IMG/VR virus record: IMGVR_UViG_3300021961_008157
Origin: a virus
Length of the DNA stretch: 64,000 nt
Direction: 5' to 3' (one strand)
In this document: piece after piece, positions 1 through 64,000 of the stretch
Layout: every line of letters begins with the position of its first letter
Position numbering within the stretch: the first letter of the stretch is position 1
Notes under the pieces: generated by a model
What the model saw: the letters and a program-made list of their open reading frames with translations, nothing else
What the model was told of the DNA's origin: nothing
Databases searched by the model: none
Position numbers and translations under genes: made by a program

Positions 1-7
1 AAAAACG

Positions 8-811
8 ATGACCTGCGGCGCATTAATATTTGCGTTCAACAATGAACATATTGACTATGTGGCAATGGCCAATTGGTCAGCAAATAATATACACAGGCAT
101 CTGAATATTCCGGTTTGTTTAGTAACAGATCGTGAACCCCCGGCAGGGCATGTGTTTGATCGTGTTGTATTAGTTGACACTCCTACTGGCAGTGGCGTAA
201 GACATTTTGTAGACATTGGTGAATCAGTTGCTTGGCACAATACCAATCGTGTAGATGCTTACACACTCAGTCCATGGGATCAAACACTAGTGCTAGATGC
301 TGACTATGTGGTAGCGTCGAACCAACTTAAAACTGTATTGAGTAGCAATCAAGATTTTTTATGCTATCGTTGGGCAAGCGATGCTACAAATCTTAGAAAC
401 TTTGATGATTTAAATTATTTTGGACAAAATCGCATGCCCATGTGGTGGGCCACTGTTATGATGTTTAAACGCAGTAATACAGCACAACTGATATTTGAAT
501 CTATGAACATGGTCCGCGACAATTGGCTTCATTACCGTCGTTTGTACAATAACCCAACGCCTAACTACAGAAATGATCATGCGCTTTCGATTGCGTTAAA
601 TATAGTAAACGGTCACACGCTTTCGGTGCCGTCTATGCCTGGAAGTTTAGTAAGTGTAACACCCGAGCATCAAGTAACACAATTGTCTCAAGATTCTTAT
701 CGTGTGGATTTTTTAACACCTGATCAAAAGCCACGCTACATTGAATTACACCAAGACTTTCACGCTATGGGTAAACAACAACTAGGAGCAATTGTTGCCA
801 ATCCTTGCTGA
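8..811 (+). CDS. putative GT-A fold glycosyltransferase (GT8-like)
   Basis: TLVLDADY DxD motif, NDHALSIAL and late FHAMGK motifs; paralogous to the next ORF. Confidence 0.55.
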   Translation: MTCGALIFAFNNEHIDYVAMANWSANNIHRHLNIPVCLVTDREPPAGHVFDRVVLVDTPTGSGVRHFVDIGESVAWHNTNRVDAYTLSPWDQTLVLDADYVVASNQLKTVLSSNQDFLCYRWASDATNLRNFDDLNYFGQNRMPMWWATVMMFKRSNTAQLIFESMNMVRDNWLHYRRLYNNPTPNYRNDHALSIALNIVNGHTLSVPSMPGSLVSVTPEHQVTQLSQDSYRVDFLTPDQKPRYIELHQDFHAMGKQQLGAIVANPC

Positions 812-1544
812 ACGCGGTTATCTAATTCCCGCTATCAACACTGATAGTGTTGACTATGTAGCCTGCGCCCATCAACTTGCTGACAGCATACGGTCATGGC
901 ATCCCTCTGCTGAAATCACAATACTAACAAAAGAAATGTTGCCGCACGGTGATCTTGGTGGCTTTGCTAACGACTGGCAAGTGTTTCGCGCCAGCCCATA
1001 TAGACAAACCATCAAGTTAGAAGCTGATATGATTGCAGCCAGTCCCATAGATCACTTGTGGACATTGTTTGAACATCGTGACGTGGTCATTAGCCAAGGT
1101 TGTAGGGACTTTTACGATCAGCACAGCAGCAATCGGCATTATAGAAAATTGTTTGATGCTAACAATTTGCCCGATGTTTATAATGCTATAACCTACTGGC
1201 GGTTGAGTAAAACAGCGCAAGAGTTTTTTCAATGGGTGCGTGATATCTTCCAAAATTGGAACGAGTTTAAAACGCTGTTAAAGTTTCCCGAAGAAACACC
1301 ATCAACAGATGTTGTTTATGCCATGGCTGCTGACATCATAGGGCGAGAACAAGTAACATTACCACCCGGTTATGGTCCCACTATAGTACATATGAAACAA
1401 GGAATCATCCCAACCCATACCAGTGACTGGACCAAAGAATTAGTATGGGAAAACGTCAATCCTGGCATCCGAATACAAACGGTAGCACAATGGGGATTGG
1501 TGCATTATCACAACAAAGACTGGCGGTTGCGTGAACGAAACTGA
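792..1544 (+). CDS. putative GT-A fold glycosyltransferase, paralog of 8..811
   Basis: SPYRQTIKLEADM aligns with SPWDQTLVLDADY; TDVVYAMA and VHYHNK motifs. Confidence 0.5.
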   Translation: MLPILAERGYLIPAINTDSVDYVACAHQLADSIRSWHPSAEITILTKEMLPHGDLGGFANDWQVFRASPYRQTIKLEADMIAASPIDHLWTLFEHRDVVISQGCRDFYDQHSSNRHYRKLFDANNLPDVYNAITYWRLSKTAQEFFQWVRDIFQNWNEFKTLLKFPEETPSTDVVYAMAADIIGREQVTLPPGYGPTIVHMKQGIIPTHTSDWTKELVWENVNPGIRIQTVAQWGLVHYHNKDWRLRERN

Positions 1545-1878
1545 AGAAAATTTTTGGAAAGCATGGGCAGAGCCACCCCCGGCGCCTGCTCCAGTCTTTT
1601 TTCGCCTGTACTATGACGAGGACGGGTGCCCAATATCTTACAGCATGGAAGATTTGCCAGGTAACTATATAGATATTGATGCAGAAACTTATCAACTAAG
1701 CTCAAGAAATGTCCGTGTAATTGACGGGAAGTTAGTGCATATAAAACCAAAGAAAACAGTTACTAAACTAATACCTAGCACTAGCGGAACAGCGTGTTTA
1801 ATTGATAATGTTAGCATTGTTGTTAGTGAACAGCAACCACATATTAAATGGAATATAAAATCAAATGAAACGGATTGA
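1531..1878 (+). CDS. hypothetical phage protein
   Basis: ORF overlaps both neighbours in the operon. Confidence 0.6.
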   Translation: MNETEENFWKAWAEPPPAPAPVFFRLYYDEDGCPISYSMEDLPGNYIDIDAETYQLSSRNVRVIDGKLVHIKPKKTVTKLIPSTSGTACLIDNVSIVVSEQQPHIKWNIKSNETD

Positions 1879-2791
1879 CATTGCAGATCTTGATTGCATC
1901 TATTTGAGTTATGATGAACCGCAAAAAGAAGAATTTTGGGTAAAAATTCGGAACATGGTCCCGTGGGCCCGCCGTGTAGATGGTGTTAAAGGCAGCGACG
2001 CCGCACACAAGGCGGCTGCACAGGCAAGCGATACTGAACGCTTTGTCCTAATTGATGGGGACAACATGCCCGATCCAGAGTTTTTTAATCTAACACTTGA
2101 ACTGCCCGATGAGCAATGGGAGTCGGCGGTATTTCGTTGGCGGGCAAAGAATCACATTAACGGACTCATGTATGGCAATGGTGGACTGAGTTCGTGGACA
2201 TGCGAGTTTGCTATGAACATGCGCACCCACGAAAATACCGACGGTCGTGACGAAACACAAGTAGAGTTTTGCTACGATCCACTATACTGGCCCATGCACG
2301 ACTGTTACTCGACTACCTATCCTAACGGATCAGCCTTTCACGCTTGGCGTGCAGGCTTTCGAGAAGGTGTAAAAATGTGCTTAAACAAAAGCACACGTCC
2401 TTCAGTAGTAGAGTTCAAGGATCGCGTACATCAACGTAATCTTGATCACTTGACCATATGGCACAATGTGGGATCAGATGTTGATTATGGATTGTGGGCC
2501 ATTGCGGGCGCAAGGCAAGGCACTTATATGACTATGCTGACTGAATGGGATCATCGTTTGGTACAGTCGTTTGATGCGCTTGGTGAAATTTGGGCTACAG
2601 TAAAAGACTCTGATCCAGAACTAATAGCTAATCGACTAGCCGAAGAATTGCATACACAACTTGACTTACCAATGATGAGTTTGTTTCCCGAGCAAAGTAA
2701 ATTTTTTAAACATCACTATCGGAGCAACTGGCACAATCGTGGTGTCACTGTGAGAGAGATTGATGTAATTAGGCAGCAAGAAGGATGGTAA
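1865..2791 (+). CDS. GT-A-like glycosyltransferase domain protein
   Basis: DCIYLSYDE...RRVDGVKG..AAHKAAA...FVLIDGDN (DxD); related to the C-terminal domain of 19337..21166. Confidence 0.5.
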   Translation: MKRIDIADLDCIYLSYDEPQKEEFWVKIRNMVPWARRVDGVKGSDAAHKAAAQASDTERFVLIDGDNMPDPEFFNLTLELPDEQWESAVFRWRAKNHINGLMYGNGGLSSWTCEFAMNMRTHENTDGRDETQVEFCYDPLYWPMHDCYSTTYPNGSAFHAWRAGFREGVKMCLNKSTRPSVVEFKDRVHQRNLDHLTIWHNVGSDVDYGLWAIAGARQGTYMTMLTEWDHRLVQSFDALGEIWATVKDSDPELIANRLAEELHTQLDLPMMSLFPEQSKFFKHHYRSNWHNRGVTVREIDVIRQQEGW

Positions 2792-3429
2792 TGTATCAAA
2801 CTATAATCAATCGTGCTGCTCAAGAAAATAAAAATATTCTAATTATAGAAAGTCCTAGATCAGGTACCCACCCATTAAGTGCAGAACTGTGTAAACAAGG
2901 AAAAGGCACAAGTTTAATGGAAATTTGCATGGTAGGATATTGTGCTAATCCTTGGGATGACATTGACAAGTTATCTTGCAGCCCTAGGTTAACCACAGCA
3001 CAAGTTGTACAAATGACCCCCAAGTTAACATTAGCAGAAAATGTCAGCAGGATCAAACAACACAACATAGTAGTCAACATTAGGCGCCGGGACAAAGTAT
3101 ATCAGTTTGCCAGCTGGATTTATTTTAGACTCAATGATCCAACTGCTCTGTACGGTTGGCACAATCATACTGCTGACAAAATGCGATCCGGCCCTGCATC
3201 TGTTCAAGCATCTAACTCCGACATTGTTCAGTTTAAATTAGAGCAGATGCTAGACGATTATTTCCTTCCTGACTTTAATTTGTGCTACGAAGATTTAACA
3301 TTCTCTACACAAACTAGGTTTAAGAAAAATGAATTTTCATTCCCTTTGCCTGAAATGTTTTCTAATCTTGATTACGTAAAAGAACAACTGGGCACTTGGC
3401 AATATTCCTTGGAGCACTTTGATGAATAA
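2785..3429 (+). CDS. sulfotransferase-like P-loop protein
   Basis: N-terminal ESPRSGT resembles the 5'-PAPS-binding loop; IRRRDK...S and LCYEDL motifs. Confidence 0.5.
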   Translation: MVMYQTIINRAAQENKNILIIESPRSGTHPLSAELCKQGKGTSLMEICMVGYCANPWDDIDKLSCSPRLTTAQVVQMTPKLTLAENVSRIKQHNIVVNIRRRDKVYQFASWIYFRLNDPTALYGWHNHTADKMRSGPASVQASNSDIVQFKLEQMLDDYFLPDFNLCYEDLTFSTQTRFKKNEFSFPLPEMFSNLDYVKEQLGTWQYSLEHFDE

Positions 3430-4816
3430 AGGCGATCAAAGCCGATTCATGAGCTCTGCTGAACAGATGCGCGAGCATCTAGGTACTGCTATGTGTTTGG
3501 CTAAATGGAAGCAAGTTAGTTTGCATTTAACAACAGGACTAACTAACAGTTGTTACCACCCGCCCTTACATCAAATTGATCCTTCTCTACTAGAAAAAAA
3601 TCCTAGTGCATTGCATAATACGCCCTATAAAAAACAACAGCGTAAGATTATGATGAAACAAGAACGACCACCGGAGTGTAGTTATTGTTGGACAATGGAG
3701 GACAATGGCAAACTGAGTGATCGCCATTATAGATCCGGGGAGCCCTGGGCTGCTAAGGACTTTGATAAGATTTTTGCGTCCGATTGGAATACAGATATTA
3801 CACCTAGTTATGTAGAAGTAAATTTTAACAATGCCTGCAATCTAGCCTGTAGCTATTGTAGTCCACAGTTTAGTACCACATGGCAACAGGAAATGGATCG
3901 ACACGGTGCGTATCCTACATCAACTCCGCATAATGATCCTGCTCACTTTACCGGTAATCGCAAACCTATCCCAGCTAGAGAAAGTAACCCGTATGTGGAC
4001 GCATTTTGGGCTTGGTGGCCTACGCTATACCCTGAGCTAGAACATTTTCGCATGACGGGCGGCGAGCCCATGATGGACAAAAACACTTACCGTGTGTTTG
4101 ACTATGTGTTAGCTAATCCCAAGCCTGATCTACACCTAAATGTCACTAGTAACTTTAGCGTAGACGAAAAGCTGTGGCAGAAATATCTTGGCTATACCAA
4201 ACAACTGTGTCAAGAAGGCGTACTTGAACACTTTATGCAGTATATCAGCCTTGACGGCTGGGGACAACGTGCTGAATATATGCGGCACGGACTTGACTTT
4301 GAGTTGCTGTGGTCGCGTGTGCATCAGTTCTTAACCGAAGTGCCATATCGTAACAGCGTGACATTTATTGTTACAATGAATAATTTAAGTGTAACCAGTT
4401 TGCAACAATTGTTCGATGGCATACTAGAGCTTAGAAAAACTTACAGCAATACATATCAACGAGTATGGTTTGACACTCCTGTTCTGCGGCAACCTACTTG
4501 GCAAAGCCTACAGATCCTTCCGGAAAGCTATGTGTCGCAACTGGAAAAACTCAAAGCTCACATGCAGGATAATATTGAAACCGAAGCCACACGTTTTCAC
4601 GGTTTTAAAGATTATGAAATAGCACGATTGGATCGAGATATTGCTTGGATGCGTAATGGTCAGCAGTTAGACAAAGACTATTTAAAAAAGAATAAAGCAG
4701 ACTTCTATCGCTTTTTCAGTGAGTCTGACCGCAGGCACGGCACAGACTTTGTCAATACATTTCCAGAAATGAAATCCTGGTGGACAGAATGTGAATATCA
4801 TGCTAGGCAAGCGTAA
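3419..4816 (+). CDS. radical SAM enzyme with N-terminal twitch/SPASM-like domain
   Basis: CNLACSYC, TGGEP, N-terminal C..KW...SCYH...CSYC. Confidence 0.9.
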   Translation: MMNKGDQSRFMSSAEQMREHLGTAMCLAKWKQVSLHLTTGLTNSCYHPPLHQIDPSLLEKNPSALHNTPYKKQQRKIMMKQERPPECSYCWTMEDNGKLSDRHYRSGEPWAAKDFDKIFASDWNTDITPSYVEVNFNNACNLACSYCSPQFSTTWQQEMDRHGAYPTSTPHNDPAHFTGNRKPIPARESNPYVDAFWAWWPTLYPELEHFRMTGGEPMMDKNTYRVFDYVLANPKPDLHLNVTSNFSVDEKLWQKYLGYTKQLCQEGVLEHFMQYISLDGWGQRAEYMRHGLDFELLWSRVHQFLTEVPYRNSVTFIVTMNNLSVTSLQQLFDGILELRKTYSNTYQRVWFDTPVLRQPTWQSLQILPESYVSQLEKLKAHMQDNIETEATRFHGFKDYEIARLDRDIAWMRNGQQLDKDYLKKNKADFYRFFSESDRRHGTDFVNTFPEMKSWWTECEYHARQA

Positions 4817-5867
4817 ATTAATAGTTGATGTAAATTGCGGATTGCGTAAAGAATTGGCAGAGATTTCTGACGAAACTTTTTATAACTTTCAAAAGCAAAC
4901 AATTGAGCCAGACGCAGTTTATGTAATAGGCTATAATGAAACTGTTAAAAATGTTGATAAAATTAAACAGCTGGCCAATACAGAAATAGCACAGTTTATT
5001 TTTAGTAATCCTGTTGAAGGATCACAGACCATACTCAATCATTGTGGCAATATTGGTATTCTTGATTTAATCAAACAACAAAAAATTTTGCTATTAACTG
5101 GTGGCGATGTTGCACCAGAATATCCGCATCTGACCTATGACAACTTTTTACCAAAAGTTTTAGATTACAACGAAAACATTGATGCTATACAACAGTACCG
5201 TGACACATATTCAACGGATAGACCTTATAAATTTCTTTTTTTAAACGGACAGCAACGACATCATAGAAAGTTTATGATTCATGCATTGGGTGATCTACTT
5301 GACTCTGCATTATGGACAAATTTAGACACTGGTAATGGCCCTATCAAACTGTTAGACCAATATTATGAACATGCAAAATTCAATGTCAACTTTCAAACCA
5401 ATGACAAAAATGTAAAAAGCAAGTTATTCGGTAATGGAATATGGGGAGATGTATTGCTGTCTGTTAGACAATATAGTGACACTTATTTTAGTCTTGTGAC
5501 TGAAACAGTTCACAATTATCCCTACAGTTTTAGAACAGAAAAAATCTGGAAACCAGTGGCAATCGGACACCCTTGGATTGCAGTTGCCAATCGGGGTTTC
5601 TATAGAGACATGCATAACTTGGGATTTCAAACATTTGGGCATGCAATAGATGAAAGTTTTGATCTAATAGACAACGATCAAGATCGTCTTCGACGTGTTG
5701 CTGATATTGTAAAAGATCTATGTCAACAAGACCTTGCTGGTTTCCTCAATGAGTGTTATAATGTATGTAAATACAATCAACAACATCTTGCCGACATGCG
5801 ACTCAAAGTGCGGTCAGAATTTTCCAAACGATTTGAACAGTTTATAACAACATATATCAATGAATGA
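4791..5867 (+). CDS. GT-B-like (GT10/exostosin-like C-terminus) protein, paralog 1
   Basis: FSLVTET...TEKIWKP...HPWI...GFQTF..IDESFD motif. Confidence 0.5.
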   Translation: MNIMLGKRKLIVDVNCGLRKELAEISDETFYNFQKQTIEPDAVYVIGYNETVKNVDKIKQLANTEIAQFIFSNPVEGSQTILNHCGNIGILDLIKQQKILLLTGGDVAPEYPHLTYDNFLPKVLDYNENIDAIQQYRDTYSTDRPYKFLFLNGQQRHHRKFMIHALGDLLDSALWTNLDTGNGPIKLLDQYYEHAKFNVNFQTNDKNVKSKLFGNGIWGDVLLSVRQYSDTYFSLVTETVHNYPYSFRTEKIWKPVAIGHPWIAVANRGFYRDMHNLGFQTFGHAIDESFDLIDNDQDRLRRVADIVKDLCQQDLAGFLNECYNVCKYNQQHLADMRLKVRSEFSKRFEQFITTYINE

Positions 5868-7206
5868 TTTAGAATTTAAACAACAAATACTTGATTCAAA
5901 AAGTGCAAGTTTTTGCGGAGCCAAATGGTACAACGCCACAATCTGGCTTGGCAGCGGAATGACTACAAGTTGTCATCACCCTCCTGCACACAAAGTTGAA
6001 GTAGACGAAGTAAAACTAAATCCACGGGCCCTGCACAACAGTTTACAAAAGAAGGATGATCGTAAAAAAATGTTAGCAGGCAAGCGGCCCGCTGGCTGTG
6101 AATATTGTTGGAAGATTGAGGACATGGGACGCGACGCCATTAGTGATCGTGTTTATAAAAGTAAAATTTATCCTATTGTTGCACTCAATGAAGCATATAA
6201 CACTCCTTATACAGACGATGTTAATCTTCGAACTTTAGAAATTGCGTTCGATCGAACCTGTCAATTTGCTTGTAGTTATTGTAATCCTGCATTTAGCAGT
6301 ACCTGGGTCAATGACATCAAACGTCAAGGTCCTTATACTGGACTTATTTCCGACGGCCGCAATCATTTTACACACATTCATGACAGCGCACAGTTATACA
6401 AGTATGGCGAAACAAATCCTTACGTAGAGGCGTTCCACCAATGGTGGGAGTCTGATCTACACAAAACACTGCAAGAATTGCGTATCACCGGAGGCGAACC
6501 ATTGATGTCAGGCGGCACATGGAAGTTAATTGATTGGTTTAAAGACAATAAAGGAAAAAGTCAAACACGTTTAGCCATCAACAGTAATCTAGGTGCTGAT
6601 GTTGACGTTGATAGATTGATTTCTAGCATTGATGGTGTTGATATTGATTTGTACACCAGTAATGAATCTGTTGGTGTACAAGCAGAGTACATACGTGATG
6701 GTTTGGACTATACTGTCTGGATGCAGAACATGGTTAAACTTATCGAGAGTGGTAAGTTCCGCGGTATCCATGTGATGTGTACTATTAACGCATTATGCCT
6801 TGACAGCTTACCAGAGTTTCTAGACCAGTTAGTTGAACTAAAGAAAAAGTACGGAAAAGACTATCCAAATTTCACACTAAATATCTTACGATTCCCCAGT
6901 TTTCAAAGTCCCTTGGTACTGCCAGACGACATAAGAACGCAATACAAGAATAAATTATACGGCTGGATGTTACATCATGCAGACTGTGATGTATTGCATG
7001 AACATGAGCGCAATCATATGTCTAGGCTAATTGACTATTTGGATGTGGTCAAGACGCCGCATAGTGATGCATTTGAAATGCCTAAACTGCATAATGATTT
7101 CAAAAAGTTTTATCAACAATATGATGCACGACGGAATAAAAACTTTGAAAAAACATTTATAACTTTAAAAGAATGGTATGACAGCCTACAAATACAACAG
7201 CAGTGA
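5860..7206 (+). CDS. radical SAM enzyme with twitch/SPASM-like domain
   Basis: CQFACSYC, TGGEP, N-terminal C..KW...SCHH...CEYC. Confidence 0.9.
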   Translation: MNDLEFKQQILDSKSASFCGAKWYNATIWLGSGMTTSCHHPPAHKVEVDEVKLNPRALHNSLQKKDDRKKMLAGKRPAGCEYCWKIEDMGRDAISDRVYKSKIYPIVALNEAYNTPYTDDVNLRTLEIAFDRTCQFACSYCNPAFSSTWVNDIKRQGPYTGLISDGRNHFTHIHDSAQLYKYGETNPYVEAFHQWWESDLHKTLQELRITGGEPLMSGGTWKLIDWFKDNKGKSQTRLAINSNLGADVDVDRLISSIDGVDIDLYTSNESVGVQAEYIRDGLDYTVWMQNMVKLIESGKFRGIHVMCTINALCLDSLPEFLDQLVELKKKYGKDYPNFTLNILRFPSFQSPLVLPDDIRTQYKNKLYGWMLHHADCDVLHEHERNHMSRLIDYLDVVKTPHSDAFEMPKLHNDFKKFYQQYDARRNKNFEKTFITLKEWYDSLQIQQQ

Positions 7207-8461
7207 CTTAGTTAAACCGATTGAATTAACAGAGCGTGAAAAGTTTTTATTGACAGACTCTAAGACGTTTTGCATCTATCCTTGGATCCATCTTCATGCC
7301 TATCCCACTGGTGAAGCATATCCGTGTTGTCATGCTGAAATGAAAGTAGGGCAGATAGGCAATTGCAAAACAAACACATTGTCCGAAATTTGGAACAGCC
7401 CCGAGCAAAAGAAACTTCGTTCCGACATGCTGTCTGAAACACCAAATTCTGCATGTGGACGTTGTTACGAGCAAGAACAATCAGGATTTTTCAGTGGCCG
7501 TCGCAGTGCCAACAAGCATCACGGACATCATATTGCTCGAGTAAATCAAACCGATGCAACCGGACACACTGATCAATTTGAAATGACCTACTGGGATCTA
7601 CGTTTCAGTAATTTGTGTAATTTAAGTTGTCGTAGTTGCGGGCACATTTTCAGCAGTAGCTGGTACAAGGACCAAACTGAGTTGGCAGGACCTACATGGG
7701 CAAGTCAAAACAAGCCATTGAACTATGCAGGACGTTTTGCCACAGACATGTGGGAACAACTGATTGAACACATTGATCATGTGGAACAAATTTACTTTGC
7801 TGGTGGCGAACCATTGATGATGGAAGAGCATTACCTGATCTTAGAAGAATTAGAACGCAGGAAACGCTTTGATGTTCGATTGATATACAACACTAACTTC
7901 ACACAGACTCGTCTCAAAAATCGTACTGTATTTGATTACTGGCGTAAATTTAACAGCGTGGCAGTGGGTGCCAGTTTGGATGCATCAGGCGCTCGCGGCG
8001 AATACATTAGAAAAGGCACAGACTGGGCCACAGTTGAACAAAATCGTCGTCAGATGATGGAAATATGTCCGCGTGTGGATTTCTATATTAGTCCTACCCT
8101 GAGTATTTTAAATGCTTGGCACCTGCCAGATTTTCATCGAGATTGGGTCAACAAAGGCCTGCTAAAGCCACAAGATCTTAATGTAAATATATTACAAGAT
8201 CCAAGACATTTTAGAATTGATATTGCAACAACAGAATATAAAAAATCCATCGAAGATCGATATCAAGAACATTTAAATTGGCTGCGCCCATTAGACCAAT
8301 TAAATCGTGCCACGGTTGGATTTGAAAGCGCCATTGCATTCATGAATAATACTGATAATACAACTTTATTAGATACATTTTGGCAAAAAACAAAGCAGCT
8401 AGATAGCATTCGCAACGAATTTGTATTGGATGCAATTCCAGAATTAAAAGCATTAATATGA
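7178..8461 (+). CDS. radical SAM enzyme with twitch/SPASM-like domain
   Basis: CNLSCRSC, AGGEP, CIYPW...YPCC...CGRC. Confidence 0.9.
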   Translation: MTAYKYNSSDLVKPIELTEREKFLLTDSKTFCIYPWIHLHAYPTGEAYPCCHAEMKVGQIGNCKTNTLSEIWNSPEQKKLRSDMLSETPNSACGRCYEQEQSGFFSGRRSANKHHGHHIARVNQTDATGHTDQFEMTYWDLRFSNLCNLSCRSCGHIFSSSWYKDQTELAGPTWASQNKPLNYAGRFATDMWEQLIEHIDHVEQIYFAGGEPLMMEEHYLILEELERRKRFDVRLIYNTNFTQTRLKNRTVFDYWRKFNSVAVGASLDASGARGEYIRKGTDWATVEQNRRQMMEICPRVDFYISPTLSILNAWHLPDFHRDWVNKGLLKPQDLNVNILQDPRHFRIDIATTEYKKSIEDRYQEHLNWLRPLDQLNRATVGFESAIAFMNNTDNTTLLDTFWQKTKQLDSIRNEFVLDAIPELKALI

Positions 8462-9672
8462 ACATCCCCCACGATAAATTTTGCGTATTACCTTGGATCA
8501 GCCTCGAAGCCAGCCCCATTGGCACTGTGAGACCTTGTTGTCTGGCCATCAATGAAATCGAAGATGATGACAACAACAAATACAAATTGGCAAATACCAG
8601 TCTGTTAGAAATACAAAATAGTACCGCAATGCGAGCTCTCCGCGAAGATTTTCTTGCAGGAAAAAAGCCTCAAACTTGTCGTCGTTGTTGGAATGAAGAA
8701 CGTGCTGGTCGAACCAGTAAGCGCATGCATACTCTAGACCGGCTCAAGCATATGATTGATCCTAATCTTTCTTGGTCCACCGATGCTATGCCGTTAATGT
8801 TTTTAGATCTTAAACTAGGCAACATCTGTAATTTAAAGTGTCGTATCTGTGGATCTTGGAGTTCAAGCCAATATGCCACAGAAGAACTCAAATTCAATAA
8901 AAAAGAAGAACAGCGCGGCAATTTTGCCTATCAAATGCTCAAAGAAGGTGCATGGCCCCGGGAAAGCGAAGACTTTTGGAATGACTTAGACAAGCACTTA
9001 GACAATATACGTTACATTGAGTTCACTGGTGGCGAACCTTTTATGATTCGCGAACATTTTCAACTGCTTCGAAAACTAGTAGATACCGGCCGCGCCTCAC
9101 AAGTAGAAATACACTACAATACCAATGGCACACAATATCCAGAAGAAGGCGAAAGCATTTGGAAACATTTTAAACATGTGGAAATTGCACTAAGCATCGA
9201 CGATGTTGAAAGTCGTTTTGAATATCAACGCACCAATGCAATTTGGGAAGATGTAGTTGCTAATGTTGAAAAGTTCCGCCAACTGCGGAGTCGTAACACT
9301 AATATTACATTACAGGCTTGTTGTACTATTAATGTGTTTAATGTTTACTACCTTGAAACAGTGGCTAATTGGTTACTGCAACAAAAGTTTGACTTCATTT
9401 ATTGGAACATGATGCACGACGCCTATTACTATAGCATTAGCACACTACCAGATGCAGCCAAAGAGGTAATTACTCAACGACTTATTACGGCCAATGTACC
9501 CGATAAAATATTAAAAGAGTTTGTTAGTGCAGCCGAGTTCATGAATAATGGCAACAGTCTTGATGGCCAACTGTTACGAATGAACATATCTGACCTTGAC
9601 CGAAAGCGTAGTCAAAATTTAGCAGATGTTGAACCCGAGTTTGCAACATTAATCAATTATGTTAAAACCTAA
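8458..9672 (+). CDS. radical SAM enzyme with twitch/SPASM-like domain
   Basis: CNLKCRIC, TGGEP, CVLPW...RPCC...CRRC. Confidence 0.9.
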   Translation: MNIPHDKFCVLPWISLEASPIGTVRPCCLAINEIEDDDNNKYKLANTSLLEIQNSTAMRALREDFLAGKKPQTCRRCWNEERAGRTSKRMHTLDRLKHMIDPNLSWSTDAMPLMFLDLKLGNICNLKCRICGSWSSSQYATEELKFNKKEEQRGNFAYQMLKEGAWPRESEDFWNDLDKHLDNIRYIEFTGGEPFMIREHFQLLRKLVDTGRASQVEIHYNTNGTQYPEEGESIWKHFKHVEIALSIDDVESRFEYQRTNAIWEDVVANVEKFRQLRSRNTNITLQACCTINVFNVYYLETVANWLLQQKFDFIYWNMMHDAYYYSISTLPDAAKEVITQRLITANVPDKILKEFVSAAEFMNNGNSLDGQLLRMNISDLDRKRSQNLADVEPEFATLINYVKT

Positions 9673-10675
9673 ATTATTATGTCGTTGTCGTACGTTTGAA
9701 AATACTCGTCGAGAAAAATTAAGTCAATATTTTCAGCTGGTTAATTATAATTCTGACTATGAATATAAATCAAGCGAGTATGATGCTGTATTAGAGGATT
9801 GGAATGATACTTTTTTTCATTGGCGATATAACAATAATTTAATACCACAAGCAAAATGGTATGACAAATTTGTCTATAACGGTAGCAAGTTTATAATTGA
9901 TCATAGTTATGATAGCTACGTTAACGAGTCATCTTATTTTGAAAATAACAATACATATGTTTTAAGGTCTAAAAACTGGATCTGGATAAATGAAAATTGG
10001 CTTTATAGAAAAGCTGGATATAAAGATGTACTGCTACGCAATGTTCCTTCCCCTGATCCAACAAAGTTTTTTCTATTACTAATGAATTTAGAGCGAGCAC
10101 ACCGAACAGAGATACTCAATCGATCAACAAAATATCTTGATGATTCTATCTACAGTTATGTAGCTCGTGGTATTATACTAGACAATGAGCTATTGAACGA
10201 TCGTGGATATATCAAGAATCAATGGGCATTTTATCCGCAACGATATTCAAATACTTATTTCAGTTTGGTTGCTGAAACAACAACTAATTTAATACGCCCG
10301 AGAGACCTTTCTCCTAATAAACCTATTTTTATTAGCGAAAAAAGTTTTAAACCTTTTGCATTTAAACATCCATTTATCACATACGGAACTGCTAACACGT
10401 TGCAATATTTAAAATCTATAGGGTTTGAAACCTTTGATCATGTTATTAACGAAACATATGATTCTATCTTAGACCCATACGAACGTTTAACAGCAATAAT
10501 GATTGAGGTAGATAATTTGTATAAAGAATACAAGGAAGGAAAACAATTATTCAAAGATGCGTTATCACAAGAAAAACTCGAGCATAATTTTAATAGATTT
10601 TACGATGATGCTCTAGTAGATCAAATGTACGTCAATGAAGTTATAAACCCGATGTTGGAATTTATCAATGCTTGA
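9659..10675 (+). CDS. GT-B-like protein, paralog 2
   Basis: FSLVAET...SEKSFKP...HPFI...GFETF..INETYD. Confidence 0.5.
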   Translation: MLKPKLLCRCRTFENTRREKLSQYFQLVNYNSDYEYKSSEYDAVLEDWNDTFFHWRYNNNLIPQAKWYDKFVYNGSKFIIDHSYDSYVNESSYFENNNTYVLRSKNWIWINENWLYRKAGYKDVLLRNVPSPDPTKFFLLLMNLERAHRTEILNRSTKYLDDSIYSYVARGIILDNELLNDRGYIKNQWAFYPQRYSNTYFSLVAETTTNLIRPRDLSPNKPIFISEKSFKPFAFKHPFITYGTANTLQYLKSIGFETFDHVINETYDSILDPYERLTAIMIEVDNLYKEYKEGKQLFKDALSQEKLEHNFNRFYDDALVDQMYVNEVINPMLEFINA

Positions 10676-11351
10676 AACCGCAGTCATTGGCAGCAACGGA
10701 TTGATTGGTAGTCAAGTGGTTAAATTTTTTAGGCCAACACTAACTTTCAATTCCAATAATATTCATCAACTACCTAAACATCAATATAGTAAGGTAATCG
10801 TCGCAGCGCCATCGGGCAATAGGCGTCAAGCCGAAGCAGATCCTGCGGCAGATCGAACAAATATTGATCTATTAATTGACCAGTTAAAGCAAACTCCAAT
10901 AGAAACAATAGTATTGATTGGTACCATTGATTCAATTGTTTACGGCGATACACATTACGGCCGCAATAGAAAACTATTAGAAGATTTTGTTCGCAGTACG
11001 TTTCCAGATTCATATGTGTTGAGATTATGTACACTAATTGGGACAACTATTAAAAAGAATGTGCTATACGATTTAAAACATGGTCAATATTTAGATTCAA
11101 TCAATCTCGAATCCACACAACAATGGTATCCTTTGAGTAGTTTAGAGCAGGATATCAACCGTGCAATATACAATAAAACACGCGATCTTACGCTAGTGTC
11201 CGAACCTATAAAAAATAAAGAAATTGTTGATCGTTTCTTCCCTAATTGCTCAATTGGTGTCGTATCTGGAACACCGCTGTGTTATAATATAGCACCCGTA
11301 TATTTCAGCAAAGAAGAAATATTTGACGAGATGGCCAAATATCTAAAATGA
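10668..11351 (+). CDS. NAD(P)-dependent sugar epimerase/reductase (extended SDR-like)
   Basis: GSNGLIG Rossmann motif, YGRNR in the YxxxK position. Confidence 0.65.
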   Translation: MLETAVIGSNGLIGSQVVKFFRPTLTFNSNNIHQLPKHQYSKVIVAAPSGNRRQAEADPAADRTNIDLLIDQLKQTPIETIVLIGTIDSIVYGDTHYGRNRKLLEDFVRSTFPDSYVLRLCTLIGTTIKKNVLYDLKHGQYLDSINLESTQQWYPLSSLEQDINRAIYNKTRDLTLVSEPIKNKEIVDRFFPNCSIGVVSGTPLCYNIAPVYFSKEEIFDEMAKYLK

Positions 11352-12046
11352 AAAAAGTTTACATCTGTGGCGATAGTTTTGGAACTAACGATCCCGAATA
11401 CAGCAACAAATCTTGGGTTGATCAGTTAACTGCTCGTTTAAAAAATACCGCCACTGTTATAAACTTGAGTCGGGTGTGCGCTAGTAATTTGCACATAGCA
11501 CTACAAGTAGATCAAGCCATTGAGGACCAAGCTGATTTTATAATATATCTAGCAACTGCCAGCACACGAGAAATTGTAAAATTACGCTCGTTAAAACAAC
11601 ATAAAAAATTACTTGATCGTATAGTTGATATCACCAAGCCCGGACACACACCAGATTTAACATCATATTCATTTGGTAGCTTAGATGACACAACACTTTT
11701 CAACTCAGCACAACTGTTATTATTAAAACAATATCACGCAGAGTTTTTTGATATTGATGTTGAAGTTTACAAAAATCGTCTTATAATTGAAGCTGCACTA
11801 GAACATTTAGTTGATAGCCACATTCCATTTTTGTTTGACCGTGGCGGCTTTGAACATCCTAGTTTTTTAAATAGTACGCCCGTTGAGTATTTTAAAAAAT
11901 ATGCTAAATTTTTTAGTGAGATTAATTTGTGGGAGTGGGTTGTTAATCAGCCAATGACACACAGGCCCTACTATCACATTAAAGACATGCAAGTACATAC
12001 ACGTATTGCTGATTATTATTACAATATAATAATTTCTCAACTATGA
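11348..12046 (+). CDS. SGNH/GDSL hydrolase-like protein
   Basis: N-terminal ICGDSF block, ASN block, C-terminal His. Confidence 0.5.
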   Translation: MKKVYICGDSFGTNDPEYSNKSWVDQLTARLKNTATVINLSRVCASNLHIALQVDQAIEDQADFIIYLATASTREIVKLRSLKQHKKLLDRIVDITKPGHTPDLTSYSFGSLDDTTLFNSAQLLLLKQYHAEFFDIDVEVYKNRLIIEAALEHLVDSHIPFLFDRGGFEHPSFLNSTPVEYFKKYAKFFSEINLWEWVVNQPMTHRPYYHIKDMQVHTRIADYYYNIIISQL

Positions 12047-13335
12047 ACAAACCCGAAACACTTTGCATGGCGCCGTGGACGCACACGTATCTTAGCCCAC
12101 AAACAGAACGACGACTGTGTTGCGCCAGTCGCGAACCAGCACAAAGTTTTGAACAATATATTGATACAGCAGCGGGCAGCGGCAAATATCATCCAATCAC
12201 GCTAGAAGAACACTGGAACAGTGAACATATGCGCTCTGTGCGCCGCCGTATGATGGCAGGAGAAACGCTGCCTGAGTGTGATGTATGCAATAACAAACTG
12301 CTAAACACAGATGTTTACCGCAGCTATTTTTGGGCAATGTTCAAACATAAATATCCTAGCATTTGGGAGACCACGGATGTCGACGGTACGACAAGTATGC
12401 TACCAGTTAGCTGGGACTACAGGTTCAGCAACTTGTGCAACTTTAAATGCCGTATGTGTGGTGATATGTTGTCAAGCGCATGGGAAAGTGAGCAACGCCA
12501 ACATAATATGATTAACTGGCACGATCCAAAAAACAATTGGATGCGTCCCGACATACGTAAGGAGATAACGGCCTTCCAGGATCAGCAAATTGAAGCAGAA
12601 TTTGCGCAAGCTGTTGAGGAACACCGCGTAGAAGAAATATATTGGGTAGGTGGTGAGCCACTGATGTACGAGCAACACTGGCGCTATATGAAACGAGTTG
12701 TTGAACTTGGGGATGGTCCCAAAGTATATGCAAGATACAACACTAATCTATCTCGCGTTAATTATCGTGGTATTGATCTTTTTGATGGGATTATATGTCG
12801 CCTTCGTGATTGGCAAATCTGTGCAAGCCTTGACGGTACCGGACGAATTGGAGAATACGTTAGAACAGGTCTCGAATTCGATTCATGGCGCAAGAATTAT
12901 GATCGAGCAGTTGCAGCAAGCACTCATCGCCGCCAAGTCCGAATCGATTTTACTCTTACGCTGCCCGGAATGTTCGAAGTTGGGAACATTGTGCGACTCG
13001 CACAAGAAACTAACACAGATATCCTTGCCAAAGTAGTATTTGGATTTACGCCCGACATTGTAATGAGCCCGCTGGCGCTACCGCGGCATTTACTTGATCC
13101 GTGGGTGGATGAGTTGATAACTACATGTTCAGGTGCTATGCAAGATGTTTTGCTGCAACTAAAAAATCGCCCTACATTTGCAGAACAATGGCCTGACGAG
13201 TGGCGTGAAGGATTGGTTAAAGGCAAGCAGCGAATACTAACACTAGAACAAATACGCGAAGACAAGTTTACCATGGCTGACATATTGGCAGGCCGTCCCG
13301 AAATATTAGAATGGTGGAATCAAATTGACTGTTAA
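12043..13335 (+). CDS. radical SAM enzyme with twitch/SPASM-like domain
   Basis: CNFKCRMC, VGGEP, CMAPW...RLCC...CDVC. Confidence 0.9.
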   Translation: MNKPETLCMAPWTHTYLSPQTERRLCCASREPAQSFEQYIDTAAGSGKYHPITLEEHWNSEHMRSVRRRMMAGETLPECDVCNNKLLNTDVYRSYFWAMFKHKYPSIWETTDVDGTTSMLPVSWDYRFSNLCNFKCRMCGDMLSSAWESEQRQHNMINWHDPKNNWMRPDIRKEITAFQDQQIEAEFAQAVEEHRVEEIYWVGGEPLMYEQHWRYMKRVVELGDGPKVYARYNTNLSRVNYRGIDLFDGIICRLRDWQICASLDGTGRIGEYVRTGLEFDSWRKNYDRAVAASTHRRQVRIDFTLTLPGMFEVGNIVRLAQETNTDILAKVVFGFTPDIVMSPLALPRHLLDPWVDELITTCSGAMQDVLLQLKNRPTFAEQWPDEWREGLVKGKQRILTLEQIREDKFTMADILAGRPEILEWWNQIDC

Positions 13336-14425
13336 AGTTGTACTGCGCAATCCGTTAAAACACTCGGATCAAGTTGACTATACAATAGAGGCTGCTGACA
13401 ATGCGTTAGTGCGCGACTGGATTCCAGCATTAAAAACTCTGCTGCAATCGGGTAACTCGCTTGAGAAAAACTTTTGTTTTATGGGTTTTCCAAAAACAGC
13501 ACGTACACTTGAATACTTGTGCGATCAAGTAAATCAAGCGTCAGCAACAATAAACAACTATTTTGATGATTATTCCATTGAAGAAATATTTAGGCCCAGC
13601 ACCGTTACAACAAAAAATACTTCTCCCGACTATCCTAACATTATACAATATAAGCCTAATCACAATGTATTAAATCAATTACACAATCACTTTGAAGTGC
13701 TACAAGGTACAGTTGGGAATTTAAGCAGTTTCTATCATCGTGCTGACTATGAAACCAAATATGCCATACGACAGTTGAATAATATCTGCCACGAAATGGA
13801 ATCGTTAATTCTTAGCCAACATAAATTAGCAACTGCTCCTTACTGGGTTCGTCCCAGTCAAATCACTACATTTCTAGCGGCGCCGCGATATGAGTTAAAA
13901 GATGAACACAGAGAAGGATTTGCAACAAATGGTTATGATCGTGTATTGGGTGGCGTATATATGCATTGGGCTCAGATAGGCAAAACATTATTTGAAGTAT
14001 TTCGTGATGAAGGTGCACCTGTTTTAACAGATACTGTTTGCGAAGCTATTACTGAACTAAAGTACTACAGTGGCGAATTTGACATTGAATGGGGCAATGA
14101 TGTGGTGTATGGTGGTAATAGAGAATGGCATAACAAAGAACAAGATCAGTTCCGCCAATGGTTAACAGCCAATGGGCACGATCCCACTAATACCAAACTG
14201 AGTTTAGGGTATTTGCCAATTGGGCAGGTATTATTACAAGAAAGTTTCGGCACAACCGACCATCAAGCAATTTGGGACATACTCAGCTCACACTTAGATA
14301 TATACAAGATTGAAGTTGGCGGTGTTACAGGTACGTTTGACTATTGCTGGACAGATTCTGATTATAAGCAACGTCAGATTAACATGATGCGCCCGGGTTA
14401 CGATTACAAAGGAAGTATAACATGA
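13325..14425 (+). CDS. hypothetical protein (His/Glu-rich helical motifs)
   Basis: Long ORF in operon; LNQLHNHFE and LNNICHEME motifs suggest metal binding. Confidence 0.6.
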   Translation: MTVKVVLRNPLKHSDQVDYTIEAADNALVRDWIPALKTLLQSGNSLEKNFCFMGFPKTARTLEYLCDQVNQASATINNYFDDYSIEEIFRPSTVTTKNTSPDYPNIIQYKPNHNVLNQLHNHFEVLQGTVGNLSSFYHRADYETKYAIRQLNNICHEMESLILSQHKLATAPYWVRPSQITTFLAAPRYELKDEHREGFATNGYDRVLGGVYMHWAQIGKTLFEVFRDEGAPVLTDTVCEAITELKYYSGEFDIEWGNDVVYGGNREWHNKEQDQFRQWLTANGHDPTNTKLSLGYLPIGQVLLQESFGTTDHQAIWDILSSHLDIYKIEVGGVTGTFDYCWTDSDYKQRQINMMRPGYDYKGSIT

Positions 14426-14523
14426 ACTGGATTAAAAATTTGATCAACCGTATTCGTTTAGAAATACGCTATCGTAAAAAACTTAAAGAATTGAGACGTA
14501 GAGACCCTTTCATATATAAATGA
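14422..14523 (+). CDS. 33-aa basic micro-protein ending DPFIYK (not in ORF track)
   Basis: MNWIKNLINRIRLEIRYRKKLKELRRRDPFIYK; ATGA overlaps with both neighbours. Confidence 0.7.
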   Translation: MNWIKNLINRIRLEIRYRKKLKELRRRDPFIYK

Positions 14524-16034
14524 AATTGAAAAAGTATTTGGGCATCAGTGCGGGATTTCACGATGCTTGTGTCAGCTTGATTGACAGCAGCGGCAATGTG
14601 CTGTTTGCTGGCCATGCTGAGCGTTACAGCAAGCGTAAGAATGACGCACACTTGAACGATCAACTTATAGCAGCGGCGTTGGATCGTGGTGTGCCTGATC
14701 ACGTGGCATATTATGAACGCCCATGGTTTAAGAAAATACAACAACTTTATTCGGGACAATATCATGAAGCATTCGATACTGGCGCTTTTACTCTTAGTCA
14801 GTATCTGCGCAAACATCTATCTCCTGGACCAGAACTCAATGCTTTACTCAACGCTCAACACAGCTATCACAATCATCATCAAAGTCACGCAGCCGCAGGA
14901 TTCCAAACCAGTCCATTTAACCGAGCCACCGTGGTTGTAATAGATGCTATCGGCGAGTTAGATACCATTTCTATTTGGGGCGCGGAATACGATCGCAAAG
15001 GACAAGCAGTATATAAACGTCTTTGGGTGCAGCGTTATCCTCACTCAATTGGACTATTTTATTCAGCTATTACAAAAAGATTAGGACTGCATCCCCTTGA
15101 TGAAGAATACATTACAATGGGCATGGCTGCTTATGGTAGGCCCGCTTGGGAAGATAACTTAAAGCATTTGTTAGTTGAGCATGAATGGGACGCTGAGTTT
15201 AAAGAAAACTTGCATCTAGGTCTGCCTGAAAAATTTCTTGAACATGCAGACGACTACGACATTGCTGCCAGCGCCCAGGCCTTGTGCGAAAACTTAATTT
15301 ACAACATCATGCGCCGTGCCCAAGACTTTGGCTGGAGCAACAACTTGGTATATATGGGTGGCGTAGCACTAAACTGTAGCGCCAATAGAAACTTAGGTTA
15401 TTATTTTAAAAACATCTGGATCATGCCCAATCCCGGTGATGGAGGTAGCAGTTTAGGTGCAGCCGCATTGGCATATGGGCGGCAGCTCTACTGGAAGGAT
15501 GCTTTTCTCGGCGATAATATCGGCGGATCTTATCCCACCAATGCTATACTTGACCGTTTGCTAACTGATCGTATTGTAGGCGTAGCTTCGGGTCGTGCTG
15601 AGTTCGGTCCCCGCGCACTGGGCAATCGTAGTTTACTGGCTGATCCTCGCGGCAACGATATAAAAGATCGTGTAAATGAAATCAAGCGGCGCCAAAAGTT
15701 TAGACCCTTCGCTCCAGTTATACTAGAAGAACTGGCCGACAAGTATTTTGACATGCCCCCGGGCTTTGGTACAAGTAGATACATGCAGACAGTGGCCGCA
15801 TGCCGCATGCCTGATCTTTATCCGGCTATAACACACGCCGACGGCACTAGCCGTGTACAAACTGTACCCAAAGACGAAAGTGGAATTCGTGAGTTATTAG
15901 AAAAATGGTATGTGTTGACTGACTGCCCTATGTTACTCAACACTAGTTTAAACATACGCGGTGAACCAGTAGTGAACGACCGTGGTGATGCCGATCGCTT
16001 TGAACAATTATACAACGTTAAGGTTTGTAGTTAG
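14520..16034 (+). CDS. O-carbamoyltransferase (CmcH/NodU/TobZ family)
   Basis: FHDA, HHQSHAA, IDAIGE, GGVALNC, EFGPRALGNRS, FRPFAP, LNTSLN. Confidence 0.92.
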   Translation: MKLKKYLGISAGFHDACVSLIDSSGNVLFAGHAERYSKRKNDAHLNDQLIAAALDRGVPDHVAYYERPWFKKIQQLYSGQYHEAFDTGAFTLSQYLRKHLSPGPELNALLNAQHSYHNHHQSHAAAGFQTSPFNRATVVVIDAIGELDTISIWGAEYDRKGQAVYKRLWVQRYPHSIGLFYSAITKRLGLHPLDEEYITMGMAAYGRPAWEDNLKHLLVEHEWDAEFKENLHLGLPEKFLEHADDYDIAASAQALCENLIYNIMRRAQDFGWSNNLVYMGGVALNCSANRNLGYYFKNIWIMPNPGDGGSSLGAAALAYGRQLYWKDAFLGDNIGGSYPTNAILDRLLTDRIVGVASGRAEFGPRALGNRSLLADPRGNDIKDRVNEIKRRQKFRPFAPVILEELADKYFDMPPGFGTSRYMQTVAACRMPDLYPAITHADGTSRVQTVPKDESGIRELLEKWYVLTDCPMLLNTSLNIRGEPVVNDRGDADRFEQLYNVKVCS

Positions 16035-17050
16035 AGATAAGTTTCAAGTCCACCACGCCGTGTTAGATCCTGGGTACAACAGCTAATACCACCATCCCAG
16101 AAATAACTATGGCGGAGTTCACATATGATAGGATTAATGCGATGACGTTTACAGTAGTCAAACACATCTCTATTGTAAGCAGAAAAGATTACATTTTCTT
16201 CATCTAATACCAAACAGTTAACATCAAAAACTGTTTCAGCAACAAAGCCAGTCCATTTGTTTAGATAAGTGTTAACAAAGTCAGTGAACTCGGGTGTAGG
16301 TGTCTGTCCCTGTACATACCATGCTCCGGGGCTTTGCTCGTACTTAAACTTGCCCACTTCCATAGCAGCCCATATGCTACTATCCCAAATCTTTAACACT
16401 TCCCATCCAGGAAAGTCTTGGGCAAGATTAAGATTAAAATCGTGTTTGCTTGACAATAACACACCGGGTTTAAGAATGGCAAATACAGCATCGCCGTGGC
16501 CGTCGGTAACAGCTTCGTGAATACGATATTCAGAGCTTAAACAATTTTCTACAATCCATTTTGTTTGTTCAGGTTTTAGAAAATCACTGTTGTCAAAAAA
16601 AACGTCGCGGCCCACACGCACTATACAACTAGCCGATGCACCATTTAATATACAATTTGAATCCCACGTTGCGCCGTGTGGATTAATCACCTGACTAGCA
16701 TATTCAGCACAAATTTCATTTAATTCTGTCATTGGTAGCACACGCAGTAATTTTTGTCCCAGCGTTATTTGCCAATCGCGTGGTGTCAAAGGCGGTAACG
16801 GAACACCATTGCCACGTGTTTGTTGATTTTGAAACTCATGTATATCAGGAAGATTAGGGCGCCTAACACGGGCACCATAAGTTTCGATGGTTTTTTGTAA
16901 GTTGTTTAAATCCTCTTCAGTTTCGGCCAGTATCTGTTGCAGTTGATTACGCACCTGGGAGTTATCAATGAAATCAAAGTAATCGGGACTATAAGCACGA
17001 CCCACAATTACTTCTTCAAGAGGCTGCCAACTGGTGTAGGAATTAATCAT
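16031..17050 (-). CDS. amidinotransferase (glycine/inosamine-phosphate amidinotransferase family)
   Basis: SWQPLEEVIVG, PRD, HGD, FDVNCLVL, DGGISCCTQDL with catalytic Cys. Confidence 0.85.
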   Translation of the reverse strand: MINSYTSWQPLEEVIVGRAYSPDYFDFIDNSQVRNQLQQILAETEEDLNNLQKTIETYGARVRRPNLPDIHEFQNQQTRGNGVPLPPLTPRDWQITLGQKLLRVLPMTELNEICAEYASQVINPHGATWDSNCILNGASASCIVRVGRDVFFDNSDFLKPEQTKWIVENCLSSEYRIHEAVTDGHGDAVFAILKPGVLLSSKHDFNLNLAQDFPGWEVLKIWDSSIWAAMEVGKFKYEQSPGAWYVQGQTPTPEFTDFVNTYLNKWTGFVAETVFDVNCLVLDEENVIFSAYNRDVFDYCKRHRINPIICELRHSYFWDGGISCCTQDLTRRGGLETYL

Positions 17051-18242
17051 TGCGTAATCTTTCTAATAGGGTATTTAATCTGCTGCTTTTGCTGCCTAAA
17101 AATAATTGTTGATTGTGCTCAATGTCCTTGCGGCAAGACTCAAACCATGTGTGTAAATTTTGCGATTGTATTTTGGCTATTGCGGCCTTAACTGCAAGCC
17201 ATCGCTGTGTATTATCCGTTATTGTATCATAACTGTTATCTATAGCGTGATCAAATGTTCGATAACCGAGATTTCTTAGTGCTGCCAACGATCCCGGGCA
17301 TCCAACAATAACAAGCGGTTGCCCGTGCTTGACTGGTTTAAATGTTTTTTCAGTAAGAAATGCGCCGCCCGAACCGTCGGCATCAAAGTGTGTTTCGAGT
17401 ACAATGTTGCAATATGAGTCAGTGTAGTGTGAAGTTTCGGTAAGGTGATGATTGTTTTGTTGCTCAATGGTAAACTCGTCGCAAGTGTAAGGACCGTTGC
17501 TTAAAAAATCTGCAATGTCAGACCGTATGTCTAATGTGTCTACTTCAATTGGATTGTCTGTTTCGTGCTCATTTAACGCCACATCAGTTCCATAACTCCA
17601 TAGGCAGTTATCTAACAAGCCTGCCCGGCGTAAATCAGTCATTACAGTTGCCCGCCACCACTTATGCGTTCTGCTTAATACAGTAAAATTGTAGGGACGG
17701 GAATTGCTATGTATCTGTGTTGGTTCTGTTTGCTGATTACGATGCCAATAAAGCAGTTCGTGGTCGGGAAAATATATAAAATTTTCAATAGCATCAGCTT
17801 GCGTGTTGCCACTAATAAACTTGTAACAGTTGGGAGGTAAATTGTTTAAATCACACAAATGGTCAAGACGCTGTTTAATCTTATCGGGATTGTCGCCTTC
17901 GTGATAGTAAAATAACGCACGTATTCGCCCTGACTGTAGGCCAAAGAATACATCATCGTTTAGCAGCGCAAAATAATCAACATCAAAGTTAAAAAACCCA
18001 ATCCCTATCCCATAGTAAGAGCCGCGCGGATAGTTGTTGTCGTTCAAATCATACAAGCGATAGGGTATGCTGTGGGTGTTGAGATGTTCATACAATTCCA
18101 TAGGAACTGTATTAGGCCAATGCTGAACAAATTGACGCCATTTGTGTGTATAAGGTTGCGCAGTCCAGCGTGCTAGTGCTGGATAAGCCTTGCCTTGGAT
18201 GATGTTGTCAGATACAAAATTAATATTTGAGTAGTCCATCAA
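17043..18242 (-). CDS. GT-B-like protein, paralog 3
   Basis: NIVLET...TEKTFKP...QPLV..G..GYRTF..IDNSYD. Confidence 0.5.
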   Translation of the reverse strand: MMDYSNINFVSDNIIQGKAYPALARWTAQPYTHKWRQFVQHWPNTVPMELYEHLNTHSIPYRLYDLNDNNYPRGSYYGIGIGFFNFDVDYFALLNDDVFFGLQSGRIRALFYYHEGDNPDKIKQRLDHLCDLNNLPPNCYKFISGNTQADAIENFIYFPDHELLYWHRNQQTEPTQIHSNSRPYNFTVLSRTHKWWRATVMTDLRRAGLLDNCLWSYGTDVALNEHETDNPIEVDTLDIRSDIADFLSNGPYTCDEFTIEQQNNHHLTETSHYTDSYCNIVLETHFDADGSGGAFLTEKTFKPVKHGQPLVIVGCPGSLAALRNLGYRTFDHAIDNSYDTITDNTQRWLAVKAAIAKIQSQNLHTWFESCRKDIEHNQQLFLGSKSSRLNTLLERLRND

Positions 18243-19338
18243 GCATTTTGGTTAATTCTAACCATAGTGTATGAGTAAGCCCACCGTTGTAAAAATGTCT
18301 ATAGTTGTGTTCTACAGCGGGCAAACAGGCACGATGTATTTCCAACCTTTCACGATGGCTTAAATTATCTAAATCTTTAAGTAAATCGGTTACACGCTCA
18401 AGGCGGCGTATATCATCAGTTTCTTCATCATAACTTTCATCAAACACATCGCCAAATGTTTTAAAACCATAACTCCGCATGTATTCTAAGCTGTGCGCCG
18501 GTGCCACTAAAACAAATGGCATTTCTAGAGCAATAGCCTTAAATGTTTTTTCTGTTATGTGAGTTCTGCGGCCAAAATATAAAGTTTCTGTAGGAACATA
18601 TACCAAACTGTCTTCTGCTTCCCTAAAATTAGTAAGCCAACAACTGGTCATCTGCTGTGTTTCTTCGCCAGCAAATAATCTTGGCAAATCAGCTTGCTCA
18701 AGAACTTGCGAAATATCAGAATATGTGTTACAATACTTTTGTGCTATTGTACCGATATCTACTTGCTCATAAGAACAAACACGCGGCGCACTAATATGAT
18801 TATTTTCTAAATTCTTTTTGAATACGTTATATAAAAACAATACGCGATGATCACGTTTACCACCAACAATGCGATTTGGGCTCATAAAAGTTTTTGTAGG
18901 GGTTCGTTCTCGCGCTCGAGGTATTAAAAATGTTCTATCATAGCCACGAAACCAATCTTGACAAGCCCAACCGTGATAAAAGTAATAGTGACTGCGCCAA
19001 CCGTATTTTTCACATAAGCGTTCAACGTATTCGCCCTTTTCACTTACAATAATGTTACCAGGAAAAAGAATTTCCGTTCCGGGTCCTTTTGGTTGTTGAG
19101 TATCTAAATTTCTTCTTATTACATCATCAAATAATGGCTTATATTCATCAATCCAGCAAGGTTCCTGATCGTGCATGAATACATAATCATTTTCTACAAT
19201 GACATCACTGCCCAAGTTAAATAGTGCATCGGGACTGGTATTGCCCGGTGGATCACAATAAAACAATCGAGTGCCTGGTTTATTTTTTTCAAGCCACGGC
19301 CAAAAGGTATTATTATAAATCTCGTCTATTCTAATCAT
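18220..19338 (-). CDS. GT-B-like protein, paralog 4
   Basis: VPTET...TEKTFKA...MPFV...GFKTF..FDESYD. Confidence 0.5.
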   Translation of the reverse strand: MIRIDEIYNNTFWPWLEKNKPGTRLFYCDPPGNTSPDALFNLGSDVIVENDYVFMHDQEPCWIDEYKPLFDDVIRRNLDTQQPKGPGTEILFPGNIIVSEKGEYVERLCEKYGWRSHYYFYHGWACQDWFRGYDRTFLIPRARERTPTKTFMSPNRIVGGKRDHRVLFLYNVFKKNLENNHISAPRVCSYEQVDIGTIAQKYCNTYSDISQVLEQADLPRLFAGEETQQMTSCWLTNFREAEDSLVYVPTETLYFGRRTHITEKTFKAIALEMPFVLVAPAHSLEYMRSYGFKTFGDVFDESYDEETDDIRRLERVTDLLKDLDNLSHRERLEIHRACLPAVEHNYRHFYNGGLTHTLWLELTKMLDGLLKY

Positions 19339-21166
19339 GTTTGATGTATTTTACACAGGTGTTAAACCCAATTTGTTTGCTCATGAACAGGCAGTAGATT
19401 CTATTGAAGAAGCACAAGAGCTTAGTCGCACTCGTTTCTTTTGGTTTGTCAATTACTTATCTGATTATAGCGGCTTTGATTTTCTTTGGGAACCCAAACC
19501 TTGGGAGGCGCATCAGCGCCATGCCTGGCCAAGCCAATGGCAAAAAGATAGCGGTACCTATCTAGTACCTAAACAAGGGTATAGCGAAACCAACTATAGG
19601 GGCGACTGTGCAATTAAACGTTTGCCCGATACGTCTAATTGGTTTGTTCCCGATACATTTGATGGAAGCAGTTTTGATTTTTCTTGGCATCCGGATCCCA
19701 CCGAGCCTGGCTACATATATCAATTTGGTACACAACATCAACGCACAGGCGGCCCCCAGTATATTGTAAACGGTGCTTCTGACTTAAAATTCTGTGACCA
19801 AATTAAGGGTAGTGTTAAATCTGGAGTAACCCCCATTATTGAAATAAATCATATGGATGGTAATGCTGGACTTGTACCAGGTGTAATATCTACTGTACGT
19901 TATTTTGACAACTATAAAGACACACTATCTAGAATTGCAAATACAGTAGAGCACGAATACATTTGGATTGTTAGTAGTGTATGTGATTACACTAATTTTG
20001 ATTTTTCCTGGCACCCAGAATTATGGCAAAACACCATGCTGCATGTGTTTGCCAGCTCTGGTGAAAAATTTGGTGACACATTTTATATGCATGTGCCAAG
20101 TTTTAAAAATCGCATAAAACAGTTTGACTTGCTAGACTGGTATGATTTAAATTTTATCAACACATCAGTTCCGCGCAGGCCACTGCCTATTGTGCGGCAC
20201 ACCAGTGACAGCCAAGCTGAACCCGTTAAAAATGAATCTTGGCTCGGTCCGTTGGCAGTATTTGCTGCCCACGATCAACCAGTTAACTCAGTTCCGTGCG
20301 TACCACTGTGGCGTGAAAAAACCAAAACAATTGTTCCTTTAGATGCCAGTGGATCGACTGTTGTTGTTCCTCGAGTGGCCATTCCATATATTAAAACACA
20401 GTTGTATGATTATCCTTACATAGACAAAACTAAACGAAATATGTGCAGTGACGAACCACTGGACATTGTGTTCATTAGCAACGGTGAGCCAGTGGCCGAC
20501 CAAACATTTACACATTTACAAAATGTTGCTGCTGACTTGTTTAATAAGAAAAAAATACATCATGTTGATCGTGTAAACGGCCGTGCTGCTGCCTATCATG
20601 CTGCTGCACAGGCCAGCACCACACCGTGGTTTTTTGCTGTATTTGCCAAGTTATTTGTAAATGAAAGTTTTGATTGGTCCTGGCAGCCTGATCGCATGCA
20701 ACAACCCAAGCATTACATTTTTCATGCGCTAAATCCAGTTAACGGACTTGAGTATGGACATCAAGCAATGATTGCTTATAATAAACAATTGGTATTAAAC
20801 AATCCCGGACATGGACTGGACTTTACACTTGACGATGCGCACGAAGTTGTACCAATACTTTCAGGTACTGCTGTGTACAATATGTCGCCGTGGGTAGCGT
20901 GGCGTACTGCATTCCGCGAAGCAATTAAACTAAAAAGCAGTTTGCCCGATATTGACAGTGAGTATAGACTGACGCAATGGTTAAGCACCAATCCTGGAAG
21001 TCAGCATATATTAAATGAGGAATGGAGTCGTTGGGGTGCCGAAGACGCTGTTGACTATTACGACCAGGTTAACGGGGATTTTAGGGCACTTAAAAAGAGC
21101 TACGAGTGGGACTGGCTCTCGTCTTACGCTTTTATGAAAAGAAGTTTAACACCCGATCAGCAATAA
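19337..21166 (+). CDS. multi-repeat glycosyltransferase-like protein
   Basis: Four FDF/WxWxP repeats; C-terminal domain resembles 1865..2791 (AWRTAFRE vs AWRAGFRE). Confidence 0.5.
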   Translation: MFDVFYTGVKPNLFAHEQAVDSIEEAQELSRTRFFWFVNYLSDYSGFDFLWEPKPWEAHQRHAWPSQWQKDSGTYLVPKQGYSETNYRGDCAIKRLPDTSNWFVPDTFDGSSFDFSWHPDPTEPGYIYQFGTQHQRTGGPQYIVNGASDLKFCDQIKGSVKSGVTPIIEINHMDGNAGLVPGVISTVRYFDNYKDTLSRIANTVEHEYIWIVSSVCDYTNFDFSWHPELWQNTMLHVFASSGEKFGDTFYMHVPSFKNRIKQFDLLDWYDLNFINTSVPRRPLPIVRHTSDSQAEPVKNESWLGPLAVFAAHDQPVNSVPCVPLWREKTKTIVPLDASGSTVVVPRVAIPYIKTQLYDYPYIDKTKRNMCSDEPLDIVFISNGEPVADQTFTHLQNVAADLFNKKKIHHVDRVNGRAAAYHAAAQASTTPWFFAVFAKLFVNESFDWSWQPDRMQQPKHYIFHALNPVNGLEYGHQAMIAYNKQLVLNNPGHGLDFTLDDAHEVVPILSGTAVYNMSPWVAWRTAFREAIKLKSSLPDIDSEYRLTQWLSTNPGSQHILNEEWSRWGAEDAVDYYDQVNGDFRALKKSYEWDWLSSYAFMKRSLTPDQQ

Positions 21167-22232
21167 CATCTACTTCGCTGTCGGTCAATTCGGGATAGAT
21201 GGGCAAACTTAAACAACGACGGCTTAATGAGCTGGCTGCACTTAACATGCTTGGTCCCGTGTACTGTCTATAGATGCCAATTTCATGCAACGGTTGTTCA
21301 TAGTGTATTTTTGTTTCAATACCCAACTCTAGTAGAGTATCTTGGAGTTGGTCACGACGATCAACTTCAATAACAAACTTATGATGTGCATGTTCGTCTA
21401 TATTAGTGTCATCAATAAGGCATCGCACCGGGGAATCTTTAAAACGCTCAATATAATGACGACTAATTGCAGCACGACGCTGTTGCCATTCGTGCAAGTA
21501 TTGTGTCTTAAGCAGCATTAGTGCACATTCTAGCTCGCTCATTCGACTATTAGTGCCCGCAACATCACCGTCGGGCTTCCCGTTACCCCGCCATTTACGA
21601 GCAAAACTTGCCAAGTCTTGACTGTCGGTTATAATGGCACCACCGTTACCATACGCAGATAAATTTTTTGTTGGATCAAAACTAATGGCTGTGGCTTCAC
21701 CTACTCGCATTGAATTATTGGCTAACCAATGCTGGGCACCGTCTTCGATTATAAGTTTGTCACTTCTTGTCCAATAGTTCCACCATTTAACTCCGTTAAA
21801 GTTACTAAGACTGGACCCATACAAGCCCACAAGTAATATAGCCTGATAACTGGTGTCGGGAACAGCGTTTATATTAAACAATCCATAGTTGTCAGTGTCA
21901 ATGAACACCACATCCCACCCCGCTCGAATAAAAGCATTGGCAGTAGCCGCGTAAGTAAGCGTAGGTATTAGTACTGTGGGCGGGTGCGGCACACCAGTAT
22001 ATTCTATGGAGTATTCAGCAATGATTTCTAATGCTTGTGTACCCGAATGGCAAGTGATTGCATACTCACTGTGATTAGTGCGGGCTAACCAATCTTCAAA
22101 ATTCCGAGTGTACTTACCATTCATCAGTTGTCCACTAGACAACACGCTATCAGTTACATCCAGTAACTCATCGCGAAGTTGTTTATACTGTCTTTTGAGA
22201 CCAGTAAACGGAATTTTCATAGTATCTTTCAA
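21132..22232 (-). CDS. DegT/DnrJ/EryC1/StrS PLP-dependent sugar aminotransferase
   Basis: SGTQAL, IEDGAQ, SFDPTKNL..YGNGG, LSLPIYP. Confidence 0.92.
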   Translation of the reverse strand: MKDTMKIPFTGLKRQYKQLRDELLDVTDSVLSSGQLMNGKYTRNFEDWLARTNHSEYAITCHSGTQALEIIAEYSIEYTGVPHPPTVLIPTLTYAATANAFIRAGWDVVFIDTDNYGLFNINAVPDTSYQAILLVGLYGSSLSNFNGVKWWNYWTRSDKLIIEDGAQHWLANNSMRVGEATAISFDPTKNLSAYGNGGAIITDSQDLASFARKWRGNGKPDGDVAGTNSRMSELECALMLLKTQYLHEWQQRRAAISRHYIERFKDSPVRCLIDDTNIDEHAHHKFVIEVDRRDQLQDTLLELGIETKIHYEQPLHEIGIYRQYTGPSMLSAASSLSRRCLSLPIYPELTDSEVDVIADRVLNFFS

Positions 22233-23139
22233 ATCCTTCGGCGATGTTCACAGTTGGATTAAAGTTTAGATCTCGGCGTGCAGCGTCGATGTTCAAGGAT
22301 CCGCGACTGGGGAAATTTAAGTCTCGATCCTGTACTCGAATAGTTCCAGATCCTACAATATCAATGATTGTTTCGGCTGCTTCTAATAGTGTGATCGCAT
22401 GACTTCTTGTGAGATTATAAGTGTTATTGGCTGCATGATCAGACAATGCGGCTTGCACAATACCTGCTGCCAGATCTGTTACATATGTAAAGTCTAATTC
22501 TTCATCGGGTCCATTTACTGACAACTCACCACCGCGCATAGCAGTAAGCATGAACTTGGCCACTACACGATCTTCAACATCTAGTGGACCATAAACAGCA
22601 GAAGGACGAATAATTACTGCTTCGATGCCCGACCGCCGAGCATAGTCTCGAACAAGCCATTCACCTGCTAGTTTCATAATACCATATTGTCCTTGTGGAT
22701 TGCATACAGCATCTTCGCGTACATCGTTATCAAAATCTCCATAAACCATTGAGCTGGAAATATAAACAAACCGACGCACACGATTCCGCACGGCACTTTC
22801 AAGAAGATTAAGCAACCCTTCCATCATGGTACGACTACCCCACCCAGGATTGCTGTTAACTACTTTTTGCCTTGGAAAGCTGGCCAGGTGCACAATCACT
22901 TCGGGTTGATGTTTACCAACTATGTAATCAATGGTATCACTACTTTCAATTGATGCTGTATATACTGGGCTGGCAATATTTTTCATACGTTGGCTCAATA
23001 GATAATCTATTTCTGCTTGTGGAATAATGCCATAGGTGGTTTTGTTATCAATAATAGCAACTTCGTGTTTTAATTGCTCCAATGTTTTTACAACATTGTG
23101 CCCTATAAAACCGCAACCACCTGTAACTAAAATATTCAT
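22183..23139 (-). CDS. NDP-sugar epimerase/dehydratase
   Basis: TGGCGFIG, SSSMVYG, YGIMK. Confidence 0.92.
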   Translation of the reverse strand: MNILVTGGCGFIGHNVVKTLEQLKHEVAIIDNKTTYGIIPQAEIDYLLSQRMKNIASPVYTASIESSDTIDYIVGKHQPEVIVHLASFPRQKVVNSNPGWGSRTMMEGLLNLLESAVRNRVRRFVYISSSMVYGDFDNDVREDAVCNPQGQYGIMKLAGEWLVRDYARRSGIEAVIIRPSAVYGPLDVEDRVVAKFMLTAMRGGELSVNGPDEELDFTYVTDLAAGIVQAALSDHAANNTYNLTRSHAITLLEAAETIIDIVGSGTIRVQDRDLNFPSRGSLNIDAARRDLNFNPTVNIAEGFERYYENSVYWSQKTV

Positions 23140-23402
23140 TGGAATTTTAACTTGTAAAAAATTAAATCAGCTTCGCCTAATTTTGCACATATTTGATAGT
23201 GATGGTAGTAATCAAATGTTGGTGCACGTTGCCACCAAGGCGTTTCAACCGAGTGCTCCATTACCCATTGTCCTGCATCGCTTTTTTCCCACTTCAGTAT
23301 TGGCTCGGCTGCATAAAGATCCGGATCTTCAACGTCGGGTACATTAAATGTGTGTACTATAACCGTTGACGTTTTCATGTCTACTATTATAGCATAAAAC
23401 AA
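23136..23402 (-). CDS. hypothetical phage protein
   Basis: Co-oriented ORF overlapping the epimerase; true start probably the second Met. Confidence 0.55.
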   Translation of the reverse strand: MFYAIIVDMKTSTVIVHTFNVPDVEDPDLYAAEPILKWEKSDAGQWVMEHSVETPWWQRAPTFDYYHHYQICAKLGEADLIFYKLKFQ

Positions 23403-24071
23403 TCAATTAGCAACCAACTCGGAAGACATTGGAAAGATTTTTGCAATAGTTTCTGCACAAGCCAGTGCAATTTGTTGGTGCTCTTTTTGCGTACCGTTTC
23501 CCGATCTCAGTTGGATAAAATGAATCCAAGAACGTAGTGTGCCGTTCATATAAAGACGAGATACAGTTAGCCCTTCGGGCAGCACAGCGCGAGCTTGCTC
23601 CTTGGCAATGCCATTGCTAATAGCCCATTTGTACGCATTTTTAGCTGTTCGTATTACAGCTTGTTGTTGCTCTGCCCACAATCGTTTCAGTTCACGATCG
23701 TCAATTTCAATAGAGTTTTGTCGGTTCTTTGTATCTTGTAAGCGAGCTTCCCGCAACACAAAAGCCAAGTCATTTACTGGATCAGCATAGCGTTGGGAAA
23801 ACTCTTGAAAACTAAAACTGCGATGTCGTAGTATTTGACGAGCAATGTCTCGCGTGGTTTCAATTTCCAAACAAGCACTGACCATTTCAAGTGGGCTCCA
23901 GTGCTGATGACGAATCAAATAGCGTATTAGTTTTTCGCTGGTGTCAGTGTTTAACTGATTAGCAGGATTGCTTACGCGGGCACAGTAAGCAATAAGTTCC
24001 TGCGCATCTTCAATTCCTAAGTTGTTAAATTCTTCAGTGGGTTGGCTATAAGATAAAAGTTTAACTGTCAT
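23403..24071 (-). CDS. thyX: FAD-dependent thymidylate synthase ThyX
   Basis: HWSPLE, RQILRHRSFSFQEFSQRY signature, EQARAVLP. Confidence 0.95.
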   Translation of the reverse strand: MTVKLLSYSQPTEEFNNLGIEDAQELIAYCARVSNPANQLNTDTSEKLIRYLIRHQHWSPLEMVSACLEIETTRDIARQILRHRSFSFQEFSQRYADPVNDLAFVLREARLQDTKNRQNSIEIDDRELKRLWAEQQQAVIRTAKNAYKWAISNGIAKEQARAVLPEGLTVSRLYMNGTLRSWIHFIQLRSGNGTQKEHQQIALACAETIAKIFPMSSELVAN

Positions 24072-24376
24072 TTAAGACCATGTAATATTTTATTAGTTTC
24101 GGGTTGAACCATGTTGGCAACAGCAACTACATCTACAACAAAATCTACATCGCGAATTTCTTTACGCGGATCATCAAAAATTCTAGTAAGCATGGCTTCG
24201 ATTTCTTCTATATTCATGCCTTGCTTTTGCAATGAAACTAGATTAAATGTTTTTTGACGACCACCGTGAAATTTTATTACGATTTTTTTGATGCACTCAA
24301 GCGGTACGTCAGTTTTTGTTGTATCTGCAATTATGTGTTCCCAGGCGGTGATAAAATCGTCACTGGGTTCAATCAT
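24068..24376 (-). CDS. hypothetical phage protein
   Basis: In operon with thyX. Confidence 0.6.
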   Translation of the reverse strand: MIEPSDDFITAWEHIIADTTKTDVPLECIKKIVIKFHGGRQKTFNLVSLQKQGMNIEEIEAMLTRIFDDPRKEIRDVDFVVDVVAVANMVQPETNKILHGLK

Positions 24377-25126
24377 TTACGCGGTCTTTACTTTGCTGGG
24401 TCCACGACCACGACGTGCTTTAGGTGCTGCAACAGGTGCTGCAACAGGTTCAGCAAATGCTGGTACTTTAGCACTGGGACGTTTGACTGTGGGGTCAAGA
24501 CGCTCAGCATCCTTTTTCATTTTAGCAGCTTCAGCAATCATAGCCTTGGCATTGATTTCCATGGTCTGTGCCTGCGCTAACATATTAGCAGCAATGTCGC
24601 GATCGCTTAGTGCGCCTGACTCGGATGCTTTTAGTACCGGAGGAGCCACAAAAGCCGACTCAGCTTTACGAGCTTGCGACGCTTTAAACTCAGCTTCTGC
24701 TTTACGCTTGACTGCGGGATCAACTAAACCACGGCTAGCATCACTTTCAGCTAATCGGCGCACAGCTTCTTCACCTTGTTTCATTTCATTGAGCATTTTG
24801 TTCAGCTCATCAAGCCGCATTTTTGATTGTGCAGTTGGTGTAACTAAAATGTCAGCGGCACGAACTTTTTTAATCATGCGCTCTACGTGGAGCGTTTCTA
24901 AAATAGGACGTCCATCGGGCAAATAGCTACGATGTAGCGCATCAGCAAATTCTTCAGATGCTTGACCAGCATCGCTTTCCAAAACTTTTTGCACAGCATC
25001 TTGCCAGTGTGCATGCAGAGTCTCGGGATAAATTACCAAACACATGTGTTCTTCGTTTGGTACTTGACGATATAACACACAGACCTTGCGATCTCCATGT
25101 TTACCTACGTGTTTCATAAATGCCAT
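24377..25126 (-). CDS. hypothetical phage protein with Ala/Lys/Pro-rich tail
   Basis: GGAGAG RBS upstream, coiled-coil-like C-terminus. Confidence 0.65.
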   Translation of the reverse strand: MAFMKHVGKHGDRKVCVLYRQVPNEEHMCLVIYPETLHAHWQDAVQKVLESDAGQASEEFADALHRSYLPDGRPILETLHVERMIKKVRAADILVTPTAQSKMRLDELNKMLNEMKQGEEAVRRLAESDASRGLVDPAVKRKAEAEFKASQARKAESAFVAPPVLKASESGALSDRDIAANMLAQAQTMEINAKAMIAEAAKMKKDAERLDPTVKRPSAKVPAFAEPVAAPVAAPKARRGRGPSKVKTA

Positions 25127-25128
25127 TG

Positions 25129-25329
25129 TTACTCTCCTGTGTTACTGGCCGCAGATTGTTCCTGTGCCTGAGCTTGCGCTACTACCGCTTCTAAAAAGTC
25201 TGTTAGTTTGTTATAAACTTCCCCAACATCCTTCATTTCTGCTGCACGGAATGCACCACGTGTACTGGCTAGGTCAATTATGTTTTTTAAAAGACCTAAA
25301 TCAGCAATGGTTATTTGTTTATTTTCCAT
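25129..25329 (-). CDS. small hypothetical phage protein
   Basis: ASTRGAFRAAEM..VG..YNKL motif; TAAATA box 5 nt before ATG. Confidence 0.6.
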   Translation of the reverse strand: MENKQITIADLGLLKNIIDLASTRGAFRAAEMKDVGEVYNKLTDFLEAVVAQAQAQEQSAASNTGE

Positions 25330-25412
25330 ACAGATATTTAATGTAATCGTTTGCTAATAAAATTTTTTCTATTGGTTAGCAAGCCCAAAATTAGTCATTT
25401 AGGGCAAATTGA

Positions 25413-26246
25413 TCACTCTTTTGTGATAAAACGCCGCCAACTATCTTGTGCATCTTTAACTGGTTCTAGTCCTTCGACTTTGTTCCAAGTTGGTGGAACA
25501 GCAATAACACTGAACAGCGCACTGGTTCCAAAAATGTTGTCAGTGTTGTTTTTAAAGTTACCAGGATTGTAGTTACGAATGCAACCCCAATACAAGTGAT
25601 AGCCAATGCCAGTTAGTATATCGTAAATTTTGTCCAGGTGTGGGGACTCTTGTGCTTCGTAATAAACAAGGGGAAAATTCTTTTTGATTTTGTCAAGACA
25701 GCCTTGAATAACACCTAACTCCGAACCTTCAGCATCAATTTTAATCAAGTGTGGAGGTGGAATGTCTACATCATCCAATCGAACAGCTTTGGCCTTTGCT
25801 CCAGTTTCTTTGTTGATCAGCACTTCCCCATAGTTGCCGGGCACGGTAGGATCAAACTCTTGAATAAGAATGTCCCCGGCAACATTAGTAGCAGCGGCTT
25901 TGTGCAATGTTACATTCTTAAGCCCGCGAGTGTTTTCCTTTAACATTTCATAGTTTAAAGGGTTAGGTTCAAAGCAGTGAACTTGTGCACCGGTGGAGGC
26001 AAATGCTGTGGCATGAACGCCAATGTTGGCGCCCACATCATAAATTACCTTGGGTTTGTTTTGAATGTTGTTGATTACATCTAACAAGAAGTCAATTTCG
26101 GGTTGACCGTACTCACCGTACAATCGCAAACTACGGCCAATGATTTGATCATTGGTGTAAAATTTAAACTTTTTATGATAACGTGTTTCAGTTACTTCTT
26201 TAAGTTCTTTTGGTTTGGCATTCTTGGGTTTTTTAACTATTGACAT
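25413..26246 (-). CDS. FkbM family SAM methyltransferase
   Basis: YDVGANIG, FEPNP, IKIDAEGSE. Confidence 0.9.
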   Translation of the reverse strand: MSIVKKPKNAKPKELKEVTETRYHKKFKFYTNDQIIGRSLRLYGEYGQPEIDFLLDVINNIQNKPKVIYDVGANIGVHATAFASTGAQVHCFEPNPLNYEMLKENTRGLKNVTLHKAAATNVAGDILIQEFDPTVPGNYGEVLINKETGAKAKAVRLDDVDIPPPHLIKIDAEGSELGVIQGCLDKIKKNFPLVYYEAQESPHLDKIYDILTGIGYHLYWGCIRNYNPGNFKNNTDNIFGTSALFSVIAVPPTWNKVEGLEPVKDAQDSWRRFITKE

Positions 26247-26255
26247 TTTACTTCC

Positions 26256-26552
26256 TTATTCTTCTGCTCTAAAACTAGTACAACTGTCATTCCACACTTC
26301 TTGTGCTTGTTTTTTGTACAGTTCTAATTCATATTCGCCTAGTGCTGCTTGATACTGCTCTTCGGTAAGATTGTGCCAGCCCACACACTTGCCAGTGGGA
26401 CTACGTCCGCAACCACAGCGACCAAACTCTTCGGGATTTTCTTTTACTCTAACTTGCATGTCTTTTTTTCGGGAAAAGATACGATCATAGTTGCTACCAT
26501 ATACATCTTGTGATACGCTAAAGGGGCGTGGTGACGAACCTTTACCTGACAT
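26256..26552 (-). CDS. small protein with CDGSH-like Cys3His metal/Fe-S motif
   Basis: CGCGRSPTGKCVGWH. Confidence 0.55.
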   Translation of the reverse strand: MSGKGSSPRPFSVSQDVYGSNYDRIFSRKKDMQVRVKENPEEFGRCGCGRSPTGKCVGWHNLTEEQYQAALGEYELELYKKQAQEVWNDSCTSFRAEE

Positions 26553-26710
26553 TAAACCATCTCCTCCACGACCCCTAGTAGTTCTGCACCAATAAGTAAA
26601 GCGCCTGCATATGCTACTTCGCCATACAGTAAAGCCAAGCCAGCGGCAATCCGAATGCCACTTTTTACAAGGCTAACATAGAAATGACCTTTGCTGGTAT
26701 TAAGATTCAT
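26552..26710 (-). CDS. small membrane protein (start re-assigned to MNLNTSKGH)
   Basis: Hydrophobic; the upstream part of the track ORF overlaps another gene. Confidence 0.55.
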   Translation of the reverse strand: MNLNTSKGHFYVSLVKSGIRIAAGLALLYGEVAYAGALLIGAELLGVVEEMV

Positions 26711-26834
26711 AATTTTTTCCACATGTACAATTTCGACCTTGATTGCAATCGTGATTGCAATCGCTTGTTGGTAATGCAATAACAATATTATACACGATTA
26801 CAATTGTTAATGCAACGATTATTAACAGTATCAT
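26700..26834 (-). CDS. 44-aa membrane-anchored Cys-rich peptide (not in ORF track)
   Basis: MILLIIVALTIVIVYNIVIALPTSDCNHDCNQGRNCTCGKNYES. Confidence 0.6.
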   Translation of the reverse strand: MILLIIVALTIVIVYNIVIALPTSDCNHDCNQGRNCTCGKNYES

Positions 26835-26854
26835 ATTAATTATGGCTCACTAAA

Positions 26855-27067
26855 TCAGACACGCACAATTTCAGGACCCGGGCTTTCAAAGTCCAGACCA
26901 GCGGAACGTCCTTCAAAACAACGACCATTCCAGGTCATTGTTAATTTAACTGAACGGTTTAGTGCTACTGAAAGACTTTGTTTCTCTCGGAATGACAGCA
27001 CATCTGCTGGCATTTTTTTGCCACTTGCCACTGCCGTTACTTGGCATTCTTGACTGTAAATGTTCAT
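26855..27067 (-). CDS. hypothetical phage protein
   Basis: Co-oriented small ORF. Confidence 0.55.
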   Translation of the reverse strand: MNIYSQECQVTAVASGKKMPADVLSFREKQSLSVALNRSVKLTMTWNGRCFEGRSAGLDFESPGPEIVRV

Positions 27068-27074
27068 AATTGTG

Positions 27075-27314
27075 TTAAGTTCGTAATTTTAAATCTCGGT
27101 ATTTGACTCTTAGCTGTTTGTAAATAACACCGTCAATTTTCAATGGTAGATCCAGGTGAACAGTAACCATTGGTCCTTCAAGTTCATTGCGCATATTGTC
27201 GCAACCAACTGTACCTACCCAAGGTGCTTTTTTAAATCGTCCTTCCACACGATCGCCAATTTGGTATCGGGCAACAGGACGATTTTTACTAAAGTATTCT
27301 GCTAATGTTGACAA
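27075..27314 (-). CDS. hypothetical protein (SH3-like), TTG start
   Basis: YQIGDRVEG motif; start moved downstream of the 27322..27459 ORF. Confidence 0.5.
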   Translation of the reverse strand: MSTLAEYFSKNRPVARYQIGDRVEGRFKKAPWVGTVGCDNMRNELEGPMVTVHLDLPLKIDGVIYKQLRVKYRDLKLRT

Positions 27315-27321
27315 GGTGTTA

Positions 27322-27459
27322 CTATTTAATGAAGCTTGAGATGACCGGTATAGCAAATATAAGTACAAGAAGCAGAACGATTACAAGATCAACTGATCTA
27401 ATCTTGCTCCCACTCCACTCGTTTAACGAGTCTGCGATTGTTTCTTTTATGTCTTTCAT
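27322..27459 (-). CDS. 45-aa membrane protein (not in ORF track)
   Basis: MKDIKETIADSLNEWSGSKIRSVDLVIVLLLVLIFAIPVISSFIK; ATGA coupling to the upstream gene. Confidence 0.55.
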   Translation of the reverse strand: MKDIKETIADSLNEWSGSKIRSVDLVIVLLLVLIFAIPVISSFIK

Positions 27460-27815
27460 TTTGCTTGTTTTTCTAACTCTGTAATTCGTTTTTCCAATGC
27501 ATTAAACTGTTCAGCAGTTTGGATAATAATTGCTTGATTGCGCCGCGCAAGTTCTTTATTGTTTTCAATTTCCTGTTGATTAAGCGCAATCTGCTGACTT
27601 TGTAATTGGTCAGCTTTGTTGGACAGTTCGTGCAGTTTACTTAGCGTTTCGCGGTTCTGTTCCGACAAATTTCTCAGTTCCGAAAGACCGATAGCCATGA
27701 ACAATATAATCAGTATGGCCGCTACAAGCAGTATGACATTTTGTAAAGCAAATATCCCTAACCATTCTGAATTTTTTATTGTTTTTCTTAGCAAATCAAT
27801 ATTTTTATTATCCAT
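27456..27815 (-). CDS. single-TM coiled-coil protein
   Basis: N-terminal TM helix, Gln/Glu/Leu heptads. Confidence 0.6.
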   Translation of the reverse strand: MDNKNIDLLRKTIKNSEWLGIFALQNVILLVAAILIILFMAIGLSELRNLSEQNRETLSKLHELSNKADQLQSQQIALNQQEIENNKELARRNQAIIIQTAEQFNALEKRITELEKQAK

Positions 27816-27839
27816 AATTGAATATTTATGGATTTAGTA

Positions 27840-28136
27840 TTATACGCAACCTGTAGGCTTCGGAAGTCCCCCATATTTGGTAATCTTTTTCATGGGCGCA
27901 CTTTTGAAAATATCATACAATGGACCAGCTTTACGATCCATGCCCAATGTTTTTGCAAACTCACGAATAGGTGGAACCACTTGATATTCATCATAGTATT
28001 CCCGTGCCTTCATAACATAACCTTCAATTTCTTCGGTTATTTCAAAGTCATCTTCCTGGGCCATTTCAAACATAATGTCCCGGGTCCATTCATCCCTATC
28101 CATTAGATAACCATCACCATCACGATTTAACATCAT
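27840..28136 (-). CDS. tusE: TusE/DsrC family sulfur-relay protein
   Basis: DGDGYL...W, AREYY, C-terminal GGLPKPTGCV with penultimate Cys only. Confidence 0.85.
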   Translation of the reverse strand: MMLNRDGDGYLMDRDEWTRDIMFEMAQEDDFEITEEIEGYVMKAREYYDEYQVVPPIREFAKTLGMDRKAGPLYDIFKSAPMKKITKYGGLPKPTGCV

Positions 28137-28145
28137 TGGTCTCCT

Positions 28146-28265
28146 TTATGAATCGATGTAATTGTCATCGTCGTCATCCCGGGTGCTTGCGTGAAACCCA
28201 ACCAGGTACCCCATCCAAAACGCAATAAAAAAAGTAATAACTATTGAAAGTGTGTGTGACAGCAT
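28146..28265 (-). CDS. 39-aa membrane peptide with acidic tail (not in ORF track)
   Basis: MLSHTLSIVITFFIAFWMGYLVGFHASTRDDDDDNYIDS. Confidence 0.5.
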   Translation of the reverse strand: MLSHTLSIVITFFIAFWMGYLVGFHASTRDDDDDNYIDS

Positions 28266-28272
28266 GATTTAA

Positions 28273-28473
28273 TCATTCAACTCCGAAATGTTGTTTAATA
28301 GCATTAGCAGGTAGTGTAGAGTTTGAACTGTCTAATGCAATCCGAGCACATTCTCGCACAATCAACTCAGCAAGTTTCTCTGTGTAATTATGCATGAATG
28401 CAGAATTGCCTAGTCCAGCGTTGGTTGCATAATTGCTTGCTATTGTTGAGTACGATCTAACCGCATTGTTCAT
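28273..28473 (-). CDS. small hypothetical phage protein
   Basis: EKLAELIVRECA...IKQHFGVE motif. Confidence 0.6.
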   Translation of the reverse strand: MNNAVRSYSTIASNYATNAGLGNSAFMHNYTEKLAELIVRECARIALDSSNSTLPANAIKQHFGVE

Positions 28474-29753
28474 GCTGTCACTTCTTCTTCATAGTAGGCA
28501 TACTGTCCCCAAGGAGGAACAATAGTTGTAGTGCCATGCAAGATCCAAACAGTATCAGCATACTCTTTGTCGCCCCAACTACCATAAGGATAACCATCTG
28601 TGAACACAATCAGTCGCTTGGGTTCAATTTCTTCTTCTTTGAGATATTTAAAAATACAAGTGAAATCAGTGCCGCCGCCACCGTGGACTTCATAGTCCAT
28701 AATATCATCGAGATTTTCGGAGTCATACTGCCGAGGATTATACACTTCAGTGTCAAATGTAGCTAGGTGTATACGGTATGCTGGGAACGACTCCATGATG
28801 CCTGCTACTTCACCTAGAATATCTTTTAGCATCGGCTCCTCCATTGAGCCCGAAGCGTCAATAAACAAAGCAATGTCAATCATTGGATCAAGCTTCATGC
28901 CCGGCATAACAGCATCCATGTCCCACCCTTTGCGACTTGTTCGCATCCAAGTGTAATCGCTTTTAATAGTGGATTCCAACTGCATGCGCAACAGTTCACG
29001 CCAGTTCATCTTAGGTTGCGTCAGTTGTTGCAGTATACGCTTAACGCCCCCGGGCAAGTTGCCTGCACCTGCAGAATCAGCTGCCGCCGCTGACAGCATG
29101 GCTTCTTTGATTTCGTCCTTGATCTGCTGGCGTTCTTCTGGTGAAAGTCGAGGACGGCCCTTGCCTTCATCGTCGCCAGAGCCGCTTCCTTCGCCTTCTT
29201 GATCATCCAGGTGCTGGTCAATCATCTTGTCAAGCAAACTGCTGATGTCAATCTTTTCCGCATTTTCGTACAGGATGTCGTAAACTTCTTCGGCACTCAT
29301 GCCTTCGTATTTCCGATCATACAAGCAAGGTACGGAAGTAATAAACTCGCCTACATTATGCTTTTTCAAGTCGGCATTGACGCAATAGTCATCAGCAATA
29401 TTCCACAACTGCGGATCGCGATCACCGCGGCGCCCAAAGTGGTCATATACACAATGCAACACTTCATGCCCAAACAAGAATTCAACTTCTTTGGGCTTGA
29501 GCATTTTAATAAAACGACTGTTATAGTAAAAGCGACGCCCATCAGTAGCGGCTGTAGGGCACCATTCGTCAGCATTAACCAGTTTCAGTCGAGTGGCCAA
29601 GTTGCCAAAGAACGAAGCCTTGAGGAGCAGTCCCACACGAGCAGTGGTTAGGATTTCACGAACTTCGCGGTCCAATTTGGGATCCATGGGTCCAATGAGA
29701 TTCTTAAACTTTTCGCTTTCTTTGGAGTCTGCTGTGGTACCTGTAGTGCTCAT
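28470..29753 (-). CDS. HExxH metallopeptidase-like plus VWA domain protein (DUF2201-like)
   Basis: TAATDG, HEVLH, IDASGS MIDAS, GGGGTDF, FTDGY. Confidence 0.88.
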   Translation of the reverse strand: MSTTGTTADSKESEKFKNLIGPMDPKLDREVREILTTARVGLLLKASFFGNLATRLKLVNADEWCPTAATDGRRFYYNSRFIKMLKPKEVEFLFGHEVLHCVYDHFGRRGDRDPQLWNIADDYCVNADLKKHNVGEFITSVPCLYDRKYEGMSAEEVYDILYENAEKIDISSLLDKMIDQHLDDQEGEGSGSGDDEGKGRPRLSPEERQQIKDEIKEAMLSAAAADSAGAGNLPGGVKRILQQLTQPKMNWRELLRMQLESTIKSDYTWMRTSRKGWDMDAVMPGMKLDPMIDIALFIDASGSMEEPMLKDILGEVAGIMESFPAYRIHLATFDTEVYNPRQYDSENLDDIMDYEVHGGGGTDFTCIFKYLKEEEIEPKRLIVFTDGYPYGSWGDKEYADTVWILHGTTTIVPPWGQYAYYEEEVTA

Positions 29754-29775
29754 ATTGTTCCTTTACTATACCTAT

Positions 29776-29804
29776 ATTATAGCATAATATGAATTATTCG
29801 TCAA
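29776..29804 (-). promoter_or_regulatory. sigma70-type promoter
   Basis: TTGACG-N17-TATAAT. Confidence 0.75.
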
Positions 29805-29805
29805 T

Positions 29806-30891
29806 TTAGGCACTGGCTTGCAGAATATACTTACCGTATTTCTGATGGAACTTATCGAAGTTTTTCAGCTTGGTAGGTTGGAACGGCAGTTCATATGTGG
29901 TAAGTGCAATACGAGCACCCATAACTACCAGTTCAGTTTCAAAGTTATTCATCATATATCCCAGGAAATTGTCAGCCATAGCGTGAAATTCTTTGTCAGG
30001 AATTTTACGGGCTACAGCATCTTTGAGCTCGTAGCACATGGAGATCACCAGGCTGTACATGGCACTGACTTCTTTGATTTCCAAGTCCTCAACTTTGCCT
30101 GCCAAAATATCTTCGGGCTTGGGCAGTCGAGAACTAATTTTGCGATGCGCCATAAACTTGACAGCCAGGCCCTCACCTACAGTACCTGCGATCAAGTTGG
30201 TTAACGTTTCGTCGTCGCCGTCATCTGCATACAGCAACTGGCTTACAAAAGTCCACGAACGCGGTGTGGCAAAAGCCCGCGAGCTTGACTTGGCATCAAA
30301 GTCGTACAAGTCTTGTTTGGCAAAACTCAAATAACCCGCTACATCCGGATGGATCTTGTTCTGCACCGCCCACGCCTGATATGATGGGAAATCTACAGCC
30401 ATTTCTTGGTGAATAAAGCGATTGGCCAGCGGCGTGGGCATACGATAAGTTACGCCCTTGTCGCTTTCACGATTGCCAGCAGCCGCAATCACAACATTTT
30501 CTGGCAAAACATATTTGCCCACACGACGATTGAGAATCAGCTGATAAGCCGCGGCTTGCACTGAACCAGCGGCGCTGTTCAACTCATCTAGGAACAGCAC
30601 TACAACTGGATACTCCGCGGCAGTTTCTTCATCGGGCAGGTCAATTGGTGGTGCCCAATCCATTTTGCCAGTTTCTTTGTTGTAGAACGGAATACCGCGA
30701 ATGTCTGTAGGCTCCATTTGACCCAGTCGGCAGTCATACATGATGCCTCCTAGTTCTTCAGTGATGCTGGCTACAAGATCACTTTTGCCAATGCCCGGAG
30801 GACCCCAAAGGAATACGGGACGTTTAACTTTGAATGCTTGGAGTAGACTTTTGCGAGCTTGTCTGGAAGTGACTGTACGAGTGTCGGACAT
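29806..30891 (-). CDS. MoxR-type AAA+ ATPase
   Basis: GPPGIGKS Walker A, LFLDELN Walker B, AAAGN, LANRF. Confidence 0.92.
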   Translation of the reverse strand: MSDTRTVTSRQARKSLLQAFKVKRPVFLWGPPGIGKSDLVASITEELGGIMYDCRLGQMEPTDIRGIPFYNKETGKMDWAPPIDLPDEETAAEYPVVVLFLDELNSAAGSVQAAAYQLILNRRVGKYVLPENVVIAAAGNRESDKGVTYRMPTPLANRFIHQEMAVDFPSYQAWAVQNKIHPDVAGYLSFAKQDLYDFDAKSSSRAFATPRSWTFVSQLLYADDGDDETLTNLIAGTVGEGLAVKFMAHRKISSRLPKPEDILAGKVEDLEIKEVSAMYSLVISMCYELKDAVARKIPDKEFHAMADNFLGYMMNNFETELVVMGARIALTTYELPFQPTKLKNFDKFHQKYGKYILQASA

Positions 30892-30921
30892 GGTAAATCC
30901 CTTTTGTTACGTTATGAGTAT

Positions 30922-30950
30922 ATTATAACAAAACCTGGATTTTGCGTCAA
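30922..30950 (-). promoter_or_regulatory. sigma70-type promoter
   Basis: TTGACG-N17-TATAAT. Confidence 0.75.
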
Positions 30951-30986
30951 ACACTTTTTTAGTGAAAAACTGTTGTTTTTTTGCAA

Positions 30987-31232
30987 CTAACAGCTGATGC
31001 AAAATGTAGAAAAAATAAACGGATTATGTCCAGCATTAGATATTTCTATTACACTAACAGATTTTAAATCAAACAACGAGTTAGAACTAAAACTTGTAAA
31101 TGTATCTTTATTATTAACAACAATTGTAATACCATAATCCCATTCACTAATAGCAGTAAATGTTAAATCGGTGGGCATAACAAAACGTATTTGTTGCATT
31201 TGTCCCGGATAAAGAGTAATATTAGCATCCAT
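30987..31232 (-). CDS. hypothetical protein
   Basis: Last ORF of the AT-rich operon, overlaps the upstream gene. Confidence 0.5.
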   Translation of the reverse strand: MDANITLYPGQMQQIRFVMPTDLTFTAISEWDYGITIVVNNKDTFTSFSSNSLFDLKSVSVIEISNAGHNPFIFSTFCISC

Positions 31233-31908
31233 ATTTTTCGCACCATTCTTGTGTCACAACGCCCGATATCATTAAAAAGATTCTATCATGCTCGGTAAAA
31301 TTATGTCCGTAATGTGGCATAGCATTTTTAAGTATAACAGCATCTCCGGCTTTCCAATTTTTCCATACTTGAGTTCCTAAGCAAAATGCTTGTCCTGGCT
31401 TCCAATCCTCAACTGCAATTAGAATTTTGCGATTTAAATAATCTTTAAGGAATCCCCCACGGCGAACTTTTTCGCCATTGACTAATTCAAAATTGTGATC
31501 CATATGACAGACTGTCATCGAATATGGTGTTTGTACACTAAAACTCATTGACCAGCTCAGAAATCCAAATTTTTTACCCAAATGCCATTGAGAATTTTTG
31601 TCAGACACTTTAGCCAAATAAAATGATTCGTATCCTGCCTTATATCCTGCGTCAACTAAACATTGAACAGTATCTTTAATTTCGTCATACCCTTGCTTAT
31701 CTTCACTTTCCGAAGAAGATTCAAGAACACAACTGTACATATTAACAAAATCTATAGGTACCCACGGAGTTCCGCTATAAACAATACCGCGCCAGTTACC
31801 AATTTCTTCAGGCAATACGCCTGGTATTTTTACCAAGTCTGATTTCCGAAATTGTCGATCGAATTCATAAAAACCGCCGTCTCGACTTTGTTGACTTGCT
31901 ACTTTCAT
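31222..31908 (-). CDS. cupin / Fe(II)-2OG oxygenase-like protein
   Basis: HMD...WKAGD...PHYGHN...DR facial-triad pattern. Confidence 0.6.
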   Translation of the reverse strand: MKVASQQSRDGGFYEFDRQFRKSDLVKIPGVLPEEIGNWRGIVYSGTPWVPIDFVNMYSCVLESSSESEDKQGYDEIKDTVQCLVDAGYKAGYESFYLAKVSDKNSQWHLGKKFGFLSWSMSFSVQTPYSMTVCHMDHNFELVNGEKVRRGGFLKDYLNRKILIAVEDWKPGQAFCLGTQVWKNWKAGDAVILKNAMPHYGHNFTEHDRIFLMISGVVTQEWCEKYGC

Positions 31909-31909
31909 A

Positions 31910-33052
31910 TTATTTAATTCCTTTTATTTTGTGTTTTTTTGACATAATATTGTAATATGTTTGTATCGGTTGTTTGTCGGAAGACAGTAACTTGTGGCGT
32001 GTCATATATGATAATAAGGTCTGATCAGTTTGCAATACATGCCACCCACCAACATAATTTTTAAATGCATCAGACTGGCTTTTAAAACCTTTTGCTAATG
32101 TACTACCTGACTGACTGCTTCTTAGTTGAGCAATGATACTTTGAGGTACTTCTTTTGTAAAATTAATTGACTTCAATATTTCTCTATGAAATCTTGTTGA
32201 CTTTTTTTCTGCTAAACTACTACCGTACAATATAACGGGTTCTGGATCTCTTCCTTGGACGGCGCATTTTAAATAATAGTTATCGAATTTTTCTAATTCG
32301 TTTAACGATGTTCCTGTTTGCAAACAATAATTTAGCATCATGTGACATTGTTTGGCGTGTAATTCTGGCAAATCCGGTGATACAAAAAAGAATTCCATTT
32401 CTGGACGCATCATTACAACTCCAAATGTGCCATCAAGAAAAGTAAAATAATACCCATCATTTTCTTTAATTAAATATGGTTTTTCATGCCCAGTGACTAC
32501 ACAATAGTTATTGTTGCTAAACAAACGACTAATAATGGTTTGATCTAGCAGCGGGCAATTATATTTAAAATGAGAGCTAAGATTTTTAGTTACTAAAAAA
32601 TCTTCGGATGTTACTTGTGTTTCGAACTCTTTTATACTAACGTCGTCAAATGCAGACTTAGTAACAATTTTTGTAGTTTTGTCTGGATGATTTTGAATCA
32701 ACCAATTTACAATGTCTTTTGACATGTATTCTGGATTACTGTTACCTGAATAAGAAACATAAATTTCGTCGATATGTATATTATTGCGCAAGAAAGTATT
32801 ATAAACAGTAATCGAATCTGTGCCGCCACTAAATGCCAAAACAAGTTTAGAATACTTGTTTCTTAATTGGTGAGCTCGTTTGTCACAAAGTGACTGAAAA
32901 CTTTCTAGCGGCTCAACAGTCCAATTAATAGTGGAAAATACATCGTCATAAAAATCAAACTTTGGAAATGTATGAGTTTCGTATATAGAGGCGTGTAGAA
33001 ATGTTGCATATGGATTTGCAAATTTAACGCCATTGACATTATAGTAGACCAT
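31910..33052 (-). CDS. PP-loop (adenine nucleotide alpha hydrolase) protein
   Basis: LVLAFSGGTDS, VTGHEKP. Confidence 0.7.
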   Translation of the reverse strand: MVYYNVNGVKFANPYATFLHASIYETHTFPKFDFYDDVFSTINWTVEPLESFQSLCDKRAHQLRNKYSKLVLAFSGGTDSITVYNTFLRNNIHIDEIYVSYSGNSNPEYMSKDIVNWLIQNHPDKTTKIVTKSAFDDVSIKEFETQVTSEDFLVTKNLSSHFKYNCPLLDQTIISRLFSNNNYCVVTGHEKPYLIKENDGYYFTFLDGTFGVVMMRPEMEFFFVSPDLPELHAKQCHMMLNYCLQTGTSLNELEKFDNYYLKCAVQGRDPEPVILYGSSLAEKKSTRFHREILKSINFTKEVPQSIIAQLRSSQSGSTLAKGFKSQSDAFKNYVGGWHVLQTDQTLLSYMTRHKLLSSDKQPIQTYYNIMSKKHKIKGIK

Positions 33053-33086
33053 TTCTAATTATTTTTAGTATTTTGACTTTAATGAA

Positions 33087-34724
33087 TTAACTATTGAAAA
33101 TAGCCTTATTTAAAAATTTTGTTTGATCTGAATAATTAGCATCTAATACTATTTTTTGTTTTAAAAAATAAGAAAGTTCCTTAACAAAATTATCTGTTGT
33201 CATCAATGAAGCATAAAAATAGATATGTGGCAAACACAAAATGGTCTCGTCGATACCAAAAAGAGGAATATTTAATCTAGAGCCTTTGTACTCTTTGTAT
33301 TGTTGATTCACATAATTAAAAGCATTTTTAAATATGGTGTGTGATGTTTTGTACTTTTCGTTAACAAATAAATTATAATACATGTCTATATAGTTTTTGT
33401 CAAGCACATTTATTCTTGACAAGAATCTGCACATCCCAGAAAATATAATCATATGGGAAATGTCTTCTCGAGTGGCCGAATTGGTTGCGACAACAGTATC
33501 TACATTATACTCGCTATTATTTGCAATATTATTAAGATTTAAATTTTTTATTTTATTTTGATCAGAAAAATAAGCAGGAAATGTTACTGCTTTCTCGCTT
33601 TCAATTTGCAATCCGTATTTTTGTATATAAGTTGGATCGCTCATTTCGGTATTAGGTAAAATCTGACATACACTAATAACGTCTGGTAATTCTAAGTGCC
33701 AATCCATAAAACTTTGTAATTGATTAAAAAAGGTTTCTCTGGTTTGCATCGGTAACCCAATAATTAAATCTAGTCGTAGCGGCACCTCAAGTTCTTTTTT
33801 AAATTTCCCAAATGCTTTCCTCCATGGTATTGTTTCGGCACGTTTAATTGCTACTCCGACTTTGTTATCAATGTCTTGTACTCCATACTTGAATCTATCA
33901 ACAAGTGGTCCAAAAATTTTAGCAATTTCAAAACATTTTTCTTTGTTATTTTTAGCCCAACTTACATCAACAGACTGCAATTCTTTTCTTTTATTTTGCG
34001 CAATATGTCTTGCAATTTCTATGTCATCGCGTGATATGCCAAAATTAGCGTCGGCTATTCTTAATATGTTTATCGAACTATTCAATAATATATCTAATTC
34101 TTGTTTTACAGTTGAAAGCAACTTAAATCTCATTTTTTGTCGATTACTATCACCCCATGAACAAAATGTGCAACCATACGGACAACCTCTGTTTGTCTCG
34201 TAAACATAGACAATACTTTCTTGTTCCTCTTTTTTTACTGCTAGCGAGTTAATCAACTCTTGTATTTCAGCGGCGTTGTCCAAAACTGAACTTGATCCCC
34301 ACTCTTTTAAATAATTTGTCACCAGTTTATCTTTAATTTCGCCATCTACTATCTTTGCGAAAATGGTCTCGGGGTCACCAATTACACATGTATCAAAAAG
34401 AGGATCTTCGGCCCATAAAGCAGTTACTTGATAACCACCAGCAATAATTTTACAATTTGGCCACGTTTCTTTTACTTTTTTTGATAAAGATAAGTGATGT
34501 TCTTCGTTCCAAGAATAAACGCTAATAACAAAATAGTCAAGTTGACCGTGCTTTTTTAAATATTCAAAGCACTGGTCAACAGGTGTGTCTCGAACAATTG
34601 GCGTTATCCACTCAAGTTCTTGTTTTCCATATTTTTTGTAATCAGATTTTAGTAAAAAATAAATTGATGGTATATGAATGGAGAAACCCGGATGACTTGG
34701 ATTATGAACGTATATTTTTTTCAT
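33087..34724 (-). CDS. B12-binding radical SAM enzyme
   Basis: N-terminal ISVYSWN...IIAGG B12-binding domain, ETNRGCPYGCTFC, DANFG, LIIGLP. Confidence 0.85.
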   Translation of the reverse strand: MKKIYVHNPSHPGFSIHIPSIYFLLKSDYKKYGKQELEWITPIVRDTPVDQCFEYLKKHGQLDYFVISVYSWNEEHHLSLSKKVKETWPNCKIIAGGYQVTALWAEDPLFDTCVIGDPETIFAKIVDGEIKDKLVTNYLKEWGSSSVLDNAAEIQELINSLAVKKEEQESIVYVYETNRGCPYGCTFCSWGDSNRQKMRFKLLSTVKQELDILLNSSINILRIADANFGISRDDIEIARHIAQNKRKELQSVDVSWAKNNKEKCFEIAKIFGPLVDRFKYGVQDIDNKVGVAIKRAETIPWRKAFGKFKKELEVPLRLDLIIGLPMQTRETFFNQLQSFMDWHLELPDVISVCQILPNTEMSDPTYIQKYGLQIESEKAVTFPAYFSDQNKIKNLNLNNIANNSEYNVDTVVATNSATREDISHMIIFSGMCRFLSRINVLDKNYIDMYYNLFVNEKYKTSHTIFKNAFNYVNQQYKEYKGSRLNIPLFGIDETILCLPHIYFYASLMTTDNFVKELSYFLKQKIVLDANYSDQTKFLNKAIFNS

Positions 34725-34767
34725 TATTACACTATTTACTCGTCCCGGGCATTTCTACAATATAAGA

Positions 34768-35571
34768 TTATTGACCCAGACCTAGATGCGCAGTCGACGT
34801 CCTTTTGACAAGAAATTCTTTGAAAGCATTTGATTTCAAAATATCTGTTAACGCAGGCAACGTATCCTTGGATAAGGTGCCCATTGACCATAGATCAATG
34901 GTTATATAGCGTTCGTTGTTTTTAGAAGGCCCTGCTAGGAATGGTAAATTATAATGATTTTTCACAGACGACGCTGCTATACATTTGCTACCAGCACTGA
35001 TAACATTTTCAACTCCGTTGGCAATAAAGATCATGTCAACGTCGGTTCCAGCAATTGCAGCAGCCCTTGCAGCACTAAGAGCAGCATATGGAATAGCGCG
35101 AACATTTAATTTCAATGAACTGTTATTCATAAGATCATTCCACTGTGATACTGAGCCTACTGACATAGCTACTTTATAAGTTTGCGAGCCGTTAAGAGTT
35201 GACAATGTAATGTTTGTTTTTGATGGGGCGGTGCACAAATAAAGTGTTGTGCTTGCCAGATTAGTAAGAAATTTAAATGTAGGATAATCTTTCTGTGCAG
35301 GACAACGTGCTGCTGTGTCTTGAAAAATATCGCCCCCGGCCATAACAACAAATGCATTTTGTTGAGTTTTTGCATTTGCCAGTGCATCGTGACAGGATTT
35401 AAAAAACTCTTGTTTGACTGTGTGTCCCTTGCTCCGCAGCCCTTCGACTAACGGCACTGACCATAATTCAGTGCCACCACCGGGCGGATAATAGTAATTA
35501 AAGTGATAAGATTCGGCTGCTGCTGTAACTGATGCAACAGTAAATATAATTGCTGTAAAAAACTTATTCAT
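34768..35571 (-). CDS. TctC/Bug-like periplasmic substrate-binding protein
   Basis: Signal peptide, YPPGGGTE motif, IPY...A.AA.IAG.DVD; adjacent to a TctA-like gene. Confidence 0.6.
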   Translation of the reverse strand: MNKFFTAIIFTVASVTAAAESYHFNYYYPPGGGTELWSVPLVEGLRSKGHTVKQEFFKSCHDALANAKTQQNAFVVMAGGDIFQDTAARCPAQKDYPTFKFLTNLASTTLYLCTAPSKTNITLSTLNGSQTYKVAMSVGSVSQWNDLMNNSSLKLNVRAIPYAALSAARAAAIAGTDVDMIFIANGVENVISAGSKCIAASSVKNHYNLPFLAGPSKNNERYITIDLWSMGTLSKDTLPALTDILKSNAFKEFLVKRTSTAHLGLGQ

Positions 35572-35580
35572 GATTTCTCC

Positions 35581-36906
35581 TTAAAAGTTGAGTAATAAAA
35601 ATCGGAAAATTTCCGATGATACTGATGTTGATAAAAGCATACCAAATATCAGTGCAACGCGAACTGAAAATTCTTTTATAAAAAAACCAGTTAACATTGA
35701 GATCCCAGTTAAGAACAAGTACAAGCCTAGTTGATGGTTGGCTATTCCTTCTGACACGCACACCGCTATGCTTAATGCAATTAATATAGGATAAATTATT
35801 TTGTTTAAATGGATGTATATTGAAACCATGCTTTGGTAAAAAATTCCAGCAATAATCCAATTAACTATATTAGACAGAATCAGTATCAAAATCAATGTGC
35901 TGGACATTGATGCTATAAAATCAAAACTGGTAGAAAGTCCAAAACCATTACGTTCGGCCAACGCCATGATCACTGCTTCTGATGGAATAATGGGCAGCAC
36001 TAAAAATATCAACGGTATCAATACAGTGATAGAAGCTGAATTGTTGGCAGCTTCTGCAGAAATTACTATTTTTTGATTGTTGTTATTGATCTTTTTCTCA
36101 ACTACTGCTGCAACCATCGATGATATTGATGTTCCTACCATTGGCACTAGCCCCATTATTGCACCTATCAATGAGCCGCGCAATGATGACAACACCGGTG
36201 GGAATTTTAATAAATTTTGGAGGCGCGTTCTAAAACCAAAGTCATTCAAATTAATAACAGGAACAGGTAATGTACGCCTTGCATAACTAAAAATTTCCGG
36301 CAACATTAAAAATCCAATGAATACTGGTAAAAATGGAATTCCACTGGGCAAAAAATTTGCCGTGGATAAAAAATATTCTTGTCTTAAAACGTCATATCCA
36401 ATATGTCCAATTATTAGTCCTGTAATTGCAAATGTTAGTGCCAACACCTTTTGTTTGCTTGTAATACTAACTAGCACAATAATCATTGTTAGCAATATTA
36501 ACCTTGGATTGTTGTTAAGAAAGTATTTCATAAAATCAGTATACCGCGTGGCTGCATAAAAAATTAGCACACCAAAAATAGCTGCTATTAAGCTAGATGT
36601 GGCTGTGTTGCTTAATAATTCTGCACCACGACCCTGTCTAAACTCATCATGGCCGTGCTGGACTGCTGGTATACCTGTAATTTCCCCGGCTATACCATAC
36701 ACAATAGATGGTATGCTGCTGTAATACTGTACAGAAGACATCATTACAGAATAAAATACAAACAGTTCAACAACCGGCAATCCGATCAAAATAGGATATA
36801 AAATTAGTATTCCGGAAGCAGGGCCCACTCCCGGAAATATCCCGATTGCAATACCACTGACTATACCAAGCAGTATGACTGGCAACAAATATAATAACTC
36901 ACTCAT
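35581..36906 (-). CDS. TctA-like tripartite tricarboxylate transporter permease
   Basis: Polytopic; GIFPGVG, GLVPMVG, AEAANNSA. Confidence 0.8.
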   Translation of the reverse strand: MSELLYLLPVILLGIVSGIAIGIFPGVGPASGILILYPILIGLPVVELFVFYSVMMSSVQYYSSIPSIVYGIAGEITGIPAVQHGHDEFRQGRGAELLSNTATSSLIAAIFGVLIFYAATRYTDFMKYFLNNNPRLILLTMIIVLVSITSKQKVLALTFAITGLIIGHIGYDVLRQEYFLSTANFLPSGIPFLPVFIGFLMLPEIFSYARRTLPVPVINLNDFGFRTRLQNLLKFPPVLSSLRGSLIGAIMGLVPMVGTSISSMVAAVVEKKINNNNQKIVISAEAANNSASITVLIPLIFLVLPIIPSEAVIMALAERNGFGLSTSFDFIASMSSTLILILILSNIVNWIIAGIFYQSMVSIYIHLNKIIYPILIALSIAVCVSEGIANHQLGLYLFLTGISMLTGFFIKEFSVRVALIFGMLLSTSVSSEIFRFLLLNF

Positions 36907-37024
36907 TTAAGCAACTGGTCCAAGATATCAAAATTAAAACGATGATCGTAATAAACTATCGTAACTTTACTTGTATTTGGGTTTGCTTGTAGAAGAACTC
37001 TACTTACGGTCGGCGTTCTGTTAT

Positions 37025-37054
37025 ATTATAACAGTAAAGACATCACTATGTCAA
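37025..37054 (-). promoter_or_regulatory. sigma70-type promoter with extended -10
   Basis: TTGACA-N18-TATAAT with TG upstream of -10. Confidence 0.65.
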
Positions 37055-37114
37055 GCGTCAATTGATATTCCGACGTCCAATGGCTGGGCGTTGCATCTTT
37101 ATTTATCTTTTGAT

Positions 37115-37188
37115 TGGAGCGGGGTAAGAGAATCGAACTCTCAGCATGAGCTTGGAAGGCTCAGGTATTACCACTATACGAACCCCGC
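37115..37188 (-). tRNA. tRNA-Gly(TCC)
   Basis: Cloverleaf, loop CTTCCAA, encoded CCA. Confidence 0.95.
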
Positions 37189-37197
37189 AGTTAACAT

Positions 37198-37273
37198 TGG
37201 TGGATCGTGAGAGGCTCGAACTCCCGCCATTCTGCGTGTAAGGCAGACACTCTACCAACTGAGTTAACGATCC
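37198..37273 (-). tRNA. tRNA-Val(TAC)
   Basis: Cloverleaf, loop CTTACAC, CCA. Confidence 0.95.
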
Positions 37274-37280
37274 TATTATA

Positions 37281-37354
37281 TGGTGCCCCGCCACAGAATC
37301 GAACTGCGAGCCTCGGATTACAAAACCGATGTTTTACCATTAAACTAGCAGGGC
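37281..37354 (-). tRNA. tRNA-Thr(TGT)
   Basis: Cloverleaf, loop TTTGTAA, CCA. Confidence 0.93.
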
Positions 37355-37424
37355 TACTTCTATTTATTGCCTATATTTTCGCCAATAAATTTTGGTGTCT
37401 TCAGAACTGACGTTTTGAATATTT

Positions 37425-39080
37425 TTATTTCAATAAAATCTTAGAGACTAGGACTTGTCCAAAAGTTTCAAATCCTTGATATAATTCTGCATCACAATTG
37501 ATACCTAGTCGATCATAAAGTTTAGTTTTGTATTCAATAGCTCGGACGATTTTCAATCTATCTAGCTTGTTCCAATCTATTTCGCCAAAAGATTTGTTTA
37601 ATACTTGACTCATATCGGCGCCAGCCCCGGCAAAATAAAAAGCAGATTGTCCAGTTACTTTACGGATTTTGTGTTTTTGTCGATAATCATGTAAATCTCC
37701 TACCATCTTTTCTACTTCTAGTCGGTTGGTATGTTCGTTCTCCCAAATCATAGTCCCGGCATGCCGAGAAACTGCGTAAATGTTCTTGTTATCGTTAGAT
37801 GATTGATCGATTTCTCGATATCCATACTTGGTATAATTTTTATCGATATCGCTGAGAAATTGATTATTAAAAGAATGATTACTAGGTTTAATATGAAGGG
37901 CATATACCTCCCATGAATCCAACGGATTATTTTCGCTGAGCAAAAATTGCTCAGTTTGTTTCATGCTTTCTATGCTTTCGTATGGGAGTCCAAAGATAAA
38001 ACTTCCATGAAGACTGACTTGATCTCCGTACGTGTCTTTTATCTTCTGTATTGTGGCGATCAGTTTTTCTCGGTTGCCGCCCTTACCAATAGCAGCAGCT
38101 GATTTAGAATTGAAAGTTTCTATACCAAAATGTGCTGCTCGCAGCCCACTTTTAAAAAGATAATCAATGGTTTCGGGGTGTGCTGCTAACAGATCTAAAC
38201 GGATATATCCCCACCATTCCAAATCAAAAGGCAAGGACTGGGAAAGTTCATACAGCATCTTGCACTTTTCTGGACTGTCGTTAACTGTATCATCACAAAA
38301 AACATATCTAGTGACTCCAAACTTTTCATAGTTATCTATTAGTTCTTGTTGTAGAAGATCAGTACTCCTGACAAAATCCATCTTTTTCTTTCCATTCAAA
38401 GGAAAACTACAAAAGCTACAGTTAAAGATGCAACCTCTGGCTATCTCTATCATGAGTGTTTCGCCTGAGAATATAACATCGTAATCTTCATAATTCATTG
38501 AACAAGAACTAAAATTGTATCCTTGTGCTTTACTGTCGTCGATGATTATAGGTCCAAATATACTCCGATAGCTTTGTTTTAATTGGACAGAAGGATCTAT
38601 CAAATGATTTGCCAAATTTACTATACTCATTTCGGCATAACCTAATACTATATAATCAAAAAATTTATTGTGAGAATTGTCAGATGCAGCAGGCCCTCCT
38701 AGGACTAATCGACAGCGAGGATTTTTCGATTTTATAAAATTTTTTATTGGTTGATTTTTATCAAGGCCATGAGGAATGATCATTCCTGGACTACTGTTTT
38801 TGAGCACCGCTCCGCCATCACTTGTTTGCGTTGCTGTGCTAATGTCTGCATAATAGAAATTATTAACTCCAACAAATAGTGTTTTATCAGATATTAAAGT
38901 ATCTAGTATCTTGAAGATTTCTGTGACAGAAAAAATTGATAAATGATGTATGACTGCTACTTGTATACCATGTTGTCTTAGTGTATGGGCTACTTTATAG
39001 ATGCCATAACTTTTTTTCAAACTAATAATATCTGTATTATCAGCAAACAAAATTACATTAGGTTTGGTATTGTCAAACAT
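37425..39080 (-). CDS. B12-binding-type radical SAM enzyme
   Basis: LVLGGP...GYAE, EIARGCIFNCSFC, DDTVND, FGIETF, FIFGLP. Confidence 0.85.
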   Translation of the reverse strand: MFDNTKPNVILFADNTDIISLKKSYGIYKVAHTLRQHGIQVAVIHHLSIFSVTEIFKILDTLISDKTLFVGVNNFYYADISTATQTSDGGAVLKNSSPGMIIPHGLDKNQPIKNFIKSKNPRCRLVLGGPAASDNSHNKFFDYIVLGYAEMSIVNLANHLIDPSVQLKQSYRSIFGPIIIDDSKAQGYNFSSCSMNYEDYDVIFSGETLMIEIARGCIFNCSFCSFPLNGKKKMDFVRSTDLLQQELIDNYEKFGVTRYVFCDDTVNDSPEKCKMLYELSQSLPFDLEWWGYIRLDLLAAHPETIDYLFKSGLRAAHFGIETFNSKSAAAIGKGGNREKLIATIQKIKDTYGDQVSLHGSFIFGLPYESIESMKQTEQFLLSENNPLDSWEVYALHIKPSNHSFNNQFLSDIDKNYTKYGYREIDQSSNDNKNIYAVSRHAGTMIWENEHTNRLEVEKMVGDLHDYRQKHKIRKVTGQSAFYFAGAGADMSQVLNKSFGEIDWNKLDRLKIVRAIEYKTKLYDRLGINCDAELYQGFETFGQVLVSKILLK

Positions 39081-39119
39081 ATGATGTATTTAAAAGTTTT
39101 AAAATAAAACTTTATATAT

Positions 39120-39211
39120 TGGTACCAGCGGAGGGGATCGAACCCTCTCAAGAACGCTAATCTGGCGCTAAAAGTCTTATAAGGACTCTCTGACTACCAA
39201 GTCTCGCTGGC
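39120..39211 (-). tRNA. non-canonical tRNA with TAT anticodon (nominal Ile, AUA)
   Basis: 7-bp acceptor, GAGGG-TTCGATC-CCCTC T arm, loop CTTATAA, tetraloop D arm, long variable arm, CCA. Confidence 0.8.
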
Positions 39212-39220
39212 ATTAAATTT

Positions 39221-39501
39221 TGGTGCGACTGGCCAGAATCGAACTGGCATGACTTGCGTCGAGGGATTTTCTTACCACTATAGTTTTCACTACCCTTTCG
39301 GTTTGTGGTCTGGACTATACCTTAACCATTGCTTTCGCTTTAGGTCCCCGCCGTCTAGTCTCTACACGTTCCCTTTTGGGTTTCGCTCGGTATTAGCATT
39401 TTACAGCCTTCACCGAATTTGACGGGTTCTACTCCTACCGTTTCCAGTAGGGCACTCAAATTTTCTAAGTCCCTTGTGTCTACCGATTTCACCACAGTCG
39501 C
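39221..39501 (-). tRNA. trnL: tRNA-Leu(TAA) split by a group I intron (exons 39467-39501 and 39221-39270)
   Basis: Joined exons give an 85-nt type II tRNA with AGGGA-CTTAAAA-TCCCT anticodon arm and CCA. Confidence 0.93.
39271..39466 (-). ncRNA. group I self-splicing intron (trnL-UAA type), 196 nt
   Basis: U.G splice pair in P1 (ACUU/GAGU), P AAATTCGGTGAA, Q AATACCGAGC, R GTGTAGAGACTAGACGG, S AAGGTATAGTCC, terminal G. Confidence 0.93.
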
Positions 39502-39513
39502 ATTATGTGTTCT

Positions 39514-39542
39514 ATTATAGTACACTATTAATTAAATGTCAA
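39514..39542 (-). promoter_or_regulatory. sigma70 promoter of tRNA-Leu/UAU-tRNA unit
   Basis: TTGACA-N17-TATAAT. Confidence 0.8.
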
Positions 39543-39543
39543 C

Positions 39544-39567
39544 AAAAAAGGCTCCGAAGAGCCTTTT
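39544..39567 (-). terminator. intrinsic terminator after porin gene
   Basis: AAAAGGCTC-TTCG-GAGCCTTTTTT. Confidence 0.85.
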
Positions 39568-39583
39568 ATCTAATTATTAAAAA

Positions 39584-40417
39584 TTAGAATGTGTGCTGCA
39601 AACGAACACGGCTAGTAGCAACATTGGATGCTGCACTAGAGTTTCCATCTACTGTACGATATGCAAAAGCAACACTTGTACGCTTGCTGAGTGCATAGGA
39701 AGCACCAACTTCTTTAGCAGTACCATTGCCATCACTGTAAGCAGCGCCAACAGTTAGAGGACCAACGGGCAGGCTAACGCCAACAGCGTAGCTGTCAGAA
39801 ACGCCAGTTTCGCGACCACTATAACCAGCACCAACTGTTACGCCGGCAACTTTCATAGAAGCACTTGCGCGAACACGCTTGGATGTTTCGTTGTAGTCAA
39901 CACCTGCATCCAATGGGCCAACGGCACCAGTGGCACTCACTGTGTATCCACGAGCAGTAGTAGCATCAACAGCGCGGCTACCACTTACGCCAACCTTAAA
40001 ACCACCGATAGCGGGAGAAGTGTAACCAATGGTATCAATGTTACTAGCAGCAGCTAATACGGAACCGTCGGCACCAATTACTGGAGCGCCAGCATAACCA
40101 CGACCGATAATGCCGTTACCAGCTTCAACTTGGCCGACTGTAACGGAACCGAAGCCACCACCGATAGTGACAGAAGCGTCAGTACCAGCCAATGTTTCAC
40201 CACGGCCATTGCCATTCCAGCCCATTTGTGCAGACACAGACATGCCAGCACCTAGATCTTCAGTAGCTTTAACTACGATCTCAGACTTGGTGATGCCCGA
40301 AGTTGCAACTGCGCCTTCGGCTTTGGTTAAGTCGTAACGCATAGTACCGGAAACGGTTTGTGCTTGAGCAGCACCAAAAGATGCCGCCAAAGCGGCAATT
40401 AAAACGAGTTTTTTCAT
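39584..40417 (-). CDS. Gram-negative general porin (betaproteobacterial type)
   Basis: Signal peptide MKKLVLIAALAASFGAAQAQ, EDLG, GGFGSVTVG, YALSKRT, C-terminal QHTF. Confidence 0.88.
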   Translation of the reverse strand: MKKLVLIAALAASFGAAQAQTVSGTMRYDLTKAEGAVATSGITKSEIVVKATEDLGAGMSVSAQMGWNGNGRGETLAGTDASVTIGGGFGSVTVGQVEAGNGIIGRGYAGAPVIGADGSVLAAASNIDTIGYTSPAIGGFKVGVSGSRAVDATTARGYTVSATGAVGPLDAGVDYNETSKRVRASASMKVAGVTVGAGYSGRETGVSDSYAVGVSLPVGPLTVGAAYSDGNGTAKEVGASYALSKRTSVAFAYRTVDGNSSAASNVATSRVRLQHTF

Positions 40418-40533
40418 TGATTTGTTTTCCTTATGAACAAGCAGAATTTCTGCTTCAGTTTTACTTATCAGTGTTTATACTATAACAAACAAAAGCACAC
40501 AAAAACTGGCGTTTTTGCGCAAAATGGCAAAAT

Positions 40534-43002
40534 TTATGCACGAATATGTTGCAAAATAGTGTTTACCAGTAGCTGTCGCCCCACTGGTTTAATTAACACA
40601 TCATCCATACCACTTGCAAGTGCTTCTTTACGCATAAATTCAGACCCATTGCCAGTTACTGCCACAATAGGCAACCGATTCAGCTGATCCACTGATTTAG
40701 CACGGATCAGGCGTGTGGTCTCCAAACCATCTACCATGGGCATTTGAATATCCATCAACACTATATCAATGCTACCGTGAAGTGTATCTAACTGTTTAAG
40801 TGCATCATAACCATTAGATGACTGGAACACTTCTGCCCCCGCGTCTTCTAGCATTGTAACAAGTGCAATACGATTGGTTGTCATATCGTCCACAACCATA
40901 ATGCTTAATCCGTCTAAGGGCTTTTCGTCCTTAAACGTGTCACTGTCAAATTCTTTTTCAAACGGTACAACAATAGTAAAACTAAATGTAGACCCTACAC
41001 CCAGTTCGCTTGTTACAACAATTTCACTGTTCATTGCTTGCACCAAGCGGCGTGAAATTGCAAGGCCCAAGCCAGTGCCCCCATATTTTCTTGTGTGTCC
41101 CGAATCCGCTTGAGTAAATGGCGTAAACAGCTTTTTCAGCATTTGTTCGCCCATACCAATTCCAGTGTCAACAACTGTAAATTTAATTGTGGCCTTTGAT
41201 CGATTGTCTGAGGGTTGCAATTCAATGGAAACAGTAACCCTACCAGTTTCAGTAAACTTTACAGCATTGTTTGTTAAGTTAACCAATACTTGTAGCAATC
41301 GCGAATCATCAACTATTATGTTTCTATCCACCAATGCTGGATCTAAATTCATTAATACAATTACATTTTCGTTTGTTTGACTGTTGCTTATAATAGCATT
41401 TAGATTGTCAACTAGTGAAGGCAAACTGGTTACAACTGGATCAAGATCCAGTTGTCTTGCTTCCATTTTGCTGTAATCTAAAATGTCATTAACAATACGC
41501 AATAGTAGTTGACCTGAATCTTTAGCAACTTCCACACAATATTTGGCTTTATCATTTAAGTCATATCGCGATAGCACTTCTAACATGCCAAGCACACCGT
41601 TTAGTGGTGTTCGCACTTCATGGCTTACAACAGATAAAAATTCTTGCTTGGCTTGTGCACTTGCCTTTACTTCTTCAAGCAGTTGATGATCAGCAGTCAT
41701 GTCCAACAGTTGCACAAACAAGTGTGGGCTGTTGCTAATGCTAATACGGCTAAAAATCATACGCACATCCACATGATCTGCATGTGTCATTGGGCCCACA
41801 TATTCAAACACTTGATCTTCACCTGTAGTCATTACAGTTTTTGCAATGGCATCGCAACCAGTTTTTGTCCACCAGTTGGATGTAAACACATTTGTGTTTT
41901 CCAGTTGAGCCACGGTGGCGCCTGCTATTCTATAAAGCGCACGATTTGCCCAAACAAGATTGCCCCGCTGATCAAATATAGATTTACCATATACTGCACG
42001 ATCCATTATTTTTCTTAGGTCTTGCAGTTCTGTTTCTTGTCGCTGTTTAACCAGCCTCGACAGTTGAAACAACACAAAAAATCCTGTTACAACACCAAAC
42101 AGGCAGGCAAATATAATCAATGATTCAGTGCGAGCAGGCCAATTAATTGGCATTGGTTTGCTGCGAAACATTTTAACTTCCAACACCAAATAGTCCGGCG
42201 CGGCAGATGAGTTGCCGCCAGTGGAAATCAAGTCCGAAAACGCAAACCGGCCATCAACTGCCCTTGGAATCAGCGTCCAACGATTTATTATAGGAAAAGC
42301 AGTTTCTTGATTTACTAACTTGTCAGCATACACTTGCTGTAATTCGCCGGGACTTGATCCTAACAAAATTACTGGATGTATGTCATTTTCATTATCAGCA
42401 TATGTTTCAAGTGCTGGCAAGTCAGCTATCGCGTTAGGCAGTTTAAGCAAAGATATACCGAGGCCAAGTAGTATACCGTTTTTGTCATAGCGGGGAGTAC
42501 GATAAATCAAACCGGTACCACCTTGAACCAACTTAAATGGACCTTCCCAAGCACCTTGACGAGTATTAATAATATTTCTTACTGCCGGGCGTTCTGCCAA
42601 TAAGTTAAGTCCCATTGCAGCTTCGTTGCCTTCTAGTGGAACTATTTGCGTAATAACAGTTCGATGATCTGCCCATTGTGCAACTGAATTGTGTCCTGAC
42701 AGCCCAACAAGACTGCCAGCACTAGACTGAAAGCTGCTGTTATTTGATAATACTTCAAGCGGTAAGTTGGATGTGCTGATTGCCAGACGCTTGGCTTGGT
42801 CCAGTCTATTTGATATAGCTCTAGCAATACGATCACTGGCCGCGTCAGCCTTAGCGTGCCACACTTGCTCTTGTTCTTTGATATAGTCTTTTTGCCAAAA
42901 CAATCCACCGAGCAAAAACACCGCCGCCCCAATAACACCCGCAACGATGGAGGCACGGTATATGTGTTGTTTAGCAGAGTCAGACAAGTTTCGCATTTTC
43001 AC
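40534..43002 (-). CDS. hybrid sensor histidine kinase (CHASE-PAS-HisKA-HATPase-REC)
   Basis: PLEGNEAAMGLNL/GPFKLVQGG CHASE motifs, SHEVRTPLNG, NAVKFT, GGTGLGL, VLMDIQMP. Confidence 0.92.
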   Translation of the reverse strand: MKMRNLSDSAKQHIYRASIVAGVIGAAVFLLGGLFWQKDYIKEQEQVWHAKADAASDRIARAISNRLDQAKRLAISTSNLPLEVLSNNSSFQSSAGSLVGLSGHNSVAQWADHRTVITQIVPLEGNEAAMGLNLLAERPAVRNIINTRQGAWEGPFKLVQGGTGLIYRTPRYDKNGILLGLGISLLKLPNAIADLPALETYADNENDIHPVILLGSSPGELQQVYADKLVNQETAFPIINRWTLIPRAVDGRFAFSDLISTGGNSSAAPDYLVLEVKMFRSKPMPINWPARTESLIIFACLFGVVTGFFVLFQLSRLVKQRQETELQDLRKIMDRAVYGKSIFDQRGNLVWANRALYRIAGATVAQLENTNVFTSNWWTKTGCDAIAKTVMTTGEDQVFEYVGPMTHADHVDVRMIFSRISISNSPHLFVQLLDMTADHQLLEEVKASAQAKQEFLSVVSHEVRTPLNGVLGMLEVLSRYDLNDKAKYCVEVAKDSGQLLLRIVNDILDYSKMEARQLDLDPVVTSLPSLVDNLNAIISNSQTNENVIVLMNLDPALVDRNIIVDDSRLLQVLVNLTNNAVKFTETGRVTVSIELQPSDNRSKATIKFTVVDTGIGMGEQMLKKLFTPFTQADSGHTRKYGGTGLGLAISRRLVQAMNSEIVVTSELGVGSTFSFTIVVPFEKEFDSDTFKDEKPLDGLSIMVVDDMTTNRIALVTMLEDAGAEVFQSSNGYDALKQLDTLHGSIDIVLMDIQMPMVDGLETTRLIRAKSVDQLNRLPIVAVTGNGSEFMRKEALASGMDDVLIKPVGRQLLVNTILQHIRA

Positions 43003-43343
43003 TACTGCGGAATTTGCGGTATACTAGACGTGTTCCCAGTTAAAATACTGCTTGTGTTGCTGAGTTCAAATATCCGTTTTCTAGTTTCTGAATCAAGACT
43101 ATTAACAACGGCCAGCATGTTGAACTTTAATTTGTTTAGATCTTTTTCTTGTGCAGACAGCCTGTCCTGCTGCTCTTTAATGTCATTTTGATAATCAACC
43201 AGTTTAGCATAGCGTTTTTCAAACCAAAAAGACAAGCCCACGCTTAATGCCATCAGCAGTAGTGTTACGGCCAACTGACGACTGGTCATTGACCGTATCA
43301 CCTTAATCACGCCAGCAGTTTTATCAATGTCGATTTCAGGCAC
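43002..43343 (-). CDS. single-TM coiled-coil protein
   Basis: TM helix residues ~24-41; stop overlaps the kinase start. Confidence 0.6.
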   Translation of the reverse strand: MPEIDIDKTAGVIKVIRSMTSRQLAVTLLLMALSVGLSFWFEKRYAKLVDYQNDIKEQQDRLSAQEKDLNKLKFNMLAVVNSLDSETRKRIFELSNTSSILTGNTSSIPQIPQ

Positions 43344-43345
43344 AA

Positions 43346-43591
43346 TTATCTCCTCAGTTGCTGCTGCTGTATGTCATCTACAATCATGCCCGTTAATGGA
43401 CCATTTGGTGTAGGTATAATACAGTATGTGCCAATGGGCTGAAACGGCACATATGCCCAACCCCAGGGAGTCATGCACACATTGCCCTCCCAATAACCAG
43501 TATATTGATTGTATCGTACTGCGCTAGCCACACTGATTGAAAAGACCGCTATTGCGGCACCAACAGCCAACCGTGCGATGGTTTTAAACAT
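43346..43591 (-). CDS. small secreted protein with two Cys (start re-assigned to MFKTIARL)
   Basis: Signal peptide ending ASA; TAAATA box 5 nt before this ATG. Confidence 0.65.
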   Translation of the reverse strand: MFKTIARLAVGAAIAVFSISVASAVRYNQYTGYWEGNVCMTPWGWAYVPFQPIGTYCIIPTPNGPLTGMIVDDIQQQQLRR

Positions 43592-43606
43592 ACTGATATT
43601 TATCAT

Positions 43607-43629
43607 AAAAAAGCCCGCCGAAGCGGGCT
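43607..43629 (-). terminator. intrinsic terminator
   Basis: AGCCCGC-TTCG-GCGGGCT-TTTTT. Confidence 0.85.
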
Positions 43630-43657
43630 GGTTGTTACAAAATTTAAATAGATTTTT

Positions 43658-44464
43658 TTATGATTTAATAAGTAGGTGCGGGTAAATATCAAGCAATTTC
43701 TTAACAAACTTTGTTGATGTTAATATGTCAAAATGATGCTTATCTCTTGCAAAATCAACTTGTTCTACTGGGTGTATAAATTCTAATAATTTATTATTTA
43801 AAGAATTAAAATCTGCGTGCCAAGACAGTCTTGGGTCTAGTTGGGGGAGTGTTTTATCAATAGTAAAAGCTAATGGTATAATAGATTCTATTGCTACTTT
43901 GGTTGTTAATTTATTTCTTGCTTGAGTAAATTTGTGTAAATCATTATTAAAATTAAATTGATTTAAAAATTTGGATTTGTCATCGTCATAATATTTAAAC
44001 CACATCCTTCTTTCATTGTCGGGCAAACTTTCATCTGGTGATTCGTCACGATGACAATACGACCACATTATAATTATACGGTCCGGATTAATTTCTTTAA
44101 CTACTTCATTTACTTTTCTTGCTATCCATTCATTGCTAGCACCATCCATACTTACATTAATACATCGACGTTTGCTTTCTTTTTGCAGAATATATGGCCA
44201 TGTGTGCTCAATCGGCGATCCTAAGCCAACAGTAAAACTGTCTCCAAAGCACCAAATTGACTCTTTTAACTCGTCAATTGAATCTGGCCATTCGGTGTCA
44301 CGAAATCCGCGTGAATTATATACATAGGATATTTTTTCGGAGTACAGATAATTTGAAAAAAAATCTTTGTCAAGGCAATGAGCTTCGGAGTCTGAACCGC
44401 TTGTGTAAGCCTTGGTGTTTGATAGGTAATCTAATTTTAAAAATGGTAGTATGGTATTGTTCAT
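43658..44464 (-). CDS. SGNH/GDSL hydrolase-like protein
   Basis: YNSRGFRD, CFGDSFTVG, DGASN, ARDKHH. Confidence 0.65.
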   Translation of the reverse strand: MNNTILPFLKLDYLSNTKAYTSGSDSEAHCLDKDFFSNYLYSEKISYVYNSRGFRDTEWPDSIDELKESIWCFGDSFTVGLGSPIEHTWPYILQKESKRRCINVSMDGASNEWIARKVNEVVKEINPDRIIIMWSYCHRDESPDESLPDNERRMWFKYYDDDKSKFLNQFNFNNDLHKFTQARNKLTTKVAIESIIPLAFTIDKTLPQLDPRLSWHADFNSLNNKLLEFIHPVEQVDFARDKHHFDILTSTKFVKKLLDIYPHLLIKS

Positions 44465-44469
44465 ACACG

Positions 44470-44492
44470 GTTATTTATAGTCTATAAATAAC
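44470..44492. promoter_or_regulatory. palindromic back-to-back T4-like late promoters
   Basis: GTTATTTATAG-T-CTATAAATAAC; TATAAATA on each strand 5-7 nt before divergent ATGs. Confidence 0.7.
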
Positions 44493-44495
44493 TTT

Positions 44496-45707
44496 ATGAA
44501 TGTTTTGATACTTACACCCGACAGAGTTGGTTCTACTTTACTGCAAAGAACGTTAACCGTTTACATGCTCAGAAGAGAATTTAATAAACCAGTGATTAAT
44601 TTGCACGAATTAACCAACGGTCTTAGAAAATATTATAATACCACGTTAAATCAAGAAGTTTTAGGAAAACCGGGAGACTTTTCTAAATGGGGTTATTATC
44701 AAACTCTTGATCAGATAACTGATTTGTTAAAAAGTGTTGATCATTATATTACTAGCAGGCTTGCACATTATCATATACTGAATAGAAAAGATACATTAAA
44801 CGACCAATTAAAATTTTATGAATATTTAAATGAAAATTTCTTTGTTATAAGTTGTAGAAGAGAAAATGTATTTGAACACGGGTTGAGTTGGATTATTCAA
44901 AGCGCAAGTAAAAAGTTGAATGTGTATTCTGCTATTGAAAAGGTTGATACATTTTATGATGTTTACAGCAATGGCATAACGGCACCTAAAATAGGATTTG
45001 TTAAATATCTTAATCAATATAAAGAATATGTAGAATGGGTTGATAGATATTTTAATGTTCAATCATACTTTCACTATGAACAATCAATCAACAACTTAGA
45101 GGAATACATTTTGAGTTTAGATTTTATGAAGCGAGAAAATAACAAATGGGAAAACATGTTTGATATTAGTTTTGATGATTGGAACAAGTGTCATAAAATT
45201 TTACCTGACTTAAAATTATACGAAAATGAAAACACTTATAACAAACAGTTAGAAATTCCAAGTAATTTACTATTTTCAAGAAAATCTAGCGAGAAATATC
45301 TTTTAGGAGTCAGTACACCTCAATTGTTAAAAAACAGTTCAAGCGAGCAAGAAGCCGATCAGAAGACTGGAAATAGCATTATTGAACATCAAACGGCCAG
45401 TGTGCCAGCATTTTTTCCAAACGAAGAAACATATAATTTTATTCAAAATAATATTGTTCCGTATATAAACACAGAAAATCAGTTGTCACAGTTGGTAAAA
45501 GACGGATTTTTAATAACAGGCATTCCAATAAAATTGCAAACATTTGCCGAGAAGAAAAAAATTATTAAAAACTACGATGAGTGTTTAATTTGGTTCAATG
45601 AATGGGCCGAAGAAACAAAATTCACAAAACCGTTTGTCGAAGACAATGATGTGTTAGCAAAAGAGTATACAAACTTTAATGTATCGAACACTCCATTATT
45701 AAAATAA
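44496..45707 (+). CDS. sulfotransferase-like P-loop protein
   Basis: TPDRVGSTLL, LHE, CRRENVFE..LS, YE motifs. Confidence 0.5.
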   Translation: MNVLILTPDRVGSTLLQRTLTVYMLRREFNKPVINLHELTNGLRKYYNTTLNQEVLGKPGDFSKWGYYQTLDQITDLLKSVDHYITSRLAHYHILNRKDTLNDQLKFYEYLNENFFVISCRRENVFEHGLSWIIQSASKKLNVYSAIEKVDTFYDVYSNGITAPKIGFVKYLNQYKEYVEWVDRYFNVQSYFHYEQSINNLEEYILSLDFMKRENNKWENMFDISFDDWNKCHKILPDLKLYENENTYNKQLEIPSNLLFSRKSSEKYLLGVSTPQLLKNSSSEQEADQKTGNSIIEHQTASVPAFFPNEETYNFIQNNIVPYINTENQLSQLVKDGFLITGIPIKLQTFAEKKKIIKNYDECLIWFNEWAEETKFTKPFVEDNDVLAKEYTNFNVSNTPLLK

Positions 45708-45710
45708 TTC

Positions 45711-45733
45711 AAAAGAAAACCCGCCGAAGCGGG
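45711..45733 (-). terminator. intrinsic terminator of tmRNA
   Basis: CCCGC-TTCG-GCGGG-TTTTCTTTT. Confidence 0.8.
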
Positions 45734-46110
45734 CATCTGGTTGTTTATTTTACAAGGTAAGTCCTACCCCGGGTCTGGCTCAAAGTGCCAGTACAGCGGC
45801 CTTGCTACGGCTGTAGAACTTGATGTTCTTGCCGCTAACAGTTACGCTACCATTTGTAGATGCGTTTGCATTTACTAGTTTTATGCGATTAACGTTCGTC
45901 ATCTAACGTGCTGTCCAGTTCAATACTCTTTACTCAATCGATCGCTATGTCAGGCCCATCATAAACACATTGGATTTTGGATTCGAACCTTGTCCTAGTG
46001 TTGTCCATCTGCACTTCCCACAGTACTGAACCCTATGTGTTTATGGTGGACCTGCCCGGTACCGCCCCGGGGTCTTGAATCCTTTTCTATCACCTTCATA
46101 CAGCAATAAC
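45712..46110 (-). ncRNA. ssrA: circularly permuted (two-piece) tmRNA
   Basis: Acceptor piece ending CCCGG-GGCGGTA-CCGGG-CAGGTCC-ACCA (46044); 86-nt hairpin-closed spacer; coding piece starting GGGCCTG (45957) with G3.U70; tag ORF 45780-45869. Confidence 0.9.
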
Positions 46111-46128
46111 TTACATTATATATTTATT
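46085..46128 (+). repeat. 44-bp direct repeat, copy 1 (tmRNA -10 and 5' end)
   Basis: Identical to 47142..47185. Confidence 0.95.
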
Positions 46129-46144
46129 TTAGCCAATGATAAGT

Positions 46145-47017
46145 TTATAGGTTATGCTTTTTCCATTCTGCACGAACCCTGGCTTTAGACTTTGCTGATA
46201 ATGGAACATAGTCCAAATCTTTTGCCATTGAGTCGCCATTTGTATAGCACCATTCAAAGAACTTGATTGCTTCTTTCGCAGAGCTATCTGGATAAACAAT
46301 GATGTAAGTTTCAGCAGTTAATTTGTAGTTGCCTTCTTTGAAATTATCAAAATTTGCTTCAACACCGTCTAACTTAGCAACAGTTAAACTATTGGATTTG
46401 GTGTAAGCATATTCAACGTATCCAATGGAACCAGGCAATCGCATAACCATTGCAGCAACACCGGCGTTGCCTTTACCTTGTGCAATGTTGTTACCTTCCC
46501 ATTTAACTGTCTTTCCTGGTTTAGTTGTAAAACCGTGTTTAGCCAGATAGTTTGTAAAAACAGAAGTAGTGCCAGAACTATCAGCACGGGATATCCGAGT
46601 AATTGCCAAGTCAGGCAACTTAGAATCAATTTGCTTCCAGTTTGTAACACGACCATCAAAAATATCAGCTATCTGTTTGCTTGTTAAATTTAACTCATTG
46701 GTCTTGACACCTGGAATGTTTACTACTGCAACAACACCACCCATGACCATTGGGAACTGGATCTGACCATTCTCATCCAACTCTGCTTGTTTAACTGCTT
46801 CGTCACTTGCACCAAACTGTACAATCTTTCCATTAATCTGTTTGATTCCGCCGCCAGAACCAATCGCCTGATAGTTGACTTGCACACCTGTTGCTTTGTT
46901 ATACTCTGCTGCCCATTTGCTATAAATCGGCGCAGGAAAGGTAGCTCCTGCACCAGTGACTGTAATTGCTTGAGCATTAATTGCAAATGCAGCAAGAAGC
47001 ATTAATAATTTTTTCAT
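46145..47017 (-). CDS. pstS: phosphate ABC transporter substrate-binding protein PstS
   Basis: GAGATFPAPIY, YQAIGSGGG, FGASD, RADSSGTT, IGYVEY. Confidence 0.95.
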   Translation of the reverse strand: MKKLLMLLAAFAINAQAITVTGAGATFPAPIYSKWAAEYNKATGVQVNYQAIGSGGGIKQINGKIVQFGASDEAVKQAELDENGQIQFPMVMGGVVAVVNIPGVKTNELNLTSKQIADIFDGRVTNWKQIDSKLPDLAITRISRADSSGTTSVFTNYLAKHGFTTKPGKTVKWEGNNIAQGKGNAGVAAMVMRLPGSIGYVEYAYTKSNSLTVAKLDGVEANFDNFKEGNYKLTAETYIIVYPDSSAKEAIKFFEWCYTNGDSMAKDLDYVPLSAKSKARVRAEWKKHNL

Positions 47018-47060
47018 TTGTAATTTCCTTTAATTTACATTTTTATTTAAACTAAGAAAG

Positions 47061-47098
47061 ATTACATTTTTGTTACAAATATTACAATCGTGTTACGA
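47061..47098 (-). promoter_or_regulatory. two tandem Pho-box-like elements upstream of pstS
   Basis: TCGTAAC-ACGA-TTGTAAT and TTGTAAC-AAAA-ATGTAAT, 11-bp periodic half sites. Confidence 0.6.
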
Positions 47099-47141
47099 AA
47101 CCAAAAATTTCTTAATTATTTTTTGGGGGATTTTAATATTG

Positions 47142-47185
47142 TTCTATCACCTTCATACAGCAATAACTTACATTATATATTTATT
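47142..47185 (+). repeat. 44-bp direct repeat, copy 2
   Basis: Identical to 46085..46128. Confidence 0.95.
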
Positions 47186-47200
47186 CATTATTTTTGTCAA
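47172..47200 (-). promoter_or_regulatory. sigma70 promoter upstream of pstS/tmRNA
   Basis: TTGACA-N17-TATAAT. Confidence 0.8.
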
Positions 47201-47264
47201 TCTCGTGAAAAATTTTTAAGTAAATTGGTGTAACTAAATATTTGTTAACTATCACAATCATTCA

Positions 47265-47513
47265 ATGAAACGTTTTTTTAATTTTAAGCATTTAACAAAT
47301 GCTCGAGTCTCGTACTTCAGGCATTTTAAATTTGCTATAAGTGAAGCATGGTTTTTGTTACTGATGTGTTTAGCTAGTGTTCTACATGCAATTTTTCCAT
47401 TTATCTTTGATTTTAAATTATTAGAATTAAGGGTTAATCGATTATTAGTGCTGCAAAAACTTTTACCTAAGCATGAAATTTGGAAAGATCTAAGAAATAA
47501 ATTAGATGAATGA
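47265..47513 (+). CDS. small membrane protein (DUF6356-like)
   Basis: HL......Y..H...A...LHAIFPF pattern. Confidence 0.55.
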   Translation: MKRFFNFKHLTNARVSYFRHFKFAISEAWFLLLMCLASVLHAIFPFIFDFKLLELRVNRLLVLQKLLPKHEIWKDLRNKLDE

Positions 47514-48216
47514 AATTTATAAAAAGTGGTTACACGAAGGGTGCTATGTTTCCAGTAGTGGAACCACTGGCACTCCAAAAAAAGTATTCCAACCTCCTAA
47601 GAAATTGGTGGCCATGTGTGACGTTGCAATCAAACGTCAAAACATAGTACCAACCAGCCGAGTTTTAACTGTTTGCAAAATGGGACATGCCGGTGGTGCG
47701 CTGGCACAAACATTACCAGCGGTAAGCATTGGAGCATATGTTAGTATACAACCATTTAATGCATTTACATTTTTAACTGAACTATTAGAAAATAATTACA
47801 CCCATACACACTTAACACCCGATCACTGCAAAGCTGTTATGCTAACAAAAGGATGGGAAAATGCAAACTTATCCGGTATATGGGTAACATGTGGCAGCGA
47901 TCCTGTAACTTGGGATATAATCGAATCGTTTGTTAATCGTGGCGCAACATTTATGGCTAATTGGGGCATGAGCGAAATTGGTCCAGTGGCCATTAATTTA
48001 ATATTTGATAGTGTAGAAAAAGTAAAACATATTAAATCTTTTTGTCCTGATGGCTGTACCATCATGGGCGATACATACTGTTGTGATTATAAAGTTGTCA
48101 ACGACGTGCTGCATGTCAATGGCGACATATCAGTTTACGATGATTGGTATAATACCAAAGACAAAGTTAAAGTTGTAAATGATATAATGTTTTACAACGG
48201 TAGGGCGTTAGACTAG
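47506..48216 (+). CDS. minimal AMP-binding (acyl-CoA synthetase-like) enzyme
   Basis: SSSGTTGTPK, WGMSEIG, W..TKD...GR; lacks N- and C-terminal subdomains. Confidence 0.75.
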   Translation: MNEIYKKWLHEGCYVSSSGTTGTPKKVFQPPKKLVAMCDVAIKRQNIVPTSRVLTVCKMGHAGGALAQTLPAVSIGAYVSIQPFNAFTFLTELLENNYTHTHLTPDHCKAVMLTKGWENANLSGIWVTCGSDPVTWDIIESFVNRGATFMANWGMSEIGPVAINLIFDSVEKVKHIKSFCPDGCTIMGDTYCCDYKVVNDVLHVNGDISVYDDWYNTKDKVKVVNDIMFYNGRALD

Positions 48217-48218
48217 GC

Positions 48219-49022
48219 TTATTTCGAAGCAAGGTCAATATAATTATCAAACATATCGCCGATAATTTTTGCTCTTTGCTTTATATTTTTGTTGCCCAGC
48301 GTAACCATAGTGTAAAGAACACCATCCTTTTCCACTAACATAGCCAAACAACGACCAGCAGCAGTAGTCCACCCAGTTTTGGTTAGAACTATTTCGTTGT
48401 GCTTGAACACCCATTGATTGGTATTACGCAATTGAATTTTCACTGGCTTTTTGCGTTTTGGCGGAGTGTATTCAACCAGGTACTGTTGAGTGCTGCTTAG
48501 GAACTTGATCAGTGGATACTTGTTTAGCGTTAATAAAAATTCTGTCAACTCGCGCACCGTGCTAACATTTGCACTTAGCAGTCCTGTGCTGTCAGCAATC
48601 TTGGTGTTTACCAGTCCCATCTTTTCAACATGCATATTAGCATCGATTAAAAACTGTTCATAACCACCGGGATGTGCGCGGGCCAGCGACTCAGCTGAAC
48701 GATTGTCGGAACTCATCAGCATAGCTCGTAGTAGTTCATAGCGTTCAACCCGTGCGCCATTGGCAAAACGTCCCGAGCTCCTACCGTTTACTTTGATGGG
48801 TTCATATAAATTAACGCCGCTGTTTAAAACAGTATAAGCAGTAAACAGTTTGGTAATGCTGGCTATGCTACGAACATCTTGTGTTTCTTTTTCAAGTTCA
48901 AACCGTTGCTCGCGAGCATTGTACAATCCATAACTGTTGTACTCTGCTTCATCAGCAAGGCTGCTCCTTGAAAACAACAATGCCAAAACCGCAAAGGATA
49001 GGTATGCGATGCCTTTAATCAT
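48219..49022 (-). CDS. D-Ala-D-Ala carboxy/endopeptidase, peptidase S11 (PbpG-like)
   Basis: ASITK, SDN, KTG, AGRCL; signal peptide; start re-assigned to MIKGIAY. Confidence 0.9.
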   Translation of the reverse strand: MIKGIAYLSFAVLALLFSRSSLADEAEYNSYGLYNAREQRFELEKETQDVRSIASITKLFTAYTVLNSGVNLYEPIKVNGRSSGRFANGARVERYELLRAMLMSSDNRSAESLARAHPGGYEQFLIDANMHVEKMGLVNTKIADSTGLLSANVSTVRELTEFLLTLNKYPLIKFLSSTQQYLVEYTPPKRKKPVKIQLRNTNQWVFKHNEIVLTKTGWTTAAGRCLAMLVEKDGVLYTMVTLGNKNIKQRAKIIGDMFDNYIDLASK

Positions 49023-49049
49023 GTTAATACTTAGCACAGGGCTAAAAAT

Positions 49050-49139
49050 TGGCGGAAGCGGTGAGATTCGAACTCACGATACCGGTTAAGGTATGACGGG
49101 TTAGTAATCCGTTGCCTTCGGCCACTCGGCCACGCTTCC
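49050..49139 (-). tRNA. tRNA-Ser(ACT)
   Basis: Type II cloverleaf, G73, loop TTACTAA, CCA. Confidence 0.88.
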
Positions 49140-49636
49140 TAAAATTGTCCATTAACTGATCGTAATCTAGCATTACCCAAATCACGAAAACGATCTGCTG
49201 CATAACTTGCAGCAAACGCATGGGGTTTAACTGCGGGGGTAAGATTACAAGTTCCTTTTATATATCCAATGGCTTGTGCAATTACACAATTAGAACCATG
49301 TGTTTCATCGGGATTGATGTCTAAATGTACTTCAACAAACCTGCCGGCAAACGAGTCACTTAATCGCTGATACATGTCGGACACTTTATAAACTTCGTTC
49401 ATCAGTCGCAATGCGGGACGACCCACACGATTATCCCAGTCACGCTCCCGCACCACTTCTCCGAATATTTTACAGCCACTATTGCCATTAATGTGCACCA
49501 CAATGGCTAGAGTGTAATCTGCATACCAACCGTCGAATAGTTTAACACGCTCACTGTCACAACCTAGGTAGATACGGGTTTCGGCGCTTTGGGCTTGAAT
49601 AAACTCCTTGACCTGCTCTATGTCGATTGTTTGCAT
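49139..49636 (-). CDS. RNase H-like YkuK (DUF458) family protein
   Basis: IYLGCDS, RLMNEV, VEVHLDIN, ASYAAD. Confidence 0.8.
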   Translation of the reverse strand: MQTIDIEQVKEFIQAQSAETRIYLGCDSERVKLFDGWYADYTLAIVVHINGNSGCKIFGEVVRERDWDNRVGRPALRLMNEVYKVSDMYQRLSDSFAGRFVEVHLDINPDETHGSNCVIAQAIGYIKGTCNLTPAVKPHAFAASYAADRFRDLGNARLRSVNGQF

Positions 49637-49690
49637 GTTAAATTATTTATGGTGCACTTAATTGTATTTGAATAAACAAAATACTTAATT

Positions 49691-50299
49691 TTATTTTATT
49701 TTTTTAATTTTTAAAGCATACGGGTTAACATACACACCCGGAGATGTGATACTTTTTCTAACAGCACTTCTTGGACCAATTTTAGTATCGTCACAAATTG
49801 TTACATTATCCATTATTAATACATCTGTAGATATAAAACAAAAATTTCCAATTTTTACATTGCCGCCTACTAAAACAAATCCTGATAAAAAACTACCATT
49901 GCCTATAGAAACATTTTCTGCAAATGCACAGCCCCCGTGTATAATACAATCTTTGCCTGTGGTTAGGTTATACCATCCGGACCCTTGATATAAAAAACTC
50001 CCGGGTCCAATGGAACAATTGTTATATGTTGTGCCGGGCGCTGTTGAGTTATGTAGATAAGAAAACCTATCATGATTTCTTTCATCTAACAATGACGATA
50101 CCAACTTACGTTCTACAAAGTCTTTGGTTATAAGATTAATATATTGATAGTCTTGAGAAGAACTGCTTATAAAGTCAGATGGATTAATTCTTGTAATAGA
50201 TAATGATGGATCCTCATAATGAATGTAATTAGACAAAACTTTAAAAGTGGCAGTTTCGTAACTGATAGCTGCCAGCGGTTTACTATTTTTTATAATCAT
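49691..50299 (-). CDS. hexapeptide-repeat acyltransferase (NeuD/PglD-like)
   Basis: IGPGSF/IGNGSF/IGNFCF left-handed beta-helix repeats. Confidence 0.8.
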   Translation of the reverse strand: MIIKNSKPLAAISYETATFKVLSNYIHYEDPSLSITRINPSDFISSSSQDYQYINLITKDFVERKLVSSLLDERNHDRFSYLHNSTAPGTTYNNCSIGPGSFLYQGSGWYNLTTGKDCIIHGGCAFAENVSIGNGSFLSGFVLVGGNVKIGNFCFISTDVLIMDNVTICDDTKIGPRSAVRKSITSPGVYVNPYALKIKKIK

Positions 50300-50304
50300 T
50301 GACG

Positions 50305-51294
50305 TTATTTAACAGACACAACCAGGATACCGTTATTACCACCAAACCCAAAACTACATTTTAAAAAAGTTTTTTTTGATGAATCGTTGAAATTATCAAT
50401 TGCAGCAGCAAGTTCCACCAAACTGCTGGCGCCAAGTGTATGACCAATTTTTGATTTGTAAGATGTAATTGGAATGTTTGGAAGTATTTTACTGTGTAAT
50501 TCAAGTTCAACACTATCACCTGCTGGTGTTGCTGTAGCATGTGCATCCCAATAACTAAAATCTTCTTTAGAAATTCCTGACTTAGATATAGTATTTTCAA
50601 TTAAATCTTCTAACTTTTCAATATCAGATGGATTTGTTGGGTGTGTTGGAATTGTTTCATACCCTAAACTTTCTATTATTGCTTTTGTTTTTAAGTTGTG
50701 TTCTTCGGCAAAGTTTGTTGACGATACTATAATTGCTGCTGAACCATCGCCAAGCATTATGCCGCCGACGTTGCTATCCATTGGAGGTGCCCAAGTATCC
50801 GCTTTCGAAGTTGCCCCAATGCTGTTAAATATGTGCTTCATAAATTCGATGGAAGCAACTTCGGCTGATATAATTAGTGTTAGGCCCGAGTCGTTTCTTT
50901 GTGCTAATTGCAATGCCTTAATGCCCGAGGCACAGGCCGACAAAACACTAAACATATCTATGTTTGAACTTAACTTAGGATATAACCAAGCTAAATCAAC
51001 TACACCTAAGTATTGCAATGCTTTTGACGGTCGTGATCTGGCGCGACCTTGATTTATATTTTTATGTACTTCATCAACTGCGGTACTATCATTATATGTA
51101 CCTGCAACAATAATGGTATTAATAAGTGGTAATAAATGATCTGGTAACTCGGACAATGCTTTTTTCAGCAAATCAGAATAAGATAAATTTAATGGTATTA
51201 CCCAGCCCTGCTCGGTTTTTACAGGGGTTGCATTTTCAGTCACAGCATCTACATGCTTACTGTACAAAATAGACAACTTGGTTGGAATAATCAT
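50305..51294 (-). CDS. beta-ketoacyl-ACP synthase (FabB/FabF-like, shortened N-terminus)
   Basis: SACASG, LGDGSA, AHATATPAGD, KIGHTLGA, SFGFGGNN. Confidence 0.85.
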   Translation of the reverse strand: MIIPTKLSILYSKHVDAVTENATPVKTEQGWVIPLNLSYSDLLKKALSELPDHLLPLINTIIVAGTYNDSTAVDEVHKNINQGRARSRPSKALQYLGVVDLAWLYPKLSSNIDMFSVLSACASGIKALQLAQRNDSGLTLIISAEVASIEFMKHIFNSIGATSKADTWAPPMDSNVGGIMLGDGSAAIIVSSTNFAEEHNLKTKAIIESLGYETIPTHPTNPSDIEKLEDLIENTISKSGISKEDFSYWDAHATATPAGDSVELELHSKILPNIPITSYKSKIGHTLGASSLVELAAAIDNFNDSSKKTFLKCSFGFGGNNGILVVSVK

Positions 51295-51311
51295 TTATTG
51301 TAAATTATTTA

Positions 51312-51394
51312 TGGTGGGCAAGGAGAGACTCGAACTCTCACTCCGAGGAACTGGCTTCTAAGACCAGCGCGGCTACCAATTACGCCACTTGCCC
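51312..51394 (-). tRNA. tRNA-Leu(TAG)
   Basis: Type II cloverleaf, loop CTTAGAA, CCA. Confidence 0.95.
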
Positions 51395-51402
51395 ATTAGT
51401 AT

Positions 51403-51431
51403 ATTGTAGTTGATTTTTTGTAGTTTGTCAA
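51403..51431 (-). promoter_or_regulatory. sigma70 promoter of tRNA-Leu(TAG)
   Basis: TTGACA-N17-TACAAT. Confidence 0.7.
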
Positions 51432-51437
51432 GTGTAT

Positions 51438-51511
51438 TGGAGCGGGATACCAGAGTTGAACTGGTGACTTGTCCTTGGCAAGGATATATTTTACCCCTAA
51501 ACTAATCCCGC
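51438..51511 (-). tRNA. tRNA-Gly(GCC)
   Basis: Cloverleaf, loop TTGCCAA, CCA. Confidence 0.93.
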
Positions 51512-51528
51512 TTTCGTTTATTTATTGG

Positions 51529-51604
51529 TGGCTCCTCGACCTGGGCTCGAACCAGGGACCTACGGATTAACAGTCCGGTGCTCTACCAACTGAGCTATCG
51601 AGGA
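51529..51604 (-). tRNA. tRNA-Asn(GTT)
   Basis: Cloverleaf, loop CTGTTAA, CCA followed by a second CCA. Confidence 0.95.
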
Positions 51605-51723
51605 ATATAATTGGTTCGGTTTGTCTGACACTTAACCAATGAACTCTAGAATTCATTACGCTAAATTTCAAACCCAGGGTATTTAACCCGCGACATCAAT
51701 ACACCGAAAGGTTTTGATGCGTG

Positions 51724-51785
51724 TCCTTGATAGCATCACTGCTATTTCGTCCTTGTTACGTTGGACTCATCAGAAGGATAACGTT
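51724..51785 (-). ncRNA. type I hammerhead ribozyme
   Basis: TCCTT-CTGATGA-GTCC(AACGTAACAA)GGAC-GAAA-TAGCA(GTGA)TGCTA-TC^AAGGA; predicted cleavage between 51729 and 51728. Confidence 0.92.
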
Positions 51786-51788
51786 GTT

Positions 51789-51863
51789 TGGTGCGCCCGG
51801 GGAATTCCGACATCCCGACCCAGCGATTATGAGTCGCTTGCTCTGCCCCTGAGCTACAGGCGC
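51789..51863 (-). tRNA. tRNA with CAT anticodon, probably tRNA-Ile2 (lysidine)
   Basis: GCGACTCATAATCGC anticodon arm like enterobacterial ileX; atypical T loop GTCGGAA; CCA. Confidence 0.82.
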
Positions 51864-51902
51864 ATATTATAGAAAAGCTGACCGTCAGCTTATATATAAC
51901 AA

Positions 51903-51915
51903 ATTTTAAAGAACA
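51903..51915 (-). promoter_or_regulatory. boxA-like antitermination element
   Basis: TGTTCTTTAAAAT upstream of the tRNA cluster. Confidence 0.6.
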
Positions 51916-51989
51916 GTTGCATCAGTATTTTGCCGTTATAGCAAACCTCTCACTCGTTTGAATGACACAGTCACACTCTGACACAAAAA

Positions 51990-52236
51990 TGCTCTGCGTC
52001 CCCCGGCGGTAATTATACTGCATCAACGTAGCCCACAGACAGGACCCACCGCATCACACACAGCCTCCACCCGCTTCCCGACAGGGACCGTTCTCGCATT
52101 GCCAGCGCCGGTTAGGTTGGACCGCATCTTTCGACGTAAGACTATTATGTCTTAGAACCACCCGTGGCTATCACACCACTTCAATCCTCCGGGTCAGAGT
52201 AGCCGTTGATTAAACGGCACGGTTTTTACTGTCTAA
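51990..52236 (-). ncRNA. unidentified highly structured ncRNA (~240 nt)
   Basis: GC-rich, ORF-free, many hairpins and long-range helices, directly downstream of a consensus promoter. Confidence 0.7.
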
Positions 52237-52241
52237 ACGTT

Positions 52242-52270
52242 ATTATATAACAAATTTGATTTAATGTCAA
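52242..52270 (-). promoter_or_regulatory. consensus sigma70 promoter of the RNA operon
   Basis: TTGACA-N17-TATAAT. Confidence 0.85.
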
Positions 52271-52305
52271 CCGTTTTTGAAGCTGAGGAACCGATAAATA
52301 TTGTC

Positions 52306-52587
52306 ATGATTGAAGAATATACCGCATTGATTACCGATCATGGGTTCCCGGTTGTTGCCGCTCTTGCGGGTGGATACTTCATCTTTTTAACCATTAAATT
52401 CATTCTTCGTGGTGTTACTGAAAACATACGGGGACTAAAGGCAAACATTCAAGCACTAGAGCGACGTATTACTGTGATGAACAATGATATGAAACGCATA
52501 GACATCGCAGTCAGTAGAGTACTAGGCGTAGAAGCTGATTTAGACACTATTTCAAGATCCGAGCCCGACGATCGGAGAAAAGACTAA
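52306..52587 (+). CDS. small single-TM coiled-coil protein (GFPxxAA motif), start re-assigned
   Basis: HGFPVVAA; TAAATA 5 nt before ATG 52306. Confidence 0.65.
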   Translation: MIEEYTALITDHGFPVVAALAGGYFIFLTIKFILRGVTENIRGLKANIQALERRITVMNNDMKRIDIAVSRVLGVEADLDTISRSEPDDRRKD

Positions 52588-52865
52588 TGTCGCCTTCAGA
52601 GTTGGTAGCTCAGTACGGTTTTCCAATAGTAGCAGCAATAGGAATGGCCAGCATAATATATTATATTTGGATATGGGCAACAAACGAAGCCGGCACTATA
52701 CTAGATGAAACAAACACTACACTGATACGATTAATTGATCGCATACGAGTATTAGACAACGACATGATTCGATTGACTCAGAAAGTAAACGTGGTAACAC
52801 AACTTAAATCAACGCTGATTGACAAAGAAAATATCAAGTTTATTGATACTGTAAACAAACTATAA
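52587..52865 (+). CDS. paralog of the upstream GFPxxAA membrane protein
   Basis: YGFPIVAA...RIRVLDNDMIR vs RITVMNNDMKR. Confidence 0.65.
   Translation: MSPSELVAQYGFPIVAAIGMASIIYYIWIWATNEAGTILDETNTTLIRLIDRIRVLDNDMIRLTQKVNVVTQLKSTLIDKENIKFIDTVNKL
52835..52865 (+). repeat. 31-bp direct repeat, copy 1
   Basis: CAAGTTTATTGATACTGTAAACAAACTATAA, identical to 53588..53618. Confidence 0.95.
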
Positions 52866-52876
52866 CAAGGAGTATT

Positions 52877-53524
52877 ATGAATCTAGCATACTTGCCAATA
52901 GATATTCCTACTCCTATTCTTAACGAACAGAAAATAATAGATTGGTTTGAATCTCACAAATTAATAGATCAAGATTATTTGGAGTACCGCCAAGGCCAGC
53001 ATGCCTGGGCTACGGTTTCAACCTGTACACTTCCTAAAGACTGGCGTAGATTTGATAACAAAATGTGGGCTAATCGTAGACAGGAAAGCAACAACAATGG
53101 AGTATTATTTCATCCCGGGTTTGAAGATATATTTCCGGAACTAGCAAGTTGTATTAAACAACTGCCTTTTAAACAATTAACAGTTAGTAAAATGTTGTAT
53201 CAACTAAATGAAATTCCTGCTCACCAAGATGCTCCTGATCATAGAAATCCATCTGAGCCTAGAAGATATACTATATACTTAACTGCACCGGAGTATAATA
53301 CGTTTTATGTTTCTAAAACTGCTAATAGTGAAAAGATATTAATTAAAGTAGATCCTGAGTATTCGTGTTTTGTTTTTAATAATACTGATTGCTGGCACGG
53401 TGCATTAAAAAATGATCGGCCTAAAATTATCTTAACTACCGCAGGTATTTTAGACAATGAAAAACACGAAGCATTATTGGAAAGAAGTCTAAAAAAGTTT
53501 AAAAATCAAGCAATATACTTATGA
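52877..53524 (+). CDS. Fe(II)/2OG oxygenase-like (cupin) protein
   Basis: PAHQD...FVFNN...WHG......KI; AGGAG RBS. Confidence 0.6.
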   Translation: MNLAYLPIDIPTPILNEQKIIDWFESHKLIDQDYLEYRQGQHAWATVSTCTLPKDWRRFDNKMWANRRQESNNNGVLFHPGFEDIFPELASCIKQLPFKQLTVSKMLYQLNEIPAHQDAPDHRNPSEPRRYTIYLTAPEYNTFYVSKTANSEKILIKVDPEYSCFVFNNTDCWHGALKNDRPKIILTTAGILDNEKHEALLERSLKKFKNQAIYL

Positions 53525-53607
53525 AGTACCATTATTATTACAACAATATTCCAGGACAAGGACTATGTAGAAATAATCTCATCTACACAAGTTTATTGAT
53601 ACTGTAA
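53521..53607 (+). pseudogene. 28-codon ORF, probable truncated gene remnant
   Basis: ATGA-coupled to the oxygenase; runs into repeat copy 2 and stops there. Confidence 0.45.
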
Positions 53608-53618
53608 ACAAACTATAA
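53588..53618 (+). repeat. 31-bp direct repeat, copy 2
   Basis: Identical to 52835..52865. Confidence 0.95.
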
Positions 53619-53960
53619 TTTACTTAACCCTATCTCTGCCAGATCAACAGTGGCATAAATGTCAAATACTTGATGCATCCGCATGAGTTCAAATAGTGCT
53701 TGAACCGGGCGAGACATACCAGCGAGTGCCAGCTGCTGCCTATAATCAATACTTGAGCGCAGTAAACTGATCAGCGAGCCTAAGCCACTGCTGTCAATAA
53801 ACTTGACCTGTTCCATGTCCAATACCACATGCTGTATGCTGCCATCTCCTGCCAAGTGATTTAATACCTTTTGTTTGAACTCACTGGCGTTTACAACAGT
53901 TAGTTCGCTGACTGTGAGGGTAATGACGGTGACTGTACCTTGTTTTTTTACATTAAACAT
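53613..53960 (-). CDS. STAS-domain anti-sigma factor antagonist
   Basis: VVLDMEQVKFIDSSGLGSL with phosphorylatable Ser. Confidence 0.88.
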   Translation of the reverse strand: MFNVKKQGTVTVITLTVSELTVVNASEFKQKVLNHLAGDGSIQHVVLDMEQVKFIDSSGLGSLISLLRSSIDYRQQLALAGMSRPVQALFELMRMHQVFDIYATVDLAEIGLSKL

Positions 53961-53987
53961 AATTATATAACACTGATGTCGCTGCTG

Positions 53988-55844
53988 TTAAAAGTTATAT
54001 TTTGCCGCAACATAAAAGGTCCTGCCTAATTGAGCATAACCCGATGGTTGCTCATATTTTTTATCAGTAATGTTATTTATTTTAAAACTTACTGTTAATT
54101 TTTCGTTAAACCACGATTCTTCAATGAAGAAATTATAAGTTGCTACACTATCGGCTTGAAAACGTGCAAATGTTGTACCATTTAGGTCATACATTTGTCC
54201 CATATAATTTGCTGACAGTCCAACTTTGAGATTGGGTTTTGCATGCCAAACAGCATGTGCATTACTAGACCACTGTGGGCGTCTTAGCTTTTGCATACCT
54301 AAACTATCAATGCTGTTATTATATGTTGTATTGGTCTTTATCTCAAATTGATTAAAGCGTTTTTTAAGTGCAACCTCAACACCTTGGCTGCTCGATACAC
54401 CTGAGTCATTTTGATATGTAGCAGTAAATGTGCTTGAGTCATACACATATGCAACGGCATCTTTGGTCTTAATATAAAAGAATGTAATATCAAACCAATC
54501 TTGTTTGTAACCAACTTCGTATGAAACGCTGCGCTCTGGATTAAGATTCGGGTTACCACTAAAACCAAAATTATCTACACCGTATAGTTCATAAAATGTG
54601 GGCAAGCGAAAACCATTTGCTACTGATGCTTTAAAGCCATGATAGTAGCCACCAATTCGGCCAGTTAAATAACGATTATATTTTGTATTGGTATCGGCCC
54701 TGGCAGATATGTTTATTAACTGGTCTTTGTTAAACTTATATACGCTATTTGCAAATAGTGCATTATTTGTACGGCTTGAGTCTACAGTAGAAACATACCC
54801 ACCACTGGTGGTATCAATTTTTCCTGCTGTGTTTGAAAATTCATAACCAGTTGTAGTTTCGAATTTGTTAGACATTGACCAAAGTTGTGTAACTAAAACA
54901 GTATTGTTTACGCTATTAAACTTATCAATGCTGCCTTGATTATTATATTTTCTATCATGCATGCTGCGATTGTAAATTATTTTAGTACGATCATTGCTTG
55001 CACTTGCTTGAAAATTGCGCCAGCGCCAGTTGGCTGTATAGTTGTCAACATCTGCATTGCTGCTGTCTAAATTTGTAATGTTGTAATTTTGAATATAGCC
55101 TGTGTAATAAGTCCAATCATTGGAAAACGTTTTTTGCTGTAATGCAAAGTTGTTAAAAGAATATGGATCGCGCTCACTACCACTGGCATGTACGCTAATG
55201 TTATCAGACTTTTCGTGTTCACCTTCAAAGCTGACAATGGTGTCTTGCAAACGATGCCCTAATTTAACTTTCTTGTTAAATGTTTTGTTGCTGCCATAAC
55301 TGGCCAAAACATAATTATTGGCAGTTACTGATGTGGTCATGTCAATAACACCGGCAACAGCATTTGCACCATACAAACTGCCAGCAGGCCCTTTAATAAC
55401 GCTCACACGATCAAGTCCAACTGATGAATGTTGGCTGATATCGTCGGCCCCGCTCACAGTACTTTCATCTCTAATAGAAATGCCATTTAGTGTTAGTAGT
55501 GTATGATTCGAGTCTGTTCCTCGCAAAAACAAACTGCTACTTTGCTTGGTAGTACCATTTTGCATGATGTTCATGCTAGTTGAATTAGACGTAGATTCTT
55601 GTATGGTTCGGAATGGATCTAAATAAACAGTATTCCAGGTATAGGTACTACTAGCTTGCTCTGTAGGTGTTCTTGCTAAAACAATAGTAACACGATATGG
55701 TTCTAAATCAACATTGGTTACATGTTGCCCGGCAACATAGACTGTTGTTAAAGATGACAGTTTGCCAACTTTTTTTATTTCATCTGCATGTGTATAAGCA
55801 GACAAAAACAAAACAAACAAAATTACTGGAAGTTTTTTTATCAT
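53988..55844 (-). CDS. TonB-dependent outer membrane receptor (BtuB-like)
   Basis: LFLRGTDSNHTLLTLNG, VIKGPAGSLYGANAVAGVI plug, GNPNLNPE, NITDKKY, C-terminal F. Confidence 0.88.
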   Translation of the reverse strand: MIKKLPVILFVLFLSAYTHADEIKKVGKLSSLTTVYVAGQHVTNVDLEPYRVTIVLARTPTEQASSTYTWNTVYLDPFRTIQESTSNSTSMNIMQNGTTKQSSSLFLRGTDSNHTLLTLNGISIRDESTVSGADDISQHSSVGLDRVSVIKGPAGSLYGANAVAGVIDMTTSVTANNYVLASYGSNKTFNKKVKLGHRLQDTIVSFEGEHEKSDNISVHASGSERDPYSFNNFALQQKTFSNDWTYYTGYIQNYNITNLDSSNADVDNYTANWRWRNFQASASNDRTKIIYNRSMHDRKYNNQGSIDKFNSVNNTVLVTQLWSMSNKFETTTGYEFSNTAGKIDTTSGGYVSTVDSSRTNNALFANSVYKFNKDQLINISARADTNTKYNRYLTGRIGGYYHGFKASVANGFRLPTFYELYGVDNFGFSGNPNLNPERSVSYEVGYKQDWFDITFFYIKTKDAVAYVYDSSTFTATYQNDSGVSSSQGVEVALKKRFNQFEIKTNTTYNNSIDSLGMQKLRRPQWSSNAHAVWHAKPNLKVGLSANYMGQMYDLNGTTFARFQADSVATYNFFIEESWFNEKLTVSFKINNITDKKYEQPSGYAQLGRTFYVAAKYNF

Positions 55845-55875
55845 TATAGTACTGTTTAAATAAATTTTATTTCAA

Positions 55876-55953
55876 TGGCGCGACTGGAAGGATTCGAACC
55901 CTCGACCCTGGAGGTAGAAGCTCCATGCTCTAATCCAGCTGAGCTACAGCCGC
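55876..55953 (-). tRNA. tRNA-Arg(TCT)
   Basis: Cloverleaf, loop CTTCTAC, CCA. Confidence 0.95.
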
Positions 55954-55964
55954 AAACGATTATA

Positions 55965-56936
55965 CTATAAAAGATGCTTTAAGTCAACACGGTCAACTGC
56001 CTGTTGGAATGGATTTGATTCGAGCAACCGTAAGTTATGTTCAAAACGGGCACAACTGCTTTGTATAAAATTGTTGACTTTCTCAAAATTACTCAGCAAA
56101 TCAAGATTGCGTTCTATAGCATAGTAACAACGATCAAAAGGATCCGACATATTTTGGTAACTGTGATCTACAACGTCGTCAAAAACGTCAAACCCCCACT
56201 CACGCATAATGTCAGCACAGCGCCAACCACCAACCCATAACGGCAGCGTGCCACTGTATATACTCATTATGGTTTTTTCGGTTATTATAGTTTCCCTTTC
56301 AAAAAAAGCCGGCTCGGTGATGATGCTTACGCATGACGGTTCAAAAATTTCTTTTTGAAGAAATCGACGGTAATTTTCCGAGCTTTCAACGTTTTTCTGT
56401 TGTAGTCCCCGATCTAACAAATTTTCTTGTCCTAATAAAAAATGTTTTGTGCTGATGTTAACTGGTGTGTTTGTAATCAATGGCGCATACTTTTCTGACA
56501 ATTGTGCTAATCTGCTAACAGAAACTGTGGGATTTTTCCAGCATAAGGTATAGGTGTAATTGGTCAGTTTAAAATGTTCAATTAATACCAGCAGGAACTC
56601 TCGATGTAGCCGCGGCTTATTAATCATGAAATTAAAACATCGACTGCGTTGTGACCAATCAGGTATGATACCTTCGCTAATAAATGTTTGTGTTTCTTTA
56701 GCTAAAAATTTTGGATAAAGCACTATATTATAGTTTTTTAGTTCATCATCGTGGCACAGGACATGATCTATTAACAACACATGATTGTGTGGATCACAGG
56801 TGCTATTATCTAATAATGCTTTTACATGAAAACAGCGATCGTTTTCATTATAATGATGATCGTTTACAAATATCACTTCGGGCTCGGTTAATACTTCGCC
56901 TGAGTAGGCATAACTAGGTCCGTGAATTTTTAACAT
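55965..56936 (-). CDS. GT-B-like protein, paralog 5
   Basis: SIITEP...TEKT...PLWVGG...GFDVFDDVVDHSY. Confidence 0.5.
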   Translation of the reverse strand: MLKIHGPSYAYSGEVLTEPEVIFVNDHHYNENDRCFHVKALLDNSTCDPHNHVLLIDHVLCHDDELKNYNIVLYPKFLAKETQTFISEGIIPDWSQRSRCFNFMINKPRLHREFLLVLIEHFKLTNYTYTLCWKNPTVSVSRLAQLSEKYAPLITNTPVNISTKHFLLGQENLLDRGLQQKNVESSENYRRFLQKEIFEPSCVSIITEPAFFERETIITEKTIMSIYSGTLPLWVGGWRCADIMREWGFDVFDDVVDHSYQNMSDPFDRCYYAIERNLDLLSNFEKVNNFIQSSCARFEHNLRLLESNPFQQAVDRVDLKHLL

Positions 56937-57865
56937 ATTTGATCTAGGATGTGGTTAAATTTATTGGGCCATGCTTGCTCAAATTCGAGTAAAAGACTTC
57001 GATTATGTTCAGCAGCACATTTAAATCTGATGTAGTCATTGTCACTATATTCACAATTAACAAAGGATTTCAGTTGTTCAACTATTTGAAGTAATCTTTT
57101 ACTATGATCTGCTATTTGGTCGTAGTTATGATCAACATAGTCATCTAGTACGTCAAATCCATAACTTTTTAAATATTTAACTGATTGGGGACTACAGTAG
57201 AGCAGCCAGGGACGCGGCATTTGTAGTGCTCTAAATATTTTTTCACTAAAAGTAATATGACTGTCACTAGCGTAAGTTTCTAATACCACACTTACTTTTG
57301 AGTCAATTATGCAAGATTCTAAGCCTTTATAATTTTCAATATTACTGTAGGGAATTTTTGATCTCATTGTCTGGTGCTCGTAATTGTATTCTTCTAAACC
57401 AGATTCAATATACTGCCAATCATAATTGTTTTGCCTCAACAGTATTGTATCTGGATCTGTTATTCCAAGGCGCTGACAATTAAAACTTACTAAGCCGTGC
57501 TCTAACAAATTATTTCTAACTAACTCGTAAAACATTTGTGAACGATTGCCATCGGCACGATTCATAAAACAATTATAAGCATAGCTAGGAATTTTTTCAA
57601 CATACACTGGATTATAATGATTGATGTGCCAGTATTCGGGCACAACTGATAACAATTTTCCTTTGATTGGTTTTAGTGGTATGTTGTCAGTTATGACTAT
57701 ATCATTTGTCCATGCCGCAGGATCATGCATAAACACGCTATCGATTAGGCACCACGATACATCTGTACGATCTTTAAGAACTTGGTTAAGACATTGATTA
57801 ATTGCATTTTCTCTATCTTGAAAACACCATGACTGCTCGTGTATAATCTGTTTTGGGTTAAACAT
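56930..57865 (-). CDS. GT-B-like protein, paralog 6
   Basis: VVLET...SEKIFRA...PWL...GFDVLDDYVDHNYD. Confidence 0.5.
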   Translation of the reverse strand: MFNPKQIIHEQSWCFQDRENAINQCLNQVLKDRTDVSWCLIDSVFMHDPAAWTNDIVITDNIPLKPIKGKLLSVVPEYWHINHYNPVYVEKIPSYAYNCFMNRADGNRSQMFYELVRNNLLEHGLVSFNCQRLGITDPDTILLRQNNYDWQYIESGLEEYNYEHQTMRSKIPYSNIENYKGLESCIIDSKVSVVLETYASDSHITFSEKIFRALQMPRPWLLYCSPQSVKYLKSYGFDVLDDYVDHNYDQIADHSKRLLQIVEQLKSFVNCEYSDNDYIRFKCAAEHNRSLLLEFEQAWPNKFNHILDQIC

Positions 57866-57917
57866 TGGAAATTGTTAATAGTTTTTTCTAGTTGAATGCT
57901 GCCAAATAAGTACTTAT

Positions 57918-58613
57918 ATGGAATACTGGAACAATCCTATAAAAAAATATAAGTGGCCTTGCGCCGAAGATCCTGTTGTTGAAAGTTTTCATAATGGGCA
58001 ACATTGTTTGTTTTATAACCCTGCAATTCCAATAGCAGAAATAAAATATAATACACCATTGATACAATATATTAAATGGGCCAACGATGCTGTACACAAT
58101 ATTGGGATTGATAACACCTCAGATCAAACTCAACTTAGCAAGATTTTAAAAATAAATCTTTTAGTTGAACATATACAAGCTCATGGTATAGTTAAACCAA
58201 TATTAGTGTACTACACCGGATCTAAATTTGTAACATTGACCGGTGATGGTAAACTCCGAGCACTCGAATGTTTGCCAAACTTAACTACCACTGTCCCGGT
58301 GTTTATAACTACTGCAACTTGTTATAAAGATCGACTAGAAGAGTCTACAGGCATGATGCCTATTAGAACATTTAATGAATTTGCCGGTGTATTTGACGCA
58401 AAAATTGGCCAACAATTTTTATTTACGCTAACCGATTCTAATGCCCCATATGGAATGTATTGGTATGAATATGCCAGCCCGCTAACCGCTAATGTAACGC
58501 CCGATGTTGATGATTCAATCAAGATGCTTAAATCTTATTTTAGCAAACACCTTAACACTCAACTATCCGTTGATTGGTTTACCACTCCGATTGATTGGTC
58601 TCAATATCAATAA
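57918..58613 (+). CDS. ParB/sulfiredoxin-like domain protein
   Basis: IQAHGIVKPILV...TGDGKLRAL resembles the ParB N-terminal motif. Confidence 0.45.
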   Translation: MEYWNNPIKKYKWPCAEDPVVESFHNGQHCLFYNPAIPIAEIKYNTPLIQYIKWANDAVHNIGIDNTSDQTQLSKILKINLLVEHIQAHGIVKPILVYYTGSKFVTLTGDGKLRALECLPNLTTTVPVFITTATCYKDRLEESTGMMPIRTFNEFAGVFDAKIGQQFLFTLTDSNAPYGMYWYEYASPLTANVTPDVDDSIKMLKSYFSKHLNTQLSVDWFTTPIDWSQYQ

Positions 58614-58981
58614 CTTTCTAAAAATTTTTCTATATCACCATACAGTTGCGCTGCCACTGCTTCTCGACTCCCAAACATGTAGACTTTAACTGGCACATGT
58701 TTTACTACTTCTATGTAGTAAGGCATTTGTAGTTTGCGATCAAGTGTTAAAATAATGCGTGTAAGAATAACTCGTTTATTAGTAATGGGTTTGACTTCTA
58801 TTCCATAGTGCGCTAAATTTAGCACACGACTTAATACATAAAAGCCATGGTCAGTTAATCGCATGCCGCCGTTTTTGCGTATGTTTATCCACCAGGTTTT
58901 TAGGGCCAAATCAACAGACTCTTTAAACTCTTCCGGCAGCTCTTCAACCAGCCGTTCAGTAAGTTTCAGTTTGTCGCGCAC
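58607..58981 (-). CDS. hypothetical phage protein
   Basis: WW.N.R..GGMRLT..G motif. Confidence 0.6.
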   Translation of the reverse strand: MRDKLKLTERLVEELPEEFKESVDLALKTWWINIRKNGGMRLTDHGFYVLSRVLNLAHYGIEVKPITNKRVILTRIILTLDRKLQMPYYIEVVKHVPVKVYMFGSREAVAAQLYGDIEKFLESY

Positions 58982-59277
58982 TAGTTTTGGGGCGTGACTG
59001 TTTCGCCTTGTGTTAATAGTACCACACTAAACTTGTCAGTTTTAAACTGTGCGTTTAGTTTCTTGGCAAGATTGTGTGCATGGCCAGGATTAGAAAAGCT
59101 GACCTTTTTATACTTGGGCCCAGGCTGTTGAACCAGCATGTTGCTGGTTTTGAGATTGATTGGTGTATTGTCAAAAAATACTGCCCAAACGCCTGCTGAC
59201 GACAGCACCTGCTCAGTCTTGTAAGTGGTCTTATTTGTCAGTTCAAGTAGAACCTTAGGTTTGGGTCTTGACATCAT
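58981..59277 (-). CDS. hypothetical phage protein
   Basis: GGAG RBS; KYKKVSFSNPGHAHNLAKKLN. Confidence 0.65.
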   Translation of the reverse strand: MMSRPKPKVLLELTNKTTYKTEQVLSSAGVWAVFFDNTPINLKTSNMLVQQPGPKYKKVSFSNPGHAHNLAKKLNAQFKTDKFSVVLLTQGETVTPQN

Positions 59278-59316
59278 TAAACTCCAACATTTATTTATCA
59301 GAAATGTATGTAGTTT

Positions 59317-59526
59317 TTAAAATGATCCGCCTTCAACTTCAACTGTTATCGTATCATTTTGTTGTGCGGCCACTGCTACTTCACGTAAATTGTTTAATGT
59401 TAACAATAACTTAGTGATGTCAGCATGCAGGTCTTTGGCGTCCTTCATTGGCATGGTAAAGTCTTTGGCAGCCCGCGCTTCGAAGCCTTGCACCCGCTCG
59501 ATAAACTTTTGTATGTGTATGCTCAT
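59317..59526 (-). CDS. small hypothetical phage protein
   Basis: In operon, C-terminal GGSF. Confidence 0.6.
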   Translation of the reverse strand: MSIHIQKFIERVQGFEARAAKDFTMPMKDAKDLHADITKLLLTLNNLREVAVAAQQNDTITVEVEGGSF

Positions 59527-59888
59527 TTTTTAACAAAGGATGTTAGATCAGGAGGTGTCCATCCCAATGGTTTAAGAACCTTCCCATCATCACGCTTCCG
59601 TACCTTTCCAGTTTGCTTGTCAATTTTGGCAAAGTTAGAACGCATAACTTCCTTCCAAGCACCTTCGGCATCGCTGCCCATTGAGTGAATAGCACCAATG
59701 GTAACAACTAAGATATCAATTAGCGCATCCAACTGCTCAACACGATCATTGGTATCAACGGCTTGTTGTAGTTCACCAACTTCTTCGGCAATAAGTTTTA
59801 GGTACAAATCAAATTGATCTTGATTGCTACGATCTACTGATTGATCGCAGGCTTGCATAAATTTCTCTTGATCACGAAATGGATTCAT
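59523..59888 (-). CDS. MazG-like/HisE-like nucleoside triphosphate pyrophosphohydrolase
   Basis: LIAEEVGEL, DALIDILVV, EVMRSNFAK, DGKVLKP. Confidence 0.85.
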   Translation of the reverse strand: MNPFRDQEKFMQACDQSVDRSNQDQFDLYLKLIAEEVGELQQAVDTNDRVEQLDALIDILVVTIGAIHSMGSDAEGAWKEVMRSNFAKIDKQTGKVRKRDDGKVLKPLGWTPPDLTSFVKK

Positions 59889-60322
59889 ACTGTTACTTCT
59901 TCTTTTGTGTGGAATGGGCCTTGGTAGGGATAGCGTTGTAGTGCAATCAGTTTAGGATCTTGTATTACCCGCCACTTTCGCCCACGTTTGATTGAATACC
60001 ACCCAGCAGCAAACCAGGACTTGCTTTTTTTAGTTTTGGTGTATAAGGGCAAGCGATGCACCACATCCCAAACTGGATTGTAACAGCGGCCTGCTGCGGA
60101 AAATCCATGCACCGTGCCAACTTCGGGCTTGACACGTGGAGGATTTTTTTCAAACGTAATATTTGATTCTCGTGCTGCAAGTTTAATAGTTTTAAACTGC
60201 TTGACTTGATCATGAATACGAACTTGATAACCACCGTTTAGTGCTTCAATGTTGCCAACTTTTTGATCTTCTTCTTGTAATATCCAGTATTGTTTATCAG
60301 CTACTACTTTAGCTACTAACAT
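59885..60322 (-). CDS. hypothetical phage protein
   Basis: LYTKTKKSKSWFAAGWY...PKLIAL.RY.Y.GPF. Confidence 0.65.
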   Translation of the reverse strand: MLVAKVVADKQYWILQEEDQKVGNIEALNGGYQVRIHDQVKQFKTIKLAARESNITFEKNPPRVKPEVGTVHGFSAAGRCYNPVWDVVHRLPLYTKTKKSKSWFAAGWYSIKRGRKWRVIQDPKLIALQRYPYQGPFHTKEEVTV

Positions 60323-61316
60323 CTAATACTCCTTTGTAAGTTTCGTTTAACCAACGACCAAAACTTTCCGCGTTGTCGCCGCATCTGTTAAGATCGTATT
60401 TGCCACAGAACTGCATAAATCTCACACCCACTTGACCAATGTCCTTTCGCGACACCTGTTCAATGATAGCCAAGTCCACCGCATCTTTGACTGCCTGCGG
60501 TTGACAAGTAAGATCAATCAACTCACGATTGCGCTCATAATCGTCTAGCACACGATGTTCTTCACCATTGTGATCAGTCCATCGTTGTAGCATCATATTG
60601 TTCCAGTTATAGCCACGAGCTTTACGGTCCTCAAATGCTTCTTGTAATCCCACTTTGTTTTTGGTGCCCTTGGTGCGAACACCGGGATAAGCGGAAAAAA
60701 TGTTATCGCTAGTATCACCGCGCATGCATTTTTCAAACAGGAGCCACGCAGGATCGGGAATTTTTTTAGGTTCCTTAGTTTTCTTATCAATCACAGGATT
60801 GCCTTTAGCATCAAAAATGCCTTCTGTGGTAATAAGTTCATCGGTAATACCATTATACTGCTTTACATTGGGCGCAACCAACTGAACAAAGTCAGTGTCG
60901 CTGCTGATAATAATGTGCTCGTCTTGGGGGTGTAAATCAATCCAACGTGCAATGATGTCATCGCCCTCGGCTGTGGGGCAACGAAGCACACTACAGTTGG
61001 TTCGTTCTGACAAGTATTTAGTCAAATTATCATACGTTTCCCAGAACATTTTGTCTTCTTCTGCTTCTGCTTCAGTAAGAGCGGCGCGAGCTACAGCACG
61101 GTTGGCTTTGTAGGGTTTGTAATAGTCCTTGCGCCAACTACGCCCTTCTAGAGCAAAAACCACGTGATCTGCTTCAAAACGGCGCACAACTTTATTGGCG
61201 CTCATTAGTGTAGTGTGTAATGCTACACCAACTTTCTCCCAAGGATCTGAAGCGCGAAAAGCCGTGTGCCGAGCACGGAAGAACATGTTGGCAGTATCAA
61301 TTAGAACGTATTTCAT
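60309..61316 (-). CDS. rnh: T4-type RNase H / 5'-3' exonuclease (FEN-like)
   Basis: LIDTAN, WRK..Y..YKANR, EGDD, SSDTDF.QL, GDTSDNI. Confidence 0.88.
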   Translation of the reverse strand: MKYVLIDTANMFFRARHTAFRASDPWEKVGVALHTTLMSANKVVRRFEADHVVFALEGRSWRKDYYKPYKANRAVARAALTEAEAEEDKMFWETYDNLTKYLSERTNCSVLRCPTAEGDDIIARWIDLHPQDEHIIISSDTDFVQLVAPNVKQYNGITDELITTEGIFDAKGNPVIDKKTKEPKKIPDPAWLLFEKCMRGDTSDNIFSAYPGVRTKGTKNKVGLQEAFEDRKARGYNWNNMMLQRWTDHNGEEHRVLDDYERNRELIDLTCQPQAVKDAVDLAIIEQVSRKDIGQVGVRFMQFCGKYDLNRCGDNAESFGRWLNETYKGVLDVSS

Positions 61317-61322
61317 AGTCTA

Positions 61323-61351
61323 ATTATAGCAGAAATACCAATATAAGTCAA
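61323..61351 (-). promoter_or_regulatory. sigma70-type promoter
   Basis: TTGACT-N17-TATAAT. Confidence 0.75.
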
Positions 61352-62058
61352 TTGATGATTTGATTAGCAATAATGTATTTTAACATGTGGCGATTCCAAA
61401 ATGCATGCCCGTCCTTACCAAAATGCCACGATTCGGGCAAGACTGTTTGGATACCCGCGGCCCGTATCCGAGCGTTGTATGTGCCTTCGGACTCATAAGG
61501 ATCCATATAACTGACTCCCCAATCCTTCCGATCACCAGCGGCTATACTGCTAAAGTCATTGTTGCCATTGAAGAAAATGTGCTTGATTCCTTGCTCTTTT
61601 AATTCGGTGTGCAACTGCCAAATTTCTTCATGTGCCGCTTGTGTTTTTGCCCGCCAATCAGAGTCGACCACAAACTCTTTGTAGCGTTGTTGAGCCGACT
61701 CGGGCACATCATCAGTGCCGCTGGCGCCCACTTGATGGTAAACACCATCAATCAACCACTCTTCGCGTTCCCAAGTTGACCACTGAATAACTACCAGCAG
61801 TTCGCTGAAGTTTTTTATCTTTTTCAAAAACTCTCGTGTGGTGCGCATAATGCGAGCGTTGCTGCTGCCACTTTCAGCACCACAGTGAAAACTGGCCCGC
61901 ATTGCTTCGCTTAGCCGCCGCCCCCAACTTACTGCTAGATTTTCTGGATGCGGATAACGCCCTTGGTAAAATAGCGCAGGATCATCCATTGCAAACGCAT
62001 GTGGATTGACTGCTTCAGCAGCCGCGGTATGGCTATCCCCGTTTACATACAGTATCAT
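61348..62058 (-). CDS. SGNH-like hypothetical protein
   Basis: VNGDSHT, SGSSN.RI.R, WH...GH. Confidence 0.55.
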   Translation of the reverse strand: MILYVNGDSHTAAAEAVNPHAFAMDDPALFYQGRYPHPENLAVSWGRRLSEAMRASFHCGAESGSSNARIMRTTREFLKKIKNFSELLVVIQWSTWEREEWLIDGVYHQVGASGTDDVPESAQQRYKEFVVDSDWRAKTQAAHEEIWQLHTELKEQGIKHIFFNGNNDFSSIAAGDRKDWGVSYMDPYESEGTYNARIRAAGIQTVLPESWHFGKDGHAFWNRHMLKYIIANQIIN

Positions 62059-62459
62059 TAGGAAACTTCCGTCCTACCATCGCCAATGTCGCGACTCTTA
62101 ACTACACGATTGGGATTGTTAGCCATTTCCTGTTCCCATGTTTCCATAACCACATGGCGGCAAACATTTTGGAACCAACGATCCACAATGTCTGAATCCT
62201 TATCATCGGGACGCCCTTGGTATCCTGCTCGTACCAAATTGGCAACAAACTTGTCATTCCAATCTAACTCAAATGAACCTTGGTGTAGGTTTTCAGGATC
62301 AATGTCCATACTTAAAATAGCTACCCATGGCTCGCCACGCTCGGTAGCCAACTCTTTTTCGCTTTTTTGTGGTGCCTTAGGCTTTTCAACCTTAGGCTCT
62401 TTAATTTCAGGCTTCTTTTTAAATCGATCAAAAAATCCCATTTGTTTTCCTTTATGCAA
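62058..62459 (-). CDS. hypothetical phage protein
   Basis: FELDWND.FV..L...GY.G.....IVDRWF; true start likely MGFFD. Confidence 0.6.
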   Translation of the reverse strand: MHKGKQMGFFDRFKKKPEIKEPKVEKPKAPQKSEKELATERGEPWVAILSMDIDPENLHQGSFELDWNDKFVANLVRAGYQGRPDDKDSDIVDRWFQNVCRHVVMETWEQEMANNPNRVVKSRDIGDGRTEVS

Positions 62460-63342
62460 GACTTGTGTATAAGTGTTGTTGCAAGTTTAGTTTAAGACCG
62501 TGCTCAATGCAATACTGTCCAACATACTCGTGATTGCGTTGATTTGCTTCGAGATTTAATAAACCTGGTTCCCAGAAGCTGATAACTTCGTCCACTGTAC
62601 TACGCTCTGTCATGGTAATCTGTCCCTTCTCTGCTCGCAATAGTTTAATCTTTTGCGGAAAACTATTATAAACATTCATTGGACTTACATAGATATCTCG
62701 ACCTGTTTGTTCCTTCCACTCAAGTGCCCAATCTGGCACTTCGGCGTATGGACTGCCTTCAGTTGCTTCCATAACAAATTTTAAGCAATTGGCACGTTCA
62801 AGAATTGTTTTGCTGGGAGCATAATATCTAACTGCCTTGCCTTCCTTCTCCATACACTTTGGAGAGCATACTAGCGTTACGCCTAGTGGCACATCAGTAG
62901 ATAAAATGCCATTGCTTTCAACCTGAACTGCTTTAAACTTGGGCAGTTGCTGCCGCATGAACTCGCTGATGTTGTCTTGTAACAGCGGCTCACCACCTGT
63001 CATCACTAATACAATGTTGGGAAAATCAACCAATCGTGTGTTTATATCTGCAACAGGTACAGCCCACAGTGGCACTAGTTTGCCTTTACTGGTCCAGAAG
63101 CTGGTGATAGTGTCATACATTTTGCGTTCAATGTCCGCAAACGTCATCCAGTCACCGTCGTCAAAGAAAGTGTCACAAAATGAGCAATCTAAATTACATT
63201 TAGCCAGTCGAATGAATAGCGCAGGTTGACCAGCGAAAGGCCCCTCACCTTGTAGGGTGAAGAACATACTGGTTACAAAAAGTTTTTCAGGTTCTGTATC
63301 CTTGAAGAACTTCTTCCCTATGATTTCATTAGTACCAAACAT
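62452..63342 (-). CDS. queE: 7-carboxy-7-deazaguanine synthase QueE-like radical SAM
   Basis: FFTLQGEG, FIRLAKCNLDCSFCDT, TGGEPLLQ, ESNG, CSPK, LQQH. Confidence 0.85.
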   Translation of the reverse strand: MFGTNEIIGKKFFKDTEPEKLFVTSMFFTLQGEGPFAGQPALFIRLAKCNLDCSFCDTFFDDGDWMTFADIERKMYDTITSFWTSKGKLVPLWAVPVADINTRLVDFPNIVLVMTGGEPLLQDNISEFMRQQLPKFKAVQVESNGILSTDVPLGVTLVCSPKCMEKEGKAVRYYAPSKTILERANCLKFVMEATEGSPYAEVPDWALEWKEQTGRDIYVSPMNVYNSFPQKIKLLRAEKGQITMTERSTVDEVISFWEPGLLNLEANQRNHEYVGQYCIEHGLKLNLQQHLYTSLA

Positions 63343-63343
63343 A

Positions 63344-63970
63344 TTATTCCTTGCTAAATCTTCCTAAGATTACCCCACTGTTTTGTCTATAACCTTCGTT
63401 GTGCAAATGGCGATAACCTTGCAGCAACAAAAATGGAACAGCAGCAGAACACTTCCCGATAAACACACCTTCATTTGGATGATACCAAGTATCATCGCAA
63501 ACAATAATACTATTTTCTGTCATCCTACGCATGAGTAAAATTGCTTGTAGCAAATGTGTTTGTTGACTACTTAGATTAGTCATTTCAATGTTCATTAAAT
63601 CTCTGTAGCGTTGTTTCACATCTGCTACAAATGACTCTTCGGCACCACCAAGCCAATAATCCCAATCAAAGTTATCAAGATATGCCAGCGATATTTTAAC
63701 ATTGGGATCTAAGTGTTCTAAAAACTGTTCTCCACGAGCATGCACTAATTTTACATGATCTGGTAGTCGGTTGTCAACCTTCAAGTTATCGGCTGCGCGA
63801 TTGATTTGATCTGCGTCAACATCCACACCATAAAAATCTACGCCACGCTCTAAACATAAATCAGCAAAAAATCGAGTGCTGCCCTCACCGCGATCTACTC
63901 CAATTTCAACCCAACTGCCATTGTCAATAGCGTCAATAAACTTTGTTATGTTACGATAGTAAGTACCCAT
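63344..63970 (-). CDS. class I SAM-dependent methyltransferase
   Basis: VEIGVDRGEGS, YLD, IIVCDD. Confidence 0.7.
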   Translation of the reverse strand: MGTYYRNITKFIDAIDNGSWVEIGVDRGEGSTRFFADLCLERGVDFYGVDVDADQINRAADNLKVDNRLPDHVKLVHARGEQFLEHLDPNVKISLAYLDNFDWDYWLGGAEESFVADVKQRYRDLMNIEMTNLSSQQTHLLQAILLMRRMTENSIIVCDDTWYHPNEGVFIGKCSAAVPFLLLQGYRHLHNEGYRQNSGVILGRFSKE

Positions 63971-64000
63971 TATTTTTTCTGTCCTTTAAGAATATTCCAT

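Follow-up and report, generated by a model that had tools for sequence, protein, structure and literature searches.

Reading AUA as isoleucine without misreading AUG is a classic problem of decoding, and the known solutions are lysidine, agmatidine, pseudouridine and an adapted IleRS. Among the allo-tRNAs, UAU is the commonest anticodon and 'five-stem-junction' folds have been proposed (Mukai et al. 2017, PMC5389517; review PMC7609411); the group is defined by a 12-bp acceptor branch divided 8/4 or 9/3 between acceptor and T stems (Mukai et al. 2017, PMC5389517). The allo-tRNA(UAU) genes are from soil Acidobacteria, where they are located near toxin-antitoxin genes; many have disrupted helices, and they showed no activity when translation was tested in E. 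coli (PMC5389517). Class I tRNA-Ile(UAU) of Mycoplasma mobile (Taniguchi 2013, PMC3575796) and of lactic acid bacteria (Tomikawa 2018 and Uesugi 2022, as cited in PMC9976931) reads AUA without lysidine, and has an ordinary 5-nt variable loop and an IleRS adapted to UAU (Arg865 in M. mobile). The nematode nev-tRNA-Ile(UAU), which combines the UAU anticodon with a long arm, is eukaryotic and is leucylated in vitro (Hamashima 2012, PMC3333845; PMC4300185). Bacterial tRNA-Sec (RF01852) has a UGGU D tetraloop, an anticodon stem of 6-7 bp and a long extra arm. Here a phage tRNA with a UAU anticodon, tRNA(UAU), is compared with these systems; no description of its family or of its design was found in the literature searched.

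The gene lies on the minus strand at positions 39120-39211 of the window, the whole stretch of 64,000 nucleotides of viral DNA that was analysed, where ARAGORN called a tRNA-Ile(tat). The 92-nt sequence and the arms assigned to it by an earlier reading made from the letters alone (the sequence-only reading) were identical to the reverse complement of this interval, and RNAfold returned the same five-helix cloverleaf with an energy of -33.1 kcal/mol (z = -3.27 versus shuffles). Based on ARAGORN, RNAfold and covariation, the molecule is comprised of a 7-bp acceptor stem, A8, a compact D arm, a 7-bp anticodon stem, an extra arm, a 5-nt linker, a T arm, A73 and an encoded CCA. The D arm (39192-39203, minus strand, as are all the arms) reads GACU-UGGU-AGUC, a stem of 4 bp closed by a tetraloop that contains G18 and G19. 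The anticodon arm (39170-39190) has conserved G.U pairs in its stem and the loop CUUAUAA, in which the anticodon UAU occupies 39179-39181. The extra ('variable') arm, AGCGC-CAGAUUA-GCGUU (39153-39169), has a 7-nt loop (39158-39164) with a central GAU, and its stem covaries. The linker CUUGA (39148-39152) joins it to the T arm, GAGGG-UUCGAUC-CCCUC (39131-39147); the G and A of the linker are invariant in the alignment and its two U are kept in at least 90% of sequences. As drawn in the sequence-only reading, the molecule has A8 in place of U8, a 4-bp D stem closed by UGGU, a long extra arm and an encoded ACCA. The long anticodon stem was also borne out, although not its length of 6 bp, since the conserved G.U extends it to 7 bp by both RNAfold and covariation. 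Several features of a canonical tRNA are retained: U33 within an anticodon loop of 7 nt, G18 and G19, a T loop of the UUCGA type, the 7/5 division of the acceptor/T branch, and CCA after the discriminator. The general Rfam tRNA model (RF00005) did not reach its gathering score of 29 bits on tRNA(UAU), lower-scoring matches of the clan being suppressed under tRNA-Sec in the E-value search; the best Rfam match was tRNA-Sec RF01852 at 29.7 bits, below the gathering score of 47. The pair G1.U72 is present as had been noted, but cannot serve as a special mark of tRNA(UAU) because it is common in other tRNAs of related arrays, including Leu-CAA (18/20) and Lys-UUU (21/24).

The long extra arm of class II tRNAs is flanked by 1-2 nt on each side. 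An assignment of tRNA(UAU) to class II (Leu, Ser, Tyr) did not hold, there being 0 nt before the extra arm and 5 nt after it, a D loop of 4 nt versus 7-11 nt, and a UAU anticodon. The likeness to tRNA-Sec resides in the D tetraloop, anticodon stem and extra arm; identity with tRNA-Sec was ruled out by the subthreshold Rfam score, the 7/5 rather than 8/5 branch, a D stem of 4 rather than 6 bp, UAU in place of UCA, and A73. The same tRNA-Sec-like look, with tetraloop D arm, lengthened anticodon stem and long extra arm, is shared with the allo-tRNA(UAU) group. In contrast to that group, the branch is 7/5 with all seven acceptor and five T pairs covarying, and an eighth pair would be an A.C mismatch. 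The 8/4 fold was ruled out as an alternative, since A8 stands opposite an invariant C, and the 7/5 branch sets tRNA(UAU) apart from allo-tRNAs as described in the literature. The two also differ in setting and integrity, the present family being phage-borne, located in tRNA arrays, and with intact and covarying stems. The anticodon and the probable reading of AUA without lysidine relate tRNA(UAU) to the class I tRNA-Ile(UAU), and in Lactobacillus a UAU tRNA is found beside a CAU tRNA-Ile, as in the phage of the window. Unlike those tRNAs, that of the phage has an extra arm and a minimal D arm, and would have to work with the unadapted IleRS of several host phyla. Compared by description, the nev-tRNA-Ile(UAU) is similar in its long arm and anticodon, whereas AUA positions in phage proteins are Ile-like and not Leu-like.

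The sequence-only reading had pointed to covariation among phage homologues as a check on the fold, and compensatory change was abundant. Across 60 distinct homologues 99.5% of cells were paired and 17/28 pairs showed compensatory change, with no shuffle or slid control coming close; RNAalifold independently predicted the same cloverleaf. The D arm is invariant in this set, in which 4/5 pairs of the T arm covary, and the D stem covaries in the wider family. Among 25 diverse compact members, 23/28 pairs covary, including 4/4 of the D stem, and all five helices show compensatory changes. Since pairing in the 60 homologues is nearly complete and compensatory changes occur in every helix of the wider 25, the cloverleaf is not a product of chance, and both the fold and its conservation are directly established. 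The same is true of the strict UAU, which was the anticodon of every family member found on the compact scaffold. Scans of 2.9 million viral contigs with the first, middle or third anticodon base freed returned chance matches only, and a scan of 241 million metagenome records with the middle base freed returned a single chance match. The residues A73, A35, U36 and A37 are invariant in the 60 sequences, A35-A37 being fixed by the search pattern, and U72-A73 is common to tRNA(UAU) and the tRNA-Ile(GAU) of the same arrays.

The loop of the extra arm is nearly as constant. In scans that left it free, CAGAUUA was present in all but 2 of ~120 matches listed (~98%), an overall count and not a per-base test. 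The two variants were CCGAUUA and CAGAUCA, the former also present in Synechococcus phage S-SKS1, and the central GAU is kept in all three variant cases seen. A derivation of the extra arm from the arrays' tRNA-Ile(GAU), by way of its anticodon arm, was rejected because the stems have no consistent similarity. Judged from the alignments, the scaffold comprising A8, a 4-bp D stem with NGGU tetraloop, a 7-bp anticodon stem, the CAGAUUA hairpin and the 5-nt linker is lineage-specific and maintained by selection.

A BLAST search against named phages identified homologues in three, the jumbo Sinorhizobium phage Phosso, the Synechococcus myovirus S-SRM01 and Synechococcus phage S-SKS1; the gene is annotated as tRNA-Ile(tat) in the Phosso record and has no annotation in those of S-SRM01 and S-SKS1. 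A search pattern built on the D arm, anticodon loop and extra-arm loop matched at least 120 IMG/VR contigs. The same pattern matched only 5 contigs among 185,579 bacterial and archaeal species genomes; these were metagenome bins and two Nostoc assemblies. Thus, the family is specific to phages. Among the matches listed, the gene was always located within a phage tRNA array and on the strand of the array, some arrays containing 25-36 tRNAs for all amino acids. In the sequences read, members of the lineage resembling the window end in ACCA, as do the CAU tRNAs of their arrays, and most cyanophage-like members and the adjoining CAU tRNA have no encoded CCA. Cyanophage-like contigs carry tRNA(UAU) in a conserved trio with a CAU tRNA and tRNA-Leu(UAA), for example at 3010-3742 of locus L002, at 1494-1875 of locus L142 and in many group-B loci. 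A scan without the D-arm constraint revealed compact members with other D stems (GUGU/ACAC, GAAC/GUUC and CUGU/ACAG), and also members of 93-96 nt in which the D arm is normal (GCUC-AAUUGGCA-GAGC) and the anticodon stem has 5 bp, at loci L152 (5643-5735), L153, L159, L160 and others. Since these full-D-arm relatives share UAU and the CAGAUUA loop, the form in the window is a compact branch of a wider family in which both bodies carry the same two loops.

The window is part of a large phage, as indicated by PHROG families that include an exonuclease, an ATPase, an HNH endonuclease-like protein and a QueE-like protein, and contains at least eleven tRNAs and a permuted tmRNA (ARAGORN, Rfam). It is much like a related complete phage (G002) of 174.5 kb with 28 tRNAs and a permuted tmRNA. 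Immediately upstream of tRNA(UAU), on the same strand, is a tRNA-Leu(UAA) gene (39221-39501, minus strand, exons read from the sequence), the CCA of which is separated from the start of tRNA(UAU) by 9 nt. It is interrupted after U34 by a group I intron of 196 nt (39271-39466; Rfam RF00028, 53.2 bits). The intron, here phage-borne, has the insertion site long known from trnL of cyanobacteria and plastids; it has no ORF, and its nearest phage match is in uncultured phages of 735 kb (LR756501). Ahead of the tRNA pair is a predicted sigma-70 promoter, read from the sequence at 39514-39542 on the minus strand, with TTGACA and TATAAT spaced by 17 nt and 12/12 consensus positions.

Other features of the window were recorded. 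The two-piece tmRNA gene (45736-46158, minus strand) matched Rfam RF04321 with 96.6 bits and RF01849 with 64.9 bits, and the permuted tmRNA of the related complete phage encodes the tag ANDEKFALAA. A tRNA-Ser with the anticodon ACU (A34) at 49050-49139 (minus strand) matches the commonest Ser codon of the phage, AGU (20 per 1000); loci L030, L044 and L093 have this unusual anticodon too, and it is among those listed for Sinorhizobium phage AP-J-162. Auxiliary genes encode PstS, TctA, a porin, a TonB-dependent receptor, a hybrid histidine kinase and many radical-SAM enzymes. The host-like envelope and uptake genes (35581-36906, 39584-43002, 46145-47017 and 53988-55844) comprise the TctA permease, the porin, a CHASE hybrid histidine kinase, PstS and a BtuB-like TonB-dependent receptor. 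The radical-SAM genes (3419-13335, plus strand, and 33087-39080, minus strand) include at least 3 paralogues with the twitch domain N_Twi_rSAM and B12-binding proteins, and adjoin genes for sugar-nucleotide, aminotransferase and carbamoyltransferase functions, a neighbourhood which suggests a phage-borne glycan or natural-product pathway. No relatives of the radical-SAM protein adjoining tRNA(UAU) were found in the genome-contig collection.

The codon AUA is used 340 times in the window, or 19.4 per 1000 codons, and accounts for 31% of Ile codons. The meaning of AUA was evaluated with TctA (26 AUA codons) aligned to 41 distant homologues, and with a B12-radical-SAM protein (18 usable AUA codons) aligned to 150 cluster representatives of at most 52% identity. 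In both proteins, the residues opposite AUA match those opposite AUU and AUC, and the profiles of Leu, Ser and Tyr codons differ. For the radical-SAM protein the frequencies of I, L and V were.30,.16 and.12 in AUA columns and.34,.16 and.14 in AUU/AUC columns, whereas L was.30 and I.15 in Leu-codon columns. The Ile model was ahead by a wide likelihood margin, which is inflated because the homologues are related to one another. The alignments thus establish that AUA means Ile in the phage proteins, which does not in itself prove which tRNA carries that Ile. The codon is unevenly distributed, with 19-26 AUA each in TctA and the radical-SAM genes and none in four genes (60309-61316, 29806-30891, 39584-40417 and 24377-25126) encoding a 5'-3' exonuclease, an ATPase, a porin and one other protein; the lack of AUA in these genes may be a matter of expression level or of timing, for instance if they are switched on ahead of the phage tRNAs.

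Five complete genomes that carry the gene (those of Phosso and S-SRM01 and three from IMG/VR, 174-480 kb in length) yielded neither a TilS-family gene nor one of the class I IleRS type, and the control genomes all scored. Therefore, host enzymes must serve tRNA(UAU), and the possible hosts, cyanobacteria and rhizobia, are far apart. The features of tRNA-Ile identity present in tRNA(UAU) are A73 and the A35, U36 and A37 of the anticodon loop. Minor determinants of E. coli IleRS are C4-G69, U12-A23, C29-G41 and G16, D20 and D21 of the D loop (PMC9976931). Of the identity features, tRNA(UAU) lacks G34 or lysidine-34, having U34 instead, and has A4-U69 in 54/60 members, C12-G23, and a tetraloop without positions 16, 20 and 21. 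Furthermore, a UAU tRNA is poorly charged by E. coli IleRS unless Trp905 is replaced by Arg, and cannot distinguish AUA from AUG on E. coli ribosomes (Taniguchi et al., PMC3575796). Because of this poor charging and misreading of AUG, charging with Ile in ordinary hosts is not a given, and together with the absent minor determinants these properties are the main weakness of a simple decoder reading.

The phage also encodes a second potential reader of AUA, an Ile2-like tRNA(CAU) with the loop CUCAUAA at 51789-51863 (minus strand), which would need host TilS. Its presence had been proposed in the sequence-only reading and agrees with a Rfam tRNA match of 46 bits at 51792-51863; the corresponding gene of the related complete phage shares 84% identity with E. 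coli genes that carry the annotation tRNA-Ile. The gene has an aberrant T loop (GUCGGAAU-type, no UUC) and was missed by ARAGORN, and many tRNAs of related arrays have GGAUCGUUACC-type T arms without T54-Psi55. In at least 7 cyanophage-like loci a canonical tRNA(UAU) of 73-75 nt is located inside the trio, two genes from the unusual one (for example at 2261-2334 of locus L074). Beside the Ile2-like tRNA(CAU) in the phage of the window, or a canonical tRNA(UAU) in those loci, a plain AUA decoder would be redundant. The redundancy is not decisive because CAU and UAU tRNA-Ile genes coexist in Lactobacillus (cited in PMC9976931), and it leaves room for a second role. In favour of decoding, another Sinorhizobium jumbo phage has a tRNA-Ile(UAU), perhaps not a member of the family, that is listed as absent from the host (PMC11242549).

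The explanation that accounts best for these results, to which we assign a probability of about 0.6, is that tRNA(UAU) is a functional phage tRNA charged by the host and decoding AUA as Ile independently of TilS. It would be transcribed together with tRNA-Leu(UAA) from the strong predicted promoter, excised like the neighbouring tRNAs and provided with a CCA end. Host IleRS would charge it with Ile, and it would read AUA without lysidine or TilS. In this way tRNA(UAU) would supply a codon which is used heavily by the phage and which in the hosts is read by a scarce, modification-dependent tRNA. Independence of TilS was among three functions put forward in the sequence-only reading and is the best fit of the three, given the strict UAU, the tRNA-like A37, A73 and CCA handling, the frequent AUA with the meaning Ile, and the lack of phage TilS and IleRS; expression, processing, charging with Ile and decoding themselves are inferred.

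How an ordinary host IleRS might accept a UAU tRNA is addressed by a tentative extension of the decoder reading, itself rather unlikely, in which an identity element has been moved to the extra arm, whose loop (C-A-GAU-U-A) would mimic the anticodon loop of the major tRNA-Ile(GAU). An ordinary IleRS that reads G34 or L34 with A35 and U36 would reject UAU, and the GAU arm would offer it an acceptable loop. The extra arm, the linker of exactly 5 nt and the T arm have the geometry of a normal anticodon arm followed by a variable loop, and therefore the molecule could switch the arm stacked under the D stem, presenting the GAU arm to the synthetase and the UAU arm to the ribosome. That UAU and CAGAUUA travel together across different bodies, that the rare variants spare GAU and that the five complete phage genomes have no IleRS suggests such a role. 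Against it, A33 and U37 set the extra-arm loop apart from a genuine Ile anticodon loop, and the variants seen number only three.

The conservation of the two loops could also be explained by a role other than decoding, with tRNA(UAU) a tRNA-shaped RNA that either diverts a tRNA-targeting defence or toxin of the host from tRNA-Ile, as a decoy or sponge with the UAU and GAU loops as bait, or acts as a regulator. The redundancy with the Ile2-like tRNA and, in at least 7 loci, with a canonical tRNA(UAU) would then be accounted for. Conservation of the extra-arm loop equals that of the anticodon loop and hints at a specific partner, and the allo-tRNA(UAU) genes that are inactive in translation are near toxin-antitoxin systems (PMC5389517). 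However, no defence system aimed at tRNA-Ile was identified in this analysis, and the acceptor stem, A73 and CCA handling obey the rules of chargeable tRNAs in the same arrays. The anticodon loop has the full features of a decoder (U33, A37, and variable 31-39 and 38), and phages with small sets of tRNAs retain the gene next to Leu(UAA), a tRNA typical of codon supply. We consider a non-decoding function doubtful on these grounds.

A further proposal of the sequence-only reading was charging with Leu or Ser in the manner of an allo-tRNA. Charging with Ser, Leu or Tyr through the long arm would render AUA ambiguous or poison host translation. It is suggested by the class II and tRNA-Sec-like shape, by A73, which fits Leu and Tyr, by the leucylation in vitro of nev-tRNA-Ile(UAU) (PMC3333845, PMC4300185) and by allo-tRNAs that insert Ser at Leu codons in E. 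coli. The results disfavour it, since AUA positions in the two proteins match Ile and not Leu, Ser or Tyr, and the branch is 7/5 and not 8/4. A tRNA inserting Ser, Leu or Tyr at AUA, which constitutes 2% of phage codons and lies at Ile-type positions, would therefore hurt the phage's own proteins most. Bacterial TyrRS requires a GUA anticodon, and E. coli LeuRS requires elements of the D loop, none of which is present in a tetraloop. The pair C2-G71, found in 47/60 members, is listed as an antideterminant against E. coli SerRS, and tRNA(UAU) has A73 where E. coli tRNA-Ser has G73, a residue listed as blocking LeuRS and TyrRS (PMC9976931). Mischarging is thus improbable. Although the general Rfam tRNA model scored below threshold, a decayed pseudogene or chance cloverleaf, envisaged earlier for the case that homologues had no compensatory changes, can be dismissed with near certainty because such changes are abundant, with 98-99.5% pairing and 17-23 of 28 pairs covarying in more than 80 distinct sequences from very different phages.

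Overall, the comparison indicates that the phage tRNA(UAU) is most likely a structural variant of an AUA-reading tRNA-Ile with a shrunken D arm and a hairpin loop copying the isoleucine anticodon GAU. If the decoder reading is true, phages of cyanobacteria, rhizobia and many uncultured hosts would carry tRNA(UAU) into cells with an IleRS that is not adapted to UAU, which would constitute a further solution to the reading of AUA. If, in addition, the GAU arm is the handle for IleRS, the family would exemplify the relocation of an anticodon-type identity element to a different arm. It would be of interest for research on tRNA identity and for engineers of the genetic code seeking a naturally orthogonal-looking scaffold. 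The family is also relevant to phage annotation, as it escapes the general Rfam tRNA model and the gene is unannotated in the records of S-SRM01 and S-SKS1. Even as a plain decoder, tRNA(UAU) would represent a widespread and unannotated structural class of tRNA.

Follow-up and report, generated by a model that had tools for sequence, protein, structure and literature searches.

A minus-strand cluster of RNA genes

The window, that is, the whole 64,000-nucleotide stretch of the viral record IMGVR_UViG_3300021961_008157, from an uncultured marine phage, carries a cluster of RNA genes on its minus strand. In the order of transcription, this cluster comprises a promoter (P1), a structured RNA termed ncRNA-A, approximately 125 nt of sequence ending in a hairpin, a tRNA gene with a CAU anticodon, a hammerhead motif, a 124-nt spacer and the genes for tRNA-Asn and tRNA-Gly. 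P1 (52242..52270, minus strand) is of the sigma-70 type, with TTGACA and TATAAT separated by 17 nt. It matches the consensus at 12 of 12 positions, and the consensus promoter that a first-pass annotation had placed at the head of the unit is present at 52270-52242. Its -35 box overlaps the start codon of a divergent plus-strand ORF (52264-52587). A second promoter of the same type, P2 (51403..51431, minus strand), lies within the RNA cluster and matches 11 of 12 positions (TTGACA, 17-nt spacer, TACAAT). Within the population we could compare just two near-identical haplotypes: P1 is 96% identical in the second one and P2 is 100% conserved. The window has five sites of the form TTGACA-N16-18-TAYAAT, where chance would give 0.15, and every one of them is on the minus strand.

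The cluster extends beyond tRNA-Gly. P2 is followed by tRNA-Leu (UAG; 51312..51394, minus strand; called by ARAGORN, 57.6 bits in Rfam), the last RNA gene, and 18 nt past it begins an ORF from the ORF list that encodes a ketosynthase-like protein (50305..51294, minus strand; Pfam Ketoacyl-synt_C). The first-pass annotation had described a protein-free polycistronic operon. tRNAs, a ribozyme motif and a structured non-tRNA RNA indeed lie side by side; however, the unit is not closed at tRNA-Gly, as P2, tRNA-Leu and the ketosynthase-like ORF come after it and the terminator scan called no terminator on the minus strand, so the term protein-free has to be dropped. Judged from the sequence, the minus-strand unit is probably a phage RNA operon in which tRNA genes are interleaved with non-tRNA RNA modules, and cuts by the ribozyme and RNase P could free stable RNAs from a polycistronic transcript.

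Protein-coding neighbours did not lead to related clusters. The ketosynthase-like protein had no match among viral contigs; in its metagenome relatives (50-67% identity), the gene was found without an adjacent RNA cluster and the retrieved loci were without tRNAs. With orf107 and the STAS protein as baits, all matches were to the same population or to bacterial proteins. The RNAs showed no synteny with Melnitz or HTVC008M, and blastn of the whole cluster against 50,697 GenBank phage records returned tRNA matches only.

The tRNA genes

tRNA-Asn (GUU; 51529..51604, minus strand) and tRNA-Gly (GCC; 51438..51511, minus strand) were called by both ARAGORN and Rfam (68.7 and 56.2 bits, respectively), in agreement with the first-pass annotation. 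The tRNA(CAU) gene, with an encoded CCA (51789..51863, minus strand; body 51863-51792), scored 46 bits in Rfam, above the tRNA gathering score of 29. It was not called by ARAGORN and its T arm is aberrant and non-canonical; this tRNA may be impaired. In E. coli, C4-G69 and C5-G68 are identity elements for TilS, and the CAU anticodon of tRNA-Ile2 is read as lysidine-AU. The window gene (51863-51789) shows C4-G69 and C5-G68 as well as G1-C72, a paired 1-72 position unlike that of an initiator, and we take it to resemble tRNA-Ile2 by these elements, a rule that comes from E. coli. Of the previous designation as tRNA-Ile2, the tRNA(CAU) is therefore real and the Ile2 identity presumptive.

A type I hammerhead motif behind tRNA(CAU)

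A type I hammerhead motif (51724..51785, minus strand) sits 9 nt past the CCA of tRNA(CAU), with non-coding sequence and two further tRNAs downstream of it. It was recognised by Rfam RF00163, by a descriptor and in the MFE fold. On the minus strand, stem I (51778-51774 with 51728-51724) is open and has 5 bp; it is followed by the core CUGAUGA (51773-51767), which matches CUGANGA, by the loop-closed stem II of 4 bp (51766-51749), by the conserved core GAAA (51748-51745) and by stem III (51745-51730), which has 6 bp, a GUGA loop and A51745-U51730 as the A15.1-U16.1 pair. The cleavage-site base H17 is C17 (51729), not G, and the predicted cut falls at 51729/51728. Positions 51785-51780 are predicted to pair with loop II in a possible pseudoknot. 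The RF00163 score of 26.6 bits (E = 5.7e-4 in a 1.2-kb search) is under the gathering score of 34 because stems II and III have long loops. Nevertheless, the descriptor matched once in the window and never in 200 dinucleotide-shuffled windows, and the unconstrained MFE fold gave the same three stems. In the second haplotype, 67 of the 69 hammerhead positions are identical and both changes fall outside the core, the stems and the pseudoknot. The self-cleaving ribozyme motif proposed for this position was therefore recovered, with a perfect core and all three stems.

Because the cut is predicted at the hammerhead's own 3' side, a trailer of approximately 60 nt would stay on tRNA(CAU), and cleavage would fix the 5' terminus of the RNA that follows rather than the tRNA 3' end. 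HDV-type ribozymes, in contrast, cleave at their 5' boundary, so that the 3' end of the tRNA is set free, whereas the window hammerhead would remain on the tRNA trailer. HDV-like theta ribozymes are found directly downstream of phage tRNAs within clusters (Kienbeck et al. 2024, PMC10879173), a study in which hammerheads are not mentioned. The likeness to the window is that a small self-cleaving ribozyme directly follows a phage tRNA, but the type is a hammerhead and not HDV-like. Perreault et al. (2011, PMC3088659) described hammerheads flanking protein genes in prophages, mentioned tRNA once, in passing, and noted in many members a pseudoknot that links loop II to the flank of stem I. The window motif shares with these intergenic hammerheads the core, the three-stem type I topology, the possible pseudoknot and the phage setting; it differs by its position 9 nt past a tRNA CCA and by its Rfam score below threshold.

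Hammerheads adjoining tRNAs recur in unrelated phage contigs. Type I hammerheads start 1-12 nt past a tRNA CCA in L017, L171, L177/L179 and L181, and in L009 the predicted cleavage site coincides with G1 of tRNA-Tyr, so that RNase P would be bypassed. Searching the literature on hammerheads and phage tRNA maturation, we found no description of such an arrangement, and nhmmer searches with the hammerhead flanks against 170 phage loci returned nothing credible. The window hammerhead thus adds to evidence from several contigs that phages set self-cleaving ribozymes against tRNAs.

The hairpin, a boxA-like site and two spacers

Between ncRNA-A and tRNA(CAU), an extended hairpin (51865..51901, minus strand) ends 1 nt before the tRNA. 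Its GC-containing core of 7 bp (51891-51875) leads into a U-rich run, with four U in succession behind the inner stem and the U-rich tail base-paired in the outer stem. The hairpin is strong (z = -4.07; 0 of 200 shuffles fold as well), and the single haplotype difference in the stem region is located in the loop. It had been called terminator-like: the strong hairpin stands, but the consensus terminator scan does not call it. The hairpin lies approximately 90 nt past the ncRNA-A 3' end and is lineage-specific among 170 phage loci. Conceivable roles are those of a weak terminator, of an attenuator or of a hairpin for processing.

A boxA had also been proposed in this interval. A 13-mer at 51903..51915 (minus strand) resembles the E. 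coli rrn boxA in being A/U-rich and in its place, an untranslated leader ahead of a long operon of structured RNAs, for which antitermination would be plausible, but only 10/13 positions match. Boxes with at most two mismatches occur three times in the window against 3.9 expected, so that a site with three mismatches is at chance level in such AT-rich sequence, and we do not retain the boxA. Likewise, the 73-nt multibranch element (ncRNA-B; 51915..51988, minus strand) was not borne out, with a fold z of -1.41 and no homologue in 170 phage loci; it is 100% identical in the only other haplotype.

The 124 nt from the hammerhead cut to the tRNA-Asn 5' end (ncRNA-C; 51605..51728, minus strand) contain three predicted hairpins. 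Between the hammerhead and tRNA-Asn, 118 nt fold more stably than their shuffled versions (z = -3.16), in line with the structured RNA of about 120 nt that had been proposed, but this fold is without comparative support: none of the five haplotype differences is compensatory, and the predicted pairs are not preserved. ncRNA-C was also considered as the ~125-nt hammerhead-fronted RNA of L001 and L015, which is unlike it in sequence. With nhmmer, neither ncRNA-B nor ncRNA-C had a credible homologue in the 170 phage loci. Pattern scans of metagenomes with the hammerhead and its loop and with the window-type P4 insert of ncRNA-A both gave zero matches and hence no intermediate relatives for testing B and C, which may be mere spacer.

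ncRNA-A belongs to a widespread covarying RNA family

ncRNA-A (51989..52224, minus strand; 236 nt) is a member of a phage-specific structured RNA family, identified by its profile match and by covariation. GC content rises to 57% at 52000-52199, against about 30-45% around. The family was searched with profile HMMs and exact-motif scans. Its 23-nt core is present in at least 119 IMG/VR contigs and in only 1 contig among 185,579 prokaryote species genomes; carriers are uncultured phage contigs of IMG/VR and ENA metagenomes, and 0 of 50,697 GenBank phage records. We collected 115 full-length copies, 85 of them distinct (alignment A3), with lengths of 173-280 nt.

The alignment supports a fold of at least six helices with one pseudoknot and GNRA-capped optional hairpins; approximately 70 positions, in junctions and loops, are near-invariant across phages. 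Compensatory change, on both sides of the pair, was seen at 25 of the 41 proposed pairs, and 99.2% of cells are paired. Covariation scored 0.457, compared with 0.160 for shuffled alignments (0/500 reach it) and at most 0.09 when partners are slid. Across the family, pair 68-142 of the pseudoknot changes from U-A to C-G, and the tertiary pair 162-169 is U-A in 77 sequences and C-G in 8. Covariation across related phages, which the first-pass annotation had named as a check, is thus found for ncRNA-A in a widespread family. One candidate helix, closing 5' ACGU with the AACGG segment, showed no compensation in A3 and was discarded. A conserved UAUAAU was considered as a DNA-level -10 box and rejected for want of a conserved -35, the upstream sequence being a variable hairpin.

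The window copy is a full-length member (nhmmer E = 4.2e-50, profile positions 2-200, 52223-51989) and contains the exact 20-mer and 23-mer core motifs common to the family. It has the optional two-hairpin insert, with GAAA capping one hairpin. As row 1 of A3, it can form the elements P1-P8 of the fold, the pseudoknot and the 162-169 tertiary pair; the differences between it and L026 include switches from C-G to U-A in P5 and from U-A to C-G at 162-169.

No Rfam 15 covariance model overlaps ncRNA-A at E <= 10 in the window, L044 or L038. Superficial motif likenesses to RNase P RNA, SRP RNA or 5S rRNA, and to cobalamin or other riboswitches, Y RNA or HDV-like ribozymes, found no Rfam support and these candidates were rejected. 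By blastn, neither ncRNA-A nor a consensus-like member had an ncRNA-A relative in the 50,697 GenBank phage records, and a full-text literature search with a 19-nt core string found no paper. The novel structured RNA of ~240 nt that had been noticed at this position is hence confirmed and extended to a family, which is in no catalogue and is the real novelty of the locus.

Genomic setting of the ncRNA-A family

Members of the family live in tRNA arrays. Same-strand tRNAs are present at 111/114 loci (per locus, the median is 13 on this strand and 0 on the other) and flank ncRNA-A on both sides in 90 of the 114; the identities of the flanking tRNAs are variable. The upstream tRNA ends at most 15 nt before ncRNA-A in 70/114 loci, where its CCA mostly abuts directly, and in 27 loci a tRNA begins 5-12 nt past the ncRNA-A 3' end. 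When the 2-4 variable leading bases are counted, however, spacing from ncRNA-A to tRNA is not tighter than tRNA-tRNA spacing (mode 6 nt). What lies downstream of the 3' end differs between loci: tRNAs, ORFs or further RNA modules, in 11 loci an ORF equipped with a ribosome-binding site, and no conserved terminator or anti-terminator. The window copy shares the family context in having four same-strand tRNAs downstream. It is atypical in that a promoter, not a tRNA, precedes it, and in that the next tRNA is ~125 nt away; in just 1 of the 114 other loci does ncRNA-A look like the first member of its array.

Some protein families also recur near ncRNA-A (RpoZ-like, metallophosphoesterase and PF04308 RNase H-like proteins), each at only 17-29 of 131 loci, which may reflect shared ancestry.

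The arrangement recalls phage T4, in which the non-tRNA stable RNAs rnaC (species 1) and rnaD (species 2) abut tRNA-Arg on the same strand, rnaD beginning 1 nt past it. ncRNA-A is placed likewise, and the processing steps of tRNA maturation presumably also set the T4 RNAs free, as we propose for ncRNA-A. However, at 173-280 nt ncRNA-A exceeds both T4 RNAs (119 and 139 nt), and its profile found no match in T4 68000-76000 even at E = 100, indicating no homology to the T4 RNAs. GOLLD and ROOL are often near tRNA genes. These phage-associated non-coding RNAs are, like ncRNA-A, complex-folded (10.1101/2024.12.08.627333), but they measure ~580-800 nt against ~200 nt, and ncRNA-A has no Rfam match and no common sequence motifs with them.

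What ncRNA-A may do

Taking sequence as our guide, ncRNA-A appears to be the functionally important non-tRNA part of the cluster. Our best guess, to which we give somewhat less than an even chance, is a trans-acting RNA whose target is some universally conserved part of the machinery for tRNA handling or translation. A bolder reading, which we hold to be doubtful, sees in ncRNA-A a new class of catalytic or factor-binding RNA that serves phages with large tRNA sets in processing, protecting or deploying these tRNAs. Examples would be a ribozyme that works on the ends of tRNAs, and a decoy or scaffold that engages a universally conserved tRNA-handling factor.

Action in cis on the neighbouring tRNAs, as a processing element and possibly as a new self-cleaving or tRNA-processing ribozyme that matures or protects the adjoining tRNA ends, is an alternative that we consider unlikely. 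Most members start right after the CCA of the upstream tRNA and 27 end 5-12 nt before the next one, as such an element might; the near-invariant positions, the pseudoknot and the GNRA-capped peripheral hairpins resemble ribozyme or riboswitch conservation, and ribozymes are used in phage tRNA arrays, both hammerheads and HDV-like theta ribozymes (PMC10879173). Yet no Rfam 15 ribozyme family matches, the spacing is no closer than between ordinary tRNAs, the window copy follows a promoter and is remote from the next tRNA, and in 11 loci ncRNA-A precedes an ORF with a ribosome-binding site. In the window, ncRNA-A has a promoter on one side and, on the other, a strong hairpin that carries a U-rich run; this position would suit a leader-type regulator, a riboswitch or attenuator in which a ligand or factor sets transcription of the downstream tRNAs via the hairpin at 51901-51865. 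The size and conservation of ncRNA-A, comparable to large riboswitch aptamers, and the ORFs close behind some members could be read in the same way. We nevertheless consider a leader very improbable: in 90/114 loci the RNA sits inside arrays with tRNAs on both sides, its 3' context varies with no conserved terminator or anti-terminator, and the hairpin is both distant and lineage-specific.

Finally, the whole locus might be an ordinary tRNA cluster with an inactive hammerhead relic and spacers, ncRNA-A of the window included, that are degraded after processing. This would agree with B and C lacking comparative support, with a boxA at chance level and with a hammerhead under the Rfam threshold. 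It has little probability in our view, as spacer status leaves unexplained the conservation and covariation of ncRNA-A in at least 119 contigs, and a relic would hardly have all core nucleotides, three stems, a possible loop pseudoknot and a descriptor count of 0 in shuffles, or recur beside tRNAs in unrelated phage contigs.

A proposed model for expression of the cluster

The following steps are proposed. Host RNA polymerase would read the sigma-70-type promoters and start approximately 7 nt past the -10 box of P1. The transcript would cross ncRNA-A, the ~125 nt of lineage-specific sequence with its hairpin, tRNA(CAU), the hammerhead, the 124-nt spacer, tRNA-Asn and tRNA-Gly; P2 would boost transcription, with read-through into tRNA-Leu and the protein genes. 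The hairpin at 51901-51865 and its U-rich run could stop many transcripts before the tRNAs, in which case ncRNA-A would be a separate unit. Host RNase P would cleave the 5' end of each tRNA, while the hammerhead would cleave itself at 51729/51728, leaving tRNA(CAU) with its ~60-nt trailer and a cyclic phosphate end, and a downstream product that begins with a 5'-OH. Host 3' trimming enzymes would finish the tRNAs, and ncRNA-A would be freed on the 5' fragment and trimmed to a discrete stable RNA.

The usual view of a phage tRNA cluster is that of a list of tRNAs; in this one, the interest lies in the parts that are not tRNAs. ncRNA-A is a candidate new RNA class of ~200 nt, with conservation of riboswitch or ribozyme grade, covarying, phage-restricted and absent from Rfam and from cultured-phage records, and it bears on a 50-year-old puzzle, the role of the stable RNAs of the T4 tRNA cluster. 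If ncRNA-A does form a new class of catalytic or factor-binding RNA, it would, together with the tRNA-linked hammerheads, free these arrays in part from their need for the RNA-processing enzymes of the host.

When the two haplotypes are compared, whole tRNA bodies are swapped within otherwise identical flanks, which suggests that the array is an actively reshuffled module. Such a module is relevant to phage escape from tRNA-targeting defences.

A structured RNA family in phage tRNA arrays

The window locus is a genuine, unusual phage RNA operon, and its best-supported new element is ncRNA-A, a 236-nt RNA read on the minus strand at 52224-51989. The first-pass annotation had placed a structured RNA of ~240 nt here. 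Indeed, this GC-rich block (57% GC in the ~250 nt after the promoter P1 versus ~30-45% in the rest of the region) matches the family profile over its full length. Exact copies of a 20-mer from the ncRNA-A 3' end are carried by 23 IMG/VR contigs (6-337 kb), and exact copies of a 23-mer from its core by at least 119; among 185,579 prokaryote species genomes, the core 23-mer was present in only one contig, a 23-kb MAG contig. Profile searches of the fetched loci yielded 115 full-length copies of 173-280 nt, 85 of them distinct. No match to the window copy or to a consensus-like copy was found in 50,697 GenBank phage records, three different members searched against Rfam 15 gave no family match up to E = 10, and a literature search with the core string found no paper.

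In the alignment of the 85 distinct members (A3), the 5' part forms three hairpins, and the GACCC loop of one of them is invariant. A pseudoknot arises from pairing of the P4 loop with a conserved GGU, P5 is a short hairpin whose last loop base pairs with a downstream A, and the variable hairpin P6, which carries a symmetric UGAU/UGAU internal loop, is enclosed by two helices, of which P7 is long-range and P8 invariant; the 3' tail is likewise without variation. P4 accepts optional hairpin inserts, two of which are present in the window copy, one GAAA-capped. Standard pairs were found in 99.2% of 3,480 cells, versus 83.4% after shuffling, with changes on both sides in 25 of the 41 pairs. The covariation score was 0.457, compared with 0.160 for shuffles (0 of 500 reached 0.457), and it was at most 0.09 when partners were slid by 1-3 columns. 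Switches between U-A and C-G occur in the pseudoknot pair and also in the tertiary pair. In P7 changes are confined to one side and P8 shows none, thus these two helices are proposed, not proven.

In 111 of 114 loci, tRNA genes share the strand of the RNA; the median per locus is 13 tRNAs on that strand and zero on the other. An upstream tRNA ends within 15 nt of ncRNA-A in 70 of the 114 loci, usually with its CCA directly abutting, and in 27 loci a tRNA starts 5-12 nt past the ncRNA-A end; elsewhere, further recurrent non-coding modules or an ORF follow. Moreover, the identities of the flanking tRNAs differ among loci. All together, the family thus fills a "tRNA slot" in phage arrays. A ~80-nt RNA with a closing stem of 10 bp was observed directly 3' of ncRNA-A in 30 of 123 loci (L062, L065, L068 and others), and a second recurrent non-coding module 3' of it in 11 of 123.

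Among the protein families near ncRNA-A, RpoZ-like, metallophosphoesterase, PF04308 RNase H-like and Peptidase_S11 genes were each found in only 10-29 of 131 loci (RpoZ-like, PF01192, in 29; besides the window, PF04308 in 17 and Peptidase_S11 in 10, with L070:6091-6579 and L164:6999-7760 as examples). In the window, the latter two lie downstream of the RNA cluster, at 49139-49636 and 48219-49037. Such neighbours may reflect shared ancestry or a functional link, and no firm partner emerges from them.

Layout of the operon

The promoter P1 (52270-52242, minus strand) had been described as consensus, and it matches sigma-70 at 12 of 12 positions. It is one of five near-perfect TTGACA-N16-18-TAYAAT sites in the window (37025-37054, 39514-39542, 47172-47200, 51403-51431 and 52242-52270), all on the minus strand, where 0.15 would be expected by chance; this suggests a gene set read by the host polymerase. 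The tRNAs of the earlier description were recovered: tRNA(CAU), missed by ARAGORN, was found by Rfam at 51863-51792 (minus strand), and tRNA-Asn and tRNA-Gly follow in this order. A tRNA-Leu comes next. The hairpin called terminator-like (51901-51865) is strongly non-random (fold against shuffles, z = -4.07). It may, speculatively, attenuate read-through, possibly raising ncRNA-A above tRNA abundance. A terminator scan called no minus-strand terminator.

Besides the 73-nt multibranch element (below), two features of the first-pass annotation were not confirmed. The boxA proposed at 51915-51903 differs from the rrn consensus at three positions and was rejected as chance level, since chance would already give ~4 sites per window with no more than two mismatches. 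Nor is the operon protein-free: a second consensus promoter (P2, 51431-51403), tRNA-Leu and a ketosynthase-like gene come after. On the plus strand, the complement of the P1 hairpin of ncRNA-A together with an A-rich leader reads terminator-like (52202-52218), just upstream of a divergent ORF (52264-52587) whose promoter must overlap the ncRNA-A 5' end.

A hammerhead motif beside tRNA genes

As had been noted, a type I hammerhead motif lies between tRNA(CAU) and tRNA-Asn on the minus strand, with every core nucleotide in place: CUGAUGA at 51773-51767, GAAA at 51748-51745, C17 at 51729, and the A15.1-U16.1 pair. Its Rfam score of 26.6 bits is below the gathering score of 34 (E = 5.7e-4 in a 1.2-kb search). 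Stems I, II and III have 5, 4 and 6 bp, the hammerhead fold is the unconstrained MFE fold, and a strict descriptor found 1 site in the window versus 0 in 200 dinucleotide-shuffled windows (both strands). Pairing is possible between the six bases that immediately precede stem I (51785-51780) and five loop II bases, a contact of the kind reported for hammerheads by Perreault et al. (PMC3088659). The hammerhead is probably active. The predicted cut, between 51729 and 51728, would leave the ribozyme on the tRNA(CAU) trailer, a ~60-nt stretch with a cyclic phosphate end, and a 5'-OH on the downstream RNA; the hammerhead would therefore set the start of the downstream piece, not the tRNA 3' end.

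The same arrangement, with type I hammerheads starting 1-12 nt after a tRNA CCA, was found at L017:224-399, L171:5948-6085, L177:2586-2680 (and L179) and L181:9781-9974. In an array of 21 tRNAs (L009:2634-2771, minus strand; IMGVR_UViG_3300028388_001937), stem I is made of the acceptor 5' strand of tRNA-Tyr itself and the predicted cut lies precisely at the G1 position of this tRNA, which would yield a 5'-OH 5' end independently of RNase P. A literature search found no paper describing a hammerhead set against a tRNA in this way. Hammerheads have precedents in phages, though none is known to stand in the relation to tRNAs seen in the window, and theta ribozymes (PMC10879173) are another ribozyme class with a different cut geometry. 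At L001:3336-3520 and L015:1422-1610, a hammerhead is followed by a common RNA of ~125 nt, which is not alike to the spacer downstream of the window cut.

Spacers and haplotypes

The smaller structured RNAs proposed around the tRNAs fared unevenly. Spacer C, the 124 nt from the cut to tRNA-Asn (51728-51605), folds better than shuffles (z = -3.16), whereas B, the supposed 73-nt multibranch element (51988-51915), does not (z = -1.41). No relatives at a useful distance were found for either; in the sole other haplotype (L026, L166 and L169, all from ENA project PRJEB7840), C differs at five positions, at which the predicted pairs are not kept, and B shows no difference. Both are thus unproven as RNAs in their own right.

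Between these two haplotypes of one phage, identity is 94-100% in the spacers, promoters, hammerhead and most of ncRNA-A (96-100% for spacers and promoters alone), 91-97% in neighbouring genes, only 70% in the variable 3' part of ncRNA-A (51990-52069), and only 55-82% in the four tRNA bodies, with the divergence bounded by tRNA ends (51312-51863 versus L026:4067-4626). One tRNA in each haplotype is odd-looking and non-canonical, and the slot it occupies differs between the two. It looks as if tRNA cassettes were replaced within fixed slots.

Proposed processing and role

With the promoters, tRNAs, hammerhead motif and the family membership and fold of ncRNA-A established at sequence level, a processing scheme may be suggested: host RNA polymerase would initiate at P1, RNase P would cut the transcript at every tRNA 5' end while the hammerhead cuts in cis, the tRNAs would be finished by 3' trimming, and ncRNA-A would build up as a stable RNA.

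The ~70 near-invariant unpaired or junction positions of ncRNA-A, together with covarying helices and dispensable peripheral hairpins, suggest either a conserved partner or an activity. We tentatively favour a role in trans, on tRNA handling or translation; that ncRNA-A is instead a cis processing element or a ribozyme seems rather unlikely. A leader regulator is the least probable reading, one we consider improbable. The one unusual thing about the window copy is that it stands first, 12 nt behind a promoter. Among known systems, the T4 tRNA cluster with its rnaD and rnaC next to tRNA-Arg comes nearest, without sequence homology to ncRNA-A in a profile search. GOLLD and ROOL exceed ncRNA-A in size, and Rfam shows no relationship to either.

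Phage setting

The window seems to come from a large marine phage that is uncultured. Proteins similar to its small ones occur in Pelagibacter phage HTVC008M and Methylophilales phage Melnitz, and auxiliary genes are numerous (radical SAM enzymes, a TonB-dependent receptor, a hybrid histidine kinase). Compared with GenBank phage records, the flagged stretch shares tRNA sequence only. ARAGORN called 9 tRNAs in the window, which also encodes a permuted tmRNA of the two-piece type (45736-46158) and a group I intron (39120-39476) adjoining a 92-nt tRNA-Ile(UAU) call. The TonB-dependent receptor gene (Plug and beta-barrel domains, 53988-55844) is cleanly missing from the otherwise collinear L026 haplotype, and is thus a recent gain or loss.

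Follow-up and report, generated by a model that had tools for sequence, protein, structure and literature searches.

A type I hammerhead ribozyme behind a phage tRNA, probable head of a hammerhead-RNA module in a tRNA operon

Here we ask what a hammerhead ribozyme motif is doing a few nucleotides behind the CCA of a phage tRNA. The motif lies on the minus strand of a 64,000-nt stretch of viral DNA (IMG/VR record IMGVR_UViG_3300021961_008157), referred to below as the window. An earlier reading, made from the letters of the window without database searches (the sequence-only reading), had described a hammerhead in the 3′ trailer of the tRNA and placed it beside the theta ribozymes that cut phage tRNA trailers. 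Such a position raises two linked questions: whether the motif is a genuine hammerhead, and which of its two neighbours, the tRNA in front or the RNA behind, it serves.

The features of the locus are collected in Table 1. All positions of the hammerhead core rule (C3 U4 G5 A6 N7 G8 A9, G12 A13 A14 and N17 not G) are occupied as expected, G10.1-C11.1 closes stem II, A15.1-U16.1 closes stem III, and stem I is the open one, which defines a type I hammerhead. The MFE fold of 51795-51715 is exactly the predicted three-way junction, so that both the perfect core and the three helices of the sequence-only reading were recovered; the fold energy of this segment is not significantly different from that of shuffled sequences (z = -0.57). 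Applying the hammerhead consensus to the sequence predicts a scissile bond at the same position that had been proposed before, and we consider cleavage there very likely. The linker read between the CCA and the ribozyme agrees with the earlier estimate of a start about 4 nt past the CCA, and the geometry that had been put forward would follow from the type I topology: the cut would fall some 60 nt beyond the CCA, leaving the tRNA-hammerhead piece with a 2′,3′-cyclic phosphate and the next RNA with a 5′-OH.

Table 1. Positions of the hammerhead, its parts and its neighbours in the window
Feature	Position	Strand	Details and basis
Sigma-70-type promoter TTGACA-17-TATAAT	52270-52242	-	12/12 consensus match; kept in the close relative L001
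tRNA(CAU)	51863-51792	-	Rfam 46 bits
Encoded CCA of tRNA(CAU)	51791-51789	-	
Linker AACA, CCA to ribozyme	51788-51785	-	4 nt; sequence reading
Pseudoknot 5′ strand ACGUU	51784-51780	-	partner AACGU in loop II, 51762-51758; single A before stem I
Complete type I hammerhead	51778-51724	-	core, three stems and trailer/loop II pseudoknot
Stem I, UCCUU + AAGGA	51778-51774 + 51728-51724	-	5 bp; MFE fold
Core C3-A9, CUGAUGA	51773-51767	-	invariant in alignment A4
Stem II, GUCC/GGAC	51766-51763 + 51752-51749	-	4 bp; with its loop, 51749..51766
Loop II, AACGUAACAA		-	10 nt; holds the pseudoknot 3′ strand, 51762-51758
Core G12 A13 A14 (GAA)	51748-51746	-	sequence and Rfam model match
Stem III, AUAGCA-GUGA-UGCUAU	51745-51730	-	6 bp, GUGA tetraloop; closed by A15.1-U16.1
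Predicted scissile bond	C17 (51729) / A1.1 (51728)	-	hammerhead consensus applied to sequence
Structured RNA behind the predicted cut	51728-51605	-	124 nt; fold z-score -3.06; ends at tRNA-Asn
Hairpin H1	51721-51691	-	14-nt loop 51713-51700, near-invariant; helix covaries
Hairpin H2	51689-51677	-	second hairpin of the 124-nt RNA
Long-range pseudoknot, UUCGGU + ACCGAA	51708-51703 + 51620-51615	-	H1 loop with 3′ end
tRNA-Asn(GUU)	51604-51529	-	ARAGORN; Rfam 68.7 bits

The hammerhead is part of a protein-free operon in which promoter, leader RNA, tRNA(CAU), hammerhead, 124-nt RNA, tRNA-Asn and tRNA-Gly follow one another, and no minus-strand ORF of at least 50 aa lies between the promoter and the tRNA. 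ARAGORN did not call tRNA(CAU) at its position; the T loop of this tRNA is unusual (GUCGGAA), and the same slot in the close relative L001 is taken by a different, canonical tRNA(CAU) that scores 75.7 bits. Elsewhere the window carries scattered tRNAs and a permuted tmRNA, and Pfam and PHROG matches include radical SAM enzymes, a carbamoyltransferase of the phage-auxiliary type, a phage-type exonuclease, a hybrid kinase and a TonB-dependent receptor. Judged by its genes, the source is probably a large and probably giant phage that is rich in auxiliary genes.

A routine Rfam search would pass over this hammerhead. The Hammerhead_1 model (RF00163) matches 51779-51723 with 26.6 bits, below its gathering score of 34, at E = 0.00024 for a 501-nt region and E = 0.03 for the whole window and 4227 families, or roughly 7e-6 for RF00163 alone if E is divided by the number of families (our arithmetic rather than the output of a tool). 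A gathering score is a curation cut-off and not a biochemical feature, and the score is low here because the long loop II and stem III are costly under the model. A strict descriptor, comprising the core, A15.1-U16.1, N17 not G and stems of at least 5, 4 and 5 bp, matched once in the window, at the hammerhead site, and in none of 400 dinucleotide shuffles; a looser 4/3/3 descriptor likewise matched none of 100 shuffles. By itself, the bare core pattern does not rise above chance, with three matches in the window against 0.92 expected. We also built a covariance model, R1, and over 827 kb of unrelated phage loci the only further hammerheads that it recovered were L044 and L107, together with two copies of the module described below. 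The rarity of such matches makes it very unlikely that a hammerhead came to lie 4 nt behind a tRNA by accident.

The RNA operon of the window is also present in L001, an 8.9-kb metagenome contig that was reached through a 92% identical homologue of the neighbouring ketoacyl-synthase-like protein. The window and L001 are 96.9% identical over the linker plus hammerhead, 95.8% over the following RNA and 100% over the short spacers, compared with 91.9% over all positions of the protein gene, 84.5% over its third codon positions and 56-82% over the tRNA bodies. Two differences fall in the hammerhead region; the linker and loop II hold one each, both at unpaired positions, and the L001 hammerhead scores 26.7 bits with RF00163. 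This pattern of identities indicates that the ribozyme and the downstream RNA are under purifying selection. Between the window and L001 the tRNAs in the same slots have been exchanged or have diverged, with their anticodons kept. Three more distant loci reached through the ketoacyl-synthase-like protein (L002, L005 and L006) had neither tRNAs nor a hammerhead in the stretches examined. Within IMG/VR, neither the exact pattern nor the neighbouring protein gave a match.

Hammerheads behind tRNAs are not confined to these two contigs. A survey of them in phage genomes had been suggested by the sequence-only reading, and we carried it out in IMG/VR with a pattern consisting of a T loop, 15 nt, CCA, up to 20 nt, CUGAUGAG and CGAAA, which returned 33 loci with 27 distinct sequences, all of them located in tRNA arrays. 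The full hammerhead descriptor was passed by 16 of the 27, against 0.11 expected with shuffled flanks, and several of the others turned out on inspection to be hammerheads with very long inserts in stem III or with a bulge. About 20 distinct IMG/VR phage contigs have a type I hammerhead 0-15 nt past the CCA of a tRNA. Rfam hammerhead thresholds were reached by none of the 16 related tRNA-adjacent hammerheads, and this set is consequently invisible to routine annotation. Some of them likewise stand at the head of a further non-coding RNA: behind one, the unrelated locus L011, a YrlA match of 69.7 bits begins 11 nt past the predicted cut, and in two others the next tRNA begins 8 nt (L021) or 14 nt (L017) past it. 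In the latter tRNA-hammerhead-tRNA arrangements RNase P would cut nearby anyway, and the making of a 5′ end is no obvious explanation for them.

The helices of the family covary. In an alignment of 11 sequences (A4) 92.8% of cells are paired, against 64% in shuffled alignments (none of 500 reached that value) and 28-43% once the pairing partners were slid, a percentage that is partly circular since the seeds were picked with a descriptor that requires stems; independent support comes from the pass rate relative to shuffles and from the R1 scores of sequences that were not seeds (L010 50.5, L089 50.1, L113 47.8, L171 48 and L165 47.2 bits). Double changes are seen in 12 of the 14 pairs of A4, and the two invariant pairs are G10.1-C11.1 and A15.1-U16.1; the same two closing pairs are invariant in a model-fitted alignment of 25 matches (A6), where 94% of cells are paired. 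All three stems covary across the family, stem III with double changes in four of five pairs. These counts were taken from A4 and A6, as MAFFT alignments A2, A5 and A7 were partly out of register.

Covariation also backs the tertiary contact between ACGUU in the trailer and AACGU in loop II that the sequence-only reading had picked out, which in the window amounts to five Watson-Crick pairs (shuffle P = 0.004). Four lineages have four compensating sequences at this contact: ACGUU/AACGU in the window and L001, UAGUCG/CGACUA in L012, UGUCG/CGACA in L026 and AGUCG/CGACU in L028, each with a shuffle P of 0.004-0.05 and each with a 5′ strand that ends 6 nt before C3. Pairing of loop II with the trailer is possible, in differing sequence, in every tRNA-adjacent hammerhead whose loop II is 10-11 nt long. 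A tertiary contact of this kind is needed for fast hammerhead cleavage (Perreault et al. 2011, PMC3088659). Based on these observations, we regard the motif as almost certainly a genuine hammerhead by descent.

The RNA that follows the predicted cut is structured in its own right. Its 5′ tail, AAGGACACGC, is invariant in 16 aligned copies. Stem I and the CACGC after it stay constant along with this RNA, whereas stems II and III vary freely from copy to copy. The long-range pseudoknot exists in four compensating versions (UUCGGU/ACCGAA, UCCGGU/ACCGGA, UGUGGU/ACCACA and UAUGGU/ACCAUA); with G-U pairs allowed its chance probability is 0.6-0.9, and we rely instead on the exact 6-mers and the compensatory variants. 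Copies of the RNA range from 115 to 139 nt in length. Searching 51500-52000 with all Rfam families at E up to 10 gave no match that would make the RNA of the window a family member, and neither Rfam nor R1 found downstream a second ribozyme of the kind that would allow circularisation.

Two known RNAs were considered as identities for the downstream RNA, of which YrlA was rejected. YrlA RNAs have a Ro-binding stem formed from their 5′ and 3′ ends and a tRNA-like domain; with E allowed up to 10, the YrlA model matched nothing in 51500-52000, and no closing stem between the 5′ and 3′ ends of the window's RNA is conserved. H1 gave a weak match to the COG2908 RNA (16 bits) with an identical 14-nt loop, which was absent in eight other module copies and for which no literature was found; we note it as a resemblance and no more.

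The link between the hammerhead and this RNA extends beyond the window and L001. When IMG/VR was scanned for the 5′ signature of the RNA (AAGGACACGC plus H1), 18 loci were obtained, and a hammerhead or a recognisable remnant of one, with stem I GUCCUU/AAGGAC, lies upstream in all of them except L161, where the 100-nt flank is too short to reach the core. In L162 and L163 the core has GUAA in place of GAAA, and these two hammerheads may be dead. Of the 14 distinct loci whose upstream flank is readable, only five have a tRNA immediately in front (the window, L001, L010, L014 and L038), and the type of this tRNA differs from locus to locus (CAU, Leu, Pro, Ile); the same hammerhead and RNA occur without an upstream tRNA in the other nine. 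About 120 nt past the cut there is a tRNA in the window, L010, L038, L161, L162 and L163, and L010 repeats the order of the window, namely hammerhead, RNA and tRNA-Asn. Copies of the RNA that have no hammerhead (L134, L135, L143, L147 and L157) indicate that the ribozyme is not indispensable to the RNA.

Matches to the short pattern ACCTTNNGGTGTA...GCG were mostly due to chance, and only those with the flanking helix were retained. In BLAST searches against cultured phages a 1-kb query matched tRNAs only, and no match was obtained with the hammerhead plus RNA or with a hammerhead-less copy of the RNA. The 5′ signature of the module was also searched for in prokaryotes (one genome per species), and the 11 matches, all in coding sequence and with neither a hammerhead nor a tRNA, were rejected as chance.

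How common tRNA neighbours are among phage hammerheads at large can be judged from a wider sample, in which a generic hammerhead pattern gave 114 distinct matches and, from these, 86 type I ribozymes of phages. For none of the 86 does a tRNA lie within 25 nt in either direction; four have one when the distance is extended to about 450 nt. Among the 79 that could be assessed, a ribosome-binding site with an ORF lies within 100 nt downstream of 33 and an H1-type RNA downstream of two. Phage type I hammerheads usually head their downstream neighbour, and tRNA adjacency is a minority habit. Together with the module loci that lack a tRNA, the absence of close tRNAs from this sample argues for assigning the ribozyme to its downstream RNA; in the window it would neighbour a tRNA because the module is lodged within a densely packed operon of tRNAs.

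The reading that we favour, and consider probable, is that the hammerhead is the head of a hammerhead-RNA module in a tRNA operon, its purpose being the 5′ end of the RNA, with RNase P at tRNA-Asn providing the 3′ end. In the emerging transcript the trailer behind the CCA would pair with loop II and the three-way junction would fold, upon which the RNA would cut itself between C51729 and A51728. The upstream product would consist of the tRNA and the whole ribozyme of about 63 nt, ending in a 2′,3′-cyclic phosphate, and the downstream product would begin with a 5′-OH at AAGGACACGC. On this account the ribozyme would be the front part of a portable two-part module whose main job is to give the 115-139-nt RNA a defined 5′ end, and in the window the released RNA would end where RNase P cuts at the 5′ end of tRNA-Asn. 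Separation of the tRNA precursor would be a side effect, and the tRNA's 3′ end would still need host nucleases. A more far-reaching proposal, which we put forward tentatively and regard as doubtful, sees in the hammerhead the self-processing front part of portable RNA genes that would form a new class in phages. Their RNA, 115-139 nt long, combines a fixed 5′ tail with a 14-nt hairpin loop and interlocked pseudoknots; such genes would insert among tRNA genes or between protein genes and need a 5′-OH made by the ribozyme. To judge from its location, their product may act on the tRNAs or the translation machinery of the host, or else on defences directed against these.

These proposals have to be weighed against the role in tRNA-trailer trimming that the sequence-only reading implied, in which a dedicated 3′-trailer ribozyme, the counterpart of theta, would release the tRNA precursor independently of RNase E and leave exonucleases to finish the 3′ end. 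The start 4 nt past the CCA, the use of the trailer itself as a pseudoknot strand and the roughly 20 contigs with a hammerhead 0-15 nt past a CCA all speak for such a role, as does the precedent of theta ribozymes, which shows that phages do employ ribozymes at tRNA 3′ ends (PMC10879173). The expected product, however, would keep about 63 nt of structured ribozyme and a cyclic phosphate on the tRNA, an end that is neither mature nor near-mature. Type I hammerheads cleave at their own 3′ edge, and the whole ribozyme would consequently remain on the tRNA, unlike in the action of a theta ribozyme. Moreover, 9 of the 14 distinct module loci with a readable flank have no upstream tRNA, and none of the 86 sampled hammerheads has one within 25 nt; the upstream tRNA is of no constant type; and it is stem I and CACGC that are held invariant along with the RNA behind the cut, whereas stems II and III change. 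We consider dedicated trimming unlikely, and this part of the earlier reading is not borne out.

Quite unlikely, in our view, is a general transcript insulator or 3′ cap, which would uncouple the RNAs of an operon or, through the compact structure with a cyclic-phosphate end that it leaves, shield the upstream RNA from 3′ exonucleases, and have no special tie to either neighbour. Hammerheads between phage genes of many kinds would fit such a role, including the 33 of 79 that precede an ORF (L044 is an example), as would those reported to flank single genes of polycistronic transcripts (Perreault et al. 2011, PMC3088659) and the tRNA-hammerhead-tRNA loci L021 and L017, which neither neighbour-specific model accommodates. 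Strict co-occurrence and co-conservation with one downstream RNA argue instead for a specific partnership, and capping would be an obstacle, not an aid, to the maturation of a tRNA precursor. That the motif is an inactive relic or a chance look-alike, its cleavage lost or never present, we hold to be very unlikely: although the Rfam score is under the gathering threshold, the fold energy is no better than that of shuffles, neither the AUC triplet nor a stem I of 5 bp followed by an A.C mismatch in sixth place is optimal, and the related copies L162 and L163 have a changed core, the core positions in the window are all intact, none of the 400 shuffles yields such a motif, conservation with L001 is 97% against 84.5% at third codon positions, and all three stems and the pseudoknot covary.

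Bacterial and phage hammerheads are known by the thousands, and their purpose has been an open question since 2011. In the hammerhead-RNA module that we favour, a hammerhead would have a concrete job, namely to free the 5′ end of one specific RNA, conserved and uncatalogued, with which it travels. The module also draws attention to this compact, pseudoknotted RNA of phage tRNA clusters, which merits study in its own right. On a practical level, Rfam thresholds leave unseen an entire group of phage hammerheads that reside in tRNA operons. In the literature consulted, which included a 2019 review and covered subscription journals thinly, we found neither a tRNA-adjacent hammerhead nor a module of hammerhead and RNA.

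Among known systems, the pseudoknotted type I hammerheads of phages and bacteria (PMC3088659; RF00163, clan CL00010) share with the ribozyme of the window the core, the junction with an open stem I, the intergenic setting in phages and the base pairing of loop II with the tail that holds stems I and II parallel. It differs from RF00163-type hammerheads in scoring below every Rfam hammerhead gathering threshold, and from known type I hammerheads in that the 5′ strand of its pseudoknot is the 3′ trailer of a tRNA and that one specific downstream RNA is coupled to it. The gene-flanking hammerheads of prophages, such as the triple arrangement at ardA (Perreault et al. 2011), also cut a polycistronic transcript into units, but there the units are mRNAs and here they would be a tRNA and a non-coding RNA. 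RAGATH-1 (RF03152; PMC11300833) likewise has a hammerhead core stabilised by a pseudoknot, and some relatives score weakly with its model (25-27 bits, far under the gathering score of 56.3), which has no match in the window. Its helix II is replaced by a pseudoknot with the loop of an extra 5′ hairpin (PMC11300833), whereas the window has a regular 4-bp stem II of which only the loop pairs, with a single-stranded tail. YrlA (RF02553) and other small stable RNAs offer a parallel for the second part of the module, being likewise structured RNAs other than tRNAs among phage tRNA genes.

The closest parallel in position is with the theta ribozymes (Kienbeck et al. 2024, PMC10879173), which are minimal HDV-like ribozymes, are also small, also lie directly 3′ of phage tRNAs and also leave a cyclic phosphate on the upstream product. 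The report on theta ribozymes makes no mention of hammerheads and calls a ribozyme role in tRNA 3′-trailer processing previously unreported (PMC10879173). Searches for HDV-like families came up empty, both over the whole window (E up to 1) and over 51500-52000 (E up to 10). Theta and other HDV-like ribozymes belong to a different class with a different fold, a nested double pseudoknot with a catalytic C, and by cutting at their 5′ edge they free a tRNA with a short trailer or none, whereas the hammerhead of the window is predicted to cut at its 3′ edge. The contrast implies that adjacency to a tRNA does not in itself mean tRNA trimming.

Comparison of the RNA operon in the window (51312-51863) with the corresponding segment of L001 (4060-4625), a related 8.9-kb metagenome contig whose neighbouring gene is 92% identical, revealed a conserved frame holding divergent tRNAs. 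The hammerhead, the small RNA 3' of its predicted cut, the spacers and the promoters share 96-100% identity, whereas the bodies of the four tRNAs (CAU, Asn-GUU, Gly-GCC and Leu-UAG) share just 56-82%, and all four anticodons are nevertheless the same in both contigs. From this pattern the tRNAs look like cassettes that are swapped, or diverge rapidly, within a fixed frame while their anticodons are kept. The tRNA(CAU) upstream of the hammerhead has a GUCGGAA T loop and a T stem with U.U at its base, and may be either impaired or an unusual tRNA; the same slot in L001 holds a canonical tRNA(CAU) scoring 75.7 bits.

The leader of the operon starts at a perfect TTGACA-17-TATAAT promoter and ends in a terminator-like hairpin followed by TATAAT, immediately ahead of the tRNA. 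Its middle portion (∼52105-52030) is only 65% identical between the window and L001 and carries apparent compensatory changes (CGC...GCG versus CGU...ACG), which suggests that it forms a structured RNA. Given the short distance between the second promoter-like site and tRNA-Leu, transcription of this tRNA may be almost leaderless.

Features annotated in the window and in L011, an IMG/VR phage locus
Feature	Location	Strand	Support or remark
tRNA-Ile(UAU), odd 92-nt call	39211-39120	(-)	
Group I intron match	39476-39289	(-)	53.2 bits
Permuted two-piece tmRNA	45842-46105	(-)	Rfam 96.6 bits
Second promoter-like site, TTGACA-17-TACAAT	51403-51431	(-)	ends ∼8 nt 5' of tRNA-Leu
tRNA(CAU)	51792-51863	(-)	Rfam 46 bits; no ARAGORN call
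ORF-less leader, ∼340 nt	51865-52240	(-)	promoter to terminator-like hairpin
TonB-dependent receptor gene	53988-55844	(-)	plug and barrel
tRNA-adjacent hammerhead and YrlA (Y RNA-like) match	L011:6031-6224		YrlA 69.7 bits (gathering score 69)

Elsewhere in the window, the TonB-dependent receptor gene, lacking in the otherwise syntenic L001, looks like an insertion between a STAS-domain gene and tRNA-Arg. The group I intron match sits immediately 5' of the odd tRNA-Ile(UAU) call (39120-39476 (-)). A permuted tmRNA, scoring 136 bits, is likewise found in L014, another contig with the hammerhead module.

The H1-type RNA also occurs without a hammerhead in five phage loci (L134, L135, L143, L147 and L157), where it lies directly 3' of an ORF stop codon and 5' of a promoter-like TATAAT, with the 14-nt loop and its ACCGAA partner unchanged. 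In two further loci, L162 and L163, the hammerhead that precedes the AAGGACACGC RNA carries GUAA where the core should read GAAA, contains a long insert in stem III, and is possibly an inactivated ribozyme retained ahead of that RNA.

Two more conserved RNAs follow hammerheads: one shared by L012 and L024, with CCUUGAGAAAGCUG in common, and one shared by L033 and L036, with GGGGAAUAACUGG and the hairpin GUGGGUGUGCAA...UGCAGCACACA. In the window (51689-51721 (-)), the 14-nt H1 loop, AACCUUUCGGUGUA, has exactly the sequence found at the apex of the Rfam COG2908 RNA consensus; taken as a whole the match is weak, at 16 bits, and is absent from the other module copies examined. In L011, the YrlA match begins 11 nt past the predicted hammerhead cut.

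What the first reader, a model, noticed from the sequence alone, without database searches (positions are those of the whole stretch)
51990..52236. Unidentified ~240-nt GC-rich, pseudoknotted ncRNA under a consensus promoter
Visible helices on the minus strand: ACCGT/ACGGT enclosing GCCGTT(TAATC)AACGGC, GTGG/CCAC, TAAGAC(ATAATA)GTCTTA, CGTC(GAAA)GATG, CGGT/ACCG and CGC(TGGCAAT)GCG. A 3' domain has GTCCC/GGGAC and GCGG/CCGC, and a long-range CTCTG/CAGAG pairing crosses the first helix. I cannot match it to RNase P, SRP, 6S, an intron or a riboswitch. Large tRNA-associated phage RNAs (GOLLD, ROOL) are precedents but are much longer.
Basis: partly seen in the sequence, partly recalled or inferred. 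Interest (0 to 1): 0.8.

Follow-up and report, generated by a model that had tools for sequence, protein, structure and literature searches.

The report
New folded RNA of phage tRNA operons
The flagged stretch is a real gene for a 233-base, knotted non-coding RNA. It belongs to a large RNA family, absent from the catalogues, that uncultured large phages carry inside their tRNA gene clusters, and its job is still unknown.

Summary
Window 51990-52222 (minus strand) is a 233-nt member of a large structured-RNA family that is not in Rfam.

**Distribution.** I recovered the family from about 190 loci (152 distinct instances). They come from uncultured-phage contigs in IMG/VR, JGI and ENA. 90% lie within 1.5 kb of same-strand tRNA genes. 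Four large phage records (197-367 kb) each gave one match.

**Structure.**
- Ten helices and one pseudoknot carry compensatory changes: 96.8% of cells paired, 37 of 50 pairs with double changes, covariation 0.51 against 0.08 or less for slid controls.
- The 5' domain is a row of hairpins tied together on a near-invariant GGGUGGU strand.
- The 3' domain is one irregular hairpin with a box C/D-like kink-turn.

Eight of its ten pairings hold. ACCGU/ACGGU and the long-range CUCUG/CAGAG pseudoknot do not, because CUCUG pairs locally.

**Known families.** Nothing matches in Rfam (E up to 10), in T4 rnaC/rnaD, or in any GenBank phage.

**Function.** Untested. The most likely reading is a stable trans-acting RNA released from the tRNA-operon transcript. 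A new ribozyme is the main rival.

The scan met this family before on other DNA (e1-5809918, e1-5820361 and others).

The parts
52242..52270 (-). Sigma-70-type promoter: TTGACA (52270-52265), 17-nt spacer, TATAAT (52247-52242). The predicted start is near 52236-52233.
   Evidence: 12/12 consensus match in the scan. It is identical in the close relatives L002, L003 and L006. The start site is inferred from spacing only.
52223..52235 (-). Short A-rich leader between the predicted start and the family core. Its AAAAA run can pair with the U-run that follows the 3' end.
   Evidence: Read from the sequence. Flank pairing across the family is only slightly above shuffles.
51990..52222 (-). Family core, 233 nt, from CCGU (consensus ACGU) to AGAGCA.
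   Evidence: Model R2 was built without this sequence or its close relatives. It scores the stretch 167.8 bits, E 5e-56, full length. R1 gives 234 bits.
52202..52218 (-). H1 hairpin, GCCGUU / AACGGC, loop UAAUC.
   Evidence: All five modelled pairs show compensatory changes; 99.4% of cells paired.
52187..52199 (-). H2 hairpin, CUCUG / CGGAG, with loop ACC (52194-52192). The loop is the 5' strand of pseudoknot PK-A.
Evidence: Four of five pairs are compensatory; 99.4% paired.
52164..52179 (-). H3 hairpin, GUGGU / GCCAC, with the conserved loop GUGAUA.
   Evidence: Three of five pairs are compensatory, for example GUGG/CCAC, GUGC/GCAC and GUAG/CUAC.
52155..52163 (-). Near-invariant strand GGGUGGUUC. 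GGU (52162-52160) pairs with the H2 loop ACC (PK-A). GGU (52159-52157) can pair with ACC in the Hx loop (PK-B).
   Evidence: GGGUGGUUC was unchanged in all 38 members found without requiring it. GGGUGGU changed only in the two compensated lineages among the 100 found by a 3'-domain pattern. PK-A has compensated variants: ACAC/GUGU in L138, G(U)CC/GGGC in L195 and L118, and a wobble in L181. PK-B never varies, so it is untested.
52125..52154 (-). H4 (UAAGAC / GUCUUA) and H5 (CGUC GAAA GAUG). These are peripheral hairpins, absent from the commoner ~197-nt forms of the family.
   Evidence: All six H4 pairs and three of four H5 pairs are compensatory. The reduced forms lack both hairpins.
52109..52124 (-). 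Hx hairpin, CGGU / ACCG, with the 8-nt loop CCAACCUA that holds the conserved ACC.
   Evidence: It covaries as CGGU/ACCG, UAGU/ACUA, CAGU/ACUG and GUCUUU/AAAGGC.
52095..52107 (-). H6 hairpin, CGC / GCG, with the GNRA-like loop UGGCAAU.
   Evidence: The third pair swaps between C-G (60 sequences) and U-A (40); 100% of cells paired.
51998..52088 (-). 3' domain, one long irregular hairpin. H7 is GUCCCU (52088-52083) with GGGGAC (52003-51998). H8 is GCGG (52074-52071) with CCGC (52009-52006). H9 is GCUGUG (52064-52059) with UGCAGU (52022-52017). H10 (52052-52026) is the variable tip.
   Evidence: H7 has 6 of 6 pairs compensatory, H8 2 of 4 and H9 5 of 6. The L002 variant alone shows GGACC/GGUUC, GUGG/CCAC and GGCGUA/UACGCU.
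52023..52058 (-). Kink-turn-like motif between H9 and H10: 3-nt bulge UGU, then GAU (52058-52053), opposite UGA (52025-52023). It resembles box C (RUGAUGA) and box D (CUGA).
   Evidence: The pattern NNN-GA on one strand and GA next to H9 on the other is present in 75 of 96 distinct members. One subgroup replaces the G.A/A.G pairs with Watson-Crick pairs. The kink-turn assignment itself rests on textbook consensus, not on a test.
51985..51997 (-). Conserved single-stranded 3' end GCAGAGCA, followed by a U-run.
   Evidence: AGCA ended all 140 members tallied, which were selected for ending in AGCA. The next four positions are U in 59-77% of them.

Best explanation
**Shown.** The stretch is one gene of a widespread structured-RNA family of uncultured large phages that is not in the catalogues. 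The RNA folds into two domains. The 5' domain is a row of hairpins (H1, H2, H3, optional H4 and H5, Hx, H6). It is pulled together because the near-invariant strand GGGUGGU pairs with the ACC loop of H2 and probably with the ACC in the Hx loop. The 3' domain is one long hairpin (H7, H8, H9, kink-turn, H10) with conserved purine-rich internal loops.

**Inferred, biogenesis.** In this phage the RNA is made from a consensus sigma-70 promoter as the first gene of the tRNA cluster, so host polymerase probably makes it early. In about half of its relatives it fills a tRNA-tRNA spacer, and there the host enzymes that trim the flanking tRNAs (RNase P and the 3'-end trimming enzymes) would release it.

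**Inferred, action.** The released RNA most likely persists as a stable, compact molecule that acts in trans. It would use its invariant junction strands and loops to bind a host or phage component of translation or RNA metabolism. It would not act as a cis element or code for anything.
For: - Homologues are in about 190 loci, 152 of them distinct.
- A model built without the window finds the window copy at 167.8 bits, E 5e-56.
- Covariation on 100 diverse members: 96.8% of cells paired, 37 of 50 pairs with changes on both sides, score 0.508 against 0.052-0.084 for slid partners, 0 of 500 shuffles as high. One search gives the same picture.
- Junction sequences stay invariant while the helices vary freely, which is typical of RNAs with a tertiary fold.
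- Four phage records of 197-367 kb each gave one match.
- Context: 137 of 152 instances have a same-strand tRNA within 1.5 kb and none has one on the opposite strand. 75 of 147 start within 15 nt of a tRNA 3' end, and 61 of 140 end within 15 nt of the next tRNA.
- The same RNA also occurs behind promoters or 3-4 nt after a stop codon, so it is a self-contained unit.
- In L002 the 3' domain has been swapped for that of another lineage with all helices kept.
- T4 rnaC and rnaD are a precedent for stable RNAs released from a phage tRNA operon.
Against: - There are no expression data.
- The MFE is no better than shuffles, z = +0.45.
- The sequence conserved at both ends (A-rich flank|ACGU, and AGCA followed by U-rich sequence) is unusual for an RNA whose ends are set only by neighbouring tRNAs. 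It fits a processing site or a ribozyme as well.
- In the window, about 125 nt with a hairpin and U-tract separate the RNA from the first tRNA, so co-transcription here is not certain.
- Fragments of the family may already sit, unnamed, in a published list of 8,495 IMG/VR motifs (PMC10690425). I could not check this.
Confidence: 0.45

Rival explanations
1. It is a new class of ribozyme. It would either cleave itself at its conserved 5' boundary (A-rich flank|ACGU), freeing the upstream tRNA or mRNA and itself, or act on tRNA precursors.
For: - The fold is complex and pseudoknotted, with a kink-turn and invariant junctions.
- ACGU heads nearly every member, behind a purine-rich flank, whether a tRNA, an ORF stop codon or a promoter lies upstream.
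- The 5' end sits 1-4 nt after tRNA CCA ends. By my own recollection, this is the position that HDV-like theta ribozymes occupy in gut phages.
- The same operon in the window carries a hammerhead-like motif just after another tRNA.
Against: - No model of any known self-cleaving class matches, even at E up to 10.
- At 190-290 nt it is far larger than needed for self-cleavage.
- Spacing to the flanking tRNAs equals normal tRNA-tRNA spacing in these arrays, so host enzymes suffice.
- No catalytic test is possible with these tools.
Confidence: 0.2
2. It is a cis-acting element of the tRNA operon transcript: a folded leader or spacer that protects, insulates or times the processing of the polycistronic tRNA precursor, with no role once released.
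For: - It always lies on the tRNA strand and is often the first or a spacer unit.
- In the window it heads the cluster behind the strongest promoter.
Against: - Blocks of 9-20 nt stay invariant across lineages whose helices have diverged. That is far more constraint than a spacer needs.
- It also occurs 3-4 nt behind protein genes with no tRNA nearby: L068, L074, L096, L077 and L103.
- Its position within arrays is not fixed: first, internal or last.
Confidence: 0.12
3. It is a self-assembling RNA. Copies associate into an RNA-only multimer, as shown for GOLLD, ROOL and OLE, which also lie next to phage tRNA genes.
For: - It has the same genomic niche as GOLLD and ROOL (PMC12286853 mentions tRNA arrays).
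- It has several conserved, exposed loops and a kink-turn that could make contacts between molecules.
Against: - It is 2-4 times smaller than those RNAs.
- No self-complementary (palindromic) loop is conserved; the conserved loops have intramolecular partners.
- No homology to GOLLD or ROOL models.
Confidence: 0.08

Closest known systems
Phage T4 rnaC and rnaD (species 1 and 2 RNAs, 139 and 119 nt)
   Same: They are stable small RNAs of unknown function, encoded on the tRNA strand inside a phage tRNA cluster directly after a tRNA. By textbook knowledge they are released with the tRNAs.
   Different: There is no detectable homology: model R1 scores at most 3.2 bits over the T4 cluster with filters off. 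The present RNA is about twice as long, pseudoknotted, and found only in uncultured phages.
GOLLD and ROOL RNAs (Rfam; structures in PMC12286853)
   Same: They are conserved, ornate non-coding RNAs of phages and prophages, typically next to tRNA genes, first seen in lake and gut metagenomes, with function unknown.
   Different: GOLLD and ROOL are about 500-800 nt and form multimeric cages. This family is 190-290 nt and matches neither Rfam model. Multimerisation is untested.
Self-cleaving ribozymes flanking phage tRNAs (hammerhead; HDV-like theta ribozymes)
   Same: They abut tRNA 3' ends within phage tRNA clusters. The window itself has a hammerhead-like motif 12 nt after a tRNA.
   Different: Those are 50-90 nt with known cores. 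This RNA matches none of their models and has a different, two-domain architecture.
Box C/D kink-turn RNAs and other kink-turn RNAs
   Same: H9, a 3-nt bulge, tandem G.A/A.G and a U.U pair reproduce the box C (RUGAUGA) / box D (CUGA) arrangement in 75 of 96 members.
   Different: The motif is internal to a larger fold. The sequence upstream of the D-like box is base-paired within H10, so no free guide region is evident.
Candidate structured RNAs catalogued from IMG/VR (DNAVirus_N motifs, PMC10690425)
   Same: They come from the same source data (IMG/VR intergenic regions) and were also found by covariation.
   Different: Those motifs are 29-151 nt, unnamed and unannotated. Whether any covers part of this RNA could not be checked, because the supplements are not held.

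Membership tests
The uncatalogued phage tRNA-array RNA family defined here (models R1, R2) | Full-length match to a covariance model built without the window sequence or its close relatives | tested here: met
   R2 was built from 65 reduced-form members (A9). It gives 167.8 bits, E 5e-56, model positions 1-198 of 198, at window 51990-52222 on the minus strand.
The uncatalogued phage tRNA-array RNA family defined here (models R1, R2) | Near-invariant junction blocks: GGGUGGU(U/A), loop ACC in H2, ACC in the Hx loop, GAAGCGGGUGGA, AUAAUUACCGCC, and terminal AGCA | tested here: met
   All are present in the window copy.
Any Rfam 15 family (including RNase P, SRP, 6S, tmRNA, group I/II introns, riboswitches, GOLLD, ROOL, OLE, raiA, HEARO) | A match to the family's covariance model | tested here: not met
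   No hit overlaps 51985-52229 at E up to 10 with permissive filters. No hit overlaps the RNA in 15 relatives at E up to 1.
T4 rnaC / rnaD | Sequence and structure homology | tested here: not met
   R1 with filters off over T4 69500-73500 gives a best score of 3.2 bits, and under 1 bit over rnaC and rnaD.
T4 rnaC / rnaD | Encoded on the tRNA strand within a phage tRNA cluster, abutting tRNAs | tested here: met
   137 of 152 instances have a same-strand tRNA within 1.5 kb; 75 of 147 start within 15 nt of a tRNA end. In the window, tRNAs follow on the same strand.
Known self-cleaving ribozyme classes (hammerhead, HDV-like, twister, twister-sister, pistol, hatchet, glmS) | Conserved catalytic core, as captured by the Rfam models | tested here: not met
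   No hit over the RNA. The only hammerhead-like hit in the window is a separate element at 51723-51779.
Known self-cleaving ribozyme classes (hammerhead, HDV-like, twister, twister-sister, pistol, hatchet, glmS) | Site-specific self-cleavage | not testable with these tools
   This needs in-vitro transcription and a cleavage assay.
Box C/D guide RNAs | Box C (RUGAUGA) and box D (CUGA) forming a kink-turn | tested here: met
   The motif is in 75 of 96 members. The window has GUGAUG and UUGA in the required register next to H9.
Box C/D guide RNAs | A free guide sequence upstream of box D | tested here: not met
   The sequence upstream of the D-like box is the paired 3' strand of H10.
Y RNA / Ro RNP | A long helix formed by the 5' and 3' ends that holds the Ro-binding site | tested here: not met
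   The RNA has no long terminal helix. The flanks pair only marginally above chance. No Rfam Y RNA or YrlA model matches.

The most novel reading that the evidence does not exclude
The RNA is a new catalytic or tRNA-sensing RNA. The invariant GGGUGGU strand carries two GGU triplets, the same triplet that RNase P RNA and T-box leaders use to read the ACCA end of tRNA. Here the triplets are held by two internal ACC loops that look like tRNA 3' ends. The RNA could therefore be a ribozyme that cuts the operon transcript at its conserved ends. Alternatively it could be a switch or decoy that engages tRNA 3' ends, or enzymes that recognise them, during infection.
Probability: 0.15. Interest if true: 0.9.

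Novelty: new variant of a known kind. Interest (0 to 1): 0.66.

Why it matters
Large phages with dozens of tRNA genes are common in lakes, yet what their tRNA clusters do beyond supplying tRNAs is unclear. This RNA is present in well over a hundred such phages, and each of the four large records searched gave one match. Its junction blocks are near-invariant across lineages whose helices have diverged, and it has a knotted two-domain fold.

RNAs with that profile have often turned out to be ribozymes, riboswitch-like sensors or cores of RNA-protein machines. The family now has a tested consensus structure, two covariance models and clear size variants (about 197 nt minimal, 230-290 nt with added hairpins). 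Biochemical tests such as self-cleavage, binding partners and cryo-EM can therefore start directly.

It also shows that phage tRNA arrays carry several unrelated RNA "passengers" (T4 rnaC/rnaD, GOLLD, ROOL, and this one).

Tried and rejected
- **Whole genome.** None is held for the window.
- **GenBank phages.** blastn found only tRNA hits for the window stretch and nothing for a consensus-like member.
- **First exact 22-mer in IMG/VR.** No hit.
- **Relatives through neighbouring proteins.**
  - The 107-aa divergent ORF is an orphan.
  - The 822-aa protein found no IMG/VR relative.
- **Chance matches to the 16-18-mer, discarded:** L019, L024, L029, L037, L051, L060, L063 and L064.
- **Pairings considered and dropped.**
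L002 breaks it while compensating H7 and H8.
  - GGUGGU/ACCGCC from RNAalifold. ACAGCC variants break it, but they compensate GCUG/CAGC in H8.
  - 5' CGU with ACG before H7. The partner is absent in the UCCUCCC subfamily.
  - H1 loop with AUAAUUA, and H3 loop with GUCG. Neither shows consistent covariation.
- **Resemblances to 5S rRNA (CUGACCC, AGAAGUG), SRP domain IV, the HDV P2 helix and twister.** These are word-level only, and no model hit supports them.
- **Protein partners sought in four phage genomes.** L7Ae, TROVE and SmpB families were not found.
- **Neighbouring ORFs of the non-tRNA copies.** They share no informative family.
- **Bacterial occurrence.** There is one MAG contig (L062). 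Nothing was found in 150 other genomes of that order.
- **Source project PRJEB7840.** It could not be traced in the paper library.
- **Supplements of PMC10690425.** Not held.

Full report
**What is at the coordinates.** On the minus strand, window 52270-52242 holds a perfect sigma-70 promoter: TTGACA, 17 nt, TATAAT. About 13 nt downstream begins a 233-nt stretch (52222-51990) with 57% G+C in a region of 30-40%. It has only 34-35-codon ORFs. Downstream on the same strand lie, in order:
- a tRNA with anticodon CAU that only Rfam detects;
- a hammerhead-like motif;
- tRNA-Asn, tRNA-Gly and tRNA-Leu.

The window also carries a permuted tmRNA, a group I intron hit and many auxiliary genes, so it is a piece of a large uncultured phage. 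No whole genome is held. GenBank phages contain nothing similar apart from tRNAs.

**Known families.** Rfam 15 gives no hit overlapping 51985-52229, even at E up to 10 with permissive filters. The minimum-free-energy fold is no more stable than shuffled sequence, z = +0.45. The case therefore rests on comparative evidence.

**Finding relatives.**
- The adjacent 107-aa ORF is an orphan, but an exact look-up gave ENA contigs with the same locus.
- One of them, L002, is identical over the first 170 nt of the RNA. It then diverges by about 40% over the 3' part, with every change compensated: GUCCC/GGGAC becomes GGACC/GGUUC, GCGG/CCGC becomes GUGG/CCAC, and GCUGUG/UGCAGU becomes GGCGUA/UACGCU.
- A look-up of earlier notes by sequence showed shared words with RNAs noted in other phage tRNA arrays. 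This gave me a search pattern.
- Three pattern scans of IMG/VR, one of JGI metagenomes and one of GTDB genomes returned about 190 loci with a member.
- The third scan used a 3'-domain 17-mer.
- After removing duplicates there are 152 distinct instances.
- A few GC-rich chance hits to the short patterns were discarded.

**Structure.** I built two covariance models. R1 comes from 32 long forms and R2 from 65 reduced forms; R2 does not include the window or its close relatives. R2 finds the window copy full length at 167.8 bits, E 5e-56.

| Alignment | Cells paired | Pairs with changes on both sides | Covariation score | Slid partners | Shuffles as high |
|---|---|---|---|---|---|
| 100 diverse members | 96.8% | 37 of 50 | 0.508 | 0.052-0.084 | 0 of 500 |
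| 33 members | 97.8% | 33 of 44 | 0.517 | 0.026-0.069 | 0 of 500 |

These alignments are fitted to the model, which favours it. However, the same compensations are visible in a plain MAFFT alignment.

The supported helices, in order, are:
- H1;
- H2, a 5-bp stem with an ACC loop;
- H3;
- H4 and H5, which are optional and missing from the commoner ~197-nt forms;
- Hx, which varies as CGGU/ACCG, UAGU/ACUA, CAGU/ACUG and GUCUUU/AAAGGC;
- H6, with a GNRA-like RGCAA loop;
- H7, H8, H9 and the base of H10, which together form one long irregular hairpin.

Between H9 and H10, 75 of 96 members have a 3-nt bulge followed by GA, opposite GA. This is the box C/D-type kink-turn arrangement. One subgroup converts the G.A pairs into Watson-Crick pairs.

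**Pseudoknots.** The strand GGGUGGUUC was unchanged in all 38 members found with a pattern that did not require it. GGGUGGU changed only in the two compensated lineages among the 100 found by a 3'-domain pattern.
- *PK-A.* The first GGU can pair with the ACC loop of H2. The rare variants are compensated: loop ACAC with GUGU (L138 type), loop GUCC with GGGC (L195 and L118), and loop AUC with a G.U wobble (L181). PK-A therefore has some covariation support, from two or three lineages.
- *PK-B.* The second GGU can pair with the conserved ACC in the Hx loop, giving an H-type pseudoknot with H4 and H5 inserted in its first loop. These bases never vary, so PK-B is only a proposal.

Its ACCGU/ACGGU pairing is not conserved.

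**Ends.** The family starts with ACGU (CCGU in the window), preceded by a purine-rich flank: A at position -1 in 83 of 120 instances. The 140 members tallied all end with AGCA, and the next four positions are U in 59-77% of them. The flanks can pair slightly more often than shuffled flanks do, and G at -1 goes with C at +1 in 12 of 20 cases. This is a weak hint that the ends are held together.

**Context.**
- 137 of 152 instances have a same-strand tRNA within 1.5 kb, and none has one on the opposite strand.
- 75 of 147 start within 15 nt of a tRNA 3' end, typically 1-4 nt after CCA.
- 61 of 140 end within 15 nt of the next tRNA, and 43 have both.
- This spacing equals the normal tRNA-tRNA spacing in these arrays.
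- Other copies follow a promoter (window, L012, L186), a stop codon by 3-4 nt (L068, L074, L096 and others), or another small RNA module.
- Four phage records of 197-367 kb each gave one match.
- Only one bacterial assembly holds it, on a 23-kb contig of a MAG. 150 other genomes of that order do not.

**Comparison with known RNAs.** The closest analogues by position are T4 rnaC and rnaD, but R1 scores them below 1 bit. GOLLD and ROOL share the niche, yet they are much larger and do not match. The neighbours of copies outside tRNA arrays share no informative protein family. A published catalogue of IMG/VR motifs of 29-151 nt might contain fragments of this RNA, but I could not check it.

**Interpretation.**
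- *Shown:* a real, conserved, pseudoknotted two-domain RNA gene, which in this window sits behind a consensus promoter.
- *Inferred:* it is released from tRNA-operon transcripts by the host's tRNA-trimming enzymes and acts in trans as a stable folded RNA. I put this at 0.45.
- *Rivals:* the conserved termini, the invariant junctions and the nearby hammerhead-like motif keep a new ribozyme class alive at about 0.2. A purely cis-acting spacer (0.12) and an RNA-only assembly (0.08) are less likely.

The scan has met this family before on other DNA. The notes e1-5809918, e1-5809929, e1-5318819 and e1-5407733 share words with it. The follow-up e1-5820361 called such modules widespread uncatalogued lake-phage RNAs.

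Noticed in passing
window 51723-51779 (minus): A hammerhead type I-like motif (Rfam RF00163, 26.6 bits, E 7e-4, below the gathering score of 34) starts 12 nt after the tRNA at 51792-51863. It is a possible ribozyme for trimming the tRNA 3' trailer.
   Followed up: partly
window 51792-51863 (minus): A tRNA with anticodon CAU (Met or Ile2) is found by Rfam (46 bits) but missed by ARAGORN. Its T arm aligns poorly to the model.
   Followed up: no
window 52244-52257 and 51893-51906 (minus): The 14-nt string AAATTTGTTATATA, which forms the spacer and part of the -10 box of the RNA's promoter, recurs 125 nt downstream of the RNA, just before a hairpin with a U-tract (51890-51872) and the tRNA-CAU. 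It looks like a scar from insertion of the RNA gene between an older promoter and the tRNA cluster.
   Followed up: no
L002:70-296 compared with window 51990-52222: A sister phage has the identical 5' domain, but its 3' domain comes from a different lineage (the same as in L012 and L098). It is followed at once by a tRNA-Ala. There is therefore a recombination breakpoint inside the RNA gene, and the two domains are exchangeable modules.
   Followed up: partly
L010:470-555; also L022, L040, L044, L084, L135: A separate module of about 85-90 nt, closed by GAGGCCAC/GUGGCCUC, sits between tRNA-Asp and the RNA. A different module (GGUGCC...GGGGCCAGCCC) takes this position in L008, L025 and L038. 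These are probably further uncatalogued array RNAs.
   Followed up: no
window 45736-46158 (minus); also L036:1362-1865 and L040:1-385: Permuted (two-piece) tmRNA genes lie in the same phage RNA clusters.
   Followed up: no
window 39120-39476 (minus): A group I intron hit (53 bits) lies just upstream of an unusually long (92-nt) tRNA-Ile(UAU) call.
   Followed up: no
window 51403-51431 (minus): A second near-consensus promoter (TTGACA, 17 nt, TACAAT) lies inside the tRNA cluster, just upstream of tRNA-Leu.
   Followed up: no
family alignment A9/A10: the base 5' of GGGU and the base 5' of ACC in the Hx loop: Two positions that are not partners in any modelled helix co-vary: CAC-GGGU goes with AACC, and CAA-GGGU goes with UACC. 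This is either a tertiary contact or shared ancestry.
   Followed up: no
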